From Nemertoderma westbladi (taxonomy: Eukaryota; Animalia; Xenacoelomorpha), in contig JAUCBJ010008647.1 in NCBI GenBank assembly GCA_032718475.1, positions 26,939-90,938 on the forward strand: a stretch of 64,000 bases of DNA. Direction: 5' to 3'. Positions within the stretch are counted from its first letter, which is position 1; each line of letters opens with the position of its first letter. The translations under genes were made by a program, and so were the position numbers. Below, one piece after another: positions 1 to 64,000 of this stretch. The notes beneath the pieces were generated by a model, which worked only from the letters and a program-made list of their open reading frames with translations, did no database searches and was not told the DNA's origin.

Positions 1-3000
1 GTCACCTGTAATAATTAGTAAACAATAACCTACAGAAGTACAGTCACCTCACCTGTATTAATTAGTAAACAATAACAGACAGAAGGACAGTCACCTGTAA
101 TAATTAGTACATAATAACAGACAGAAAGACAGTCACCTGTAATAATTAGTAAACAATAACAGACAGAAGGACAGTCACCTGTAATAATTAGTAAATAATA
201 ACCTATAATTAGTAAACAATAACCTATAATTAGTAAACAATAACAGACAGAAAGACAGTCACCTGTAATAATTAGTAAACAATAACCTACAGAAGGACAG
301 TCACCTGTACTAATTAGTAAACAATAACAGACAGAAGGACAGTCACCTGTAATAATTAGTAAATAATAACAGACAGAAAGACAGTCACCTGTAATAATTA
401 GTAAACAATAACAGACAGAAAGACAGTCACCTGTAATAATTAGTAAACAATAACAGACAGAAGGACAGTCACCTGTAATAATTAGTAAATAATAACAGAC
501 AGAAGGACAGTCACCTGTAATAATTAGTAAATAATAACAGACAGAAGGACAGTCACCTGTAATAATTAGTAAATAATAACCTATAATTAGTAAACAATAA
601 CAGACAGAAAGACAGTCACCTGTAATAATTAGTAAACAATAACAGACAGAAGGACAGTCACCTGTAATAATTAGTAAATAATAACAGACAGAAAGACAGT
701 CACCTGTAATAATTAGTAAACAATAACAGACAGAAAGACAGTTACCTGTAATAATTAGTAAACAATAACAGACAGAAGGACAGTCACCTGTAATAATTAG
801 TAAATAATAACAGACAGAAAGACAGTCACCTGTAATAATTAGTAAACAATAACAGACAGAAGGACAGTCACCTGTAATAATTAGTAAACAATTACCTATA
901 ATTAGTAAACAATAACAGACAGAAAGACAGTCACCTGTAATAATTAGTAAACAATAACCTACAGAAGGACAGTCACCTGTACTAATTAGTAAACAATAAC
1001 AGACAGAAGGACAGTCACCTGTAATAATTAGTAAATAATAACAGACAGAAAGACAGTCACCTGTAATAATTAGTAAATAATAACAGACAGAAGGACAGTC
1101 ACCTGTAATAATTAGTAAACAATAACCTATAATTAGTAAACAATAACAGACAGAAAGACAGTCTCCTGTAATAATTAGTAAACAATAACAGACAGAAGGA
1201 CAGTCACCTGTAATAATTGGTAAATAATAACAGACAGAAAGACAGTCACCTGTAATAATTAGTAAACAATAACAGACAGAAGGACAGTCACCTGTAATAA
1301 TTAGTAAACAATAACAGACAGAAGGACAGTCACCTGTAATAATTAGTAAATAATAACAGACAGAAAGACAGTCACCTGTAATAATTAGTAAACAATAACA
1401 GACAGAAAGACAGTCACCTGTAATAATTAGTAAACAATAACAGACAGAAGGACAGTCACCTGTAATAATTAGTAAATAATAACAGACAGAAAGACAGTCA
1501 CCTGTAATAATTAGTAAACAATAACAGACAGAAGGACAGTCACCTGTAATAATTAGTAAACAATTACCTATAATTAGTAAACAATAACAGACAGAAAGAC
1601 AGTCACCTGTAATAATTAGTAAACAATAACCTACAGAAGGACAGTCACCTGTACTAATTAGTAAACAATAACAGACAGAAGGACAGTCACCTGTAATAAT
1701 TAGTAAATAATAACAGACAGAAAGACAGTCACCTGTAATAATTAGTAAATAATAACAGACAGAAGGACAGTCACCTGTAATAATTAGTAAACAATAACCT
1801 ATAATTAGTAAACAATAACAGACAGAAAGACAGTCTCCTGTAATAATTAGTAAACAATAACAGACAGAAGGACAGTCACCTGTAATAATTGGTAAATAAT
1901 AACAGACAGAAAGACAGTCACCTGTAATAATTAGTAAACAATAACAGACAGAAGGACAGTCACCTGTAATAATTAGTAAACAATAACCTATAATTAGTAA
2001 ACAATAACCTATAATTAGTAAACAATAACAGACAGAAAGACAGTCACCTGTAATAATTAGTAAACAATAACAGACAGAAAGACAGTCACCTGTAATAATT
2101 AGTAAACAATAACAGACAGAAAGACAGTCACCTGTAATAATTAGTAAACAATAACAGACAGAAGGACAGTCACCTGTAATAATTAGTAAATAATAACAGA
2201 CAGAAAGACAGTCACCTGTAATAATTAGTAAACAATAACAGACAGAAGGACAGTCACCTGTAATAATTAGTAAACAATTACCTATAATTAGTAAACAATA
2301 ACAGACAGAAAGACAGTCACCTGTAATAATTAGTAAACAATAACCTACAGAAGGACAGTCACCTGTACTAATTAGTAAACAATAACAGACAGAAGGACAG
2401 TCACCTGTAATAATTAGTAAATAATAACAGACAGAAAGACAGTCACCTGTAATAATTAGTAAATAATAACAGACAGAAGGACAGTCACCTGTAATAATTA
2501 GTAAACAATAACCTATAATTAGTAAACAATAACAGACAGAAAGACAGTCTCCTGTAATAATTAGTAAACAATAACAGACAGAAGGACAGTCACCTGTAAT
2601 AATTGGTAAATAATAACAGACAGAAAGACAGTCACCTGTAATAATTAGTAAACAATAACAGACAGAAGGACAGTCACCTGTAATAATTAGTAAACAATAA
2701 CCTATAATTAGTAAACAATAACCTATAATTAGTAAACAATAACAGACAGAAAGACAGTCACCTGTAATAATTAGTAAACAATAACAGACAGAAGGACAGT
2801 CACCTGTAATAATTAGTAAATAATAACAGACAGAAAGACAGTCACCTGTAATAATTAGTAAACAATAACAGACAGAAAGACAGTCACCTGTAATAATTAG
2901 TAAACAATAACAGACAGAAGGACAGTCACCTGTAATAATTAGTAAATAATAACAGACAGAAAGACAGTCACCTGTAATAATTAGTAAACAATAACAGACA

Positions 3001-6000
3001 GAAGGACAGTCACCTGTAATAATTAGTAAACAATTACCTATAATTAGTAAACAATAACAGACAGAAAGACAGTCACCTGTAATAATTAGTAAACAATAAC
3101 CTACAGAAGGACAGTCACCTGTACTAATTAGTAAACAATAACAGACAGAAGGACAGTCACCTGTAATAATTAGTAAATAATAACAGACAGAAAGACAGTC
3201 ACCTGTAATAATTAGTAAATAATAACAGACAGAAGGACAGTCACCTGTAATAATTAGTAAACAATAACCTATAATTAGTAAACAATAACAGACAGAAAGA
3301 CAGTCTCCTGTAATAATTAGTAAACAATAACAGACAGAAAGACAGTCACCTGTAATAATTGGTAAATAATAACAGACAGAAAGACAGTCACCTGTAATAA
3401 TTAGTAAACAATAACAGACAGAAGGACAGTCACCTGTAATAATTAGTAAACAATAACCTATAATTAGTAAACAATAACCTATAATTAGTAAACAATAACA
3501 GACAGAAAGACAGTCACCTGTAATAATTAGTAAATAATAACAGACAGAAAGACAGTCACCTGTAATAATTAGTAAACAATAACAGACAGAAGGACAGTCA
3601 CCTGTAATAATTAGTAAACAATAACAGACAGAAGGACAGTCACCTGTAATAATTAGTAAATAATAACAGACAGAAGGACAGTCACCTGTAATAATTAGTA
3701 AACAATAACCTACAGAAGTACAGTCACCTCGCCTGTATTAATTAGTAAACAATAACAGACAGAAGGACAGTCACCTGTAATAATTAGTAAATAATAAAAG
3801 ACAGAAAGACAGTCACCTGTAATAATTAGTAAATAATAACAGACAGAAAGACAGTCACCTGTAATAATTAGTAAACAATAACAGACAGAAGGACGTCACC
3901 TGTAATAATTAGTAAACAATAACAGACAGAAGGACAGTCACCTGTAATAATTAGTAAATAATAACAGACAGAAAGACAGTCACCTGTAATAATTAGTAAA
4001 CAATAACAGACAGAAGGACGTCACCTGTAATAATTAGTAAACAATAACAGACAGAAGGACAGTCACCTGTAATAATTAGTAAATAATAACAGACAGAAGG
4101 ACAGTCACCTGTAATAATTAGTAAATAATAACAGACAGAAAGACAGTCACCTGTAATAATTAGTAAACAATAACAGACAGAAAGACAGTCACCTGTAATA
4201 ATTAGTAAATAATAACAGACAGAAAGACAGTCACCTGTAATAATTAGTAAACAATAACAGACAGAAGGACAGTCACCTGTAATAATTAGTAAATAATAAC
4301 AGACAGAAGGACAGTCACCTGTAATAATTAGTAAATAATAACAGACAGAAAGACAGTCACCTGTAATAATTAGTAAACAATAACAGACAGAAAGACAGTC
4401 ACCTGTAATAATTAGTAAATAATAACAGACAGAAAGACAGTCACCTGTAATAATTAGTAAACAATAACAGACAGAAGGACAGTCACCTGTAATAATTAGT
4501 AAATAATAACAGACAGAAAGACAGTCACCTGTAATAATTAGTAAACAATAACAGACAGAAGGACGTCACCTGTAATAATTAGTAAACAATAACAGACAGA
4601 AGGACAGTCACCTGTAATAATTAGTAAATAATAACAGACAGAAAGACAGTCACCTGTAATAATTAGTAAACAATAACAGACAGAAGGACGTCACCTGTAA
4701 TAATTAGTAAACAATAACAGACAGAAGGACAGTCACCTGTAATAATTAGTAAATAATAACAGACAGAAGGACAGTCACCTGTAATAATTAGTAAATAATA
4801 ACAGACAGAAAGACAGTCACCTGTAATAATTAGTAAACAATAACAGACAGAAAGACAGTCACCTGTAATAATTAGTAAATAATAACAGACAGAAAGACAG
4901 TCACCTGTAATAATTAGTAAACGTCCGTAACAGACAGAAGGACAGTCACCTGTAATAATTAGTAAATAATAACAGACAGAAGGACAGTCACCTGTAATAA
5001 TTAGTAAATAATAACAGACAGAAAGACAGTCACCTGTAATAATTAGTAAACAATAACAGACAGAAGGACAGTCACCTGTAATAATTAGTAAACAATAACC
5101 TATAATTAGTAAACAATAACAGACAGAAAGACAGTCACCTGTAATAATTAGTAAATAATAACAGACAGAAAGACAGTCACCTGTAATAATTAGTAAACAA
5201 TAACAGACAGAAGGACAGTCACCTGTAATAATTAGTAAACAATAACAGACAGGAGGACAGTCACCTGTAATAATTAGTAAATAATAACAGACAGAAGGAC
5301 AGTCACCTGTAATAATTAGTAAACAATAACCTACAGAAGTACAGTCACCTCGCCTATATTAATTAGTAAACAATAACAGACAGAAGGACAGTCACCTGTA
5401 ATAATTAGTAAATAATAACAGACAGAAAGACAGTCACCTGTAATAATTAGTAAACAATAACAGACAGAAGGACGTCACCTGTAATAATTAGTAAACAATA
5501 ACAGACAGAAGGACAGTCACCTGTAATAATTAGTAAACAATAACAGACAGAAGGACAGTCACCTGTAATAATTAGTAAATAATAACAGACAGAAAGACAG
5601 CCACCTGTAATAATTAGTAAACAATAACAGACAGAAGGACGTCACCTGTAATAATTAGTAAACAATAACAGACAGAAGGACAGTCACCTGTAATAATTAG
5701 TAAATAATAACAGACAGAAGGACAGTCGCCTGTAATAATTAGTAAATAATAACAGACAGAAAGACAGTCACCTGTAATAATTAGTAAACAATAACAGACA
5801 GAAAGACAGTCACCTGTAATAATTAGTAAATAATAACAGACAGAAAGACAGTCACCTGTAATAATTAGTAAACAATAACAGACAGAAGGACAGTCACCTG
5901 TAATAATTAGTAAATAATAACAGACAGAAGGACAGTCACCTGTAATAATTAGTAAATAATAACAGACAGAAAGACAGTCACCTGTAATAATTAGTAAACA

Positions 6001-9000
6001 ATAACAGACAGAAAGACAGTCACCTGTAATAATTAGTAAATAATAACAGACAGAAAGACAGTCACCTGTAATAATTAGTAAACAATAACAGACAGAAGGA
6101 CAGTCACCTGTAATAATTAGTAAATAATAACAGACAGAAGGACAGTCACCTGTAATAATTAGTAAATAATAATAGACAGAAAGACAGTCACCTGTAATAA
6201 TTAGTAAACAATAACAGACAGAAAGACAGTCACCTGTAATAATTAGTAAACAATAACCGATAGAAGGACAGTCACCTGTAATATTTAGTAAACAATAACC
6301 TATAATTAGTAAACAATAACCTACAGAAGGACAGTCACCTGTAATAATTAGTAAACAATAACCTATAATTAGTAAACAATAACCGATAGAAGGACAGTCA
6401 CCTGTAATATTTAGTAAACAAAAACCTATAATTAGTAAACAATAACCGATAGAAGGACAGTCACCTGTAATAATTAGTAAACAATAACCTATAGAAGGAC
6501 AGTCACCTGTAATAATTAGTAAACAATAACAGACAGAAGGACAGTCACCTGTAATAATTAGTAAACAATAACCTATAATTAGTAAACAATAACCGATAGA
6601 AGGACAGTCACCTGTAATATTTAGTAAACAATAACCTATAATTAGTAAACAATAACCTACAGAAGGACAGTCAACTGTAATAATTAGTAAACAATAACCT
6701 ATAATTAGTAAACAATAACCGATAGAAGGACAGTCACCTGTAATATTTAGTAAACAAAAACCTATAATTAGTAAACAATAACAGACAGAAGGACAGTCAC
6801 CTGTAATAAGTACTAAACAATAACCTATAATTAGTAAACAATAACCTACAGAAGGACAGTCACCTGTAATAATTAGTAAACAATAACAGACAGAAAGACA
6901 GTCACCTGTAATAATTAGTAAACAATAACCTACAGAAGGACAGTCACCTGTAATAATTAGTAAACAATAACCTACAGAAGGACAGTCACCTGTAATATTT
7001 AGTAAACAATAACCTATAATTAGTAAACAATAACCTACAGAAGGACAGTCACCTGTAATAATTAGTAAACAATAACCTACAGAAGGACAGTCACCTGTAA
7101 TATTTAGTAAACAATAACCTATAATTAGTAAACAATAACCTACAGAAGGACAGTCACCTGTAATAATTAGTAAACAATAACCTACAGAAGGAGAGTCACC
7201 TGTAATAATTTGTAAACAATAACCTACAGAAGGACAGTCACCTGTACTAATTAGTAAACAATAACAGACAGGAGGACAGTCACCTGTAATAATTAGTAAA
7301 CAATAACCTATAATTAGTAAACAATAACAGACAGAAAGACAGTCACCTGTAATAATTAGTAAACAATAACCTACAGAAGTACAGTCACCTGTATTAATTA
7401 GTAAACAATAACAGACAGAAGGACAGTCACCTGTAATAATTAGTAAATAATAACAGACAGAAAGACAGTCACCTGTAATAATTAGTAAATAATAACCTAA
7501 TTAGTAAACAATAACAGACAGAAAGACAGTCTCCTGTAATAATTAGTAAACAATAACCTATAATTAGTAAACAATAACAGACAGAAAGACAGTCACCTGT
7601 AATAATTAGTAAACAATAACCTACAGAAGTACAGTCACCTGTATTAATTAGTAAACAATAACAGACAGAAGGACAGTCACCTGTAATAATTAGTAAACAA
7701 TAACAGACAGAAGGACGTCACCTGTAATAATTAGTAAACAATAACAGACAGAAGGACAGTCACCTGTAATAATTAGTAAATAATAACAGACAGAAAGACA
7801 GTCACCTGTAATAATTAGTAAACAATAACAGACAGAAGGACGTCACCTGTAATAATTAGTAAACAATAACAGACAGAAGGACAGTCACCTGTAATAATTA
7901 GTAAATAATAACAGACAGAAGGACAGTCACCTGTAATAATTAGTAAATAATAACAGACAGAAAGACAGTCACCTGTAATAATTAGTAAACAATAACAGAC
8001 AGAAAGACAGTCACCTGTAATAATTAGTAAATAATAACAGACAGAAAGACAGTCACCTGTAATAATTAGTAAACAATAACAGACAGAAGGACAGTCACCT
8101 GTAATAATTAGTAAATAATAACAGACAGAAGGACAGTCACCTGTAATAATTAGTAAATAATAACAGACAGAAAGACAGTCACCTGTAATAATTAGTAAAC
8201 AATAACAGACATAAAGACAGTCACCTGTAATAATTAGTAAATAATAACAGACAGAAAGACAGTCACCTGTAATAATTAGTAAATAATAACAGACAGAAAG
8301 ACAGTCACCTGTAATAATTAGTAAATAATAACAGACAGAAGGACAGTCACCTGTAATAATTAGTAAACAATAACCTATAATTAGTAAACAATAACAGACA
8401 GAAAGACAGTCTCCTGTAATAATTAGTAAACAATAACAGACAGGACGGTCACCTGTAATAATTAGTAAATAATAACAGACAGAAAGACAGTCACCTGTAA
8501 TAATTAGTAAATAATAACAGACAGAAAGACAGTCACCTGTAATAATTAGTAAACAATAACCTATAATTAGTAAACAATAACAGACAGAAAGACAGTCTCC
8601 TGTAATAATTAGTAAACAATAACAGACAGGACGGTCACCTGTAATAATTAGTAAATAATAACAGACAGAAAGACAGTCTCCAGTAATAATTAGTAAACAA
8701 TAACAGACAGAAGGACAGTCACCTGTAATAATTAGTAAATAATAACCTATAATTAGTAAACAATAACCTATAATTAGTAAACAATAACAGACAGAAAGAC
8801 AGTCACCTGTAATAATTAGTAAACAATAACCTACAGAAGGACAGTCACCTGTAATAATTAGTAAACAATAACCTATAATTAGTAAACAATAACAGACAGA
8901 AGGACAGTCACCTGTAATAATTAGTAAATAATAACCTATAATTAGTAAACAATAACCTATAATTAGTAAACAATAACAGACAGAAAGACAGTCACCTGTA

Positions 9001-9575
9001 ATAATTAGTAAATAATAACAGACAGAAAGACAGTCACCTGTACTAATTAGTAAATAATAACAGACAGAAGGACAGTCACCTGTAATAATTAGTAAACAAT
9101 AACCTACAGAAGGACAGTCACCTGTAATAATTAGTAAACAATAACAGACAGAAGGACAGTCACCTGTAATAATTAGTAAATAATAACAGACAGAAAGACA
9201 GTCACCTGTAATAATTAGTAAATAATAACCTATAATTAGTAAACAATAACCGATAGAAGGACAGTCACCTGTAATAATTAGTAAACAATAACAGACAGAA
9301 AGACAGTCACCTGTAATAATTAGTAAACAATAACAGACAGAAGGACAGTCACCTGTAATAATTAGTAAACAATAACCTATAATTAGTAAACAATAACAGA
9401 CAGAAAGAAAGACAGTCACCTGTAATAATTAGTAAACAATAACCTACAGAAGGACAGTCACCTGTACTAATTAGTAAATAATAACAGACAGAAGGACAGT
9501 CACCTGTAATAATTAGTAAACAATAACCTACAGAAGGACAGTCACCTGTAATAATTAGTAAACAATAACAGACCG
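1..9575. repeat. 42-bp tandem satellite, block 1 (GTCACCTGTAATAATTAGTAAACAATAACAGACAGAAGGACA) with a 21-bp half-unit variant (CCTATAATTAGTAAACAATAA)
   Basis: Directly visible tandem array; the 14-aa period of the spurious minus-strand ORFs equals 42 bp. Confidence 0.98.
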
Positions 9576-10136
9576 TGTTAGCTTATTCAATTCCGCTAAC
9601 ACCCCACAAAGTAAGCCGTTAAGCAATATTGGGAGCACGAGGTTGATTACCCAACCTCGTGCCACCCCGACAAAGTGGGAAGGAGAAACGCACAATAGGG
9701 GTCAGGGGCCATACCCCTGACAGAGAGAGAATAGCAGGAGTGAGGGGAAACACTCCAAAGGGCGCCAACAGGGATATTAGCCAATGGGGGAAGGCACCGG
9801 CTAGGTAGTGTAACGACGGCCAAACCGTGCAATATATATTATTAGGTACCATGTTACTGTAATCAGTTATCTCATTGTATTAGTCGGTTAGCTAGGGTAG
9901 AGCGGAGACTTCTAAGACCGTCCTCGCCTACCACCATTTTATCTGTACATACTGTAATAACTCTTTGTATTTCAACCATCTATACTGTATCCATTTTATA
10001 CTGTACCCATTACATTATACATATATCGGAGAATCAATAACATCAGAACTCTTAGACTCTTTTCACATTCACACGGCGGGGACGCGTACTTATAATAACC
10101 GCGGATAAACCGGGATCCTCCTTGGATCCCGTCACA
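9576..10136 (+). repeat. 5' LTR of BEL copy 1 (561 bp, TG...CA)
   Basis: TGTTAGC...GGATCCCGTCACA ends match the LTR ends of copies 2 and 3; TATA-like AATATATATT near 9831. Confidence 0.92.
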
Positions 10137-12026
10137 GTCTTAGAATTCCAGCCAGCTACCGATCTAAAGTAAAAGATGAGCGACGTAACGCCAACGCGGA
10201 CCCCGGACGAAGAACTAACGATCCGCGAGGCCGCGACCAGACGGTATAGGCCTACGACGCCGGACCCATCGGAAACGGGTCATCCGGCAGTTCAGGATGA
10301 GGGGGGCCATCTGGAGCCAGAAGTCGAGTCGAGAGGAGGGGGAGTCGAGTTGAGAGAAGGTGAGGGCGAGTTGGAAGGAGAAAGAGACGAGTCGACACAC
10401 GACGACGGTCGACATGCCAATGTCGCCGGCCAGCCACAGGCCGAGGGCGACGGACGGCCCACCGGGACAGCAACGGTGGGGCCGCCGGTACGACGTCGGA
10501 CCCGGAGAGATGGAGGAGAGGTCGGCGACGAGGACGTCGGGGTTTCTGATCGACTTCGATGGGCCTACAACGCGACCCGGAAGATACTTAAGGAGGCCAA
10601 GGAGGGGGCGAGGATAGACGAGGTAAAGTTGACAAAAGGACTAGGTGAGTCGGATAAACATTTTAGTTATCTAATGCGCTTCGGGCAGAGAGAACTGGCC
10701 AAGGAGAGAGTGAGAGGGGTTGCCGAGGAACTGTGTGATTTATGGCGGTGTAGGGGTATGCAACCTAGCGTAGTGTACATAGGGCCATACTTAGTCGATG
10801 CCCGGGGTATAAAATTAGTGGGTTGGAGGAGACCTGAGGAGGGCGAATCCGAGGTTAACCCCGAGGATTCGGTCTCATCGGTCGGAGGGAATTCCAGTTC
10901 CGGGAGGCGGGGGAGAGTTAGTAGGACGGGAAGGTGGAGGGAATCCGTCACAACCGATAAGTCTGCTACATCCTCCGTAAAAGGAAGACGGGTGAGGGAA
11001 ATAAACGCGGTGTACCATCTCGATCTGATAGCGCAGGGCCAGAGAGAGGTAGAGAGACAGTTAGAGGAGGGGAAAGCGCTATTAGAGAAAGAGATGGAAC
11101 TGATTAAAGAGACCGGAGAGAGGGCCGAGAGAGCCGCGAGAAGCTTTAGGGAGAGTGAGGAAATAGGGAGGAAGGAACAAGAGGAGCGTGAGGCGAGAGA
11201 GGAAAGTGAGCGTAAAGAGCGCAAGGCTGAACGTAAAGAGCGCGAGGCGAGAGAGGATAAGGAGCGTAGGGAGTGTGAGGCGAGAGAGGAAAGTGAGCGT
11301 AAAGAGCGCAAGGCGGAACGTAAAGAGCGCGAGGCGAGACGAACGGAGAGAATTGAGAGAGAGAAAGAACTGGCCGAACAGAGCGCGCGGGAGAGTCGGG
11401 AAATGATAGCAGACGGGAGGCGTATGCGGGATGGTTTACATGCCCGCCTAGGGGGGTTAATTCAGTACCAAACCAGACAGCAGCGCATACTGAAATTGGC
11501 GCGATTGGGGTTGTCAGAGAGTGAGGCTGGGTCGAGTGCTTTCGAGGAGCCAAGGGCCGAGGAAACATTTATTAATACCCCACTTACAGGAACCGCACGA
11601 CAGACCCGAGACTGGTGTAACCGTACGGGCGGGGGGGGGGGGGGGGGGGGGGGTAATAATAATACAACAGTAGACGACGTTAATATTAATAGTACCGTAT
11701 TGGATAACTCTAACCAAACTTTTATTGCAGGAAATATTTTACCTAGTAGTAGTAATTTAAATTTAAATCCGAATGATTCTAATATTAATGTAGGAAATAA
11801 TTATAATATTAATGTAGTTACGCAAAATAATCCAAATAATCTAAATAATAATCTGAATTCGAATTTACAAGATAATTCAAGTAACGCAATTGCGCAAAAT
11901 AATTCGAATAACTTTATTTTGAATGAACAAAATAATTCCGTTTCTAATTTGGGTGCACAAAATAATTTAACTGGGGTGGAGGATTTAATTGATTTAACCA
12001 ATAACGGTACCTGTGGTGCTATTAAT
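9576..12026 (+). mobile_element. BEL/Pao LTR retrotransposon copy 1: 5' LTR plus gag N-terminus, 3'-truncated
   Basis: Starts TGTTAGC; LTR and gag are homologous to copy 3 (38624-36280, minus); sequence switches back to satellite at 12027. Confidence 0.92.
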
Positions 12027-12044
12027 GTCACCTGTAATAATTAG
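10176..12044 (+). pseudogene. gag: Truncated gag N-terminal region (Glu/Arg coiled coil, Asn-rich tract) that runs into satellite
   Basis: ORF is homologous to the copy-3 ORFs 37657-38007, 36733-37209 and 35637-36755; the last codons are satellite-derived. Confidence 0.85.
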
Positions 12045-15000
12045 TAAATAATAACAGACAGAAAGACAGTCACCTGTAATAATTAGTAAACAATAACAGA
12101 CAGAAGGACAGTCACCTGTAATAATTAGTAAACAATAACAGACAGAAAGACAGTCACCTGTAATAATTAGTAAATAATAACAGACAGAAAGACAGTCACC
12201 TGTAATAATTAGTAAACAATAACAGACAGAAGGACAGTCACCTGTAATAATTAGTAAACAATAACAGACAGAAGGACAGTCACCTGTAATAATTAGTAAA
12301 CAATAACAGACAGAAGGACATTCACCTGTAATAATTAGTAAACAATAACAGACAGAAGGACAGTCACCTGTAATAATTAGTAAATAATAACAGACAGAAG
12401 GACAGTCACCTGTAATAATTAGTAAACAATAACAGACAGAAGGACAGTCACCTGTAATAATTAGTAAATAATAACAGACAGAAAGACAGTCACCTGTAAT
12501 AATTAGTAAACAATAACAGACAGAAAGACAGTCACCCGTAATAATTAGTAAACAATAACAGACAGAAGGACAGTCACCTGTAATAATTAGTAAACAATAA
12601 CAGACAGAAGGACAGTCACCTGTAATAATTAGTAAATAATAACAGACAGAAGGACAGTCACCTGTAATAATTAGTAAATAATAACAGACAGAAAGACAGT
12701 CACCTGTAATAATTAGTAAACAATAACAGACAGAAAGACAGTCACCTGTAATAATTAGTAAACAATAACAGACAGAAGGACAGTCACCTGTAATAATTAG
12801 TAAACAATAACAGACAGAAGGACAGTCACCTGTACTAATTAGTAAACAATAACAGACAGAAAGACAGTCACCTGTAATAATTAGTAAACAATAACAGACA
12901 GAAAGACAGTCACCTGTAATAATTAGTAAATAATAACAGACAGAAGGACAGTCACCTGTAATAAGTAGTAAACAATAACAGACAGAAGGACAGTCACCTG
13001 TAATAATTAGTAAACAATAACAGACAGAAGGACAGTCACCTGTAATAATTAGTAAACAATAACAGACAGAAGGACAGTCACCTGTAATAATTAGTAAATA
13101 ATAACAGACAGAAAGACAGTCACCTGTAATAATTAGTAAACAATAACAGACAGAAAGACAGTCACCTGTAATAATTAGTAAACAATAACAGACAGAAGGA
13201 CAGTCACCTGTAATAATTAGTAAACAATAACAGACAGAAGGACAGTCACCTGTAATAATTAGTAAACAATAACAGACAGAAGGAAATAACAGACAGAAGG
13301 ACAGTCACCTGTAATAATTAGTAAACAATAACAGACAGAAGGACAGTCACCTGTAATAATTAGTAAATAATAACAGACAGAAAGACAGTCACCTGTAATA
13401 ATTAGTAAACAATAACAGACAGAAGGACAGTCACCTGTAATAATTAGTAAACAATAACAGACAGAAGGACAGTCACCTGTAATAATTAGTAAACAATAAC
13501 AGACAGAAGGACAGTCACCTGTAATAATTAGTAAACAATAACAGACAGAAGGACAGTCACCTGTAATAATTAGTAAACAATAACAGACAGAAGGACAGTC
13601 ACCTGTAATAATTAGTAAACAATAACAGACAGAAGGACAGTCACCTGTAATAATTAGTAAACAATAACAGACAGAAGGACAGTCACCTGTAATAATTAGT
13701 AAATAATAGCAGACAGAAGGACAGTCACCTGTAATAATTAGTAAACAATAACAGACAGAAGGACAGTCACCTGTAATAATTAGTAAACAATAACAGACAG
13801 AAGGACAGTCACCTGTAATAATTAGTAAATAATAACAGACAGAAAGACAGTCACCTGTAATAATTAGTAAACAATAACAGACAGAAAGACAGTCACCTGT
13901 AATAATTAGTAAACAATAACAGACAGAAGGACAGTCACCTGTAATAATTAGTAAACAATAACAGACAGAAGGACAGTCACCTGTAATAATTAGTAAACAA
14001 TAACCTACAGAAGTACAGTCACCTCGCCTGTACCAATTAGTAAACAATAACAGACAGAAGGACAGTCACCTGTAATAATTAGTAAATAATAACAGACAGA
14101 AAGACAGTCACCTGTAATAATTAGTAAACAATAACAGATAGAAGGACAGTCACCTGTAATAATTAGTAAACAATAACAGACAGAAGGACAGTCACCTGTA
14201 ATAATTAGTAAACAATAACAGACAGAAGGACAGTCACCTGTAATAATTAGTAAACAATAACAGACAGAAGGACAGTCACCTGTAATAATTAGTAAATAAT
14301 AACAGACAGAAGGACAGTCACCTGTAATAATTAGTAAACAATAACCTACAGAAGTACAGTCACCTGTAATAATTAGTAAATAATAACAGACAGAAGGACA
14401 GTCACCTGTAATAATTAGTAAATAATAACAGACAGAAAGACAGTCACCTGTAATAATTAGTAAATAATAACAGACAGAAAGACAGTCACCTGTAATAATT
14501 AGTAAATAATAACAGACAGAAAGACAGTCACCTGTAATAATTAGTAAATAATAACAGACAGAAAGACGGTCACCTGTAATAATTAGTAAACAATAACAGA
14601 CAGAAGGACGTCACCTGTAATAATTAGTAAAAAATAACAGACAGAAGGACAGTCACCTGTAATAATTAGTAAATAATAACAGACAGAAGGACAGTCACCT
14701 GTAATAATTAGTAAATAATAACAGACAGAAAGACAGTCACCTGTAATAATTAGTAAATAATAACAGACAGAAAGACAGTCACCTGTAATAATTAGTAAAT
14801 AATAACAGACAGAAAGACAGTCACCTGTAATAATTAGTAAACAATAACAGACAGAAGGACAGTCACCTGTAATAAATAGTAAACAATAACAGACAGAAGG
14901 ACAGTCACCTGTAATAATTAGTAAACAATAACAGACAGGAGGACAGTCACCTGTAATAATTAGTAAACAATAACAGACAGAAGGACAGTCACCTGTAATA

Positions 15001-18000
15001 ATTAGTAAACAATAACAGACTGAAGGACAGTCACCTGTAATAATTAGTAAACAATAACAGACAGAAGGACAGTCACCTGTAATAATTAGTAAATAATAAC
15101 AGACAGAAAGACAGTCACCTGTAATAATTAGTAAACAATAACAGACAGAAGGACAGTCACCTGTAATAATTAGTAAACAATAACAGACAGAAGGACAGTC
15201 ACCTGTAATAATTAGTAAACAATAACAGACAGAAGGACAGTCACCTGTAATAATTAGTAAACAATAACAGACAGAAGGACAGTCACCTGTAATAATTAGT
15301 AAATAATAACAGACAGAAAGACAGTCACCTGTAATAATTAGTAAATAATAACCTATAATTAGTAAACAATAACAGACAGAAGGACAGTCACCTGTAATAA
15401 TTAGTAAATAATAACAGACAGAAGGACAGTCACCTGTAATAATTAGTAAACAATAACCTACAGAAGTACAGTCACCTCGCCTGTAATAATTAGTAAACAA
15501 TAACAGACAGAAGGACAGTCACCTGTAATAATTAGTAAATAATAACAGACAGAAAGACAGTCCCTGTAATAATTAGTAAACAATAACAGATAGAAGGACA
15601 GTCACCTGTAATAATTAGTAAACAATAACAGACAGAAGGACAGTCACCTGTAATAATTAGTAAATAATAACTGACAGAAAGACAGTCACCTGTAATAATT
15701 AGTAAACAATAACAGATAGAGGGACAGTCACCTGTAATAATTAGTAAACAATAACAGACAGAAGGACAGTCACCTGTAATAATTAGTAAATAATAACTGA
15801 CAGAAAGACAGTCACCTGTAATAATTAGTAAACAATAACAGATAGAGGGACAGTCACCTGTAATAATTAGTAAACAATAACAGACAGAAGGACAGTCACC
15901 TGTAATAATTAGTAAACAATAACAGACAGAAGGACAGTCACCTGTAATAATTAGTAAACAATAACCTACAGAAGTACAGTCACCTCGCCTGTAATAATTA
16001 GTAAACAATAACAGACAGAAGGACAGTCACCTGTAATAATTAGTAAATAATAACAGACAGAAAGACAGTCCCTGTAATAATTAGTAAACAATAACAGATA
16101 GAAGGACAGTCACCTGTAATAATTAGTAAACAATAACAGATAGAAGGACAGTCACCTGTAATAATTAGTAAATAATAACAGATAGAAGGACAGTCACCTG
16201 TAATAATTAGTAAATAATAACAGACAGAAGGACAGTCACCTGTAATAATTAGTAAACAATAACAGACAGAAGGACAGTCACCTGTAATAATTAGTAAACA
16301 ATAACAGACAGAAGGACAGTCACCTGTAATAATTAGTAAACAATAACAGACAGAAGGACAGTCACCTGTAATAATTAGTAAACAATAACAGACAGAAGGA
16401 AATAACAGACAGAAGGACAGTCACCTGTAATAATTAGTAAACAATAACAGACAGAAGGACAGTCACCTGTAATAATTAGTAAATAATAACAGACAGAAAG
16501 ACAGTCACCTGTAATAATTAGTAAACAATAACAGACAGAAGGACAGTCACCTGTAATAATTAGTAAACAATAACAGACAGAAGGACAGTCACCTGTAATA
16601 ATTAGTAAACAATAACAGACAGAAGGACAGTCACCTGTAATAATTAGTAAACAATAACAGACAGAAGGACAGTCACCTGTAATAATTAGTAAACAATAAC
16701 AGACAGAAGGACAGTCACCTGTAATAATTAGTAAACAATAACAGACAGAAGGACAGTCACCTGTAATAATTAGTAAACAATAACAGACAGAAGGACAGTC
16801 ACCTGTAATAATTAGTAAATAATAGCAGACAGAAGGACAGTCACCTGTAATAATTAGTAAACAATAACAGACAGAAGGACAGTCACCTGTAATAATTAGT
16901 AAACAATAACAGACAGAAGGACAGTCACCTGTAATAATTAGTAAATAATAACAGACAGAAAGACAGTCACCTGTAATAATTAGTAAACAATAACAGACAG
17001 AAAGACAGTCACCTGTAATAATTAGTAAACAATAACAGACAGAATGACAGTCACCTGTAATAATTAGTAAACAATAACAGACAGAAGGACAGTCACCTGT
17101 AATAATTAGTAAACAATAACCTACAGAAGTACAGTCACCTCGCCTGTACCAATTAGTAAACAATAACAGACAGAAGGACAGTCACCTGTAATAATTAGTA
17201 AATAATAACAGACAGAAAGACAGTCACCTGTAATAATTAGTAAACAATAACAGATAGAAGGACAGTCACCTGTAATAATTAGTAAACAATAACAGACAGA
17301 AGGACAGTCACCTGTAATAATTAGTAAACAATAACAGACAGAAGGACAGTCACCTGTAATAATTAGTAAACAATAACAGACAGAAGGACAGTCACCTGTA
17401 ATAATTAGTAAATAATAACAGACAGAAGGACAGTCACCTGTAATAATTAGTAAACAATAACCTACAGAAGTACAGTCACCTGTAATAATTAGTAAATAAT
17501 AACAGACAGAAGGACAGTCACCTGTAATAATTAGTAAATAATAACAGACAGAAAGACAGTCACCTGTAATAATTAGTAAATAATAACAGACAGAAAGACA
17601 GTCACCTGTAATAATTAGTAAATAATAACAGACAGAAAGACAGTCACCTGTAATAATTAGTAAATAATAACAGACAGAAAGACGGTCACCTGTAATAATT
17701 AGTAAACAATAACAGACAGAAGGACGTCACCTGTAATAATTAGTAAAAAATAACAGACAGAAGGACAGTCACCTGTAATAATTAGTAAATAATAACAGAC
17801 AGAAGGACAGTCACCTGTAATAATTAGTAAATAATAACAGACAGAAAGACAGTCACCTGTAATAATTAGTAAATAATAACAGACAGAAAGACAGTCACCT
17901 GTAATAATTAGTAAATAATAACAGACAGAAAGACAGTCACCTGTAATAATTAGTAAACAATAACAGACAGAAGGACAGTCACCTGTAATAAATAGTAAAC

Positions 18001-19625
18001 AATAACAGACAGAAGGACAGTCACCTGTAATAATTAGTAAACAATAACAGACAGGAGGACAGTCACCTGTAATAATTAGTAAACAATAACAGACAGAAGG
18101 ACAGTCACCTGTAATAATTAGTAAACAATAACAGACTGAAGGACAGTCACCTGTAATAATTAGTAAACAATAACAGACAGAAGGACAGTCACCTGTAATA
18201 ATTAGTAAATAATAACAGACAGAAAGACAGTCACCTGTAATAATTAGTAAACAATAACAGACAGAAGGACAGTCACCTGTAATAATTAGTAAACAATAAC
18301 AGACAGAAGGACAGTCACCTGTAATAATTAGTAAACAATAACAGACAGAAGGACAGTCACCTGTAATAATTAGTAAACAATAACAGACAGAAGGACAGTC
18401 ACCTGTAATAATTAGTAAATAATAACAGACAGAAAGACAGTCACCTGTAATAATTAGTAAATAATAACCTATAATTAGTAAACAATAACAGACAGAAGGA
18501 CAGTCACCTGTAATAATTAGTAAATAATAACAGACAGAAGGACAGTCACCTGTAATAATTAGTAAACAATAACCTACAGAAGTACAGTCACCTCGCCTGT
18601 AATAATTAGTAAACAATAACAGACAGAAGGACAGTCACCTGTAATAATTAGTAAATAATAACAGACAGAAAGACAGTCCCTGTAATAATTAGTAAACAAT
18701 AACAGATAGAAGGACAGTCACCTGTAATAATTAGTAAACAATAACAGACAGAAGGACAGTCACCTGTAATAATTAGTAAATAATAACTGACAGAAAGACA
18801 GTCACCTGTAATAATTAGTAAACAATAACAGATAGAGGGACAGTCACCTGTAATAATTAGTAAACAATAACAGACAGAAGGACAGTCACCTGTAATAATT
18901 AGTAAATAATAACTGACAGAAAGACAGTCACCTGTAATAATTAGTAAACAATAACAGATAGAGGGACAGTCACCTGTAATAATTAGTAAACAATAACAGA
19001 CAGAAGGACAGTCACCTGTAATAATTAGTAAACAATAACAGACAGAAGGACAGTCACCTGTAATAATTAGTAAACAATAACCTACAGAAGTACAGTCACC
19101 TCGCCTGTAATAATTAGTAAACAATAACAGACAGAAGGACAGTCACCTGTAATAATTAGTAAATAATAACAGACAGAAAGACAGTCCCTGTAATAATTAG
19201 TAAACAATAACAGATAGAAGGACAGTCACCTGTAATAATTAGTAAACAATAACAGATAGAAGGACAGTCACCTGTAATAATTAGTAAATAATAACAGATA
19301 GAAGGACAGTCACCTGTAATAATTAGTAAACAACAACAGACAGAAGGACAGTCACCTGTAATAATTAGTAAATAATAACAGACAGAAAGACAGTCACCTG
19401 TAATAATTAGTAAACAATAACAGACAGAAGGACAGTCACCTGTAATAATTAGTAAATAATAACGTACAGAAGGACAGTCACCTGTAATAATTAGTAAATA
19501 ATAATAGACAGAAGGACAGTCACCTGTAATAATTAGTAAACAATAACCTATAATTAGTAAACAATAACAGACAGAAAGACAGTCTCCTGTAATAATTAGT
19601 AAACAATAACAGACAGAAGGACAGT
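12027..19625. repeat. 42-bp satellite, block 2, containing a 3116-bp higher-order tandem duplication
   Basis: Same unit; near-identical variant patterns are offset by 3116 bp (ORF pairs 13259/16375, 14583/17699, 15532/18648). Confidence 0.97.
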
Positions 19626-20153
19626 TGTGAGTGTATTCAATTCTGCCTCACCAACCCCCATAAAGTGGGCCAGCGAGACCCTTAAGCAATATTGGGAGCA
19701 CGAGGTTGATTACCAATCAACCTTGTATCACCCCAATAAGTGGGGCAACAATAGGCCCCAAGAGGACACACACACAATGGGGGTCAGAGGTTACACCTCC
19801 GGGAGGGAGAGAGAGACAGCAGCGGGGGGAAGTACACCCAGGGAGATGGGAAGGTGACAAGTGAGTTATTAGCCAATGGGGGGAAGGCATCGGCTGAGTA
19901 GTGTAATGCGGCCAACCGGTGCAATATATTACCATGTCGGTGTATCATTCATTCACTTGTAGTAAGTCAGTTAGTTAGGACGGTACCGGAACTCTAATTA
20001 CTGTGACGGGATCCACGGAGGATCCCGGTTTATCCGGTTTCTAATCTACGCGTCCCCGCCGTGTGTGTGAAAGGTAGAAAGAGTTATTGATCGGTGTATA
20101 TAGTTCCAAAGGTATAATAGTATATGATAATGGTTGTTATAATATAAGTGTAC
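19626..20153 (+). repeat. 5' LTR of copy 2 with its 3' 152 bp inverted (20002-20153)
   Basis: 19626-20001 matches 24359-24734; 20002-20153 is the reverse complement of 24784-24935. Confidence 0.93.
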
Positions 20154-22939
20154 CGGCAGACTGCAGGACATACTGTAGGCCTTACTGCACATACTATTAT
20201 AGGCCATGCTGGGAGAGATAGAGTAGGCGATAGGGTAGTGCGAACGACGGGATTAAACCCGGAAGTCGCGGAGTACATACCGGTAGGTAGGCAAGAAGTG
20301 GGTAGGCCTATATCGGTACAGCAGCATGACTATAATACACAGGGACATAACATATATCCAGGGAAGGGGAGAGTTATTGCTGATAGATGTATGGGCCCCA
20401 ATATATTAACATCAACCCCAGTACCAAACATTCCGGTGGGGGGGGGGGGGGGGGGACAGGGTGACATTCCCCCATTCCAATATCAACAATATACTCGAAC
20501 AGCAACGAGAACACCTAACCCCCTGGACGAGAACAGGTCTTGCGACACGGAAATATGGAGGGGGCCGTTACCCCCAATGATATATCCGACGCAACAAGTT
20601 AGATCAACAGCAGATAGGACGAACGGATCGCACCCAACGGCAGAATCTGTACAGCATCCATCGAACCCATTGGAAGCACAGGCGATGGGAATGGCGACGC
20701 TAATCGATGCATTAAAGACCAGGATCGAGTTACCACCAGTCGAGCCATTTAAATTCGATGGAAGTAGGCCGGAAGAATACCTGCAGTTTCGGCGCATGTA
20801 CAGTAACGAGATATTAAGTAAGAACTTGATGCAGGTGGAGTGCCTAAAATATCTACAGGTGTATACAGGAGGCCCAGCATACGACATCGTGAGGCAGTAC
20901 CAGAGCATCGAGGGCGGCTTCACGACAGCATGGCGGGCGCTAGACAGGGAATACGGACACCCGGCCAAGATCATCCGGCAAACCCTGAGAGGTATAACAT
21001 CGGGTGGCCTACAGGACAACCCCGTTAGCATAAAGACCTTTGCGAACAAGGTCGAGAAGGCGTTAATCGTGTTAAAGACGCTAGACGCGCCATACGAACT
21101 CAACGCATCTAATAACATCACCACAATAGCGCAGGCACTGCCGATCTGGCTGCGGAGCAAGTGGAGGAAGATCGCCTTCTCCACTCGAGAGAAGAAAGGT
21201 GCGGAGCCGGGGCTGGAGGAAATGTCAAACTTCCTCAACTACGAAGCCGAGTTGATAACAGACCCAGTCTATAGTGAGGATAGTTTGGGGAAGGCGCCAA
21301 AGACCGAATACAACAGGCCTGGACCCGAACATAATCCGACAGATCCATTCTCGAGAGTAAGACAGTCGCTACCACACGCGGCCACACAGGGGGCTACAAG
21401 CCCACAGTTAGCTGGGAGTAGGGCCACACCGTGGCAGGGACAGAAAGAAAATAACACCATAAATAAACATAATCCCAATATACCCAGTAGGCCGAGTACA
21501 GATAACCAAAACACTAAATCGGTAGATATAAACCTACGCGCAATACGTGAAGGACTATATAGGGAACGCTATAATCCAGGATTCAAATTTCAATTACATC
21601 GGGACGGAACCCATAAGACCATGAGTTCTAAGCACTGGCAAGCGTTGCCCAAACAAGATCGTATAGCCTACACAGACGCAAATGGACTATGTCATCGATG
21701 TGTGGTAGAAGGACACAGATCCGGAGAGTGTAGAGAAACAGCGACAGGAGATAACGAGACTGGAGGCCAAACAATGGCTACAAGCACGACAGTGGCAAGA
21801 AAGAAGAGAAAAGTACTACTCGGGGTAGTACTGGTGAAGATATCAGGAGAGGGCGGTCGATCAGTAACGACATTAATGCTGGTCGACAGCGGAGCAGCCT
21901 TCACGCTGGTGGAGAACTGGGTGGCCGAAGAGATAGGGCTAAAGACGAGGCCGAATAGAATGGCGGTAACCACCGTCTCAAGTAAGGATGAGGTCCTGGA
22001 GATGAGGACGGGACGGTGCAGGATATCAGCGATTGCACCGGGATGCAACTATGGGGCGACGATCGACCCCATCCATGTGATAGAATCGATAAACATCAAC
22101 GCCAGGCGACCAACCAACATCGAAGTCGAACAATATACAGTACATTCCTGGACGGTATCGATTTCTCAATACCAGAGGTGGACGTTAGGAAGGTATCCAT
22201 TATAGTAGGAATGGACTGCCCGACGGCCCACGAGAGAACAAAGACGGTCTTCGGCGAAGACAGGCAGCGGGACCCGACGGCGATCCTCACGCCGTTCGGA
22301 TGGACGCTTAGCGGCCCAGTTAAAACCAAGATTCCATCCAGAGTGACGGAGACATCAGGGTGCATGTTACCAGGCACCGTAGACACGGAGGTTGAAGAGG
22401 AGAAACAGGAGATAGTAGAGCCAGACAGGGAAGTAACAGTAAGAGAGTGGGCGGAGGAGAATGGATTTCCCAGCAAGTATCGGTATGGAGATGGAGAGGA
22501 GTGGACGGCGAGATGTCCGGAGGAGTGTCCGGTGGAGTGTCAGGAGGACAATAGTCCAGAGCAGTGTCTAGAGGAGTGTCCAGAGGAGTGTCCGGAAGAG
22601 ACGCCGGTCCGGTTGAGAGGCATACCGACAAGGGGGAGCTCGAGTAGGAAGACAGGATGGAAAGGGATAGGACTATTGTTGTACCTTCTGTTTTGCCTGT
22701 TCTTTCACTTTCTATTCATTCTGCCGCCGGGAGATAACAAGGTGGGAGGTGGCATTTTGATGCCAGGAGACGAGAAAGTTAAGAAGGCGGTGGAGAGACC
22801 CGATTTCAGGGTGGCAGAAGAGAGAGAACCAATTCCTGGTGAGTTGGAATTGGTGGAGAGAGTGTGGCAAAGAATAAGAGGACGTATAAAGGAGGCAGTG
22901 GGAGAGTGCCTACTGGAAAAAGGGGCACTTCAGAGTTAA
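20148..22939 (+). pseudogene. gag core + aspartic protease, frameshifted near 22140; the pol position holds an acidic/Cys-rich and hydrophobic segment
   Basis: FKFDGSRPEEYLQF gag motif, CHRC..GH...C knuckle, LVDSGAAFT protease motif, TPFGWTLSG; ORFs 20148-22205 and 22016-22939. Confidence 0.85.
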
Positions 22940-23169
22940 GTCGTCCAATATTTTGGACTGAGGGGGGTGGGAATGAGGGCGAGACGCCCTTCCCACACAA
23001 ATAATTATTTAATTAAAATAAATAACAAAATAATTAAATAATAAGATAAGTAGAAGGTAGAAAGTAATAGTTAGAAGAGATAGTAAGTAGTAGCAAGGAG
23101 TAGTAGAAAGTAGTAGTAGAGTGTTAGAAGGTGGCAGGGTAAGGGAGTGTGGTATATTAACATGCCACG

Positions 23170-23810
23170 AGTAGTAGCAGAGGGGTTGTGGGCACCGGAA
23201 GCGCCACGTAGAAAGTAGTAAGAGAGGGGTTGTGGGCACCGGAAGCGCCACATAGAAAGTAGTAAGAGAGGGGTTGTGGGCACCGTAAGTGCCACGTAGA
23301 AAGTAGTAAGAGAGGGGTTGTGGGCACCGGAAGCGCCATGTAGAAAGTGGTAGCAGAGAGTGGTTGTGGGCACCGCAAGCGCCACATAGATAGAGGTAGT
23401 AGAGTAGTAGAGAGGGCACATAGGGTGCCAGGTAGTAGAGTAGTAGAGAGGGCACATAGAGTGCCAGGTAGTAGAGTAGTAGAGAGGGCACATAGGGTGC
23501 CAGGTAGTAGAGTAGTAGAGATTGGCACATAGGGTGCCAGGTAGTAGAGTTAGAGGTAGTAGAGTAGTAAAGAGGGCACATAGGGTGCCAGGTAGTAGAG
23601 TAGTAGAGAGGGCACATAGGGTGCCAGGTAGTAGAGTAGTAGAGACGGGCACATAGGGTGCCAGATAGTAGAGTGGTTGTGGGCACCGCAAGCGCCATGT
23701 AGATGGAGGAAGTAGTAGTAGAGTGGTTGTGGGCACCGCAAGCGCCACGTAGATGGAGGTAGTAAGCAGAGTGGTTGTGGGCACCGCAAGCGCCACGTAG
23801 AAACTAGTAA
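23170..23810 (+). repeat. Internal tandem arrays (44-bp and 36-bp units) in the 3' region of copy 2
   Basis: GGGCACC recurs at 23190, 23234 and 23278; GGGCACA recurs at 23414 and 23450. Confidence 0.9.
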
Positions 23811-24358
23811 GTAGAGTTAGAGTTAGTAGAGAGTTAGAGGGTTTTAGTTAGAGCTAGTAGAGTTAGAGTTAGTAGAGAGTTGGAGAGTTCTAGTAGAGTT
23901 AGGAGTTAGTTAGAGTTAGAGAAGTTAGATAGTTAGATAGTTAGCAAGTTAGACCTTAGATAAGGTAGATAGTATGATAGCACAGGGGTAGCATTAGAGA
24001 TTAGGGCCTTAGGGAGTGGCAGAGAGTAGAGAGGAGTATGGAGAGGAGCTGCTGGCGAGAGGCAGAGCAGGCGAGTGCGATTCAGGTGTGGGGAGAGAGT
24101 AAGAGCGGAGTTAGAGCGGAGTTAGAGTGGTGAGAGTGTTGGGGAAACAAAAGTTGTGTGAAAGAAGCGCACGATCGGCCCGACACGAGACGCCAGAGGG
24201 TAGTGACATCATACCCATAGGGAGCAGCCTGGAAAGCCGACTCCAAGAAAAAATAACTCCACCCCACACCCGATAATAGATCGAGTTCCAGCGGAATTGA
24301 AGCGCACTTAGAGGTTGATGCTATCTTCTCTCCGGGAAGATAGCATGGGGGGGGGGAG

Positions 24359-24935
24359 TGTGAGCGTATTAAATTCCGCCTCACCAACCCCCATAAAGTG
24401 GGCCAGCGAGACCCTTAAGCAATATTGGGAGCACGAGGTTGATTACCAATAAACCTTGTATCACCCCAATAAGTGGGGCAACAATAGGCCCCAAGAGGAC
24501 ACACACACAATGGGGGTCAGAGGTTACACCTCCGGGAGGGAGAGAGAGACAGCAGCGGGGGGAAGTACACCCAGGGAGATGGGAAGGTGACAAGTGAGTT
24601 ATTAGCCAATGGGGGGAAGGCATCGGCTGATTAGTGTAATGCGGCCAACCGGTGCAATATATTACCATGTCGGTGTATCATTCATTCACTTGTAGTAAGT
24701 CAGTTAGTTAGGACGGTACCGGAACTCTAATTACCGTCACCGTCATTCCTGTCATCTGCCAATAGTACATATATCATTTACCAGTACACTTATATTATAA
24801 CAACCATTATCATATACTATTATACCTTTGGAACTATATACACCGATCAATAACTCTTTCTACCTTTCACACACACGGCGGGGACGCGTAGATTAGAAAC
24901 CGGATAAACCGGGATCCTCCGTGGATCCCGTCACA
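24359..24935 (+). repeat. 3' LTR of BEL copy 2 (577 bp)
   Basis: Follows the PPT; TGTGAGC...GTCACA; followed by the TSD. Confidence 0.95.
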
Positions 24936-25100
24936 ACAGTCACCTGTAATAATTAGTAAACAATAACCTATAATTAGTAAACAATAACAGACAGAAAGAC
25001 AGTCTCCTGTAATAATTAGTAAACAATAACAGACAGGACAGTCACCTGTAATAATTAGTAAACAATAACAGACAGAAGGACAGTCACCTGTAATAATTAG
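24936..25100. repeat. 42-bp satellite, short block between BEL copies 2 and 3
   Basis: About 4 units visible. Confidence 0.95.
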
Positions 25101-25692
25101 TGTGACGGGATCTGCGGAGGATCCTGGTTTATCCGGTTTTTGGTTCCTAGTTTACGCGTCCCCACCGTGCGTGAAAGATATAAAGAGTTCTGGGTTGTTG
25201 ATCAATCGATGTATATAAGTTCGGGATATAATATAATAGAGATAATAGCACAAATGGTTGATGTATGATGTAATGTACCGGTAGGTGATATGTACTGGTG
25301 ACGGGGGGCGGAGACGGTAACTAGACCTAACTGTAACTAACGGTACTGTCCTAACTAGCTGACTTACTACAAGTGAATGAAATATTGCATGGACCGGTAA
25401 TATATTGCACAGTTGGCCATATTGCTCTACCCAGTCGATGCTTCCCCCCAATTGGCTAATATCCTAATTGTCGCCCCTTTACCTTCCCTGGAGTGTTTCC
25501 CGTTACTCCTGTTATTCCCTCTCTCTCTCAGGGGTGTAACCTCTGACCCCTTTGTGCGTATGTCCTCCGGGGTTTCCTTGTCCCCACTTTATTGGGGTGG
25601 TACGAGGTTGATATTGGATATCAACCTCGTGTTCCCAATATTGCTTAAAGCTCACTTTATGGGGCTGGTTAGTGGAATTGAATACGCTAACA
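25101..25692 (-). repeat. 3' LTR of BEL copy 3 (592 bp)
   Basis: Direct repeat of 38044-38624; adjoins the PPT. Confidence 0.95.
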
Positions 25693-26399
25693 CTCCCCCC
25701 CATGCTATCTTCCCGGTAAGAAGATAGCATCCACCTCTAGTGCGCTACAATTCCACTGGATCTCGACCTAGTATCGAGTGTGGGATGGAACTATTTTTAT
25801 TTTTTTCAGAGCCAGTTTTCCAGACCGCCCCCTATGGGTATGATATTGCTACCCTGTCTACCTGGCGTCCCGTGTTGGGCCGATCATGCGCTCCTTTCAC
25901 ACGACTTTTGTTTCCCCAACACTTTCGCCACTCTAACTCCACTCTATTCTCACCCTGACTCTCGCTACTTCTCCTCACCTCCGCTCTAACTTTCGGACTT
26001 CCCTGTCCCTCACTCGCCCTCTTGTTCCTCCCCCCCCACACTTGAGTCGCACTTGCACTCTCTCCGCACTTCGCACTATCGCTCCATCGCTCGACCCCTC
26101 CTTGGCTAACTCACTCATCTCTGACGAGTCCCATCCCCCTCTCCTGTGCCGTCGCACTCAGGAAATGTGAAGTCGTCTAGTGTCTCGTTCGTCATAGTCA
26201 GTCATCCCCCGGTCCAGTAGCTAATTGGAAAAAGGTTGAGTGACTATAGTACTTACTTCAATTATATTTTGCTAAACTAATAATGATTACTACGTACGTA
26301 CCTACTAATTGCACTTTTCAATTGTTTAAATTACTTAAATTTATACTTAGGAGTTCGCACGTCTCGCGTGGTGCCTTCCAGGCATATTACTCCGAAGTC

Positions 26400-28573
26400 C
26401 TAGTTCGTTCCACCAGCCTTTGGGAACCACCTCAAGTCTTTCCCTTTGTCTTCCCCCTCCCTGGGTCGTTTCCTGGTCACTGCCGCTCCTCTGGTCTTGT
26501 CTGCTTTCTGGCTTCTGACTCTCGCCGCCACCTCCTTGCTGATCCCGGTCGTCGACTCCTTGGGTGCCGGTGTTATTAGCTCCCGGTATCGCTTCGCGGG
26601 TGGCCCCTCCGAGTGGCCCTGTTGTCTCCCCCTGATGGCGTCCCATAGGATCATCTTCATTGCCCGCGGCACATGCTCCGCCAAGAAATCCCTAAACTCT
26701 CCTCTACTCTGTGGCGTCCACCTATACAAATACCTCTGCGTATTTATCACTCCGGCATATGATGCCGCCGTCGCCACTTTCTGGTAGGTAAACGGAAGCC
26801 TCCGTTTGATAATCTCCATGTGAGCCTCCTGATTGATGTTAAAGAAGCCCCACCGGAACTCCTGGGCCTTCATACGTTGCCGAGTCATCGCCCCGACGTC
26901 GGCCCATTCCTCGAAGATCCTAAACTTCTCTTCGTCGTCCATCCAGTCGCACTGGCGTCCGTAATGTCCCCGAAAGTTACACTTCGAACATCGGTTATGC
27001 AACCGTGGTCACGCCCCCATCCTGTGGCTCGACTCACGGCAATAGAGACAACTAGTCCCTTTCTGGACCCGGTACAAACAGCTCCTTTCCTGATGGGTCT
27101 GTCTCCCACAGTAATCACAGCTGAGCACCAATGTCTCCCGCCCTACGTCGTCTTTCGTCCCAAGCGATCTCCGTGGTCTGTGGAGTCGCTGATAAGCAAA
27201 CTTCCGGACGTTAGCGTCCCTATCTACGTCGATCTCCTCGCCCCTCTCGGGCATCGTCTCCCCGAATACTACCCTAGAGACTCCCCCGAACTCCCTGATG
27301 AAGTCCAACGAAGTTCGTCCAAGCCCGCTTGTTCCTCGAAGCCGTAGCTCTGTGCCCTAGCTTCCTCCTCCCTTTCTTCTGCTTCTCTCCTTTCCCGTCT
27401 GGCGACTTCTTCCAGTCGCTTCGCCTCTCGCCTATCCGTCTCTAGCTGCTCCCATCTCTGACACGGCGTATCCACCTCCCCGTCTACCAGATGTCGGCTG
27501 TTATAGTACACCGACTCGCCCTTCAGCCCCGGGTGGTCTACCAGACCCTCGAAAGCCGTCTTAAAGGCTCTTCTGTAGTTTAGGGGTGATCCCGATAATA
27601 GGAATGCCGTTGGTTCCCTCTCAATAATCACGGTCATGAATAGGTTAAGCAAACCTATCATTATCCAGTCCTCCTGTAGGATATATCGCTTCTGATATAC
27701 CTTTATAGCTCCTCTCCGGAATTGATACACCTCTTGTCTCCCTGGCCTCGCTCCCCACTTCAGTGAGTTCGCCAAGTCTGCTCCGTACTCCTCTCTGAAC
27801 TTGCCCCAGTCCATCAGTTTGTGACACATGAGCCCCATTAACTGGCCCATCGCCACTGCCCCGCAATGTCCTGTGGTCTCTATTAGTCCCAATCCGTCCG
27901 GCGCTGTCATAGCCATGTACACCGTCTGCGTATCCAGAAGGTTGGGGGTGTCCGGACCGATGATCCTCTCCGCGTCGTCGCGAATCGCCGATCCCACTTT
28001 TGTCCTCGACTTCTCTCTCACTAGTACTTGCACTGCCTTCGGCAGCCGGTTTAACTTCGGCCCATCCTTCTTTCCATACGTTCCTAGATCGAATAGGAAT
28101 ATGTCCCCATTTGGCACAGCCAAATGTAGGAGTATGGTTCTGGCTGACGCCGCCGATCCTCTCCTCGAACCCTCCTCGTCTTCCATGGTCCCCTCATCGT
28201 CCAGGACCATATACCCTTCTCTGCTGACGGACTCTACGAACCTCTTCCAATCCTTCCTCGGTGGATCCCTTGCGTACTTCGGAATCCCGAACTTCGCTTC
28301 GTCTCCTTTTATCACGTAGTGGAAATGCTCGAAGATCGCGTTGTCCAGCGACAGCGTCCCGTAGGTCCCGACCAGCCACTGTTCGTGCACCTCCCTGAAA
28401 TGGTCCTGTAGCGCTCGCGCTGCGTGACCCCTCTCTAACCGTTCGTAGTATCCCCTCGTTCTCTCTTCCGGATGCCTCTTGGTGAAATCCACCAGTATCT
28501 CCTTTCCTCCTAGCTCCGCCTTTCTCTTTCGCACAAGTTTGCTTGCCATCTCGAACTTTACCCGATCGCTCAC
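26400..28573 (-). pseudogene. Extra ORF3: DEDDy 3'-5' exonuclease (WRN/EXD2-like) + coiled coil + three CCHC knuckles; one frameshift (about 27310-27340) and one in-frame TGA (27009-27011)
   Basis: Motifs VLDDEG, LLHLAVPNGDIFLFDL, LPKAVQVLV..TKVGSAIRDD, LLDTQ and YQKRYILQED; knuckles CDYCGRQTHQERSC, CLYCRESSHRMGA* and CSKCNFRGHYGRQC. Motif recognition by eye. Confidence 0.75.
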
Positions 28574-29049
28574 CCGTTGGGTGGTGCCTTACCAAGGCGC
28601 AGTAGGGTGAGTGATAGGTTAAGGTGGTTTATCTCAGTTCGATGGCCTATCTCCCTCTGGATTACTAAGTTAATTAGCCTATTTCCACTGCTTGATTTCT
28701 GTAGCTACCAAATTGTACCTAAATTGTGAATTTTGTCAGTTACTTTTATTATGTTCCAGAATTTTCTTGCTGCTGTTACCATAATTTGTCAATTTCTTAG
28801 CTCTATCCTATTTTGGTATTTTTAATCTAATTCAATCCTACCATTGTGCTGTTACTTACTATTGCCTATGGATTATTCTATTTCATAATCCACATTCTGG
28901 CCTACTCTGTGGGCTTGTGCAGTACAACAGTATGCGTCGCGCGGCCTACACGATTTATCCAGCTGTACTCATATGCCCCCTCTCGCTACTAACTACTAAC
29001 TAATGTCTATACTATATATATATATCCCTCTACCTCTTACTCTTACAAA

Positions 29050-29560
29050 CCGGTACTACGTACCCTCTTACTAACTTCTAACTCTCTCTAACTAACTAAC
29101 TAATCGGTACTGCGTACCCTCTTACTAACCTCTAACTCCACTAACTAACTAATCGGTACTACGTACCCTCTTACTAACCTCTAACTCCCTTAACTAACTA
29201 ACGGTACTACGTACCCTCTTACCAACCTCTTACTTTCTCCAACTAACTAACGGTACTATGTACCCTCTTACCAACCTCTAACTCTCTCCAACTAACTAAC
29301 GGTACTATGTACCCTCTTACCAACCTCTAACTCTCTCCAACTAACTAATGGTACTACGTACCCTCTTACTAAACTCCAACTTCTGCCTACTGATGGTACT
29401 ACGTACCCTCTTACTAACTAACTTCTGCCTACTGATGGTACTACGTACCCTCTTACTAACTAACTTCTGCCTACTGACGGTACTACGTACCTTCTTACTA
29501 ACTAACTTCTGCCTACTGACGGTACTACGTACCCTCTTACTAACTAACTTCTATCTACTG
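29050..29560 (-). repeat. Internal tandem array (about 42-45 bp units) between pol and ORF3 of copy 3
   Basis: Repeated GGTACTACGTACCCTCTTACTAAC. Confidence 0.9.
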
Positions 29561-29687
29561 ACTTTCGCTTCTTATTATTTTTTATTTTATTTTTATTTTT
29601 ATTGTGTAGGAAGGGCGTCTCGCCCTCAATCCCACCCCCCTCAGTCCAAAACTTGGACGACTAAACTACACTAAAAACCACACTAGT

Positions 29688-32600
29688 TCAAGGTGCCCCC
29701 TCTAGTAGACAGCATTTTCCTACAGCCCTCCTGTAGGTCTTTCTGTCTTTTGCACCTATCTTTCCACCTATTCGCACTTCTACCGATCGGACTCTTCCAT
29801 CCTCATCGGAGTAAGTGCCCACAACTCTCGCCAACCGCCATTGGTTGTTGATGATGGTATCATCCGTGACGATCACCAGATCACCCTCCTTTAGCTCTCT
29901 GTTCGTGTTCCTCCACTTACTTCTTCTGTGTAATGTGGGCAGATATTCCTCGACCCACCTCCTCCAGTATTCTGCGCTTATCGCCTTAGCGACTTTCCAA
30001 CTCTGGCGGGAGTGTATGTCGTCTGGGTCTACACCCCGCATGTCGACTGTCGCCGGCCTCTCCATTAGAAAGTGACTGGGCGTCAGCACGTCTAATGACT
30101 CAGGGTCATCATTCTCTGGATATAGCGGTCTGCTATTAATGATACCCTCACACTTTGCCAGTACTGTCCTTAGTACGTCCTCTGTAACCATGTGGGTGTT
30201 CATCAGCTTCGTCATCAGACGTTTCGAACTACCCAATAATCTCTCGACGCATCCTAGGGTATGCGGAGCATACGGCGTCCTCCTCTCCCACTTTACTTGT
30301 CGCCTTCTCATGGCCGCCCTGACTTCCTCCCCTTCCAGGATATCCAAGGCCTCCGCCATCTCGTTCTCCGCCCCCACAAAGTTGGTCCCGCTGTCAGAAT
30401 ACAGTACTGCGATTGTCCCACCTTTGCGGTCTCTAAATCTTTCTAAAGCATTAATGAATGCTGATGCGGTTGCATCTTGGGCGAGTTCTATTCCTACCGC
30501 CCGCGTGTTGTTACATACGAAGATGATACCATAGCGTTTCTCCGTGTGCCGCATCACCTTAATCTTTATCGGCCCGAACATATCCACACTGCAATGCGTA
30601 AATGGCGGGTCGTGCTGTCTTACTCTACTGGCCGGTAGTGGCGCCATTTCCTGTATGGCCCGTTCCTTCTTCTCCCGTCGGCAGCTCTGGCACTGCCCCA
30701 CTACCGCCTTTACCTTCTTCCTCAACTGTTTGACCCAAAAGGTCCTTCTTATCTCCGTGAGGGTTCGGTTGGTGCCCCCGTGCAATATCGATTTGTGGGA
30801 GTCCCAGATAATCTGGTGGACTATCGGCGATCCTGTGGGAATGATGATGGGCTTCGGTGGTACGACGATACTGTTGTTGTATCCCACCCTAGAGTTCATT
30901 ACTAGGATCCCGTCGTCATTAAGTTGTGGTGACAGCGTGATCAGCTCGCTGTCCCGCCGGAGATGCTGTTGCTTACCAACGCGTTCCACCTCGTCGCCAT
31001 AGTTCTTCCTCTGCTCGTAGTGGATGACTGCTTTGGCCGCTCCTTCCAGGTCTATTGTCGTTCTAATCTTCACGTCTTTACCAACTCCCCTGAGGAAATT
31101 CCCGAAGGCTCTCCAGTATGCCACTAACTTCTTGGTCTTGTACCAACTAGAACTGTAGCTAAGGAGTTTATCCGTCGGGTTATCGCACAGTTCTCCTGGT
31201 TTTGGTTGCACGTCCCTTATCTCCCTCACCATCTGGGAGTATATCTCCTCTCCCTCTGAATCTCCCTCTTCTCCTTCTGACACTACTTCTCCTGAGCCCG
31301 GGTCCACCTTTCTCATCGGCGGCCAGGCCTCCCTATCGCTCAGAAACTGTGGCCCGTGTTGCCACAATACTTCCTTCTTCAAGAAAGTGTGGCGTACCAC
31401 GCCCCTCGATAACAATTCCGCTGGGATCTCGTCCGTTGGGCAGTAGTGCCACCTTTCCAGTTTTGTGGTCGCCCTTATTTCGTCCACTCTATTCGCGACG
31501 AATATAGGGTATCTCGTCCTTTCGTTGTGTAGCCAACCGAGCACTACCATGGAATCCGTCCAGTAGTGTGTTTCCACTATGTTGGGAATAGCGTCCACTA
31601 AGTAGGGTATGGCCCTAACTCCTAATCTCGCAGCTGTCAACTCGAGTTTCGGAACTGATGCTGAGTCTGGTGGCGTCGACTTCGCTTTACTGAATGCGAG
31701 TCTGGGCTTGTGAGCCCCCTCTCGTTGTACTAAGTAGAGTGCCGCTCCATATGCCTCTAATGACGCATCGGAGAACATATGTAGATCCAGATTCGTCTCC
31801 CCATCCGGGAAATATACACGCGGCATGCTGTATGTTCCCATCTGCTCTAAACTCTCTGTCCACTTGTTCCACTGCTTACTAATCTCTTCTGGGACCTCTG
31901 CGTCCCACTCGTCCTTTAATTTGTATACTCTCTTGAGTATCTGTTTCCCCGTGACTAGTAATGGGGATGCTAGGCCTAGGGGATCGTATATCCTCGCTAT
32001 ATATGACACATAGCCCCTCTTTGTGTGGATACCTGCTCCCTCCTGACTCAATTGGTATTTTAACTCATCTGTCTCTCTGTTCCACACGATTCCCAGTGCC
32101 TTCTGTTGAGACTCTATCCTCTTGTTCGCCATGTCCTGCCCCTTGGCTGTTGTGGGATTATCCATGGTCGATCCTGGTCTCTCGTCTTTTATTGCCTCGA
32201 TAAATTCCTTCGAACTGGATTGGAATTTGGTTAGGTTGAAGCTGGATCCTTTAAGGATGTCGCGAACCTCGCGCCCTGTGTCCAGTAGCTCCTTAACCGT
32301 ATTTCCAGACTCCATCCCGTTGTCTACGTAGAAGCCGCGTCGAATCATATCGACGGCTTTGGCGCTGAACTTATCTTCCTTCCCTGCTACCGTATCTCTT
32401 ACGGCCATAGTCGTTGTAAACGAAGACGACTTGGCTCCCATATTCTGTAATACCATCTTATACATTGGTATGGTCGACGGTTCCTCATCGCCGTCGTACC
32501 ATAGGAAGCGTTGGCTGTCGCTATCCTCTCCCGTTACACGGACTTGGTTGAACATGCCTTCAATGTCGCAGGTGAAAGCGTGTTTGCCATTCCTGAATCT

Positions 32601-33545
32601 GAGTAGGACCTCGATCCCTGAGTTGTAGATGTTGGGACCCTCCAGCAGATAATCGTTTAGGCATTTCCCGTTGGTCTTGGCTGATGCGTCAACTGCCATC
32701 CGCAGTTTACCTTTCTTCGGGTCTATAGCCACGTGGAGTGGCAGGTAATAGGTCCTGTCCGTGTTTGGCTCGTCGACCGGTAACTCCACGGCCCATCCTT
32801 TCTCGACATACTTTCTAATTGTCTTCTGGATGTACTCATTCTTCTCGGGGCTCCGTTTTAACGTCTGCTTTAACTTGCGAAGCCTCGTAAGTACCATCCC
32901 TTTGTTGTCGGGTAACGGTAGCTTTGGTAGCTTCCATACCATCCCTATGGTATACCGCCCCTCATCGCATGTCATCGATTCCTTTACACTTTGTAAAGCC
33001 TGCTTGTCTTCTACCGAGGTTCCGACCCCGGTCTCCTTTAATCCCTCAAAATCCTGCCTGAGCAGTCTCCTGAGTTGCTCCCCTGCTCCCTCATCCTCCA
33101 TCTCTCGCATAGTTCCCGCGAACATGCATCCTGATGTCTCCGACATCCTAAATGGTATCTTACTCTTGATTGGGCCACTCAGTGTCCACCCGAATGGTGT
33201 CAATATCGCCACCGGGTCACATTGCCTGTCTTCGCCGAAGACCGTTTGCATTCTCTAGTGGGCCGTTGGGCAGTCCATTCCTACTATGATGGATACCTTT
33301 CTAACGTCCACCTCTGGGATTGAGAAGTCGATACTGTCCAGGAATCTGTATTGTTCGACCTCGATGTTGGTTGGCCGTCTGGCGTTAATATTTATCGACT
33401 CTATCACCTGGATGGGGTCTATGGTCGCCCCATAATCGCATCCCGGTGCTACCGCTGCTATCATGCACTGTCCGGTTCTCATCTCCAGAACCTCATCTTT
33501 GCTGGAGATGGTTGTTACCGCCATTCTACTTGGCCTCGTTCTCAA
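29688..33545 (-). pseudogene. pol: BEL/Pao pol (RT, RNase H, integrase): 1187-codon open stretch preceded by a premature TAG at 33255-33257
   Basis: YYLPLH, LNDYLLEGP, DIEGMFNQV, FYVDN, SDAS, HGG..C..C zinc finger, DDE core. Confidence 0.95.
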
Positions 33546-36500
33546 TCCCGTCCGGTTCTCATCTCCAGAACCTCATCTTTGCTGGAGATGGTTGTTACCG
33601 CCATTCTACTTGGCCTCGTTCTCAATCCTATCTCTTCGGCCACCCAATCCTCAACTAAGGTGAAGGCTGCACCACTGTCGACCAGCATGAGTGTGGTTAC
33701 TGATCGGTTGCCTTCGCCGATTATCCTTACTGGTACTACCCCTAATAGTACCGTCCCTCTCTTCTTTGCTACTTCGGTGCTTGTTGCCATTGTTTGTCCT
33801 TTACTCTGACCGAACTTAGTTGGCGTTTCTCTGCATTGTCTAGCTCTGTGTCCACTCATCACGCATCGCAAGCAGATGTCATTTCTCGCCGCGTATTCTA
33901 CCTGATCTTCCCTGGGTAGCGCCTGCCAGTACCTGCAGTTCATGGTCTGATGAAGCGCATTTGAATGTAGCTGACATTTGCTCTTTGGATCGTAGCCATC
34001 CTTATACAGTGCATTGCGTATCGCAGATGCATTTGTACCAAAGTCCTTACTGTTCTTATTGTTTAAATTCTGCCTACTGGGCGTACTGGGGGTATGTTTA
34101 TTTGTGTTGTTATTTTTCCCCTGTCCGCTCCATGATGTGGACTTACCCTCGGCTACCTGTGGACTTGCAGTCCTCTGCGTCGCTGCGTATGGCAGTGATT
34201 GCCTGAGCTTTGGTAATGCGTTTGACGTGTTATGTTCTGGTTTCGGCCTGTGGTAATCGGTCTTTGATCCCTTTCCCAGGCTATCCTCGCTGTATACTGG
34301 GTCCGTTATAAGTTCAGCTTCATAGTTTAAGAAGCTTGACATCTCTTCTAAACCCGGTTCCGCACCCTTCCTATCTCGAGTGGAGAAAGCGATTTTCCTC
34401 CACTTATTGCGCAGCCACATCGGAAGTGCCTGGGCTATCGTTATGATGTTGTTGGACGCGTATGGCGCATCCAATGTCTTTAGCACGATTAGCGCCTTCT
34501 CGACTTTGTTAGCGAATGTCTTTATGCTAACGGGGTTATCCTGTAGGCCACCCGATGTTATACCTCTCAGGGTCTGCCGGATGATCTTGGCCGTGTGCTC
34601 GTATTCCCTGTCTAACGCCCGCCATGCCGTCGTGAAGCCACCCTCGATACCCTGGTATTGCCTCACGATGTTGTATGCTGGGCCCCCTGTATATACTTGC
34701 AAATACTTTAGGCACTCCGCCTGCGTCAAATTCTTTGTTAATATTTTGTTACTATACATGCGCCGAAACTGTAGGTATTCTTCCGGTCTACTCCCATCGA
34801 ATTTGAATGGTTCCACGGGTGGTAACTCGATCCTTGTTTTTAGTGCATCGATTAATGTGGCCATCCCCACCGCTTGCGCTTCCAATGGGTTCGATGGGTG
34901 CTGCATAGGTTCTCCCGTTGGGTGCGGTCCGTTCGTCCTGTTTGCCGCTTTCCTCTGACTTGGATATATCATAGGGGGTAGCGGCCCCCTCCATATTTCT
35001 GTGTCACATGATCTATTCTCGTCCAAGGGGTTCGATGTTCTTACTCCTACTGGGGTATATTGTTGATATTGTGATGGGGGAATGTCACCCTGCCCCCCCC
35101 CCCCCCCCCCACTGGTATATTTGGTACTGGGGTTGATGTTAATATATTGGAGCCCATGCATCTATCCGCAATAATCCCCCCTTCCCCTGGGTATATGTTA
35201 TGTCCTTGCATGCTGTAGCCATACTGCTGTGCTGGTACCGGTATAGGCCTATCTACTTCTGGTCTCCTTGCCGGTATATACTCCGCGACTTCCGGGTTTA
35301 ATCCCGCTGTTCGCGCTATCCTATCGCCTATATTATCTCTCTCAGCATAGCCTATGGTATGTGCAGTAAGGCCTACAGTATGTCCTGCAGTCTGTATGTG
35401 TCGCTCGGGATCGAAGTTTATCCTTCTCGAATAATCCTCCCCGCGCCCACCGCATTCTCGATCGGTAGGTATATCCCGTCGGGAAGCTTCTCTTCGACCC
35501 CCTCTACTGCTCTCGCTCTCGTGCCGGTACATCCCGTACCCCTCTCTCTGTGCGCAATACGCCTCGTCAGGTCGCACTCCTCCGGGGCGACGGCAATCTC
35601 CCGAAGTTCGACCCTGCTGACTCTCCGTCTCCACCTCTACCACCGACGGCTCGCTATCCGTCCTCGCTCTCCTGTCGTTCGTGGCGACACTTCTTCCACT
35701 CTCTTCCCTTCTTCTCTCTGTAGTGCAGTATTCCCGCTCGTGAGATCTCTCGTCGACCTCCCGGTTAAACTCCACTGTTCTTCTTCCCTCTTCTGATCAG
35801 GCTCGACGCTTCGTCCGCCCTCTCGCGACGTCAACCTGTCTCTCTCTGCTCGATTGCATGCCGCTGGGGATACTCGCAATCCCCCTATCACTCTCCGTCG
35901 CCGGGTGTTGCGGTTTACCTGTCTCAGCCCGCGCATTATCCGTCGACGTCTGTGGGGCACTCTCTGCCCCCCACTTTTCGCCGCTAACTCGCTGTTGTGG
36001 GGCTCCTGTAGCCCCCCCCCCCCCCACTCGCCACATCTAACTTCACTATCTCTCACCCCGCTACTATATCCCTCTCTAGCCGACACATCAACCCTACTGC
36101 GGCTGGGTCCATTCACCCCCGCCTCTCCCTCTGCTATTGTGTGGCCTACCAGGCCCTCTACTTTCTGCCTACTAATTACGTGGCCTACCAGGCCCTCTCC
36201 GGGTTGGCTCAACCCCGCCACTTCCAGCCCACTAACTAAGTGGCCTACCAGGCCCTCGTCTGCCGGGTTATACACGTCCAACACATTCACGTTAATAGCA
36301 CCACTAATATTGTCATTGGTTAGATCAATTAAATCCTCTAACTCGATTAAGTTACCTTGTGCGCCCAAATTAGAAACGGAATTATTTTGCTCGTTCGAAA
36401 TAAGATTATTTGAATTATTTTGTAAATTCAGACTTATATTTAAATTATTTGAATTATTTTGTAAATTCGGACTTAGATTATTTATTTTCTTTTGATTATT

Positions 36501-38007
36501 TTCTACATTAATATTAGAATCACTAGGATTTAAATTACTACTGTCGGGCAAAATATTATTTCCTGCAATGAAAGTTTGATTAGAATTATCTAGTACAGTA
36601 CTATTAATATTAACGTTGTCTACTGTATCATTATTATTACCCCCCCCCCCCACCCGTACAGTTACACCAGTCTCGGGTCTGTCGTGCGGTCCCTGTAAGT
36701 GGGGTATTAATAAATGTTTCTTCGACCCTCGGCTAAGCACTCGAGCCAGCGTCACTCTCTGACAGCCCCATCTGGGCCATTTTTAGTCTGCGCTTCTGTC
36801 TGGTTTGGTACTGAATGAGCCCCCCTAGGCGGGCATGTAAACCATCCCGCACACGCTTCCCCTCTGCTGCTCTTTCCCGACTCTCCCGCGTGCTCTGCTC
36901 GGCCAAATCCCTCGCTCTCTCAACTCTCTCCATTCGTTTCGCCTCCCTTGCCACCTCACGCTCTTTAAGTTCTGCCTCGCGCTCTTTTCGTTCAGCCTCG
37001 CGCTCTTTGCGTTCACACTCCTCTCTCGCCTCACGCTCTTCTCGTTCCTTCCTCCCTATTTCCTCACACTCCCTAAAGCTTCTTGCGGCTTTCTCGGCCC
37101 TCTCTCCGGTCTCTCTAGCCAGTTCCATTTCTTTCTCTAATAGCACTCCCCCTCCTCTAACTGTCTCTCTACTTCTCTCTGGTCTTGCGCTATCAGATCG
37201 AGATAACACGCCGCATTTATTTCCCTCACCCGTCTTTCTTTTACGGAGGATGTAGCAGACTTATCGGTTGTGACGGATTCCCTCCGCCTTCCCGTCCTAC
37301 TAACCCCCCCCCCTTTTTCCGGAACTTTTTCCGACCGACGAGACCGAATCCTCGGGGTTAACCTCGGATTCGCCCTCCTGCGGTTTCCTCCAACCCACTA
37401 ATTTTATTCCCCGGGCATCGACTAAGTATGGCCCTACGTACACTACGCTAGGTTCCATACCCCTACATTCCCATAGTTCAAACAGTTCGGTGGCAACCCC
37501 TCTCGCTCTCTCGCTGGCTAGTTCTCCCTGCCCAAAACGTTTTAGATAGTCAAAGTGTTCGTTCGACTCACCTAGTCTTTTCTTTAGGTTTACCTCGTCT
37601 ATCTTCGCCCCTCCTTTGGCCTCTCTCAGCTGCTTCCGGGTTGCGGCGTAGGCCCGTCAAAGCCGGTCGCTGACCCCGACGTCCTCGTCGCCGACATCTG
37701 CTCTATCTCTCCGGGTCCGGCGTCGTACCGGTGGCCCCACCGTCGCCGTTCCGGTGGGCCGTCCGTCGCCCTCGGCCTGTGGCTGGCCGGCGACACTGGC
37801 ACGTCGACCGCCGTCGTGTGTCGACTCGTCTCTCTCTCCTCCCGACTCGTCCTCCAGTTGTAGACGGCTCCCCTCGCGTTGGATCACCGGGTCACCCGTT
37901 GGCGATGGGTCCGGTGTCGTGGGCCTATACCGTCGTGTCGCGGCCTCGCGGATCGTTAGATCGCCGTCCGGGGTCCGCGTCGGTGTCGTCTCTCCTATTC
38001 GGTTCAT
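33542..38007 (-). pseudogene. gag: Long gag + protease of copy 3, broken by frameshifts, stops and an 80-bp duplication
   Basis: ORF pieces 37657-38007, 36733-37209, 35637-36755, 35047-35775 and 33542-35161; C..H/C..C knuckles; LVDSGA. Confidence 0.9.
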
Positions 38008-38043
38008 CGTAGCGTAGTCAGGCAGTAGTTGCTATCTAGTTAC

Positions 38044-38624
38044 TGTGACGGGATCTGCGGAGGATCCCGGTTTATCCGGTTTTTGGTTCCTAGTTTACGC
38101 GTCCCCACCGTGCGTGAAAGATATAAAGAGTTCTGGGTTGTTGATCAATCGATGTATATAAGTTCGGGATATAATATAATAGAGATAATAGCACAAATGG
38201 TTGATGTATGATGTAATGTACCGGTAGGTGATATGTACTGGTGACGGTAGGCGGAGACAGTAACTAGAGTTCCGCTACTGTCCTAACTAGCTGACTTACT
38301 ACAAGTGAATGAAATATTGCATGGACCGGTAATATATTGCACAGTTGGCCATATTGCTCTACCCAGTCGATGCTTCCCCGCTATTGGCTAATATCCTAAT
38401 TGTCGCCCCTTTACCTTCCCTGGAGTGTTTCCCATTACTCCTGTTATTCCCTCTCTCTCTCAGGGGTGTAACCTCTGACCCCTTTGTGCGTATGTCCTCC
38501 GGGGTTTCCTTGTCCCCACTTTATTGGGGTGGTACGAGGTTGATATTGGATATCAACCTCGTGTTCCCAATATTGCTTAAAGCTCACTTTATGGGGCTGG
38601 TTAGCGGAATTGAATACGCTAACA
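38044..38624 (-). repeat. 5' LTR of BEL copy 3 (581 bp)
   Basis: Direct repeat of 25101-25692; gag ATG lies 37 bp downstream on the minus strand. Confidence 0.95.
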
Positions 38625-39471
38625 ATTAGTAAACAATAACCTACAGAAGTACAGTCACCTGTATTAATTAATAAACAATAACAGACAGAAGGACAGTCAC
38701 CTGTAATAATTAGTAAACAATAACCTACAGAAGGACAGTCACCTGTAATAATTAGTAAACAATAACCTATAATTAGTAAACAATAACAGACAGAAAGACA
38801 GTCACCTGTAATAATTAGTAAACAATAACCTATAATTAGTAAACAATAACAGACAGAAAGACAGTCACCTGTAATAATTAGTAAACAATAACCTACAGAA
38901 GGACAGTCACCTGTAATAATTAGTAAATAATAACAGACAGAAAGACAGTCACCTGTAATAATTAGTAAACAATAACAGACAGAAGGACAGTCACCTGTAA
39001 TAATTAGTAAACAATAACCTACAGAAGTACAGTCACCTGTAATAATTAGTAAACAATAACAGACAGAAGGACAGTCACCTGTATTAATTAGTAAACAATA
39101 ACAGACAGAAGGACAGTCACCTGTAATAATTAGTAAATAATAACAGACAGAAAGACAGTCACCTGTAACAATTAGTAAACAATAACAGACAGAAAGACAG
39201 TCATCTGTAATAATTAGTAAACAATAACAGACAGAAGGACAGTCACCTGTAATAATTAGTAAATAATAACAGACAGAAAGACAATCACCTGTAATAATTA
39301 GTAAACAATAACCTACAGAAGGACAGTCACCTGTAATAATTAGTAAATAATAACCTATAATTAGTAAACAATAACCGATAGAAGGACAGTCACCTGTAAT
39401 AATTAGTAAACAATAACAGACAGAAGGAAATAACAGACAGAAGGACAGTCACCTGTAATAATTAGTAAATA
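38625..39471. repeat. 42-bp satellite, last block
   Basis: Same unit; ends about 30 bp from the splice donor of the receptor exon. Confidence 0.96.
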
Positions 39472-39500
39472 TTTTCTCCCTATAGATGCGGTCCACTAAC

Positions 39501-39821
39501 CTGTAGACCCATTTTCTCCCCGGACTCTGCGGGTAAATAGAACCCAAAATAAGCCAGGAAGTTAAGTAAGATCACGGGTAGGATTAGGTTAAACAGCTGC
39601 ATGACCGGATATCGACTGACAATAATGGTGAAGTGCAGCCGCGAGAATGTCCGATTTGATCCGTTGTAGAATACGTCGTTCGCTTCCCCCATAAAGCCTC
39701 TGATCCGCCATGTTCCAGAAGGAGTGTAGTTATCCAGGGCGCCCTCGTTGGCTCCCTCCATCACGGTTGCTTCGACCATCTCTTTAGTAAAACTCCAAGA
39801 CTCAAAGGAAATTTGGCAAAC
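39501..39821 (-). CDS. Internal exon (321 bp, phase 0-0) of a Cys-loop ligand-gated ion channel subunit (nAChR/5-HT3-like, cation type)
   Basis: Acceptor TTTTTCAAG|GTT, donor CAG|GTTAGT; reads VCQISFESWSF...W...RYP...NLILPVILLNFLAYFGFYLPAESGEKMGLQ (end of Cys-loop, loop B W, M1, GEK motif). Confidence 0.9.
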
Positions 39822-40396
39822 CTTGAAAAATATACGCTTGAATTAATTTAACAGGAATTTTGATGCAAAATGTGGTAGATAGATATATTTATTTATAGTT
39901 TATGTAAAAACAATAACAAATACACCAAACAATGTAATATAAGCATCGAGCATAATAACATTAGGATTATCCCTAAAGCTTATCATCATATTTCCAAGCC
40001 TAAAGAAACAATTGGTATTGTTATTATCCTCGGAAGAAAACAAATGGTTTTGTAGTAAATTGATTTCTGATGTTATTGGACTTTTCTAGTTTAAATTCAA
40101 TATAATTTTGGTTTCACTTATGTATGACATTGCCTCTGTTTGAACTTTTCTCGATACTACCTCCATTTACTGTACTATTGTATTACACTGTATATTGATT
40201 TATGATTGATTAATTTGTGCATTTTTATATTTATGTTTTGGTGGCTTACTGTATTTTGGTTTCAATCAAGTAGAAAGACATTCTTAAGTACCATTTATGA
40301 ACTGACTGTTCTTGTTACATTATTTACAGTGAAGATCTGCGCTGGCTTTCCCAAACTCGTATGTATCTAAGTACACGAAGTGGGGACTTCGCGCAG

Positions 40397-40762
40397 CACG
40401 AAGTTGGCAGAGCCTTAGCGAATTGACACTGTTAGGGGGTAGGTCAATTTATGCAAATAGTCACGTTGGCCCTCTAGCGGCAGACTGGAGAACTGCAGAT
40501 GGATTCGCCTCCTTTGAAAGTCACAGCTAATGGTCTAATACATATCTGCCAAGTTTCAGCTTAAACGGATTAAAAGCAAAGAAATGGGAGGGCATTTAAT
40601 GTTTAGACATGTGGCCCTCTAGCGGGAGACCATTGCACTGATGGTGTCTGAAAGTCTCTCAAAAATCTCAACTTTTGCTCATATTGATACCTACAAATTT
40701 TCAACTTGGCAGCTTTAAATCCGACAAAGTTATTAGCATGTCAAAATCGTAACGACGACGAC

Positions 40763-40825
<63 letters not shown>

Positions 40826-40912
40826 AACGACGACGACGACGACGACAACTATTTGCATAAATTGACCCACCCCCTAACAGTGTCAATTCGCTAAGGCTCC
40901 GCCAACTTCGTG
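40397..40912. mobile_element. Short non-autonomous element with about 65-bp inverted repeats and a (GAC)n microsatellite (MITE or Helentron-derived HINE-like)
   Basis: 40397-40461 is a near-perfect reverse complement of 40848-40912; (GAC)n at about 40752-40846; true ends may extend 10-25 bp further. Confidence 0.75.
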
Positions 40913-40924
40913 GCTCGCCCCACA

Positions 40925-42060
40925 ATTAACTCGTCTACACTTTCGATGTCTTGAATAAAAGCGCAATCCCAATTAGCGTGTCCTTTAAGTTGGCAGTAAT
41001 GACATTGTGTCATAAACTGGGGACAGACAACAAAGATATGCTTATTATTGATGCGGCAATAAGCACAACAAATTTCCATAGTCGGTTGATCTTTAAAAAC
41101 AAGAGCAAAGCTCTTCCGATTCTGGTGGAGTAGAATCTCGGTATGCTCCTGCTCTAGCTGATTTTCTCGTTACATTGACGTCGCCTTTCTTCCAAGAAAT
41201 CAGATAGGAAGTATATGTATATCAAATCAATATCTTTCTCCAGGTTTTCGATATTTTCGGTATCTCGAGGGTATCTCGGGTCGTTACAGGATGGAGGAAT
41301 GCGTGTTCTGGGTGCGAACATCTTTAAAAATAGTAAACCTAGCACTATCTAGTTTCTCAGCGGCAGTGTCCCGGAGGCTGAGTTTGATCAACGCGCGATC
41401 TTTAAACTGACTATCAATGTTCCGAAATGGAGTCAGAAAGCGCCTAAAACATTCAAATCGAATGAATTTATTATGTTCTGATTACGCTCGAATTTGGGAA
41501 GTATAGTTCCCAAGATGAGGGGGTGAGAACGTATCGTTCGGCTGCACACATCGGCTAACCATCCGGAAAGGGAGTTGTTCTCAAATATTGTGTAGAAGCC
41601 AAAGAAGAATGAAGGGAAACTGCGCCAGTCGCGATATGCTTCTCCTCGAGCTGATTCCCTCTTCTGTCGTCTGAGTTTTTCCCTAAAAACTCTGGTAGAG
41701 AATACACACGTTCGAGGTCGCTATCATGATCGATTTGTGGTTTATCGCGATGTTGTCTTTGCGCATGGAATCTAACTAAAACCATCTTAGTTTCTGTGTC
41801 TGGATCGTCGGTATCGTGTTGATCGATAGGGAATTAGGAAATCCATGTACGTATCATTTCGATTAATGTAATGTGAGGTGAATTTTCGATAATATAATTC
41901 ACACTGGAGTTATTCTTTGGTCATCGGTGACTCGATGTAGTGTCCATCATCCATTGCAGTCTCTTTACCAATATCACCGCTTAATAGACTATCGAGTAAC
42001 GCTTATAGAGATTGAGTATATCTCTCCTTAATATCAAGATCCTCTTCTATCAAGTCCATT
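40925..42060 (-). pseudogene. Decayed retroelement ORF1/gag-like fragment with a CCHC knuckle
   Basis: CHYCQLKGHANWDC in ORF 40891-41079; neighbouring broken ORFs on the same strand; boundaries approximate. Confidence 0.5.
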
Positions 42061-43022
42061 ATCGTATGTATATATGTGAGAGTTTATCAATATATAACTG
42101 TAGTCATTAGCAAATCGCAGTCTACTGTACAAGAGATTACCTGTGGTGTACCGCAAGGTAGTATATTAGGTCCTCTGCTTTTTGTATGCTATGTAAATGA
42201 TATGATAAGTAGTATAGATCCCGATTTTAAACTCATTTTATATGCCGACGACAGTGCTCTTATTTTCTCTCATAAAGATCCTATCCATATTTCCCAAAAA
42301 TTAAGTGCAGTTCTAGAATCCTGCATGTAATGAGTGGTTGGTTGATAATAAGCTATCCATTCACTACGGTAAGACTGAAAGTATTTTGTTTGGTTCCAAA
42401 AGAAAGTTAAAGAAGGTAACTAAGTTTGAAGTCACTAGTAATGGACATAAGATTGAAAATAAAAAGGAAGTTAAATATTTAGGCGCCACATTGGATAACT
42501 GCTTATCAGGAGAAAGCATAGTGAAAAATATTTTCTCGAAAGTTAACAGTAGGCTTAGGTTTCTATACAGAAATAAAAATAGTTTGAACACCGACTCCCG
42601 CAAGTTACTTTGCTCTTCTTTAATACAGTGTCACATGGACTATGCGTGCTCTTCTTGGTATGAAGGCTTAACCAAACAGCTTAAATGTAAATTACAAGTA
42701 GCTCAGAATAAAGTAGTACGATTTATTAAAGACTACAAACCTAGGCACCACCTAACTCCAGATGACTTTTCTGAATCTGGACTACTTAACTTAGATAGTA
42801 GAGTTAAGCAGCTACGCCTTAACCATGTGCATAAAGTGTATAATGGTAAATGTCCCAATTACCTAAAACAAAAATTCAACAGAGTACGCGATACACACTC
42901 TTACAGTACCAGAGCTAGTGCTTCAAACCTCTACCTCCCGAATTGTAAATCCTTTGAATCTGATACTTTCTTTTTTAACGGCATTAAAAATTGGAACGCT
43001 CTGCCTAATGAAATTAAAAACC

Positions 43023-46000
43023 GAGAGAAAGCCGCCCCAATATTAGATTATAACAACAACATTTCCATTGGGTAAGAAAGTGGAGAAGAGCCAGGCCCGA
43101 CTCTCAATTTTTTAGTTTATATTACGCGATCAATTTTCACTCATCTCGTCATGAACACAACATGTATGTAAACTTTTGATAAATTTGTTGGCTATGCGTT
43201 TGCGGCTGTTTGGGCGGGGTGTGGTAGGCCTACACTTTTCACACTGAAACATTTTGGTTGTGAAATGTTCAGGGCACAGCGATCAGAGATATTTCATATA
43301 TATTTTATTATGAGAGGAAGAAGAACATACAACGTTATTTACTATATTATATGTAACGAAATAATTGTTTTTGGGTTTGGAAGCCTCCCCAAAGAGTTGA
43401 TATACGATTATATTTAAAATTATTTCCATGGTCATGGTCATTCACCCGTCTTTAATTAGAAATTTGTTTGCATGAAAGACAGTTTAGTTTGGTTTTTACT
43501 GATTATTATCTCTTATCTGACTGGGGTAATAATAAAGGATAGGATAAATGGAAGCAAAGTGTGACAGTAACAATTATTTCCCTGACAACCGAGCATGTCT
43601 TAAGTATACGATATCTAAAAGGGGGAAGTTTGGATTCACTGCATAAATGCAGTTCACCAAACTTCCCCCGAATGCACACTGTAACTTCCCCCTTCCCCCA
43701 AATATCCACAGTTGAATTAATTTGAAGCAATATAATAAGTACAAAATTGTGCGAGTTTTTTATTGTGTGGTCCATTTGTTAATTGATCTCTATCTATTGT
43801 TTAAAGTGCATTTAATATCACACTGGTTTTTTAGAATATTACAACCTTATGTTTTATTTATTAACCCAATCGAAGCCTTAATAAGGGCCGGTTATTTGTA
43901 CACTTATCCCTAATGCGCTCAGTATGAGCCAAACAACATAATATTAATATGAAAATAAAGTATCTGCAAAGAAAAGAACCCAATGCTATATAATTTGACC
44001 TTATTAAAAAATTTGCACTTTTGCACATTTATTTGTACAAGTGCACTTTAGCAGATCGTAATGGTGGTTCTTGTTTAACAAACTTATGTTTATCCTCTAC
44101 CGATCTACGATGGTGTATGATCAAGTGTCAGTCACTAAAAGTGTAAAAAATCCAATTTAATAAATCGCGACATGTGCGATTTTGGACCATATTCATGGGC
44201 ATTTTAAATCACTTTATATACATAAAAAGTTAAACAAATGTTACGATTATAGTTAGAAATCACTCCAAACTACATTTTAATCCAAAAAATAACATTCTAC
44301 GATGAATGGAACTGGAAATAATAGTGTTTGAAATATCGAAAAAATGTGTACTTTTTAAGTGCATTATGCACTAAGTGCACATGCGTCTTTTCCCAAGTTG
44401 TATCCTATTTCACACACTACAATCTATCCTCTATCCAATGAAAAAAGTTTTAGATCAAACGGTCCTGTAGAACAGAAGTTATTGATGTTTAAAAATAATC
44501 ACTCGAAAATTTCGAATTCTCTTGGTCACGTAGTCTAGTGGTTATCAATCACGTTAACGATACCTAAGTTCGTGGGTTCGAAACCCAATATTGACCATTC
44601 TTAATTTTTTGCAAAAAAAATATTTTTAATTTTTGACTAAATTCGCTCTAACTTCGGTTCTGTTGCTCCAAATTCAATAAAATTGGTATATTCTTTGCCG
44701 TAATTTTTTTTTCTATCTTTTGAGAAGGGGTTATTTTTGGCCCCAAAAAAATTAAAAAAAAGGGCCAAAATAACGCGATATTTTTCGACCCTTAAAACTC
44801 GTTATTTTAATTATTAATGTTAAGAAAAAAGATAGTGGAGTTAATTTGCTAAATTTTACAGGAACTTTTGTCGCAAAAAGTTAAATTATAATGTAATGGC
44901 GAATTATTAAAAAAAAAATTTTCGTCCCTTTTTTATAAGTAGTATATTTCACACGATCGTCTGCCGCTCCAGTTATATAATAGCTATGGCGCTGTAACTA
45001 CCGTTGAAAGATAGATAATTTGACGCTCTATAAGACTGTTTAAGTAAGTCTCCCAGACCTTATGTATTTTTCGAGCTAGACGAGTTCCCGCGAAGTGAGT
45101 TTGAAGCGTGAAATTATAATTTGGGCCCTAATTTTTTTAATATCGTTTGCGCGGCAAAACCAATCGAATATTTGGATTCCCCGTATCGATATTAACCGTA
45201 TAAAATGTACTTTAACCTTCAAGAGTCAAAAATAAAAAAGTTGTTAGTTATAAACTTTTTATTATTTTCTGGCCCTTTTTGGACCCCTTTGCCTACATAT
45301 TTTTTGTACCCCCATTCGATAGGAATGTAGCCCCTGTGGTCTTCTACGCTTTCCGACGCTTTCCTACTAGCGTTGTCGAATTAAAAAATTTGGAAATAAT
45401 AATTATGTAAAAAAGATGGAAAAAACGTACAAATTTACGGCCCCTTTTTCCACCCGAAATTTTAATAAATATCTTACCCCCATTCGATACGAAGGTAGTA
45501 CCACTCTTCCCCTTTCCAACCGCGTTACTTTCGTCCCCGTACGATTAATATTAGCCGAGTTATAGCGGATCCCGCAAAGTCATTTTGTCCGTTTTTTCAA
45601 CTTTGACGGACATTTTCGGAAAAAAGGCGTGGTAATCTTTTTTGAAAAAAAAAACGAATTCACTAATTAATCCCTTCTATCGTATCCCGGCGTCGGCTAA
45701 GCAATAACCTAGGGTTTTTTCGAGCCACTGTAGAGCGCCTTTCAAAAAAATTTTAAAATTGTCGAAAAAATGACGGATTTTTGTCCGCCGTGTCCGTCGA
45801 AGGGTTAGATTTAATAATGTTAGAGTTGCTAATATCTTAGAATTCCGAGCCGCTCCCCTGGTGAGAAAATAAAAAAATTTGGTCTGTTCCTTCATCGAAA
45901 AGTCCCCCAGAATCCCAAGTTAACCTATATAGTTAGCGATGGCCTGCGGCTTTAGGAGCGGCCGCGGTATTCACCTCCCTCATAGCGGCCGCGGCGGTGT

Positions 46001-46027
46001 TGCGTCAAATGGAGAAATATTTATCCC
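43023..46027. mobile_element. About 3-kb AT-rich non-coding insertion in the LINE (unclassified, probably DNA-transposon derived)
   Basis: Defined by the interrupted LINE ORF; ACC at both junctions; no convincing TIR or ORF. Confidence 0.5.
44524..44597 (+). pseudogene. tRNA-like sequence (tRNA pseudogene or SINE head)
   Basis: A box TAGTCTAGTGG, B box GGTTCGAAACC, GGTCA...TGACC acceptor-like ends, T-run at about 44604; anticodon arm degenerate. Confidence 0.55.
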
Positions 46028-47509
46028 ACCTAGATAATCAACATTCTTTTAAATCTGCAGTTAAATCTCACCTCCGTGTGCAATGTAAATATAAGTACAA
46101 TAGTGCTACAGTAAGTTATTAGTTTATTAATTATTTACTATTTATACTGTAATTACGTTTTATAATAAATTGTTCTGTACATTACATCTGTATCGTTGAG
46201 TCGGACATTGTCACGCTCTTGGTAAAGTTGTACTGTACATGTACATAGTGTAATTAAGTTTTATATTGGTTTTAGGTTAGAGTAGTGTAATATTGTATTT
46301 GTTACCAAGTAACATAAAGGACCCCCTTGGAAATAAGCTGCAAAGCTTTAGGGGTAATCCTATATGTTATGTTGGACAATACCTTTATACCGGTACATTG
46401 TTTGGTGTATTTGTTATTGTTTTATACATAATGTATACATAAATCTATCTATCTATCTATCTACTGTGTACATCTACAATCATCTTGATTTGTATCTCAA
46501 GATTTCTAACCAGTATGGGAAACTTAGTGTCAAAGGAAAGTCGGTGCATTAGTTAATCTCCCTCCAACACGTATTAGCCCATCAAACCTCATGATAGAAA
46601 AGGAATCCTTTAAGCGCATCTGTGGATTTTTCATCAACAGGAAATACTTCTCAGGATCCTCATGACATTGTAGAAGTGTCAGTAGTTGCTTGTTGGTATC
46701 ATCATGCTCCTGGTAACTGATCTTGTTAGCAAGAAACTTGGTAGGTAGCCGATAAGAGGGAAGGTCTTTAATAGCGTTGACCTCTTTGACTACTCCTGGG
46801 ATGGCGTCACTGGTCATCTTTGGCTTTGAATAGTGATGATGGAAACACCTTTTCAAGTATGTTATGGCCTTTCTGTTAAAGTTGTTAAAGTTGTTATTTT
46901 TTGTTAAAGCCCGTTCCAGGAACTATAATATGCCATCGCTCTCTGAATAATAGGAGAGAGTCCTTCAGAGACATCAGGTATACCTCTCGGTCTCTAATAT
47001 AAACAACTGCCTTACTTTGGCCTCGTTTCGGATCTTTGGATCTTTCCTCGTTAGGATCCTTATTATCATCCCCGGCCGTATGCAGTACTGACAGATCTAT
47101 CGCCGGTTTGAACAGTTTAGATTTACTCATCTGGGTCTTAGGTTTAACGGTTTCCACTCCCTTGCCTTATCTGATCTCAGCCGTAGTATGATAGGGGGGG
47201 GGGGGGGGGGGGGCATTCCTCCTCCGGTTTACTTAAGAAGTCAGGGCCACCTAACCAATCGGGGTAGGTGTAAAACGCGGATCCGGATCAGGATCCGGAT
47301 TCTATCATTTAACATTGTCCCTATGGAAGTCGACTGAATTTACATTTTTTGGGTGTAACTGCTAAATTTACCGAATCCGTAACCGAGTATAAAATGCGGA
47401 TTGGCCCTTTTTTCAGATCCGGAAAGGAGTGTAAAGCGCGGATTCATGTTTTAGGCTAAATCCTGAACGGAGTGTAAAACGCGGATTCATATTTCTACTG
47501 AATCCGGGA

Positions 47510-49240
47510 AGGGGTGTAAAACACGGATTTTCGTTAATTACCAAGTTTTGGGGGATCCGGAATGGAGTGTAAAACACGGATTTTCGTTAATTACCAAGTT
47601 TTATTGGATCCGGAATGGAGTGTAAAACACGGATTTTCGTTAATTACCAAGTTTCATTGGATCCGGAATGGAGTGTAAAACACGGATTTTCTTTAATTAC
47701 CAAGTTTTGTTGGATCCAGAATGGAGTGTAAAACACGGATTTACGTTAATTACCAAGTTTTGTTGGATCCAGAATGGAGTGTAAAACACGGATTTTCGTT
47801 AATTACCAAGTTTTGTTGGATCCGGAATGGAGTGTAAAACACGGATTTACGTTTATTACTAAGTTTTATTGGATTCGGAATGGAGTGTAAAACACGGATT
47901 TTCGTTAATTACCAAGTTTTATTGGATCCGGAATGGAGTGTAAAACACGGATTTACGTTAATTACCAAGTTTTATTGGATCCGGAATGGAGTGTAAAAAA
48001 CGGATACAAGTTAATTACCAAGTTTTGTTGGATCCGGAATGGAGTGTAAAACACGGATTTTCGTTAATTACCAAGTTTTGTTGGATCCGGAATGGAGTGT
48101 AAAACACGGATTTACGTTAATTACCAAGTTTCATTGGATCCGGAATGGAGTGTAAAACACGGATTTTCTTTAATTACCAAGTTTTGTTGGATCTGGAATG
48201 GAGTGTAAAACACGGATTTACGTTAATTACCAAGTTTTGTTGGATCCAGAATGGAGTGTAAAACACGGATTTTCGTTAATTACCAAGTTTTGTTGGATCC
48301 GAAATGGAGTGTAAAACACGGATTTACGTTTATTACTAAGTTTTATTGGATTCGGAATGGAGTGTAAAACACGGATTTTCGTTAATTACCAAGTTTTGTT
48401 GGATCCGGAATGGAGTGTAAAAAACGGATTTTCGTTAATTACCAAGTTTTGTTGGATCCGGAATGGAGTGTAAAACACGGATTTTCGTTAATTACCAAGT
48501 ATTGTTGGATCCGGAATGGAGTGTAAAACACGGATTTACGTTAATTACCAAGTTTCATTGGATCCGGAATGGAGTGTAAAACACGGATTTTCTTTAATTA
48601 CCAAGTTTTGTTGGATCTGGAATGGAGTGTAAAACACGGATTTTCGTTAATTACCAAGTTTTTTGTTGGATCCGGAATGGAGTGTAAAACACGAATTTTC
48701 GTTAATTACCAAGTTTTGTTGGATCCGGAATGGAGTGTAAAACACGGATTTTCGTGAATTACCAAGTTTTGTTGGATCCGGAATGGAGTGTAAAAGACGG
48801 ATTTTCCTTAATTACCAAGTTTTTTGTTGGATCCGGAATGGAGTGTAAAACACGGATTTTCGTTAATTACCAAGTTTTGTTGGATCCGGAATAGAGTGTA
48901 AAACACGGATTTTCTTTAATTACCAAGTTTTGTTGGATCCAGAATGGAGTGTAAAACACGGATTTTCGTTAATTACCAAGTTTTATTGGATCCGGAATGG
49001 AGTGTAAAACACGGATTTTCGTTAATTACCAAGTTTTGTTGGATCCGGAATGGAGTGTAAAACGCGGATTTACGTTAATTACCAAGTTTTGTTGGATCTG
49101 GAATGGAGTGTAAAACATGGATTTTCGTTAATTACCAAGTTTTGTTGGATCCGGAATGGAGTGTAAAACACGGATTTTCGTTAATTACCAAGTTTTGTTG
49201 GATCCGGAATGGAGTATAAAACACGGATTTACGTTAATTA
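47510..49240 (+). repeat. Left foldback arm, 53-bp array (GGATCCGGAATGGAGTGTAAAACACGGATTTTCGTTAATTACCAAGTTTTGTT)
   Basis: Directly visible tandem array. Confidence 0.97.
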
Positions 49241-49561
49241 CAAATTTGTAATTACATAATTGTAACTAGATGAGGGTCTTTATTGCATATGCGTTTTACA
49301 AATTGTTCATTAAAACTTACTAATTGTGGTGATAATATATGCCTCGCCCCACGGATATCCTGGGACGAGAGGGGAGAGACCTACCGGTGTTGGACAGTCA
49401 GTATGGCGGTGTTAGTCAGTCAGTACCACCAGTTTATCTAGGCTACTTACTGCATGCCCTGACCGGTCCTCAGAGGACCCTATTATATATGATCACAGTA
49501 TCTGCTCCAGACAAAGGTTTTGTTCGTCTGCTGCCTCGCAGCAATAGTAGATACACCCACA

Positions 49562-49579
49562 TGGCGCAGTGTGTAGGAT
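49562..49579 (+). promoter_or_regulatory. tRNA primer-binding site TGGCGCAGTGTGTAGGAT (tRNA-Ser-like, by recollection)
   Basis: Canonical TGG immediately after the LTR's terminal CA. Confidence 0.8.
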
Positions 49580-49590
49580 AATTTGGGCCC

Positions 49591-51021
49591 ATGCCGCCTA
49601 AATCTAAAGGGAAGATCACGTCCCCGCTAACGGCGGACAGCAGCGACGGCGACGAAACTGTAGATGCCCGAGGCGGCAGTCGCACCCCTATCCGAATGGA
49701 CGACCTCGCGCGTATTCTCGCCCAACAGCAGACTGCTATGGCTCAGCTGCTGGCGCAACAGCAGGAAGACGCCAACCGTCGCCAGGAGGCTGCGGATGAC
49801 CGCCTACTTCAACAACAGACGGCCGCGGACGACCGCATCGCTAAACTCCTCACTGCTTTACAACCCAGCGTGGCGGCGTCTGCCGCACCGGAAATACCGA
49901 CGACCCAACCCACGTACGCGGGGGCCGTCACGAACCCGGCTCCCCGACGCCGGGTAATCGACATCTCGACGATGGAGAAGATCGACGTGGATGTCGACTT
50001 CTCCATGTTCCGCCCGTGGAGACAGGCGTGGCGGGTCCACGCCCACCGACAACAGGTTGCTACGTTCCCGCGGGCCGAGCAGGTTTACACGCTCGTTGCT
50101 GCCCTCGGTAGCGGCCTACAGGAGACCATCCGCGTCACCCTACACGTGGACATCGACGCGGACGATACAACCACGGAGACGGTCCTCGATGCACTCCAGG
50201 GCCACCTCCGCGCCAAGAGGAGTATCGCGATCGACGTGATCAAGTTCCACGAGCGCCGGCAAGGCGCGACCGAGGGATTAGATTCCTTCCGGGTGGCCCT
50301 GGAGGATCTCGCAGACACTGCGGAGCTCTGCGCGAACTGCCACGACCGACAGATCGTTACCCAGATCCTCGTGGCTCTTCGATGTTCGGAGACCCGGACG
50401 GAACTCCTCAAGGTTCTCCCTCAACCGACCCTCGAGGACTGCGTGAGGATCGCGCAGAGCGTGGAAGCCAGCGAAAGGAACGACTCGATCCTCGCGAGCG
50501 GGAAACCAGTAAATAAACTCTCTGCATACAAACGCGAATGCTCAGCCTCCCGCAACCCCGCTATCTCCCGCACCCCGATGGGCTCCCGGAACTCATCGCC
50601 CGACCCCGCGTGGCGGAACTCTAGCGGCCACAGTTGCGGCAACTGCGGCCGGGAACCCCATGAGGCGGGCTCGGAATGCCCCGCCAAGGGGGTCAAGTGC
50701 CATGGCTGCGGCAGGACGGGGCACATCAAGAGGATGTGCCGGTCCCAATCCGCCACCAAGAAGAGGGTGTCCACAGTGTACCACCGCCAGAGTATTAGCA
50801 GCGTTGCCAACAATCAGGAAACAGCCTGCAAACTCTCTTATATCGCGGTGGGCCTGATGGACTCCGGGATCGGGAACCTCAAGGGGACGGTTCGTCACTC
50901 CCTCCCGGACAGCGGTGCGGCCGCCAACATCTTCAACCAGGGACAAGCTAGAGCGATGGGAAGTCATCGCCCGGGTCGAGGAACCTATGGAATGGGCCCA
51001 TCCGATGACGGTGGCGCCTAA
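49591..51021 (+). CDS. gag: Mag-like gag plus start of protease
   Basis: F.ERRQ...E motif, CGNCGREPHEAGSEC, CHGCGRTGHIKRMC, PDSGAAAN; the C-terminus is a deletion junction. Confidence 0.88.
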   Translation: MPPKSKGKITSPLTADSSDGDETVDARGGSRTPIRMDDLARILAQQQTAMAQLLAQQQEDANRRQEAADDRLLQQQTAADDRIAKLLTALQPSVAASAAPEIPTTQPTYAGAVTNPAPRRRVIDISTMEKIDVDVDFSMFRPWRQAWRVHAHRQQVATFPRAEQVYTLVAALGSGLQETIRVTLHVDIDADDTTTETVLDALQGHLRAKRSIAIDVIKFHERRQGATEGLDSFRVALEDLADTAELCANCHDRQIVTQILVALRCSETRTELLKVLPQPTLEDCVRIAQSVEASERNDSILASGKPVNKLSAYKRECSASRNPAISRTPMGSRNSSPDPAWRNSSGHSCGNCGREPHEAGSECPAKGVKCHGCGRTGHIKRMCRSQSATKKRVSTVYHRQSISSVANNQETACKLSYIAVGLMDSGIGNLKGTVRHSLPDSGAAANIFNQGQARAMGSHRPGRGTYGMGPSDDGGA

Positions 51022-52459
51022 ACCCAACGGAGGACTGCGACTCTGCGTGGACCTCCGCCACCTAAACTCGCAGGTCCAACGCCCCTATTACCCAATGCCG
51101 AATCCACGGACTGCAGTCGCCGGAGTCTCCACGACTGCAAAGATTTTCTCCGTGTTCGACGCCGCCAGTGGCTACTGGCAGGTTCCCCTCGACGAGGAAT
51201 CCCAACTCCTCACCACCTTCGCGACTCCCTGGGGCCGGTACTGTCACACTCGTAGTGTGATGGGGCTGATCTCGTCCGGCGACGAGTTTAACCGTCGAGG
51301 CGACGACGCCATCCAGGGACTTCCTAACCTCATCAAGGTCGTAGACGATGTACTCCTCTACGACGATACGATGGAGAAGCACATGGAGAACATCGCGAGG
51401 TTTATGGAGCGGTGCCGGACCTACGGGATCACGTTACACCTGGGGAAGGTTCAGTAATGATGGACAACCGTGGGCGCTTGCAGTGAATGTCTGACCGGCC
51501 GATCGATCCAGACAAAGGAGTCGTTCCAGTCGGAACCTCCACCCACTCGACCCTTCGAGGACGTTTCGGGGGACTTCTTCTCCCTTGGGGCGAAGCACTT
51601 CCTGGCCGCCGCCGACCGATATTCCAGATGGCCGGAAGTGTACTTATTTTCCGCCCCACCCACTGCCGACCGGACAATCACCGCCCTGCGAGACTGGTTC
51701 ATCCGATACGGGGTGCCGACCCGCTTTCGCTCGGATGGCGGAACCCCATTCACCGCGGCAGCGACGACGAAATTCCTGAAGGAATGGGGGGTCACACTGG
51801 TCACGTCGTCACCGGAATACCCCCAGAGTAACGGGCACGCCGAGTCGGCGGTAAAGGCCCTGAAGAGCCTTCTGGTAAAGACTGGGGGCTCTACTACGTC
51901 CGAAGTGTTCCTGGAGGGGCTCCTGGAACTTCGCAACAGCCCCAGGGAGAGTGGCTCTTCCCCAGCAGACATTGTCTTCAGACACCCAATGCGGACGCGT
52001 GTCCCAGCTCACCACACCGCCTTCGCCCGGACAATACAAGAGACCCGGACGGAGCTAGACCGGGTGGCGCCAGCCATCAAATCGGCCCGGACCACCCAGT
52101 ACAACCGCGGTGCCAAAGATTTGGAACCTCTCACGGTAGGCGCCTGGGTAAGTGTTCAACACCCGACCACCAAGCGATGGGATCGCGCTGGAACCGTCGT
52201 AGAGACTGGTTCCCACTGGAAGTATACAGTCCAGATGCCGTCTGGACGCACCCTTGTCCGGAACCAACGCTTCCTAATCCCGGACACCGCCCACCAGGCG
52301 ACACCAACGGGCCCTCCGCCACCGGACGCGGCTCCAACGGGACCCACACCCACCAAGAAACTGCGCTGGCGTGAACCCCTAGTGGAAACTCAGACCTTCG
52401 ATAAACTTTCAGTTTCGAGGTATCCAAAACGGACGCATCAGCCACCCAACAGACTGTAG
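50950..52459 (+). pseudogene. pol: Gypsy pol fragments: RT core (YWQV, VDD) and integrase core; RNase H deleted
   Basis: ORFs 50915-51457 and 51470-52459 (SDGG, YPQSNGHAE). Confidence 0.9.
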
Positions 52460-53137
52460 GACAGAACTGTTGATAGCTCGGCACCACCTTAGACGGCTAA
52501 TCCGAGCTCGTAAGGGGGTGTGGTGATAATATATGGCTCGCCCCACGGATATCCTGGGATGAGAGGGGAGAGACCTACCGGTGTTGGACAGTCATTATGT
52601 CGGTGTTAGTCAGTCAGTACCACCAGTTTATCTAGGCTACTTACTGCATGCCCTGACCGGTCCTCAGAGGACCCTATTATTTATGATCACAGTATCTGCT
52701 CCAGACAAAGGTTTTGTTCGTCTGCTGCCTCGCAGCAATAGTAGATACGCCCGCACTAATTAACTTGAATCCGCGTTTTACACCCCTTCCCGGATCCAAT
52801 AAAACTTGGTAATTAACTTGTATCCGTTTTTTACACTCCATTCCGGATCCAATAAAACTTGGTAATTAACTTGTATCCGTTTTTTACACTCCATTCCGGA
52901 TCCAATAAAACTTGGTAATTAACGTAAATCCGTGTTTTACACTCCATTCCGGATCCAATAAAACTTGGTAATTAACGTAAATCCGTGTTTTACACTCCAT
53001 CCCGGATCCAATAAAACTTGGTAATTAACTTGTATCAGTAAATAAATGGATCAGTAAATTATCCCTGACTGCCTGATCACCTGAAAACTAACCTACTAAA
53101 TACTGAAATACACTGACTGCTTGACTGATTACTGATT

Positions 53138-53896
53138 ATGGCTGAATACTTTGGTAAACAACAGAATGAAATGTTATCCTTGATTCGCGCAATAAAAGTC
53201 AAGAAAAGCATGTCCAATGACGATGAAAAACAACTAACGGACCTGCTGATCTCGATGGGGTCTTTATATTCCAAGGCCCTGGAAGACATCGCCACAGCTC
53301 GTCTCGATGTAGTGGACTCCAAAAATACCCTCATAAACTTCCAAACAAAAGTTCTGAACACCACACACATGGAAAGACCATCTAGCTACATAAATGTCGC
53401 CTCCGAATCCCAAAACAACCCATCTTCGGACACATCCCAAGCCACTGCCACACGCTCTGCCGCCATTGGGCACCCCCGGAACGATGGTGGCGGCACCGGT
53501 ATAACACCAATGATTATTCGTGGATCCCGGGTTAGCGGTCCACTACGGGCAGCCGAGCTCCCTATAAGGGAGAATAGAGCTCATATCCACATCGGGAGAC
53601 TGCACCCCACCACAACTGCGGAAGAAATTAAGAAATTTCTTACCGATGAGAAAATCAAATTCTATGATGTTGTTCCAATCCAAAACAGTGATGCTGAGGC
53701 TGTCCTCCAGAGCTTCCATATCATATGTGACCAGACCAACCGCAATGATGTAATGGAGCCATCATTGTGGCAGGAAGGAATCACTATTCGAAATTACAAA
53801 CTGTCAAATGCAGATCGGGAATCGCTTGGTCTCCGCCCGCGCCTTCCTCTGGATCGTACCGGTAACGTTGCGGGTACACCAAATAGATCTACCTAG
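53138..53896 (+). CDS. LINE ORF1 (coiled coil + RRM-like domain)
   Basis: HIHIGRLHPTTTAEEI...SFHI...WQEGITIR; homologous to the ORF at 59113-59944. Confidence 0.88.
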   Translation: MAEYFGKQQNEMLSLIRAIKVKKSMSNDDEKQLTDLLISMGSLYSKALEDIATARLDVVDSKNTLINFQTKVLNTTHMERPSSYINVASESQNNPSSDTSQATATRSAAIGHPRNDGGGTGITPMIIRGSRVSGPLRAAELPIRENRAHIHIGRLHPTTTAEEIKKFLTDEKIKFYDVVPIQNSDAEAVLQSFHIICDQTNRNDVMEPSLWQEGITIRNYKLSNADRESLGLRPRLPLDRTGNVAGTPNRST

Positions 53897-56695
53897 GAAT
53901 GGAGCGTGGATGTGCGGCTATGGAACGTTGAAGGACTCCAATCTCTAATAGATAACTTATCCCCAAACGAACTATATGGCAACGCAGACATCCTCCTACT
54001 AACTGAAACTCTTTTTAAGGATTCTACAATGGATAACTTAGGATATTACCCATTCATTGTACCAGCAATTCAGCCCGTAAGGGGCCGCCCGGTTGGTGGA
54101 TTAATAATCTTATCAAAACCACATTTGAAACCCTCACTTATTCACCAGTCCCAAGATTTTATAATTGTCAAAACTATCGCAGCCTACTTTATTGCATTCT
54201 ATTTCCACCCGGAAACCTCAGTTGCTGACATTTGTCTCACCCTTAACAACGCCCTTTCATTCACCACCCAACCAATGACCATCGTCATAGGTGGTGACTT
54301 TAACTGCCGTATGGACTATGGCACACGGGGCAGGGACCTTACGGACTCTCTAAATACTCTCGGTTTTAATGAGCTAAACCAGCCAAACTCTCACACATAC
54401 ATCTCACCTCAAGGAGATAGTGTTATTGACTTACTGTTTATAAAATATAACGGCCCAACCCCAAAGCACCTACCGACTGCATGTGTTGGCAGACAACCCT
54501 TTCGTAAACACCAACCTGTTTCCGTCCGTGTTGTAATGGAAATGGAACTAACCTGGAACCCCTCCTACCAACCCCGATTACAGAACCTTTCACGGAAAAT
54601 AAACATTACAACCTTCATAGAACACCAAAATCTCGTGGAAATTGGAATATCACTCCAGCGAAACGATATAGAGACTGCAGTCCAACTCCTAACTGGCGCA
54701 GTGTCTGACTCCACAGCCCCCAAGCGAGCTCCCCCGAATAACAAGCCCTGGTTCGATAGCGAATGCCGGGCATTAAAAACCTCTGTACTGGCCGCCATGT
54801 CAACTCGAAACAATTCCGATAATGACAATACATTATTCTGGACAACTAGGAAACAGTATAAGGTACTTACTAAGAATAAACGCTCGGCCTACAAGGAAAA
54901 GTGCCTACTCGAACTGATTTCAAACTCAGAAATAAATCCGTGGTGTATGAATGAGAAGAGAAAGTCCTCAGTCGCACCAATAGATTCGAATACACTGGAA
55001 TCTCATTTTACCAATGTCCTTGGGCAGCAGTCTGCCGCTAGGAATGCGCCATCTATTCCCACTACGAATGAAGCTGAAATGAACTCGAATGACTGGTTCA
55101 ACTCCGAGATCACAGAAGAGGAGGTTTACTCAACAATAAACAACTCTTCCAATAAAAAGGCTAGCGGCTCTGACAGAATATTCTATGAACATTTAAAACA
55201 ATTAGCTCCTTTTATAGTCACAATGTTAACATTACTGTATAACACATGCTTAAATATTGGGAAAATTCCGACCAAATGGAAGGAGAGCATCATTGTAATA
55301 TTGTACAAAGGTATGGGTGCTGTATCTAATCCTGATAGTTACCGAGGCATCGCGTTAATCTGTGTTATGCTCAAGATCTTCACATCGATTATAAACACTA
55401 GAGTTCGCCTACATATAGGTCACTTGTTACCACCAGAACAGTTCGGTTTCTCCATTGGTAAATCAACACAACATGCTATTCGGACTCTTATTAATAATAT
55501 AGCCTCTGCCTTGCAACAACCAGCGCGGTCGGATCGGCACATCTATGTTGCCTTTGTGGACTTCAAGAAGGCCTTCGACATGGTTAACAGAGCAGTCCTA
55601 CTCTACAAGTTGTACAATTTTGGTATCCGGGGAAAGCTGTATAATCTTGTTAAAGACCTATTTGACAACAGATTCCGTGTCTTTGACGGGCTACAACTGT
55701 CAAACGTTATAGAACAACTCCGCGGCGTACTACAGGGCGATTGTTTCTCTCCCACTTGCTTTTTAATTTTCATCGCTGACCTGGCCACGCGTCTGCGTCA
55801 ACTGGTTGTTTTAGTTAAATTTATATTCTATGCTGACGACCTAGCCTTCTTCTCAAGTAATAAAGAATCCATTCAGAATGCATTAAATGTATTACACGAC
55901 TGGTCTCTAGATAATGGAATGATAGTAAACCTAACTAAGACAAAAATAGTAAAATTCAGAAAAGCAGGTCGATTGTCCAACACAGATCAATTTACTTACG
56001 GAGGTGACATTGTCCCAATCACAAATGAGTACGAATATCTTGGAGTTACAATGCAACCAACCCTTTGCTTCACTCGTCATATCTTAAAGAAAAAGAAAAA
56101 AGCGTACAGCGCCATAGGTTGTCTTAATAATCTCCCTCTCATGTCTATTGACACCGGCCTCCAAATATTCAAAGCAAAAATCGCCCCAATTATATTATAT
56201 GCCATCACAGAAATCTCCCCGTTCCTAACTCTAGCTAACCTGAAAGATATCGACAGGGTCAAATCAATGTATTGCAAACGGATGCTCAGCTTACATAAAT
56301 CAGCCTCATCTACAATGGTTCTAAATCTGTTAAATCAGAGCACCCTTGTCCAAGACATCCTCAGAGATTCACCAGCTTCAGTACTCAGACAAGATGTCTT
56401 AAATAATTATAACGCATTCCGGATGGAACGTGAACAGAATTACGTTTCCGAACAATACACGCGAGGGCCGGCATTCAACAACTCGTCGTGGCGCCGACCT
56501 GGTCAACGAAACAGACACGTCATAACTCGCGCTACAGCTCACGGATTTCACCACCTCCTTTGCACTGACCGCCGCCCATTCCATGACCTATCTTGCTCGT
56601 GTTGCTGTCGCTACTGCAACCATTCTTCCAAGGACCGATATCACGTACTCGTATGCCCATCCTGCCCCCCACTTGCTACTCTCGGCCAACTATAG
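53897..56695 (+). CDS. LINE ORF2: AP endonuclease + RT + C-terminal Cys/His motif; no upstream AUG, in frame with ORF1
   Basis: WNVEG, LTET, GDFN, IDL, YRGIAL, DFKKAFD, QG, YADD, YLG, C.YC...HVL.C. Confidence 0.93.
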   Translation, partial: EWSVDVRLWNVEGLQSLIDNLSPNELYGNADILLLTETLFKDSTMDNLGYYPFIVPAIQPVRGRPVGGLIILSKPHLKPSLIHQSQDFIIVKTIAAYFIAFYFHPETSVADICLTLNNALSFTTQPMTIVIGGDFNCRMDYGTRGRDLTDSLNTLGFNELNQPNSHTYISPQGDSVIDLLFIKYNGPTPKHLPTACVGRQPFRKHQPVSVRVVMEMELTWNPSYQPRLQNLSRKINITTFIEHQNLVEIGISLQRNDIETAVQLLTGAVSDSTAPKRAPPNNKPWFDSECRALKTSVLAAMSTRNNSDNDNTLFWTTRKQYKVLTKNKRSAYKEKCLLELISNSEINPWCMNEKRKSSVAPIDSNTLESHFTNVLGQQSAARNAPSIPTTNEAEMNSNDWFNSEITEEEVYSTINNSSNKKASGSDRIFYEHLKQLAPFIVTMLTLLYNTCLNIGKIPTKWKESIIVILYKGMGAVSNPDSYRGIALICVMLKIFTSIINTRVRLHIGHLLPPEQFGFSIGKSTQHAIRTLINNIASALQQPARSDRHIYVAFVDFKKAFDMVNRAVLLYKLYNFGIRGKLYNLVKDLFDNRFRVFDGLQLSNVIEQLRGVLQGDCFSPTCFLIFIADLATRLRQLVVLVKFIFYADDLAFFSSNKESIQNALNVLHDWSLDNGMIVNLTKTKIVKFRKAGRLSNTDQFTYGGDIVPITNEYEYLGVTMQPTLCFTRHILKKKKKAYSAIGCLNNLPLMSIDTGLQIFKAKIAPIILYAITEISPFLTLANLKDIDRVKSMYCKRMLSLHKSASSTMVLNLLNQSTLVQDILRDSPASVLRQDVLNNYNAFRMEREQNYVSEQYTRGPAFNNSSWRRPGQRNRHVITRATAHGFHHLLCTDRRPFHDLSCSCCCRYCNHSSKDRYHVLVCPSCPPLATLGQL

Positions 56696-56830
56696 CTGCT
56701 CACACGCTCCTTTTATCTCATTACTAACTAACTACAGTATATGGTGAAGGGTTGGACAGTATAAATATGTCCACATATAATGTCTAACTATATTTTATTG
56801 TGCTTATTTACCCCGAACGGGGGTGTATCT

Positions 56831-56862
<32 letters not shown>

Positions 56863-58889
56863 TTAACTTGTATCTGTTTTTTACACTCCATTCCGGATCC
56901 AATAAAACTTGGTAATTAACTTGTATCCGTTTTTTACACTCCATTCCGGATCCAATAAAACTTGGTAATTAACGTAAATCCGTGTTTTACACTCCATTCC
57001 GGATCCAATAAAACTTGGTAAGTAACGTAAATCCGTGTTTTACACTCCATTCCGGATCCAATAAAAATTGGTAATTAACGTAAATCCGTGTTTTACACTC
57101 CATTCCGGATCCAATAAAAATTGGTAATTAACGTAAATCCGTGTTTTACACTCCATTCCGGATCCAATAAAACTTGGTAATTAACGTAAATCCGTGTTTT
57201 ACACTCCATTCAGGATCCAATAAAACTTGGTAATTAACGTAAATCCGTGTTTTACACTCCATTCCGGATTCAATAAAACTTGGTAATTAACGTAAATCCG
57301 TATTTTACACTCAATTCCGGATCCAATAAAACTTGGTAATTAACGTAAATCCGTGTTTTACACTCCATTCCGGATCCAATAAAACTTGGTAAGTAACGTA
57401 AATCCGTGTTTTACACTCCATTCCGGATCCAATAAAAATTGGTAATTAACGTAAATCCGTGTTTTACACTCCATTCCGGATCCAATAAAACTTGGTAATT
57501 AACGTAAATCCGTGTTTTACACTCCATTCCGGATCCAATAAAACTTGGTAATTAACGTAAATCCGTGTTTTACACTCCATTCCGGATCCAATAAAACTTG
57601 GTAAGTAACGTAAATCCGTGTTTTACACTCCATTCCGGATCCAATAAAAATTGGTAATTAACGTAAATCCGTGTTTTACACTCCATTCCGGATCCAATAA
57701 AACTTGGTAATTAACGTAAATCCGTGTTTTACACTCCATTCCGGATCCAATAAAAATTGGTAATTAACGTAAATCCGTGTTTTACACTCCATTCCGGATC
57801 CAATAAAACTTGGTAAGTAACGTAAATCCGTGTTTTACACTCCATTCCGGATCCAATAAAAATTGGTAATTAACGTAAATCCGTGTTTTACACTCCATTC
57901 CGGATCCAATAAAACTTGGTAAGTAACGTAAATCCGTGTTTTACACTCCATTCCGGATCCAATAAAAATTGGTAATTAACGAAAATCCGTGTTTTACACT
58001 CCATTCCGGATCCAACAAAACTTGGTAATTAACGTAAATCCGTGTTTTACACTCCATTCCGGATCCAATAAAAATTGGTAATTAACGAAAATCCGTGTTT
58101 TACACTCCATTCCGGATCCAACAAAACTTGGTAATTAACGTAAATCCGTGTTTTACACTCCATTCCGGATCCAATAAAAATTGGTAATTAACGTAAATCC
58201 GTGTTTTACACTCAATTCCGGATCCAATAAAACTTGGTAATTAATGTAAATCCGTGTTTTACACTCCATTCCGGATCCAATAAAATTTGGTAATTAACGT
58301 AAATCCGTGTTTTACACTCCATTCCGGATCCAATAAAACTTGGTAATTAACGTAAATCCGTGTTTTACACTCCATTCCGGATCCAATAAAATTTGGTAAT
58401 TAACGTAAATCCGTGTTTTACACTCCATTCCGGATCCAACAAAACTTGGTAATTAACGAAAATCCGTGTTTTACACCCCTTCCCGGATTCAGTAGAAATA
58501 TGAATCCGCGTTTTACACTCCGTTCAGGATTTAGCCTAAAACATGAATCCGCGCTTTACACTCCTTTCCGGATCTGAAAAAAAGGCCAATCCGCATTTTA
58601 TACTCGGTTACGGATTCGGTAAATTTAGCAGTGCGCGAATCCGAAGATTACACCCAAAAAATGTAAATTCAGTCGACTTCCATAGGGACAATGTTAAATG
58701 ATAGAATCCGGATCCGGATCCGCGTTTTACTCTGACCCAACCAATCGGGAGTATCCGTCAGTTCTTTCGGTGTAGCTCCTCTGGAGGCTATGTCGGCGGA
58801 TTAATGGATCCAGGGCAATGTATCCATTGGTCTATATTAGTGCGACTAAGTATAACAGCTACTCGGTTAGTGACAAAGACGCTGAACTG

Positions 58890-61110
58890 GCAGTTAGTTA
58901 AATATTCTAGAATGAGTAATGCATCTGTCCAATGAACAGTTTAGTCCAACTGATATTTTATCTGTTAGGTAATATTTCTGCTGATGGCGGTAGCGTATAA
59001 TGCCGCTTTTAACATTTAAGTATTTAAGTATGCTACTGGTACCGCAGTATGCTACCGGTACCCCGGAATATTATAGTTTTAATTACATTATTATATCACT
59101 CGTCTGCATTAAAATGGCCACTAACAACAACAATGACGCATCCATTGACTTCGGGAGGCTCCAAAAGGAGGTAATTGCGCTGTTCCGCTTGGTCAAACAG
59201 AAGAAGAGTGTCTCGCAGGACGATGAGAAGAACCTCTTCGAATCACTGTCAGCGATGAACTCACTGTACAGCGGCAATCTCAATGAACTCGCAGAAGCGC
59301 GAAAGCAGACAATCAATGCACAAAAGGAATCACTATCCACAAAGGACGAACTGCTATCTGTTATCCGAGCAGGTAACACCCCACCGCATATAGAACCTCC
59401 CCGCCCAACCATAAACCGGCACATTAACCCGCAACGCCAACTACTGATCAATGCTGGAAGTGCTACAACAGGGACGCCTGTAGTAGCAACTACCTCGCTT
59501 AACGCCAACTCATACACCCCACAATACCGCCGCCCAGCTCCATCCCGTGGAAGCCGGGTAGGTGGCCCATTGCGCGCCGCCCAACCACGTGCACATCCGC
59601 CGCGAAAGGCCCACATCTACATTGGTAACTTGGAACCCACAGTCACTGTGGAGGAGATTAATGACTTCCTAAAATCGGAGAATATAAAATTCGACACAGC
59701 AATTAAGATCAATCCATCCCATATCGAGGCCACATATGCTGCCTTCCATCTGATTTGCAACCAGGAGGACCGCGATGCTCTCATGGACACAACACTATGG
59801 GGCGTTGGGATCTCAATCAGAAACTACAAGCTGAATGATGATGAACGCAAATCACTCGGTCTCCGCCCACGGATCTACACACCTCGTATGGCTGACCAGA
59901 CGCAGACCACGGAAGCTGGTTTACAGGATAATAACCAGGACTGACAAACGGTAAAGATAACACTATGGAATGTGGAAGGACTGAAATACCTCGCAAATAC
60001 CTTAACAGACTCAGAACTCTATCTGAACGCCGATATAGCCTTATTTACAGAAACTATGTCCACTGAAAACTCATTCAACAACCGCGGCTACTATACATTT
60101 AATCAACCTGCAGTAGCTCCAGCGCGGGGCCGCCCCTCTGGAGGTCTAATGATACTATGCAAACCTAAACACAAACCATCGGCCCTGGCCCAATCGGAAT
60201 CGTTCATAGTAATCAAAACCAACTCTTCCTTCTATATAGTATTTTACTTTAAACCTGATACGCATCTACAGGATGTCTTCCTCGTGGTTAACGAAGCACT
60301 ATCGCATATTGACGACTCGGTGGCGACGGTTATTGGGGGCGACTTCAACTGCCGTCTAGATCGAGGAAACCGTGGCTCTGACCTCACCAACCACCTCAAC
60401 GCGCTCGGGTTCACACTGCTAAATAATGCTGATCTCCCAACATATATATCGCCACAAGGTGAAAGCACCATCGACCTAATGTTTATAAAATACCCCGCTA
60501 CAATCCCTCAACCAATTCCCACCTCAGAAGTGATAACCGATCCCATAAGAAAACACCAGCGTGTCTGTACATCAATTGATCTTCCACCACCATCCACTGA
60601 CTCACTGTCTGGTAGGCCAGCCCCACTTAACCGAAAATTAGATCTAAATTGCTTATCATCAAACCTAAATACAGAATTATTCTCCAGATTTATAGCCGAT
60701 AATGACCTAGATGCTGCTACGGAACTCCTCACTGGCTCCTTAGTCAACTCAACGGCTAAACGTCTAAACTCCTCCCATAGCGGCAAACCCTGGTTTGACT
60801 CACATTGTAAGTTATTGAAGTCGTCCGTAATGAATGCGATGCTGAGACGCAACCATTCTGAAACCGAACAAAGAGAGTTCTGGGAAATCAGGAAACAATA
60901 TAAGCGGACAATTAAGGAGAAGCGAGAAGCGTTTGAGAAGGCCGAGCTGGTCGAGAAACTAAACCGAGCCGAAGTTAAACCTTGGAATCTACTAAAGAAC
61001 CACACAGCCACGGTGGCACCAATTGACTCTACAAAGCTGGAAACCCATTTCCAAAATCTCCTGGGAGCATGCAACAATCCACCTAACTGCCCTAACATCC
61101 CATCTACAAC
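58890..61110 (+). mobile_element. Second related LINE family member, 3'-truncated (ORF1 + endonuclease)
   Basis: ORF1 (likely ATG 59113, stop 59944); ORF2 with WNVEG, FTET, GDFN and KPWFD; cut off near 61110; 5' end approximate. Confidence 0.88.
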
Positions 61111-62916
61111 TCAACAGGGCTCCTTGGGAAGACTGGGCAGGTGCCCTTGGCACGCGTCGCACTGGCCCACGGCGCGTTCGATGTCCGCATTGATTCCGGG
61201 CCAGTAGACTGTAGTACGAGCCCGCTGTTTAGTTCGGGTAATTCCGAGATGGGGAGCGTGGAGTTTCCGCAGGATCTCGTCTCGACTGGCGGTGGGTATC
61301 ACCAGCCTATCGCCGTATAACACGAGGTCGAAGTATATCGACAGATTGTCGATAATTGAACGGTATTGCTGCACTGCCGGCGTTGTGCGAACATTACGGT
61401 TGCCGGTTCGTATGCACTCCACGAGTTCACGGTACTCCGGATCCTCGCGCGCTGCTGCCCGCAGTTCCTCCACGAGTTCATCGTGTGAGTCCGGCGCGAG
61501 TGGTGCACTTTGAGCGGGTTTATTAACCACTTCCGAGGAATGCAAAGTTTCCTCATGTTGGAGTTTTGCCGCAATCGCTGCCACAATGGGTGGAGTTTCG
61601 TCCTCGGGGTCGTCTGGGGCGGGGTCTACGGGAGCCCGGCTCAACGCGTCGGCGATCCGGTGAATCTTCCCCTTCTGCCAGGCGACGGTGAAAGTATAAC
61701 AGGATTGTAATTCCGCTTTCATTTTCTGAATTTTCCTGTTCTCGACTTGGTCGAGGTTATATGAGTTAAAAATTGCAAGGAGTGGTCGGTGATCTGTCAC
61801 GACGGTGAACGTCGGTAATCCGGCCAAGTAGATACGGCATTTTTTTATCGCGTATTGTATCGCTATGCACTCCAACTCGATGGTGGCGTAACGCGTCTCC
61901 GGGTCCGTTAGGAATCTACTCCCGCATGCGACAAGTCGCCAGTCGTCGTTATGGCGTTGGAGTAGATCGTACCCGAGACCGTGGAGGCGACTCGCGTCTG
62001 TCTCAAGGCGGGTCGGTAAACTGGCGTCGAATGACGCCAGCACAGGAGGGCTCACGAGAGCCGCCTTAGTGGCGTTAAAAGCATCTTCGTGGTTTCGAGT
62101 CCATACAAATGCGTTACGTACACGTAGTAGGTCTCGCAGGGGTGATGCCGTAGTTGAAATCTCGCTTGAGAAGTACCCCAGCTGGTTGACCAGCCCCATA
62201 AAACTTCGCAAGTCTGTGATATTTAACGGGGTCGGGTACTCGCCGATTGCTCTGACTTTGTTTGGGTCCGCCGCTACCCCTTCGCCGTTCAATATGTACC
62301 CGGCGAAGCGAACGCTTGGCTGCGCATATTGGAGTTTTTCCGGATTTAGCGTGATACCGTTGTCACGGCAACGGTCGAGGACCTGTTTAACACGCGCGCG
62401 ATGTTCGTCGATGTTTGTATCCTCCACCAGAATATCGTCTACGATTTTCTTTACCTGGGGCAGCCCGTTCAGCGCAAGATCGCCGCGGTAGTTAAAACTA
62501 TCCCCTGAGCTGATGAAGCCCATAGGCGCCCGGCAGTACCGATATCGGCCCCACGGAGTGATAAACGTCGTCAGATCGCGCGATTCTTCCGCGAGTTCGA
62601 TTTGCCAATATCCCGATTTGGCGTCGAGAACGGTGAACACATTGGCTCCCGGGGTGCGGTCGAAAACAAGGCTGTTGGGGGGCGGCGCAGTGTGGATTGT
62701 TCGCTTGACCTGGCTATTGAGTTTTGTGAGGTCAACAGTCATTCTAATTTCCCCAGGTCTCCCCGGTTTATTAGTAACCACAATGGGATGGCTCCATTCC
62801 ACGGACCTGTCCCCAATACGCTCAATAACCCCCTTCCTTAACATCTGTTCGATTTCCGCCTTCGCTTTTTCGCGGTAGGGGATGGGGATGGAACGCGGCG
62901 CGTTTAGACAGAATGG
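61111..62916 (-). pseudogene. pol: Gypsy (Mag-like) pol fragment: RT, RNase H, integrase zinc finger
   Basis: GYWQI, VDD, TDAS, TDHRPL, ADALSR, HLG..YWP..C..C; no LTRs in view. Confidence 0.92.
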
Positions 62917-63260
62917 TCAGGCTGGATCAAAAGAAACTAGAGAGACAGCTGGATGAGGGGACTGCGCTACTATAAAGGGAAAGGGAGCTAGCGAGAGAGT
63001 GTAAAGAGAGGGCCGATAGGGTGGCAAGAAACTATAGAGAGCGGGAGGAGAGAGAAATGAGTGAGCACAAAGAGCGAGAGACGAGGGAAGAGAACGAGCG
63101 CAAAGAGCGAGAGGCAAGGGAAGAGAATGAGCGCAGAGAGCAGGGAGCGCGGAAAGCTGAGAGGATTGAGAGAGAAGAGGACGAGCGCAGAGAGCAGGAT
63201 GCGAGGAAAGCTGAGAGGATTGAGAGAGAAGAGAACGTGCGCAAAGAGCGGGACTACTAG
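62917..63260 (+). pseudogene. Glu/Arg coiled-coil fragment resembling retrotransposon gag
   Basis: REAREENERRE repeats like those in the BEL gag at 11100-11400. Confidence 0.5.
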
Positions 63261-63289
63261 GATCGGCATGCTGCATTGCAGCTGCATTT

Positions 63290-64000
63290 TTAAGAATGCT
63301 GTGCCGGCTTATCGACAAAATTGCACCACCAGAACTCCCTATCACCCATGACATTTACTAGATCATCCGCATATTCAAGGCCAGTGTCCTTTAAGATGCG
63401 TCTCAAGAAAGTCATGGGCTGTCCACCATGCTTATTCACTCCATGAGGCTGCCAAAGTACAAGATTATGCACTGGCTGGTCCTCATGGCAAAAGCAATGT
63501 CCTGCAAAGCAGAGGCGATTTTGTTCTAGTGTCAAGCTGGGGGGAACCAATGAGACACCTCCAATGTTATATAGTGTCCGGTTGGAGATGTGTGCATTGT
63601 ACTTGACACAATGAACCCGGCGTAGCATTCTTGTGAATGTGCCATCCAGAGATTTGGTGTCCTCAGCAGTTAGAGCCCAGCATGGACTCCCATAGAGGAG
63701 TACTGGAACTACTGCTGCTCTAAATAATCGGACCTTAAGTTTCCGATTAATTCTCAGTGACTTCCAAATCCTGGAAAGCCTATTCAAGGCTGCCCATGCA
63801 TTTCCCTTACGTATTCGAAGGTCCTCACTTGACTTCAGGATCCATGATCCCAGGTAAGAGAAGTCATCTACATGCTCAATCATACCATCTTTTGAGCTTA
63901 GGCTCACCCGATCAGAGACTTGCTGAGGACTTTCAAAGTTAACTGTCAAAATTTTGGTCTTTCTGGAGTTAATAAAAAGACCAACACTAGAAGCTGGTGT
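63290..64000 (-). mobile_element. RTE-type LINE, 3' portion of ORF
   Basis: DFSYLGS, RIRKGNAW, LLYGS..W, FTRMLRR, FAGHC motifs. Confidence 0.8.

Follow-up and report, generated by a model that had tools for sequence, protein, structure and literature searches.

How does a BEL/Pao-type retrotransposon begin reverse transcription when no tRNA site follows its 5' LTR? The ICTV account of BEL/Pao (Belpaoviridae, Semotivirus) gives elements of 4.2–10 kb with an 18-nt primer-binding site (PBS) for tRNA-Arg or tRNA-Gly, and makes host-tRNA priming a trait of the whole family, whose replication is poorly understood (PMC8742986). The question is raised by a 64,000-nt stretch of Nemertoderma westbladi DNA (contig JAUCBJ010008647.1), hereafter the window. 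It holds three related LTR elements, each inserted in a 42-bp satellite, and the argument turns on a 9-nt motif (9-mer) in their LTRs.

9576..10136, plus strand: copy 1 5' LTR, TG...CA, 561 nt.
10173..12044, plus strand: copy 1 gag, 5' part, 76% DNA identity to copy 3; the element is truncated, then satellite again.
19626-24935, plus strand: whole of copy 2, 5-bp TSD ACAGT, large internal deletions.
24359..24935, plus strand: copy 2 3' LTR, 577 nt, 9-mer at 24726-24734, polypurine tract before the LTR.
38624-25101, minus strand: whole of copy 3, 13.5 kb, both LTRs present, 5-bp TSD CTAAT.
38044..38624, minus strand: copy 3 5' LTR, 581 nt, 9-mer at 38268-38260.
33542..35161, minus strand: copy 3 gag-protease part, with DUF1759 and aspartyl protease.
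29688..33254, minus strand: copy 3 pol, with RT, RNase H and integrase; Peptidase_A17, Integrase_H2C2 and DUF5641.
25101..25692, minus strand: copy 3 3' LTR, 592 nt, 9-mer at 25325-25317.

The satellite runs through window positions 1-39450. The copies sit at different phases of it, flanked by GACCG, ACAGT and CTAAT, and an insertion preference of copies 1–3 for this repeat is possible. Copies 2 and 3 lie in opposite orientation with 165 nt between them.

Pfam profiles on the window elements (DUF1759, aspartyl protease, Peptidase_A17, Integrase_H2C2, DUF5641) make up the BEL/Pao set, and copy 3 has the BEL/Pao order of protease, RT, RNase H and integrase. The LTRs, of 561–592 nt, fall within the BEL/Pao range of 0.2–1.2 kb, begin and end TG...CA, and come with a G-rich polypurine tract and a 5-bp TSD. 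In DUF1759, Peptidase_A17, DUF5641, gene order, LTR termini, polypurine tract and TSD the elements thus resemble the ICTV description; they differ from it in the length of copy 3 (13.5 kb against 4.2–10 kb) and in having no tRNA site where the 18-nt tRNA-Arg or tRNA-Gly PBS is described. Because the tRNA PBS is absent, we call them BEL/Pao-type and do not file them under that description. Pairwise, the LTRs of copies 1, 2 and 3 differ by 76–82 substitutions plus 80–116 gap columns, so the copies are separate subfamilies. The two LTRs of copy 3 align with 571 matches, 10 mismatches and 11 gap columns. An 11-nt indel block between them (25326-25345 against 38269-38280, minus strand) lies immediately upstream of the 9-mer and contains a partial repeat of the 9-mer end.

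The best relatives of copy 3 pol are 30–36% identical, 36% being the maximum to anything found. Its RNase H has the acidic motifs. At pol residues 309-312 the RT catalytic motif departs from that of the relatives, and copy 3 is therefore probably inactive; its gag is split among several reading frames. Between pol and the 3' LTR lies an extra stop-free frame of 439 aa (27269-28588, minus strand). Pfam, PDB and homologue searches with it gave no match, and its structure model was unusable (pLDDT 31.5). By eye it may resemble a DEDD 3'-5' exonuclease.

An earlier note on this DNA had proposed that a 9-mer within the LTR pairs with the sequence just past the 5' LTR.

9910..9918, plus strand: copy 1 candidate primer 3' end, TTCTAAGAC.
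10137..10145, plus strand: copy 1 predicted PBS, GTCTTAGAA, zero spacer, without TGG.
38000..38043, minus strand: copy 3 predicted PBS and extended leader arm, with the 9-mer GTAACTAGA at 38043-38035.

In copy 1, GTCTTAGAA at 10137-10145 is the reverse complement of TTCTAAGAC at 9910-9918; in copy 3, GTAACTAGA at 38043-38035 complements TCTAGTTAC at 38268-38260 and 25325-25317; at the homologous LTR site copy 2 has TCTAATTAC (19993-20001 and 24726-24734). The self-match is unique within the LTR of each of copies 1 and 3, with the PBS set directly against the terminal CA. No TGG occurs in the first 24 nt past either of these two intact 5' LTRs. The distance from 9-mer to LTR end is 218 nt in copy 1, 216 nt in copy 3 and 201 nt in copy 2. 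Between copies 1 and 3 the 9-mers differ at 6 of 9 ungapped positions, or by fewer events in a shifted alignment, and the match to the own LTR is 9 nt against 3–5 nt across subfamilies when pairs are swapped. On recomputation, then, the note's account held in full: exact pairing, no TGG past the intact LTRs, pairing kept as the 9-mer changes between subfamilies, a spacerless PBS 201–218 nt from the 9-mer, and the copy 2 9-mer at the homologous LTR position.

Of the internal positions, 4 of 1854 and 20 of 12274 matched the LTR somewhere over at least 9 nt by chance. With freedom of spacer and splicing allowed, the per-copy tail was weaker (0.033 and 0.013, over 150 control positions); despite this, both copies 1 and 3 match at the homologous LTR site. 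We found no intron in the window's own LTRs that yields a longer perfect match. ARAGORN gave no match over the window. Rfam, at the gathering score, gave no match in the window either, and so no known self-cleaving ribozyme in an LTR, as would mark a retrozyme.

The same host DNA supplies a putatively tRNA-primed control.

49325-52755, plus strand: short LTR element with RT and integrase, an ordinary TGG site adjoining the 5' LTR.

Its self-match is at most 5 nt. It is nested in a larger element (47262-58738) with long inverted arms of a 53-bp repeat, which also encloses an endonuclease-RT frame (53897-56695).

Beyond the 9-mer the pairing continues imperfectly for about 45 nt in copies 1 and 3, spanning the stretch between the predicted start site and the gag ATG. 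The LTR stretch from start to 9-mer and the first 42–44 nt of leader are predicted to form an interrupted duplex running through the first ATG.

near 9781, plus strand: CCAAT, copy 1, predicted, with Inr-like sites at about 9865 and about 9874.
9833..9843, plus strand: copy 1 TATA-like box, predicted, consensus match only.
9872..9909, plus strand: copy 1 upstream duplex arm, predicted, of the interrupted LTR-leader duplex.
9919..9928, plus strand: 5' arm of a predicted 10-bp stem, immediately 3' of the primer end; partner GGCGGGGACG at 10075-10084.
10146..10180, plus strand: copy 1 downstream duplex arm, spanning the first in-frame ATG (10176).

Duplex energies for the own pairs were −33.1 (copy 1) and −39.0 (copy 3) kcal/mol, compared with −23.1 and −17.0 for swapped pairs. 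Even without the 9-mer the extension beat shuffled sequences modestly: −23.5 kcal/mol in copy 1, with 32 of 1000 shuffles as low, and −28.0 kcal/mol in copy 3, with 15 of 1000. The leader start ranked first among 619 (copy 1) and 4092 (copy 3) internal segments, and the best LTR segment was the 9-mer region (−34.3 and −40.2, versus −18.8 and −21.4 elsewhere). Helix probability was 0.67–1.0 for copy 1, and 0.96–1.0 for copy 3 if at least 22 nt upstream were included. In all four complete LTRs, the 10 nt past the 9-mer can form 9 or 10 of 10 pairs with GGYGGGGACG, a conserved motif close to the LTR end.

TATA-like boxes, as consensus matches, stand 77–86 nt upstream of the primer 3' end in the window, and the transcript is predicted to start about 45–55 nt upstream of the 9-mer end, near 9865-9874 in copy 1. 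Boxes so far upstream argue against a primer made up of the transcript's first 11 nt. Among the relatives introduced below, a TATA-like box was located in 9 of 24, 60–232 nt upstream of the primer end. The caution that the mechanism may differ from that of Tf1 thus still holds. The poly(A) signal AWTAAA was found downstream of the 9-mer in none of the four window LTRs, and none was found immediately upstream of the 9-mer in the window.

Copy 2 is rearranged at this very site.

19626..20001, plus strand: copy 2 5' LTR, the last 9 nt being its 9-mer TCTAATTAC (19993-20001).
20002..20156, minus strand: copy 2 inverted LTR end, the last 155 nt of the LTR, in a spacerless joint to the 9-mer.

The 5' LTR ends exactly at the last base of the 9-mer (20001). 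Positions 20002-20156 are the reverse complement of the last 155 LTR nt, starting from the terminal base, and 154 of the 155 are identical to the end of the 3' LTR. After the inverted LTR end the sequence jumps into gag, resuming about 2.6 kb downstream. At this joint the 9-mer's last base runs straight into a minus-strand copy of the LTR end, starting with that copy's first base, which fits what would arise if a strand with the 9-mer at its end were elongated on a PBS. The junction is compatible with aberrant reverse transcription, and also with template switching at the DNA level between inverted 9-mers. With either origin, the PBS of copy 2 complemented its own 9-mer.

Public DNA contigs of the family, from four runs (X1, X2, X3 and X5) of at most three studies, extend the comparison beyond the window. 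In X1 the summed depth was about 69,800 where the LTR ends, dropped to 500 just past it and recovered at the gag start, and five of the six post-LTR joints listed depart from copy 1 past position 10138, that is, after CA-GT. From this depth drop and these joints we take CA-GT to be common to the family, with divergence beyond it. The majority letters of the loose ends behind 10138 agreed with the predicted copy 2 PBS at 7 of 7 positions in X1 and X3 and with the copy 3 PBS at 6 of 7 in X2 and X5, while in three of the four runs the contigs agreed with one another there at a level of only about 0.5. Inside the 9-mer, at 9916, a G-to-T variant turned up in three runs (6, 1 and 3 contigs), and in X1 one contig has a correspondingly changed PBS after CACA. 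The two changes are not physically linked, and as covariation they are suggestive only.

More distant relatives were collected by a pol alignment search, giving 79 metagenome loci (from the best 80 of 585 confirmed) and 17 genome-bin loci. The 17 (L080-L096) are BEL/Pao loci inside genome bins labelled as bacteria, and are probably contamination from animal hosts. Fifty-nine loci were examined for LTR pairs and 37 scored against control positions with ad hoc donor motifs; 29 entered a strict-splice scoring with stricter donors, after removal of four near-duplicates and four loci without the needed part. In 11 loci the LTR ends were fixed independently of pairing, 10 through LTR divergence (in L019 the divergence-based end was shifted 10 nt by eye) and L031 through the contig end; in 18 of the 29 relatives they were set by eye with pairing in view. 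L002, L017, L029, L051, L065 and others were left out of both classes, self-matching and TGG. L037, L063 and L066, where the needed LTR part is absent, gave background scores. When spliced matches were sought at every CA without constraint, chance alone scored 10–12, and that scan gave way to scoring from fixed LTR ends against controls. No metagenome contig matched a DNA pattern written for the LTR end, and scans of viral contigs confirmed no relative.

Nine of the 11 independently ended loci lack TGG and have a self-match of 10–14 nt, a length that no more than 1 of 150 control positions attained in any of them; the other two have TGG, and their LTR match is just 4–5 nt. Seven of the nine reach the full match only once a predicted GT-AG intron of 71–388 nt is taken out of the LTR; unspliced, the same seven match over 5–9 nt, against 10–14 nt spliced. 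A match present only across a predicted splice junction argues for pairing at the RNA level, against both a DNA artefact and tRNA fragments. The DNA artefact would be local inversion or gene conversion equalising short inverted repeats, with no role in replication. The rearrangement of copy 2 at this very site and the indel block adjoining the 9-mer in copy 3 are what it would lead one to look for, but where the match is absent as contiguous DNA, as in those seven independent relatives, DNA pairing could not maintain it, and we regard this explanation as extremely improbable.

With strict splice sites, 24 of the 29 relatives have a self-match. Counting the two window copies, 26 of 31 elements match their own LTR over at least 9 nt, compared with 57 of 930 cross pairs. 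None of the leaders of the 30 others reaches 9 nt against the LTRs of copies 1 or 3. The five misses are L060 and the four TGG elements (self-match in 0 of 4). L060 had been a candidate self-matcher and fails under strict donors, having a non-canonical donor and a 37-nt intron. L050 had been scored as a TGG element; it lies inside the self-matching clade, and since its 3' LTR carries a split primer like those of L032 and L044, the contig is likely to begin beyond the PBS, and we no longer count L050 as a TGG element.

Primer ends are AC in 21 of the 24 self-matching relatives and AT in three, with C or G usually the next base, as in the window, and the PBS lies 0–6 nt from the LTR end. The window core, at 9 nt, is shorter than the 10–14 nt of the relatives. 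AWTAAA was located 3' of the primer end in 19 of 24 (a count without a chance control). The LTR termini of three self-matching loci (L019, L041 and L087) are TA or AA, not CA. In global folding, with one arbitrary 5' end, the primer helix reached at least 0.7 in 8 of 18 relatives; in L009, L040, L074 and L092 it was at most 0.05 at each 5' end tried. The two LTRs of L043 differ: the 5' LTR part (1-326) has an acceptor-like site before the primer end, and the intron-free 3' LTR (6694-7103) has the joined form at the position of the L074 intron. Precise intron loss through spliced RNA, or a chimeric contig, is the likely explanation.

These counts bear on two further explanations. A fragment of a host tRNA might prime, with the LTR match incidental; priming by half-tRNAs exists in Ty1/copia lineages (PMC6317226). 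The post-LTR sequences vary by family, yet they track their own LTR, often across the predicted splice junction. A host tRNA would not track LTR changes, and we consider this origin very unlikely. The pairing might also be a real RNA structure serving to mask the gag start, or in packaging or dimerisation, while another primer is used. That the extended helix spans the first ATG in copies 1 and 3 suits such a role, and in fungal GalEa a hairpin of no established mechanism is conserved where the PBS would be expected (PMC5445492). A structure of this kind does not call for a perfect core 0–6 nt from the LTR end that finishes in AC or AT across very different sequences, nor for its presence only where TGG is absent (0 of 4 TGG elements have it), and the copy 2 junction reads as an extension from exactly the last base of the 9-mer; we think this role without priming distinctly unlikely.

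We built a pol tree of 32 sequences (17 self-matching, 4 TGG and 11 unlabelled), reading broken frames with X and leaving the tree unrooted. A single change separates self-matching from TGG elements (91/82, not starred; 99% of 200 bootstrap trees), and self-priming may have had one origin, as far as an unrooted tree can suggest. The 16 other self-matching rows group with fish and echinoderm proteins in one starred clade (99/100); the window pol, on a long branch (2.63), falls immediately outside that clade. A FastTree of 72 rows put the window pol beside unlabelled arthropod and fish proteins, and we are unsure of the placement of the window lineage. The self-matching clade includes fish, echinoderm and mollusc proteins, a host range resembling that of the Sinbad, Suzu and Sailor groups as given in PMC6238403, which we offer as a lead only.

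Judged from sequence comparison, tRNA-independent self-priming is the supported and best reading of the window elements. The earlier note had proposed tRNA-independent priming in a BEL lineage, and the 24 of 29 relatives with a self-match, the negative TGG class and the copy 2 junction all speak for it. Self-priming in some form seems to us highly probable. We also consider it likely, with less assurance, that the form is Tf1-like, with a longer 5' piece of the element's own RNA, ending inside the transcript, as the primer. The 5' 45–55 nt of the transcript would fold onto the leader through the 9-bp core, the interrupted helix of about 45 nt and the adjoining 10-bp stem. A cut just past the final AC of the 9-mer, likely by the element's RNase H, would leave a 3' end paired at the LTR edge; this release of the primer by RNase H is taken over from Tf1 (PMC7175516, PMC5341516). 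A strong-stop DNA of 201–218 nt would then jump to the 3' R. Poly(A) signals downstream of the primer end, as in the relatives, would leave room for the R overlap that strand transfer needs after the cut. The PBS would be re-copied from the retained primer, and the two 9-mers would stay matched. For many relatives, host splicing would first have to excise the intron from the 5' R to create the primer end.

Another piece of RNA could prime instead: the 3' end of the genomic RNA, or a short LTR transcript, ended or trimmed at the 9-mer, as in hairpin or DIRS-like proposals. It requires the identical complementarity, the whole 5' part of the predicted R pairs with the leader, the window LTRs lack a canonical poly(A) signal, and copy 3 has the 439-aa frame that by eye alone, without a database match, looks exonuclease-like. 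Against it, 19 of 24 relatives have AWTAAA 3' of the primer end, none stands just upstream of the window 9-mer, and the intron-bearing relatives retain their intron in both LTRs, which would be most simply explained if splicing removes it from the 5' copy and leaves it in the 3' copy. We judge this source of the primer unlikely.

Self-priming as such is known; here it is proposed for a superfamily described as tRNA-primed. PMC6317226 and PMC4600332 describe or predict self-priming in Tf1/sushi and Tcn1 and in the TAR lineage of plant copia elements. Like Tf1/Tf2/Tj1, Tf1/sushi and Tcn1, the window elements have no tRNA site and a PBS that complements their own R, going by PMC7175516, PMC4600332, PMC5341516 and PMC6317226, and the 11-nt pairing given there for the Tf1 type is a typical length among the BEL/Pao relatives. 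They differ in superfamily, the window having BEL/Pao families and not the Ty3/gypsy chromovirus polyprotein. The Tf1 primer consists of the first 11 nt of the RNA, whereas here its 3' end is predicted 45–55 nt inside, and up to about 200 nt in relatives; the window has a 9-nt core with a long interrupted extension, and many relatives span a predicted splice junction. In the plant Ty1/copia TAR lineage (Houba, Osr-1), too, self-priming was inferred from LTR-PBS complementarity outside chromoviruses; TAR is a plant copia lineage, and the available text of PMC6317226 makes no mention of a splice-built primer. The Conserved Hairpin Site of fungal GalEa is likewise a 9-bp conserved element at the PBS position without a tRNA match, but both its hairpin arms lie past the LTR, and its authors found no LTR complement (PMC5445492); here the partner is in the LTR and covaries.

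Word searches of the available text of three BEL/Pao surveys (PMC554778, PMC3118150 and PMC6238403) returned no mention of PBS, priming or tRNA, and the retrievable portions of PMC5445492, PMC6934838, PMC3601003, PMC13524379, PMC12451622 and PMC8672886 contained nothing on BEL/Pao self-priming. Among the matches listed by full-text literature searches we found no report of it; an earlier remark is possible in Repbase, GyDB, subscription journals or supplements.

The wider picture that we favour, more guardedly than the mechanism itself, is of a large BEL/Pao branch in fish and marine invertebrates that does without tRNA priming, with the window lineage at or near its base. Its primer would be a long capped 5' fragment cut after AC. 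In most members splicing of an LTR intron would build the primer end and so license reverse transcription, and the intron-free window family would pay with fold-backs like that of copy 2.

Because this model specifies the bases at which RNAs should end and cDNAs should be joined, sequencing alone would suffice to test it. If it is true, annotation pipelines that demand a tRNA PBS miss or misjudge these elements. It also bears on whether a hairpin or self-priming is ancestral in LTR elements, a question raised in PMC3601003. A major part of BEL/Pao would then prime without tRNA, making this the third LTR superfamily to do so, and by a route unlike the 11-nt primer of Tf1, with an internal cut site and, in relatives, a primer built by splicing.

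Follow-up and report, generated by a model that had tools for sequence, protein, structure and literature searches.

How did the 5' LTR of an inserted retroelement come to stop at an internal 9-mer and then continue as its own end, turned around? The element concerned, copy 2, is one of three related LTR elements (copies 1, 2 and 3) in the window, by which we mean the whole 64-kb stretch of DNA that was analysed. A 42-bp satellite makes up the first 19.5 kb of the window; segments of it lie at 1-19625, 24936-25100 and 38625-39470. All three elements are inserted in this satellite, each at a different position of the unit. Copies 2 and 3 stand tail to tail across a gap of 165 nt, and copy 1 ends within gag at about 12030, where it is joined to satellite with a 2-nt overlap. 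The copies and their principal parts are as follows.

9576-10145, plus strand: 5' LTR (9576-10136) and PBS of copy 1, with 9-mer TTCTAAGAC at 9910-9918 and complementary PBS at 10137-10145
9576 to about 12030, plus strand: extent of copy 1, truncated
19626-24935, plus strand: copy 2, without pol, flanked by a 5-bp target duplication
25101-38624, minus strand: copy 3, a BEL/Pao element with pol, identified by LTR, PBS, domain and target-duplication evidence
38044-38624, minus strand: 5' LTR of copy 3, with 9-mer TCTAGTTAC at 38260-38268 and complementary PBS at 38035-38043
25101-25692, minus strand: 3' LTR of copy 3, target duplication ATTAG

Judged by its sequence, the element family is BEL/Pao (Belpaoviridae), with DUF1759, a Pao peptidase A17, an integrase placed after RT/RNase H, and DUF5641. 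In Pfam searches, the ORFs of copy 3 carried DUF1759, Peptidase_A17, an integrase zinc finger and DUF5641, and copy 2 had only DUF1759 and the protease among the BEL/Pao domains. The Pol of copy 3 had 98 homologues, all BEL/Pao proteins, the best of them 33-34% identical over the full length and nearly all with PF05380. The end features of BEL/Pao elements (TG...CA LTRs, a polypurine tract and a short target duplication) are likewise present. No chromodomain, the criterion for the Tf1/sushi chromovirus lineage, was matched by Pfam in the element ORFs of the window.

Several other features of the window were recorded. Between pol and the 3' LTR of copy 3 (26400-28588, minus strand) lie extra ORFs of 439 and 202 aa without a Pfam match, which account for the element's length of 13.5 kb. 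The 3' LTR of copy 3 has 15 nt (25326-25340, minus strand) where the 5' LTR has 4, immediately 5' of the 9-mer, and this replacement looks, from its letters, as if templated from adjacent sequence. The other differences between the two LTRs of copy 3 also cluster near the 9-mer, and one of them, at a CpG, makes the helix of the 5' LTR 12 bp long. Farther along, an inverted 53-bp satellite with 155-nt inverted outer ends (47262-58738) surrounds both an integrase ORF (51461) and one for an endonuclease-RT (53897), and may be a foldback-type element with nested insertions. An ORF with RT, RNase H and an integrase zinc finger (61111-62916, minus strand) belongs to a gypsy-type element.

The fold-back structure of copy 2 is real in the window: the end of the LTR is flipped and about 2.6 kb is deleted. 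Its parts, in order, are listed below.

19621-19625, plus strand: left target-site duplication ACAGT, in register with the 42-bp satellite unit
19626-20001, plus strand: normal left part of the 5' LTR (U3 and the probable start of R), 371/376 identical to the 3' LTR
19924-19931, plus strand: TATA-like box of putative function, about 65 nt before the 9-mer, with the same motif in copies 1 and 3
19953-19992, plus strand: possible longer-primer stretch; for its homologues in copies 1 and 3, imperfect pairing with the leader behind the PBS is predicted
19993-20001, plus strand: 9-mer TCTAATTAC, the predicted 3' end of the primer, with junction 1 within it or at its end
20002-20156, minus strand: final 155 nt of the LTR in inverted form, 154/155 identical to 24781-24935
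20040-20049, minus strand: internal PBS look-alike GTAGATTAGA, the complement of the 9-mer plus one extra base, inside the inverted piece
20155-20157, no strand: junction 2, inverted LTR end to mid-gag, with a 1-2 nt overlap; 2,649 nt including the PBS are skipped relative to copy 3
20157-22368, plus strand: remaining gag-protease region with DUF1759 and an aspartyl protease, interrupted by frameshifts
22369-22939, plus strand: pol-replacing segment of about 570 nt without a match to copy 3, through which the frame continues
24335-24358, plus strand: polypurine tract before the 3' LTR
24359-24935, plus strand: intact 3' LTR of 577 nt, with the 9-mer at 24726-24734 and the PBS look-alike at 24888-24897
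24936-24940, plus strand: right target-site duplication ACAGT, a perfect match to the left one

The first-pass annotation of this locus had described a 5' LTR that is normal up to the 9-mer and then runs backwards from its very last base for 152 nt. The normal part was confirmed: 19626-20001 aligned with 24359-24734 of the intact 3' LTR at 371 of 376 positions and ended in TCTAATTAC. The start of the inverted piece at the last base of the 3' LTR (24935) and its 152 perfect nucleotides were also recovered, but its true length is 155 nt (154/155 identical, through 20156). Missing from the 5' LTR are 46 nt (24735-24780). Gag restarts at 20157, which corresponds to position 3231 of the copy 3 element; since the LTR of copy 3 ends at 581, 2,649 nt are skipped, in agreement with the roughly 2.6 kb estimated earlier.

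The two LTRs of copy 2 differ at 6 positions in 531 nt. Divergence from the 3' LTR was 5/376 in the normal part and 1/155 in the inverted part (Fisher p 0.68), so that LTR divergence is uninformative as a clock for the two parts. Copy 3 was rejected as donor of the inverted piece, to which it is 80-82% identical, as against 99% for copy 2's own LTR. At 20154, the inverted piece differs from copy 2's own 3' LTR and agrees with contigs of other samples, which indicates that it was not copied from that LTR. As a separate observation, the product of 22369-22939 shows Cys-Pro-Glu-Glu repeats and a hydrophobic stretch, and the replacement of pol by this segment may mark a non-autonomous subfamily.

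What is special about the point at which copy 2 turns around emerges from its neighbours. The nine bases that follow the LTR of copy 1 are the complement of the 9-mer TTCTAAGAC within that LTR; in copy 3, the nine post-LTR bases are the complement of its own 9-mer, TCTAGTTAC, at the homologous LTR position. A co-varying, self-complementary PBS is thus found in both copies that retain a PBS, with letters that differ between them: the longest match of each PBS is 9 nt within its own LTR but no more than 5 nt within those of the other copies. A complement of the PBS occurred anywhere in composition-matched Markov LTRs in 42 of 20,000 cases for copy 1 and 37 of 20,000 for copy 3. When the LTR of copy 2 was compared with the complement of the copy 3 PBS, position 376 was the single best of 569 positions (8/9; next 6/9). 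The complementarity in copies 1 and 3 thus places the flip of copy 2 between the predicted primer and the PBS. Taken together, the sequences make it probable that this BEL/Pao family, outside Tf1/sushi, primes minus-strand synthesis with its own RNA.

The post-LTR sequences of copies 1 and 3 start with GT, lack TGG and are unlike one another. No tRNA gene was found in the 64-kb window and no tRNA match in the LTRs scanned, and a search of copies 1 and 3 for a spliced primer gave no GT..AG split match. The bases before the 9-mer of copy 1, which we took to have a tRNA-like look, had no Rfam tRNA match, and a tRNA-like nature was rejected. Half-tRNA priming could be an alternative, with a PBS complementary to an anticodon-loop fragment of a host tRNA; half-tRNA primers without TGG exist according to the available part of one source (PMC10886601).

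Four public sequencing runs (X1, X2, X3 and X5) were compared with the window over 19610-20700, and 32 of 6,454 contig pieces and 24 of 375 loose ends were listed. Of 6 runs listed for the stretch, 5, from 3 studies, contain part of it, with a best share of 0.57 and no RNA run among them. On the LTR side of junction 2, X1 record 3 (20079-20156) and X5 record 29 (20037-20156) had no mismatch to the inverted piece through 20156; X2 record 12 ended at 20153, as does the match to copy 2's own 3' LTR. Contigs with intact gag began their alignment at 20156 (X1, X2, X3) or 20155 (X5), and the letters upstream were not GTAC. Contig ends of the LTR type at 20156 and of the gag type at 20156 or 20155 give junction 2 an overlap of 1-2 nt. 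The jump into gag had been placed at GTAC; the alignment ends move it to 20156/20157, and GTAC (20150-20153) was discarded as a microhomology because gag-type contigs lack it upstream, so that it is not common to both sides.

At junction 1, X1 record 2 and X2 record 11, from two studies, aligned from exactly 19993, preceded by more than 100 unlike letters, which is what an intact U5 and PBS would be expected to give. Compared over about 100 nt, these contigs differ from copy 2 at 7 and 6 positions, and in one X5 type the match is limited to 19998-20001; for this reason, the identity of the lost PBS as the exact complement of TCTAATTAC is probable, not certain. The internal PBS look-alike of copy 2 agrees with such a predicted PBS. 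The earlier proposal that copy 2 had held a third co-varying pair is accordingly favoured by the contigs that align from 19993 and by the look-alike, but weakened by the differences and by the X5 type. None of the listed contigs spans either junction; these samples apparently lack copy 2, because X1 shows another letter at 20514 and 20628 in all of its depth, and they are hence uninformative about the junctions as such. Two joints of the 'opposite strands' kind were also seen in contigs, at 19995-20064 (X2) and 19998-20066 (X1), and may be ordinary diverged LTRs. A search with a degenerate LTR-end pattern gave 0 matches in viral contigs and 0 in metagenome contigs.

Folding was predicted for the native LTR-leader segments of copies 1 and 3. 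As RNA, the 9-bp helix had a mean probability of at least 0.68 in 19/20 length settings for copy 1 and of at least 0.79 in 15/20 for copy 3, the lowest predicted mean across these folds being 0.07. The ten bases 3' of the 9-mer can form a 10-bp helix with the conserved GG(C/T)GGGGACG near the LTR end in all three copies, and a conserved hairpin is predicted to close the LTR. Predicted pairing of the 40 nt upstream of the 9-mer with the leader was equalled in 3/1000 shuffles for copy 1 and 55/1000 for copy 3, and cross-pairing between copies 1 and 3 (1x3) nearly equals their own pairing strength. Given a TATA-like box about 65 nt upstream and the potential of the 40 upstream nucleotides to pair with the leader, a capped 5' fragment longer than the 9-mer may serve as primer; the 9-mer would then be the 3' end of this fragment and not the RNA 5' end.

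A PBS look-alike is also present in each LTR, about 50 nt before the LTR end and directly after the conserved GG(C/T)GGGGACGC.

24888-24897: PBS look-alike of copy 2
10086-10095: PBS look-alike of copy 1
LTR position 527: PBS look-alike of copy 3

Without a PBS, which is the situation of the 3' LTR, this look-alike is predicted to pair with the 9-mer, and the folds suggest that it could be a switch that hides the primer copy of the 3' LTR. The look-alike's own pair is the best in 2/3 copies; strict specificity was rejected, since in copy 1 its own pair is not the best.

As DNA, the segment from the 9-mer to the end of the PBS folded into the helix with a mean probability of 0.95 (copy 1) and 0.98 (copy 3). 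With 45 nt extra upstream and an end at the PBS, the values were 0.11 and 0.93, and with 45 nt on both sides they were 0.92 and 0.98. The last arrangement is what a resected or unwound chromosome strand offers, so that a switch after insertion would yield the same product.

We tentatively read copy 2 as a dead BEL/Pao insertion with one template switch between the predicted self-primer 9-mer and the PBS, probably made during reverse transcription. Minus-strand synthesis would have been primed by the element's own RNA, cleaved after the 9-mer. A plus-sense DNA copy of U5 and PBS, ending in the complement of the primer, would have annealed to the 9-mer instead of undergoing the usual second-strand transfer, and this strand would then have been extended through U3. 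It might have arisen by plus-strand strong-stop DNA snapping back on itself, or by the jump of a minus strand, stalled in gag, to primer-linked strong-stop DNA; a variant would be mis-priming by the 9-mer of the 3' LTR. The mid-gag join would have been made by a near-blunt jump or by host end-joining, and the product integrated via its two normal ends with enzymes supplied in trans, as copy 2 lacks pol. Having no PBS, copy 2 would be a one-off dead end. The scar likely records a one-off copying accident, which fits but does not prove tRNA-free self-priming.

The order of the bottom strand in copy 2 is gag (minus sense), U5 (plus sense), PBS and U3 (minus sense). The reverse-transcription reading is supported by junction 1, which lies at the single LTR position that best complements the sister PBS and also at the last base of the LTR. 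In the general scheme of reverse transcription, a DNA 3' end forms at the PBS by itself once plus-strand strong-stop DNA has copied the primer, according to the available parts of two sources (PMC6894440, PMC7197481), so no trimming would be needed and no leader letters would be expected in the product. The junction product of copy 2 contains no leader sequence, and both its outer ends and its 5-bp duplication are intact. We slightly prefer reverse transcription on the grounds that it does without trimming and that the product kept none of the leader. Against it stand the copy 1 helix that falls to 0.11 when 45 nt upstream are included and the strand ends at the PBS, and an inverted piece of 155/201 nt, 46 nt short of full strong-stop DNA; every route through reverse transcription also requires a second rare step. 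The first-pass suggestion of a fossil priming intermediate therefore holds to the extent that the junction lies exactly at the 9-mer/PBS pairing point, but a switch at the DNA level would leave the same letters, and the inverted piece falls short of a full strong-stop DNA. Because any template switch between complements gives these letters, the junction is not independent evidence of self-priming.

Such a DNA-level switch is the possibility that we take most seriously besides. An intact insertion would later have undergone a strand switch or fold-back between the inverted 9-mer and PBS during chromosomal replication or repair, with 155 nt copied in reverse before the strand was rejoined to gag; events of this kind go by the names FoSTeS/MMBIR or fold-back with end-joining. 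Already raised in the first-pass annotation as the alternative, it predicts the same sequence as reverse transcription, and the native single DNA strand with leader folds the helix as well (0.92, 0.98). Junction 2 is near-blunt (1-2 nt overlap), copy 2 is old enough for 6 LTR differences in 531 nt, and damage at the level of the chromosome is seen in its neighbours within the satellite array (copy 1 cut into satellite, the 15-nt replacement in the copy 3 3' LTR), which also counts against reverse transcription. However, in duplex DNA a repeat of 9 bp around a loop of 201 nt makes a weak target, and a resected strand would have to be trimmed to a point exactly inside the PBS, even though leader sequence can also pair with bases farther upstream; no leader letters were kept. 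An improbable alternative leaves the PBS uninvolved: integrase would have joined the opposite-orientation LTR end (...CA) of a second subfamily cDNA, or of the same molecule, after the 9-mer, with a later deletion. Joining at the last base of an LTR is an integrase product, the family is high-copy with siblings that can be identical over the stretch, and TAATTAG precedes the inverted end of copy 3 much as TAATTAC precedes junction 1. Auto-integration inversions are also known (available part of PMC7197481), but those described are circles, in contrast to an insertion whose ends are intact. Neither copy 1 nor copy 2 has a TAATTA-like target, a second event (the deletion) is needed, and integrase would have had to hit by chance the best PBS-complementary position, about 1 in 570 within the LTR. 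Similarly improbable is a chimera of assembly or library with inversion and deletion at short overlaps. A high-copy element within satellite is difficult to assemble, and the junction has no independent read support; nevertheless, the target duplication is intact and in satellite register, the inverted piece at 20154 is unlike copy 2's own 3' LTR but like contigs of other samples, and junction 1 coincides with a biologically special position.

A broader reading goes further than the switch during reverse transcription that we tentatively favour. It takes the junction as a frozen priming intermediate of a BEL/Pao lineage in which self-priming was invented independently of Tf1/sushi, with a capped 5' primer fragment of ~40-50 nt ending in the 9-mer, a look-alike that hides the 3' LTR 9-mer, copy 2 as a failure of this system, and junctions that recur across the family. 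As a whole, we consider this doubtful.

Distant BEL/Pao loci were collected from metagenome contigs, the best 80 of 550 being analysed. A long-range direct repeat was present in 30/80 of these best loci, and 13 loci had a usable-looking 5' LTR end for the PBS self-complement test. A contiguous 10-11-nt complement of the own LTR, 3-4 nt after the LTR, was found in 3/13 (L025:1685-1861; L043:566-911, where the boundary is uncertain; L067:5700-6070), with chance occurrences of 24, 7 and 23 of 2,000, respectively, offsets of 0-4 being allowed. TGG lay within 14 nt in 4/13. A post-LTR complement of 10-12 nt across a canonical GT..AG intron within the LTR was seen in 3/9 loci (L024:6400-6864, L053:1851-2241, L071:500-997), a count that carries no chance control. 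Long-range inverted repeats occurred in 2/80 of the best loci; one locus, L006, has a 201-nt inverted repeat (846-1042 and 4963-5162), 92% alike, upstream of its BEL/Pao pol match.

The scar is a single broken copy and matters as a pointer to its family: BEL/Pao elements are described as tRNA-primed (PMC8742986), yet here the PBS is self-complementary and co-varies. If such junctions recur, they would mark the 3' end of the primer in vivo and would show a cost of self-priming, namely that the end of a strong-stop DNA is able to anneal to its own LTR. Simple genome counts and RNA end mapping could then test how this little-studied family of retroelements primes. In the literature searched, which covered few subscription journals, we found no report of self-priming in BEL/Pao and none of a junction between a 9-mer and an inverted LTR end; the main text of PMC3118150 nowhere mentions primer, PBS, tRNA or target site.

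The present elements match Belpaoviridae (Semotivirus) in DUF1759, Peptidase_A17, the integrase zinc finger, DUF5641, TG...CA LTRs, the polypurine tract and the 5-bp target duplication. The ICTV profile gives tRNA priming with an 18-nt PBS for tRNA-Arg or tRNA-Gly and a length of 4-10 kb (PMC8742986), whereas copies 1 and 3 have a self-complementary PBS of 9 nt, different in each, and copy 3, at 13.5 kb, is longer. Aberrant strand-transfer and auto-integration products, among them the inversion circles from auto-integration in the available part of PMC7197481, are like copy 2 in the deletion of PBS and 5' gag and in an inverted piece that starts at the LTR end. Copy 2 differs in being a linear insertion that has kept both ends and a target duplication, with its switch at a built-in self-complement.

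Strand-transfer deletions occur in retroviral vectors, and fold-back inversion-deletions arise from replication template switching or end-joining. The latter share with copy 2 the inversion at a short inverted repeat and the 1-2 nt join to a distant site, and they are the main rival, from which the sequence offers no distinction.

Tf1, a retrotransposon in which the primer is retained, Tf2 and Tj1 (Tf1/sushi, Ty3/gypsy) resemble the present elements in a PBS right after the LTR CA that is complementary to a short stretch of their own LTR, without a tRNA-type TGG. In the available parts of PMC6317226, PMC4600332 and PMC3601003, Tf1/sushi, Tj1 and Tcn1 are described as self-priming, and TAR copia elements are predicted to be so. 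For TAR (Houba, Osr-1; Ty1/copia) and Tcn1, self-priming was predicted, as here, from PBS-LTR complementarity outside yeast Tf1; unlike here, these are plant Ty1/copia and Ty3/gypsy lineages, and BEL/Pao is not named in the available part of that source (PMC6317226). Tf1 also has a multi-helix 'pretzel' (PMC10085805, available part), which the extra helices predicted here beside the primer helix resemble, and an 11-base primer cut by RNase H (PMC7175516, available part). Unlike Tf1/sushi, the present element is BEL/Pao and not a chromovirus, with a perfect helix of 9 bp, an internal PBS look-alike and a putative primer cleavage; its 9-mer lies about 65 nt behind a TATA-like box and may not be the RNA 5' end, as the upstream bases can pair with the leader. 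On these comparisons of sequence, the family of copy 2 probably works like Tf1 without belonging to Tf1/sushi.

Follow-up and report, generated by a model that had tools for sequence, protein, structure and literature searches.

BEL/Pao elements are metazoan, and the ICTV profile of the Belpaoviridae describes them as elements of 4.2–10 kb with gag, pol and env only and with an 18-nt primer site for tRNA-Arg or tRNA-Gly (PMC8742986). Exonuclease ORFs were reported from other retroelements. In bdelloid rotifers, Juno and Vesta (Ty3/gypsy) and the Athena/Terminon retroelements encode a DEDDy ORF3 of putative function (Rodriguez et al., 2017; PMC5408684), and these ORF3s are also covered in PMC6431247, in the accessible parts of both papers. 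In the trypanosome enzyme TbRND, four CCHC fingers enhance RNA binding and trimming, according to the available text of PMC7797062. Priming of reverse transcription by the element's own RNA is known in Tf1/sushi, Tj1 and Tcn1 (Ty3/gypsy) and in the plant element TAR (copia), as given in the accessible portions of PMC4600332 and PMC6317226.

We analyzed a window (the whole stretch of DNA under study, 64 kb in length) from Nemertoderma westbladi, in which a BEL/Pao element carries two additional ORFs behind pol. A preliminary description of this DNA, made from the sequence alone, mentioned DEDDy ORFs in Gypsy-like and Penelope-like elements of bdelloids, which agrees with what the accessible text of PMC5408684 reports. 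Below we ask what the two ORFs are, whether they belong to the element family, and how they may relate to the way in which the element primes its reverse transcription.

The BEL/Pao element and its neighborhood

The element has the following parts:

25101..38624, minus strand: whole BEL/Pao element, 13.5 kb, TG...CA ends, 5-bp target-site duplication at 25096-25100 and 38625-38629, inside a 42-bp satellite array
38044..38624, minus strand: 5' LTR, 581 nt
33542..38031, minus strand: gag/protease region, split over several frames in the 13.5-kb copy
29688..33254, minus strand: pol, with reverse transcriptase (YVDN), RNase H and integrase; 1188 codons from stop to stop
29051..29562, no strand assigned: tandem-repeat spacer, inside the 1138-nt gap between the pol stop and the start of ORF-A
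25693..25701, minus strand: polypurine tract
25101..25692, minus strand: 3' LTR, 592 nt

This 13.5-kb element is a BEL/Pao LTR retrotransposon. Its Pfam domains include Peptidase_A17 (E 2e-40), DUF5641 (E 9e-24) and DUF1759 (E 4e-11), matches that bear out the identity given in the preliminary description; Peptidase_A17, Integrase_H2C2 and DUF5641 are placed in pol and DUF1759 in gag. The Pao-type gag and pol domains in the order PR-RT-RH-IN that define the Belpaoviridae are present, and so are the end features of the family, namely LTRs with TG...CA termini, a target-site duplication and a polypurine tract. Aligned with each other, the 5' and 3' LTRs agree at 571 positions and show 10 mismatches and 11 gap columns. 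A GC-rich hairpin lies just inside the LTR 3' end (38047-38067 and equivalents) and is conserved in all four complete LTRs. The gag protein has a very long N-terminal extension (35637-38031; 10177-12027) that includes an Asn-rich stretch besides a charged coiled-coil repeat, and a fragment at ~62900-63260 holds a charged repeat that resembles the one in this extension. In the protease region an 80-bp tandem duplication (33470-33628) alters the frame in the 13.5-kb copy.

Two relatives of the element are found in the window:

9576..12027, plus strand: truncated, diverged sibling; LTR 9576-10136, with a 9-mer at 9910-9918 that pairs with the 9 nt after the LTR (10137-10145)
19626..24935, plus strand: deleted sibling in which most of pol and both extra ORFs are missing

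The deleted sibling has an unrelated open sequence in place of pol (22368-22934) and ~1 kb of tandem repeats in place of the extra-ORF region (23050-23940). All three BEL family members sit in a single 42-bp satellite array (1-19625, 24936-25100 and 38625-39470), at differing positions of the repeat unit, and the Gypsy and LINE elements of the window lie outside this satellite. It is possible that insertion of the BEL family is regionally targeted to the satellite; the literature searched held nothing relevant on satellite targeting by this kind of element. Elsewhere in the window, at 47284-58722, inverted arms of ~1.3 kb built of a 53-bp repeat surround a 3.4-kb Gypsy element (49325-52752) and a LINE (53129-56695), and the Gypsy element is itself bordered by the 53-bp repeat.

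Two adjacent ORFs behind pol

27269..28549, minus strand: ORF-A, 426 aa when read from its first ATG; putative DEDDy 3'-5' exonuclease, then a charged helix
27240..27303, minus strand: junction block, with the ORF-A stop (27269-27271), 14 nt and the ORF-B ATG (27252-27254); variant-free among the other copies listed
26400..27254, minus strand: ORF-B, 284 codons from the ATG; three CCHC knuckles; premature stop at 27009-27011 in the 13.5-kb copy
27078-27119, 27009-27050 and 26949-26990, minus strand: the ORF-B knuckles, CX2CX4HX4C

Both extra ORFs are sense-oriented and lie between pol and the 3' LTR, a place that an env gene may occupy, ORF-A starting 1138 nt past the pol stop. Three ORF pieces had been noticed here from the sequence, and they do exist: from stop to stop, in sense with the element, they span 27269-28588, 27009-27356 and 26400-27008; the frame of ORF-B overlaps the end of ORF-A. 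The triple knuckle and the TGA at the last-Cys position of knuckle 2 were seen as well. A six-frame scan of the window gave seven CX2CX4HX4C motifs in total, three of them within 171 nt in the ORF-B frame.

The preliminary description joined the pieces into one protein of ~720 codons, an exonuclease fused to knuckles, by repairing both the TGA and one frameshift, and the two repairs fared differently. Three studies of the same organism contribute five DNA runs that contain the extra region, and four of these runs were analyzed. At the knuckle-2 stop position almost the entire depth has a letter other than that of the 13.5-kb copy, with 105,935 of 106,082 in run X1, 98,121 of 98,376 in X2 and the full depth in X3 and X5. 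Because ~99.7–100% of the depth in each run differs here, the TGA is a lesion private to the 13.5-kb copy. The frame change, in contrast, is common to the other copies. No indel is listed at 3% or more in the junction region 27200-27420 among 853 contig pieces from the four runs, whereas the same variant listing did report indels elsewhere. The junction is tiled by gap-free diverged pieces (27200-27274 and 27272-27404), and one listed junction piece, X2 record 10, includes 5 gap letters. The 64 nt at 27240-27303 are without any listed variant site, for which short contigs may partly account. In the overlap, at 27317-27356, six of nine variant sites fall on third positions of frame A and one of nine on third positions of frame B. 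The family therefore has two adjacent ORFs, the frame change being family-wide and not a lesion, and a single exonuclease–knuckle fusion of ~720 aa is unsupported; nuclease and knuckles are not united in one reading frame as they are in TbRND. The canonical −1 slippery heptamer (X XXY YYZ) is absent from frame A at 27269-27400, and the junction RNA is predicted to fold no more stably than its shuffles (z −0.83), so that canonical −1 frameshifting is unsupported too. ORF-A and ORF-B may be linked by recoding or by splicing, or ORF-B may start at its own ATG.

Whether these ORFs belong to the family can be judged from its other copies. In X1-X3, each of the 30 bins of 25102-29045 has diverged contigs. 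Pieces of up to ~10% divergence span both ORF ends into flanking element sequence (X5 records 26 and 31). Some copies have internal deletions, for example a 1140-nt skip in X1-X3. Between 27200 and 27420, 22 variant sites are listed, and at 27317-27387 third codon positions of ORF-A account for 12 of 16 (p 0.0008), a bias that points to purifying selection on ORF-A. No terminal repeats were found around the extra-ORF segment. The occurrence of the region in many copies together with the third-position bias argues for family cargo and against the one-off nested insertion of which the preliminary description had warned. Judged by this variation, the extra ORFs are a real, selected accessory module of the BEL/Pao family.

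ORF-A and its predicted DEDDy exonuclease fold

27599..28300, minus strand: exonuclease domain as modelled, residues numbered on a 439-codon frame
28199-28201 (D130), 28193-28195 (E132), 27974-27976 (D205), 27683-27685 (Y302) and 27671-27673 (E306), minus strand: residues of ORF-A at the ExoI, ExoII and ExoIII positions

All four exonuclease motifs that had been quoted for this locus are in ORF-A, in the order claimed. In alignments D130 and E132 (ExoI), D205 (ExoII) and Y302 (ExoIII) are in register with the DEDDy family; ExoIII reads Y-x3-E and not Y-x3-D, with Glu306 at Y+4 and an Asp at Y+5. Downstream of the exonuclease domain a long charged helix is predicted.

Direct sequence searches with ORF-A gave no family in Pfam at E up to 1 for the whole ORF or up to 10 for the domain, and the Pfam check that had been suggested for the exonuclease failed, as the PF01612 gathering score was not reached. 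No match was obtained in a sequence search of the PDB, and no relative was found among 7997 scored candidates of near length or among 126 shorter ones. Two bacterial TPR-repeat proteins, matched among 1.84 billion representatives, were rejected as relatives since one short stretch had been matched repeatedly, and of the pattern matches in metagenome contigs (42) and in viral contigs (2) none was confirmed.

More sensitive comparisons point to the DEDDy fold. An ESM Atlas feature search with residues 85-340 returned PF01612 in all 30 named clusters (score 0.93, 173 shared features); the search with the whole protein gave leads only, at 0.84–0.85, one Rotifera-dominated cluster at 0.84 among them. 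For the profiles we used bacterial stand-alone exonucleases, of which WRN and EXD2 are the best solved relatives. Against a profile of 21 bacterial sequences ORF-A scored 7.2 bits (E 0.051) and was the top of 272 window ORFs, the runner-up being a repeat ORF with 6.6 bits and 1001 controls, shuffled or reversed, getting no further than 3.1; with a broader HMM of 22 sequences its 5.4 bits were level with the top score among 1001 such controls. With hhalign, the 22-sequence bacterial WRN/RNase D profile (query left out) was matched with a probability of 50% and E 1.6e-4, which none of 88 shuffles equalled.

The AlphaFold model of ORF-A from the single sequence has a pLDDT of 36.5, and the model built with the bacterial exonuclease alignment one of 66.8. 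The aided model shows the DnaQ-like fold that structure prediction was expected to recover, although this evidence is partly circular because the model was built on an alignment of exonucleases. Its Foldseek matches are Nibbler, Egalitarian, TbRND and EXD1, the best being Aedes Nibbler (E 2e-6), and its structural matches have Z values of 11–12 with an rmsd of 3.5–4.0 Å across 152–185 residues. VIA-align does not separate Nibbler, WRN, RNase D and Rrp6 (Z 11.8–12.4), so that no exonuclease subfamily is singled out. From the "WRN/EXD2/Mut-7-type" assignment of the preliminary description, the DEDDy, WRN-like fold is upheld by the feature search, hhalign and the model, and the subfamily is not. 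With language-model, profile and model-based evidence in agreement, ORF-A very probably has a very divergent fold of the DEDDy 3'-5' exonuclease type.

The primer-binding site and predicted self-priming

38035..38043, minus strand: primer-binding position, 9 nt, no TGG start; complementary to an LTR-internal 9-mer
38260..38268, minus strand: 9-mer of the 5' LTR predicted to act as self-primer; it stops 216 nt short of the LTR end
25317..25325, minus strand: the same 9-mer in the 3' LTR, which would be close to the genomic RNA's 3' end

A TGG directly after the 5' LTR is absent in the main element and in the sibling at 9576, and is present in the Gypsy element of the window. Judged by the missing TGG, both BEL/Pao members lack the tRNA-Arg/Gly primer site that is expected of Belpaoviridae. 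No element-encoded tRNA was found, and Rfam gave no match within 25000-38700. What follows the terminal CA in both members is a stretch of 9 nt that is the exact reverse complement of a 9-mer in the LTR, located 216 nt from the LTR end in the main element and 218 nt from it in the sibling. Shuffled LTRs gave such a 9-nt match by chance in 44 and 68 of 20,000 trials. Two substitutions and a one-base shift set the 9-mers of the two members apart and are mirrored in the pairing partner, and cross pairings between main and sibling sites do not exceed 5 nt, in a covariation comparison that comprises two family members only. In the predicted leader RNAs the pair probabilities of the 9-nt helix are 0.96–1.0 and 0.75–0.90. 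Since the next base is unpairable in both 3' LTRs and in the 5' LTR of the sibling, the helix would end at the LTR border; in the main 5' LTR the pairing crosses that border and takes in 3 nt of the LTR end. Compared with shuffles, an outer stem reaches significance for the main element (1 and 3 of 2000) and not for the sibling (113 of 2000). Two members thus carry the hallmark of Tf1-type priming at the sequence level, namely conserved pairing between the site after the LTR and a segment of the LTR itself, and the family appears to be self-primed via its own LTR.

On visual inspection, the LTR alignment shows a conserved TATA-like motif and, ~27–30 nt further on, an initiator-like motif, which suggest a transcription start 45–60 nt upstream of the 9-mer.

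The deleted sibling bears on the same question. Its 5' LTR (19626-20156) consists of U3-R up to the 9-mer and 155 nt of the LTR end in inverted orientation, and gag follows; the switch falls precisely where the homologous 9-mer ends (20001/20002), and the target duplication is common to both ends of the sibling. Such a junction is to be expected of a primer joined to its own cDNA, or else of a short-repeat inversion, and the sibling may be an aberrant self-primed product.

Possible functions of the module

Primer maturation had already been raised as a role for the exonuclease, and since the family is apparently self-primed this idea gains a specific candidate substrate in the post-LTR site and its LTR complement. 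The reading to which we tentatively give preference is that the exonuclease would trim the element's own RNA into the primer of reverse transcription. The LTR 9-mer, lying ~45–60 nt past the TATA/initiator-like site and not at the first base of the RNA, would pair with the primer-binding site. With the start site upstream of the 9-mer, the primer segment would be internal, and a usable 3' end would need removal of the RNA beyond it. This RNA would be single-stranded, whether it is the 3' end of the genome with its poly(A) tail or a 5' piece produced by a cut, and the exonuclease would degrade it until the duplex halts the enzyme at the LTR border. The knuckle protein, as a separate product or via recoding, may provide RNA binding like the zinc fingers of trypanosome RNase D, and reverse transcriptase would then extend the trimmed RNA end. 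In favor of self-priming, a third family member is rearranged exactly at the 9-mer. Against trimming count the sibling without both ORFs, though it is also without most of pol, the Glu at the fourth acidic position and the weak sequence evidence for the fold. In Tf1 the self-primer is reportedly freed by the element's own RNase H, with no extra nuclease.

A more specific form of this proposal, which we regard as doubtful, is that this BEL/Pao lineage uses its genomic RNA, at the 3' end, as the primer. A captured exonuclease would trim that end to the 9-bp helix at the LTR border, with the knuckle protein as its cofactor, and a conserved signal for recoding or re-initiation would link the two. 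If true, 3'-end priming would be a route distinct both from tRNA priming and from 5'-end self-priming of the Tf1 type, and it would give retroelement DEDDy ORFs their first concrete job.

Another explanation, rather unlikely in our view, is that ORF-A is an active trimmer of host small RNAs, acting on piRNA or siRNA 3' ends in the manner of Nibbler or Mut-7 and blunting silencing, with self-priming as a separate process carried out by RNase H. That Aedes Nibbler is the top Foldseek match despite the bacterial alignment would fit this, and a silencing role for the bdelloid ORFs was raised by Rodriguez et al. (2017) in the accessible text of PMC5408684; yet Nibbler is tied with WRN, RNase D and Rrp6 in the structural comparison. 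It is likewise unlikely that ORF-A, with little or no catalytic activity left, serves to bind RNA through its exonuclease fold, as EXD1 or Egalitarian would, and that together with the knuckle protein it folds, packages or transports the element RNA. The Glu at the fourth acidic position, the presence of EXD1 and Egalitarian among the best structural matches and the long charged helix behind the domain all suggest binding, but the remaining three acidic residues and the Tyr are retained, and the bdelloid ORFs deviate as well (DEED) and were nevertheless judged possibly active in the part of PMC5408684 available to us.

We consider it improbable that ORF-A acts on DNA like WRN, removing an unpaired 3' flap from plus-strand strong-stop DNA where copying has run beyond the 9-nt match and on into a self-primer of greater length. 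In its sequence motifs ORF-A comes nearest to the WRN/EXD2-like group, and a paper in a review's reference list reportedly states in its title that the Tf1 self-primer is not removed; CCHC knuckles point to an RNA substrate, however, and here they adjoin the nuclease. Least likely of all is that the element carries the ORFs as passengers, acquired as a host gene or a nested fragment, which play no part in its cycle, for although the sibling at 19626-24935 is without them and some copies have internal deletions such as the 1140-nt skip, many diverged copies show the third-position bias, diverged contigs join both ORF ends to flanking element sequence, the segment is without terminal repeats, and three large protein searches gave no close host relative.

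Comparison with known systems

The preliminary description knew of no DEDDy cargo in BEL/Pao, and neither an exonuclease ORF nor self-priming in this superfamily was found in the literature searched, which lay outside Repbase Reports, subscription journals and supplements. The word "exonuclease" does not occur in PMC3118150, PMC13524379 and PMC12440569, and the accessible parts of PMC11599104, PMC3601003 and PMC554778 added nothing on BEL. As far as was searched, the exonuclease/knuckle module is new for the BEL/Pao superfamily.

The bdelloid ORF3s come closest. Like ORF-A they are non-env ORFs behind pol, their fold is of the RNase D/WRN type and their acidic tetrad departs from the usual one, in the accessible description of PMC5408684; unlike them, ORF-A resides in a BEL/Pao element, has the tetrad D-E-D-E and not DEED, and is adjacent to a three-knuckle ORF. 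Large protein searches gave no relation of ORF-A to the bdelloid ORFs at the sequence level, and the available text of PMC5408684 reports no link of the bdelloid elements to self-priming. The retroelement DEDDy exonucleases were reported in 2017 with no assigned job, and they are now seen in another LTR superfamily, where such an ORF co-occurs with a specific predicted RNA structure that would require 3' trimming, which makes for a directly testable question. Outside retroelements, Dada DNA transposons also encode a DEDDy exonuclease domain; theirs lies within the transposase and was proposed to process cut DNA ends (PMC3706591, accessible text). TbRND (PMC7797062, in the portion available; PDB 7C42) likewise has a DEDDy domain, with several CCHC fingers downstream of it, and is a structural match at Z 11.3. 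It differs in being a host enzyme with four fingers in a single polypeptide, whereas here nuclease and knuckles are in separate frames, and the similarity between its knuckles and those of ORF-B is not significant (E 0.54). A conserved two-ORF junction is what this BEL/Pao family displays.

With respect to priming, Tf1/sushi, Tj1, Tcn1 and TAR resemble the present family in having no tRNA site and a post-LTR site that complements a segment of their own LTR, as far as the accessible texts on them go. These are gypsy and copia elements whose primer is a 5' segment of the mRNA, while in the BEL/Pao family described here the 9-mer is apparently well inside R and a 3'-5' exonuclease is predicted to be encoded. 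The element shares with the Belpaoviridae of the ICTV profile (PMC8742986) gag, the pol order PR-RT-RH-IN, the LTRs and the polypurine tract, and departs from that profile in its 13.5-kb length, its two other ORFs and the absence of such a tRNA primer site. If self-priming holds true, tRNA-independent priming would extend to BEL/Pao, where the profile assumes a tRNA.
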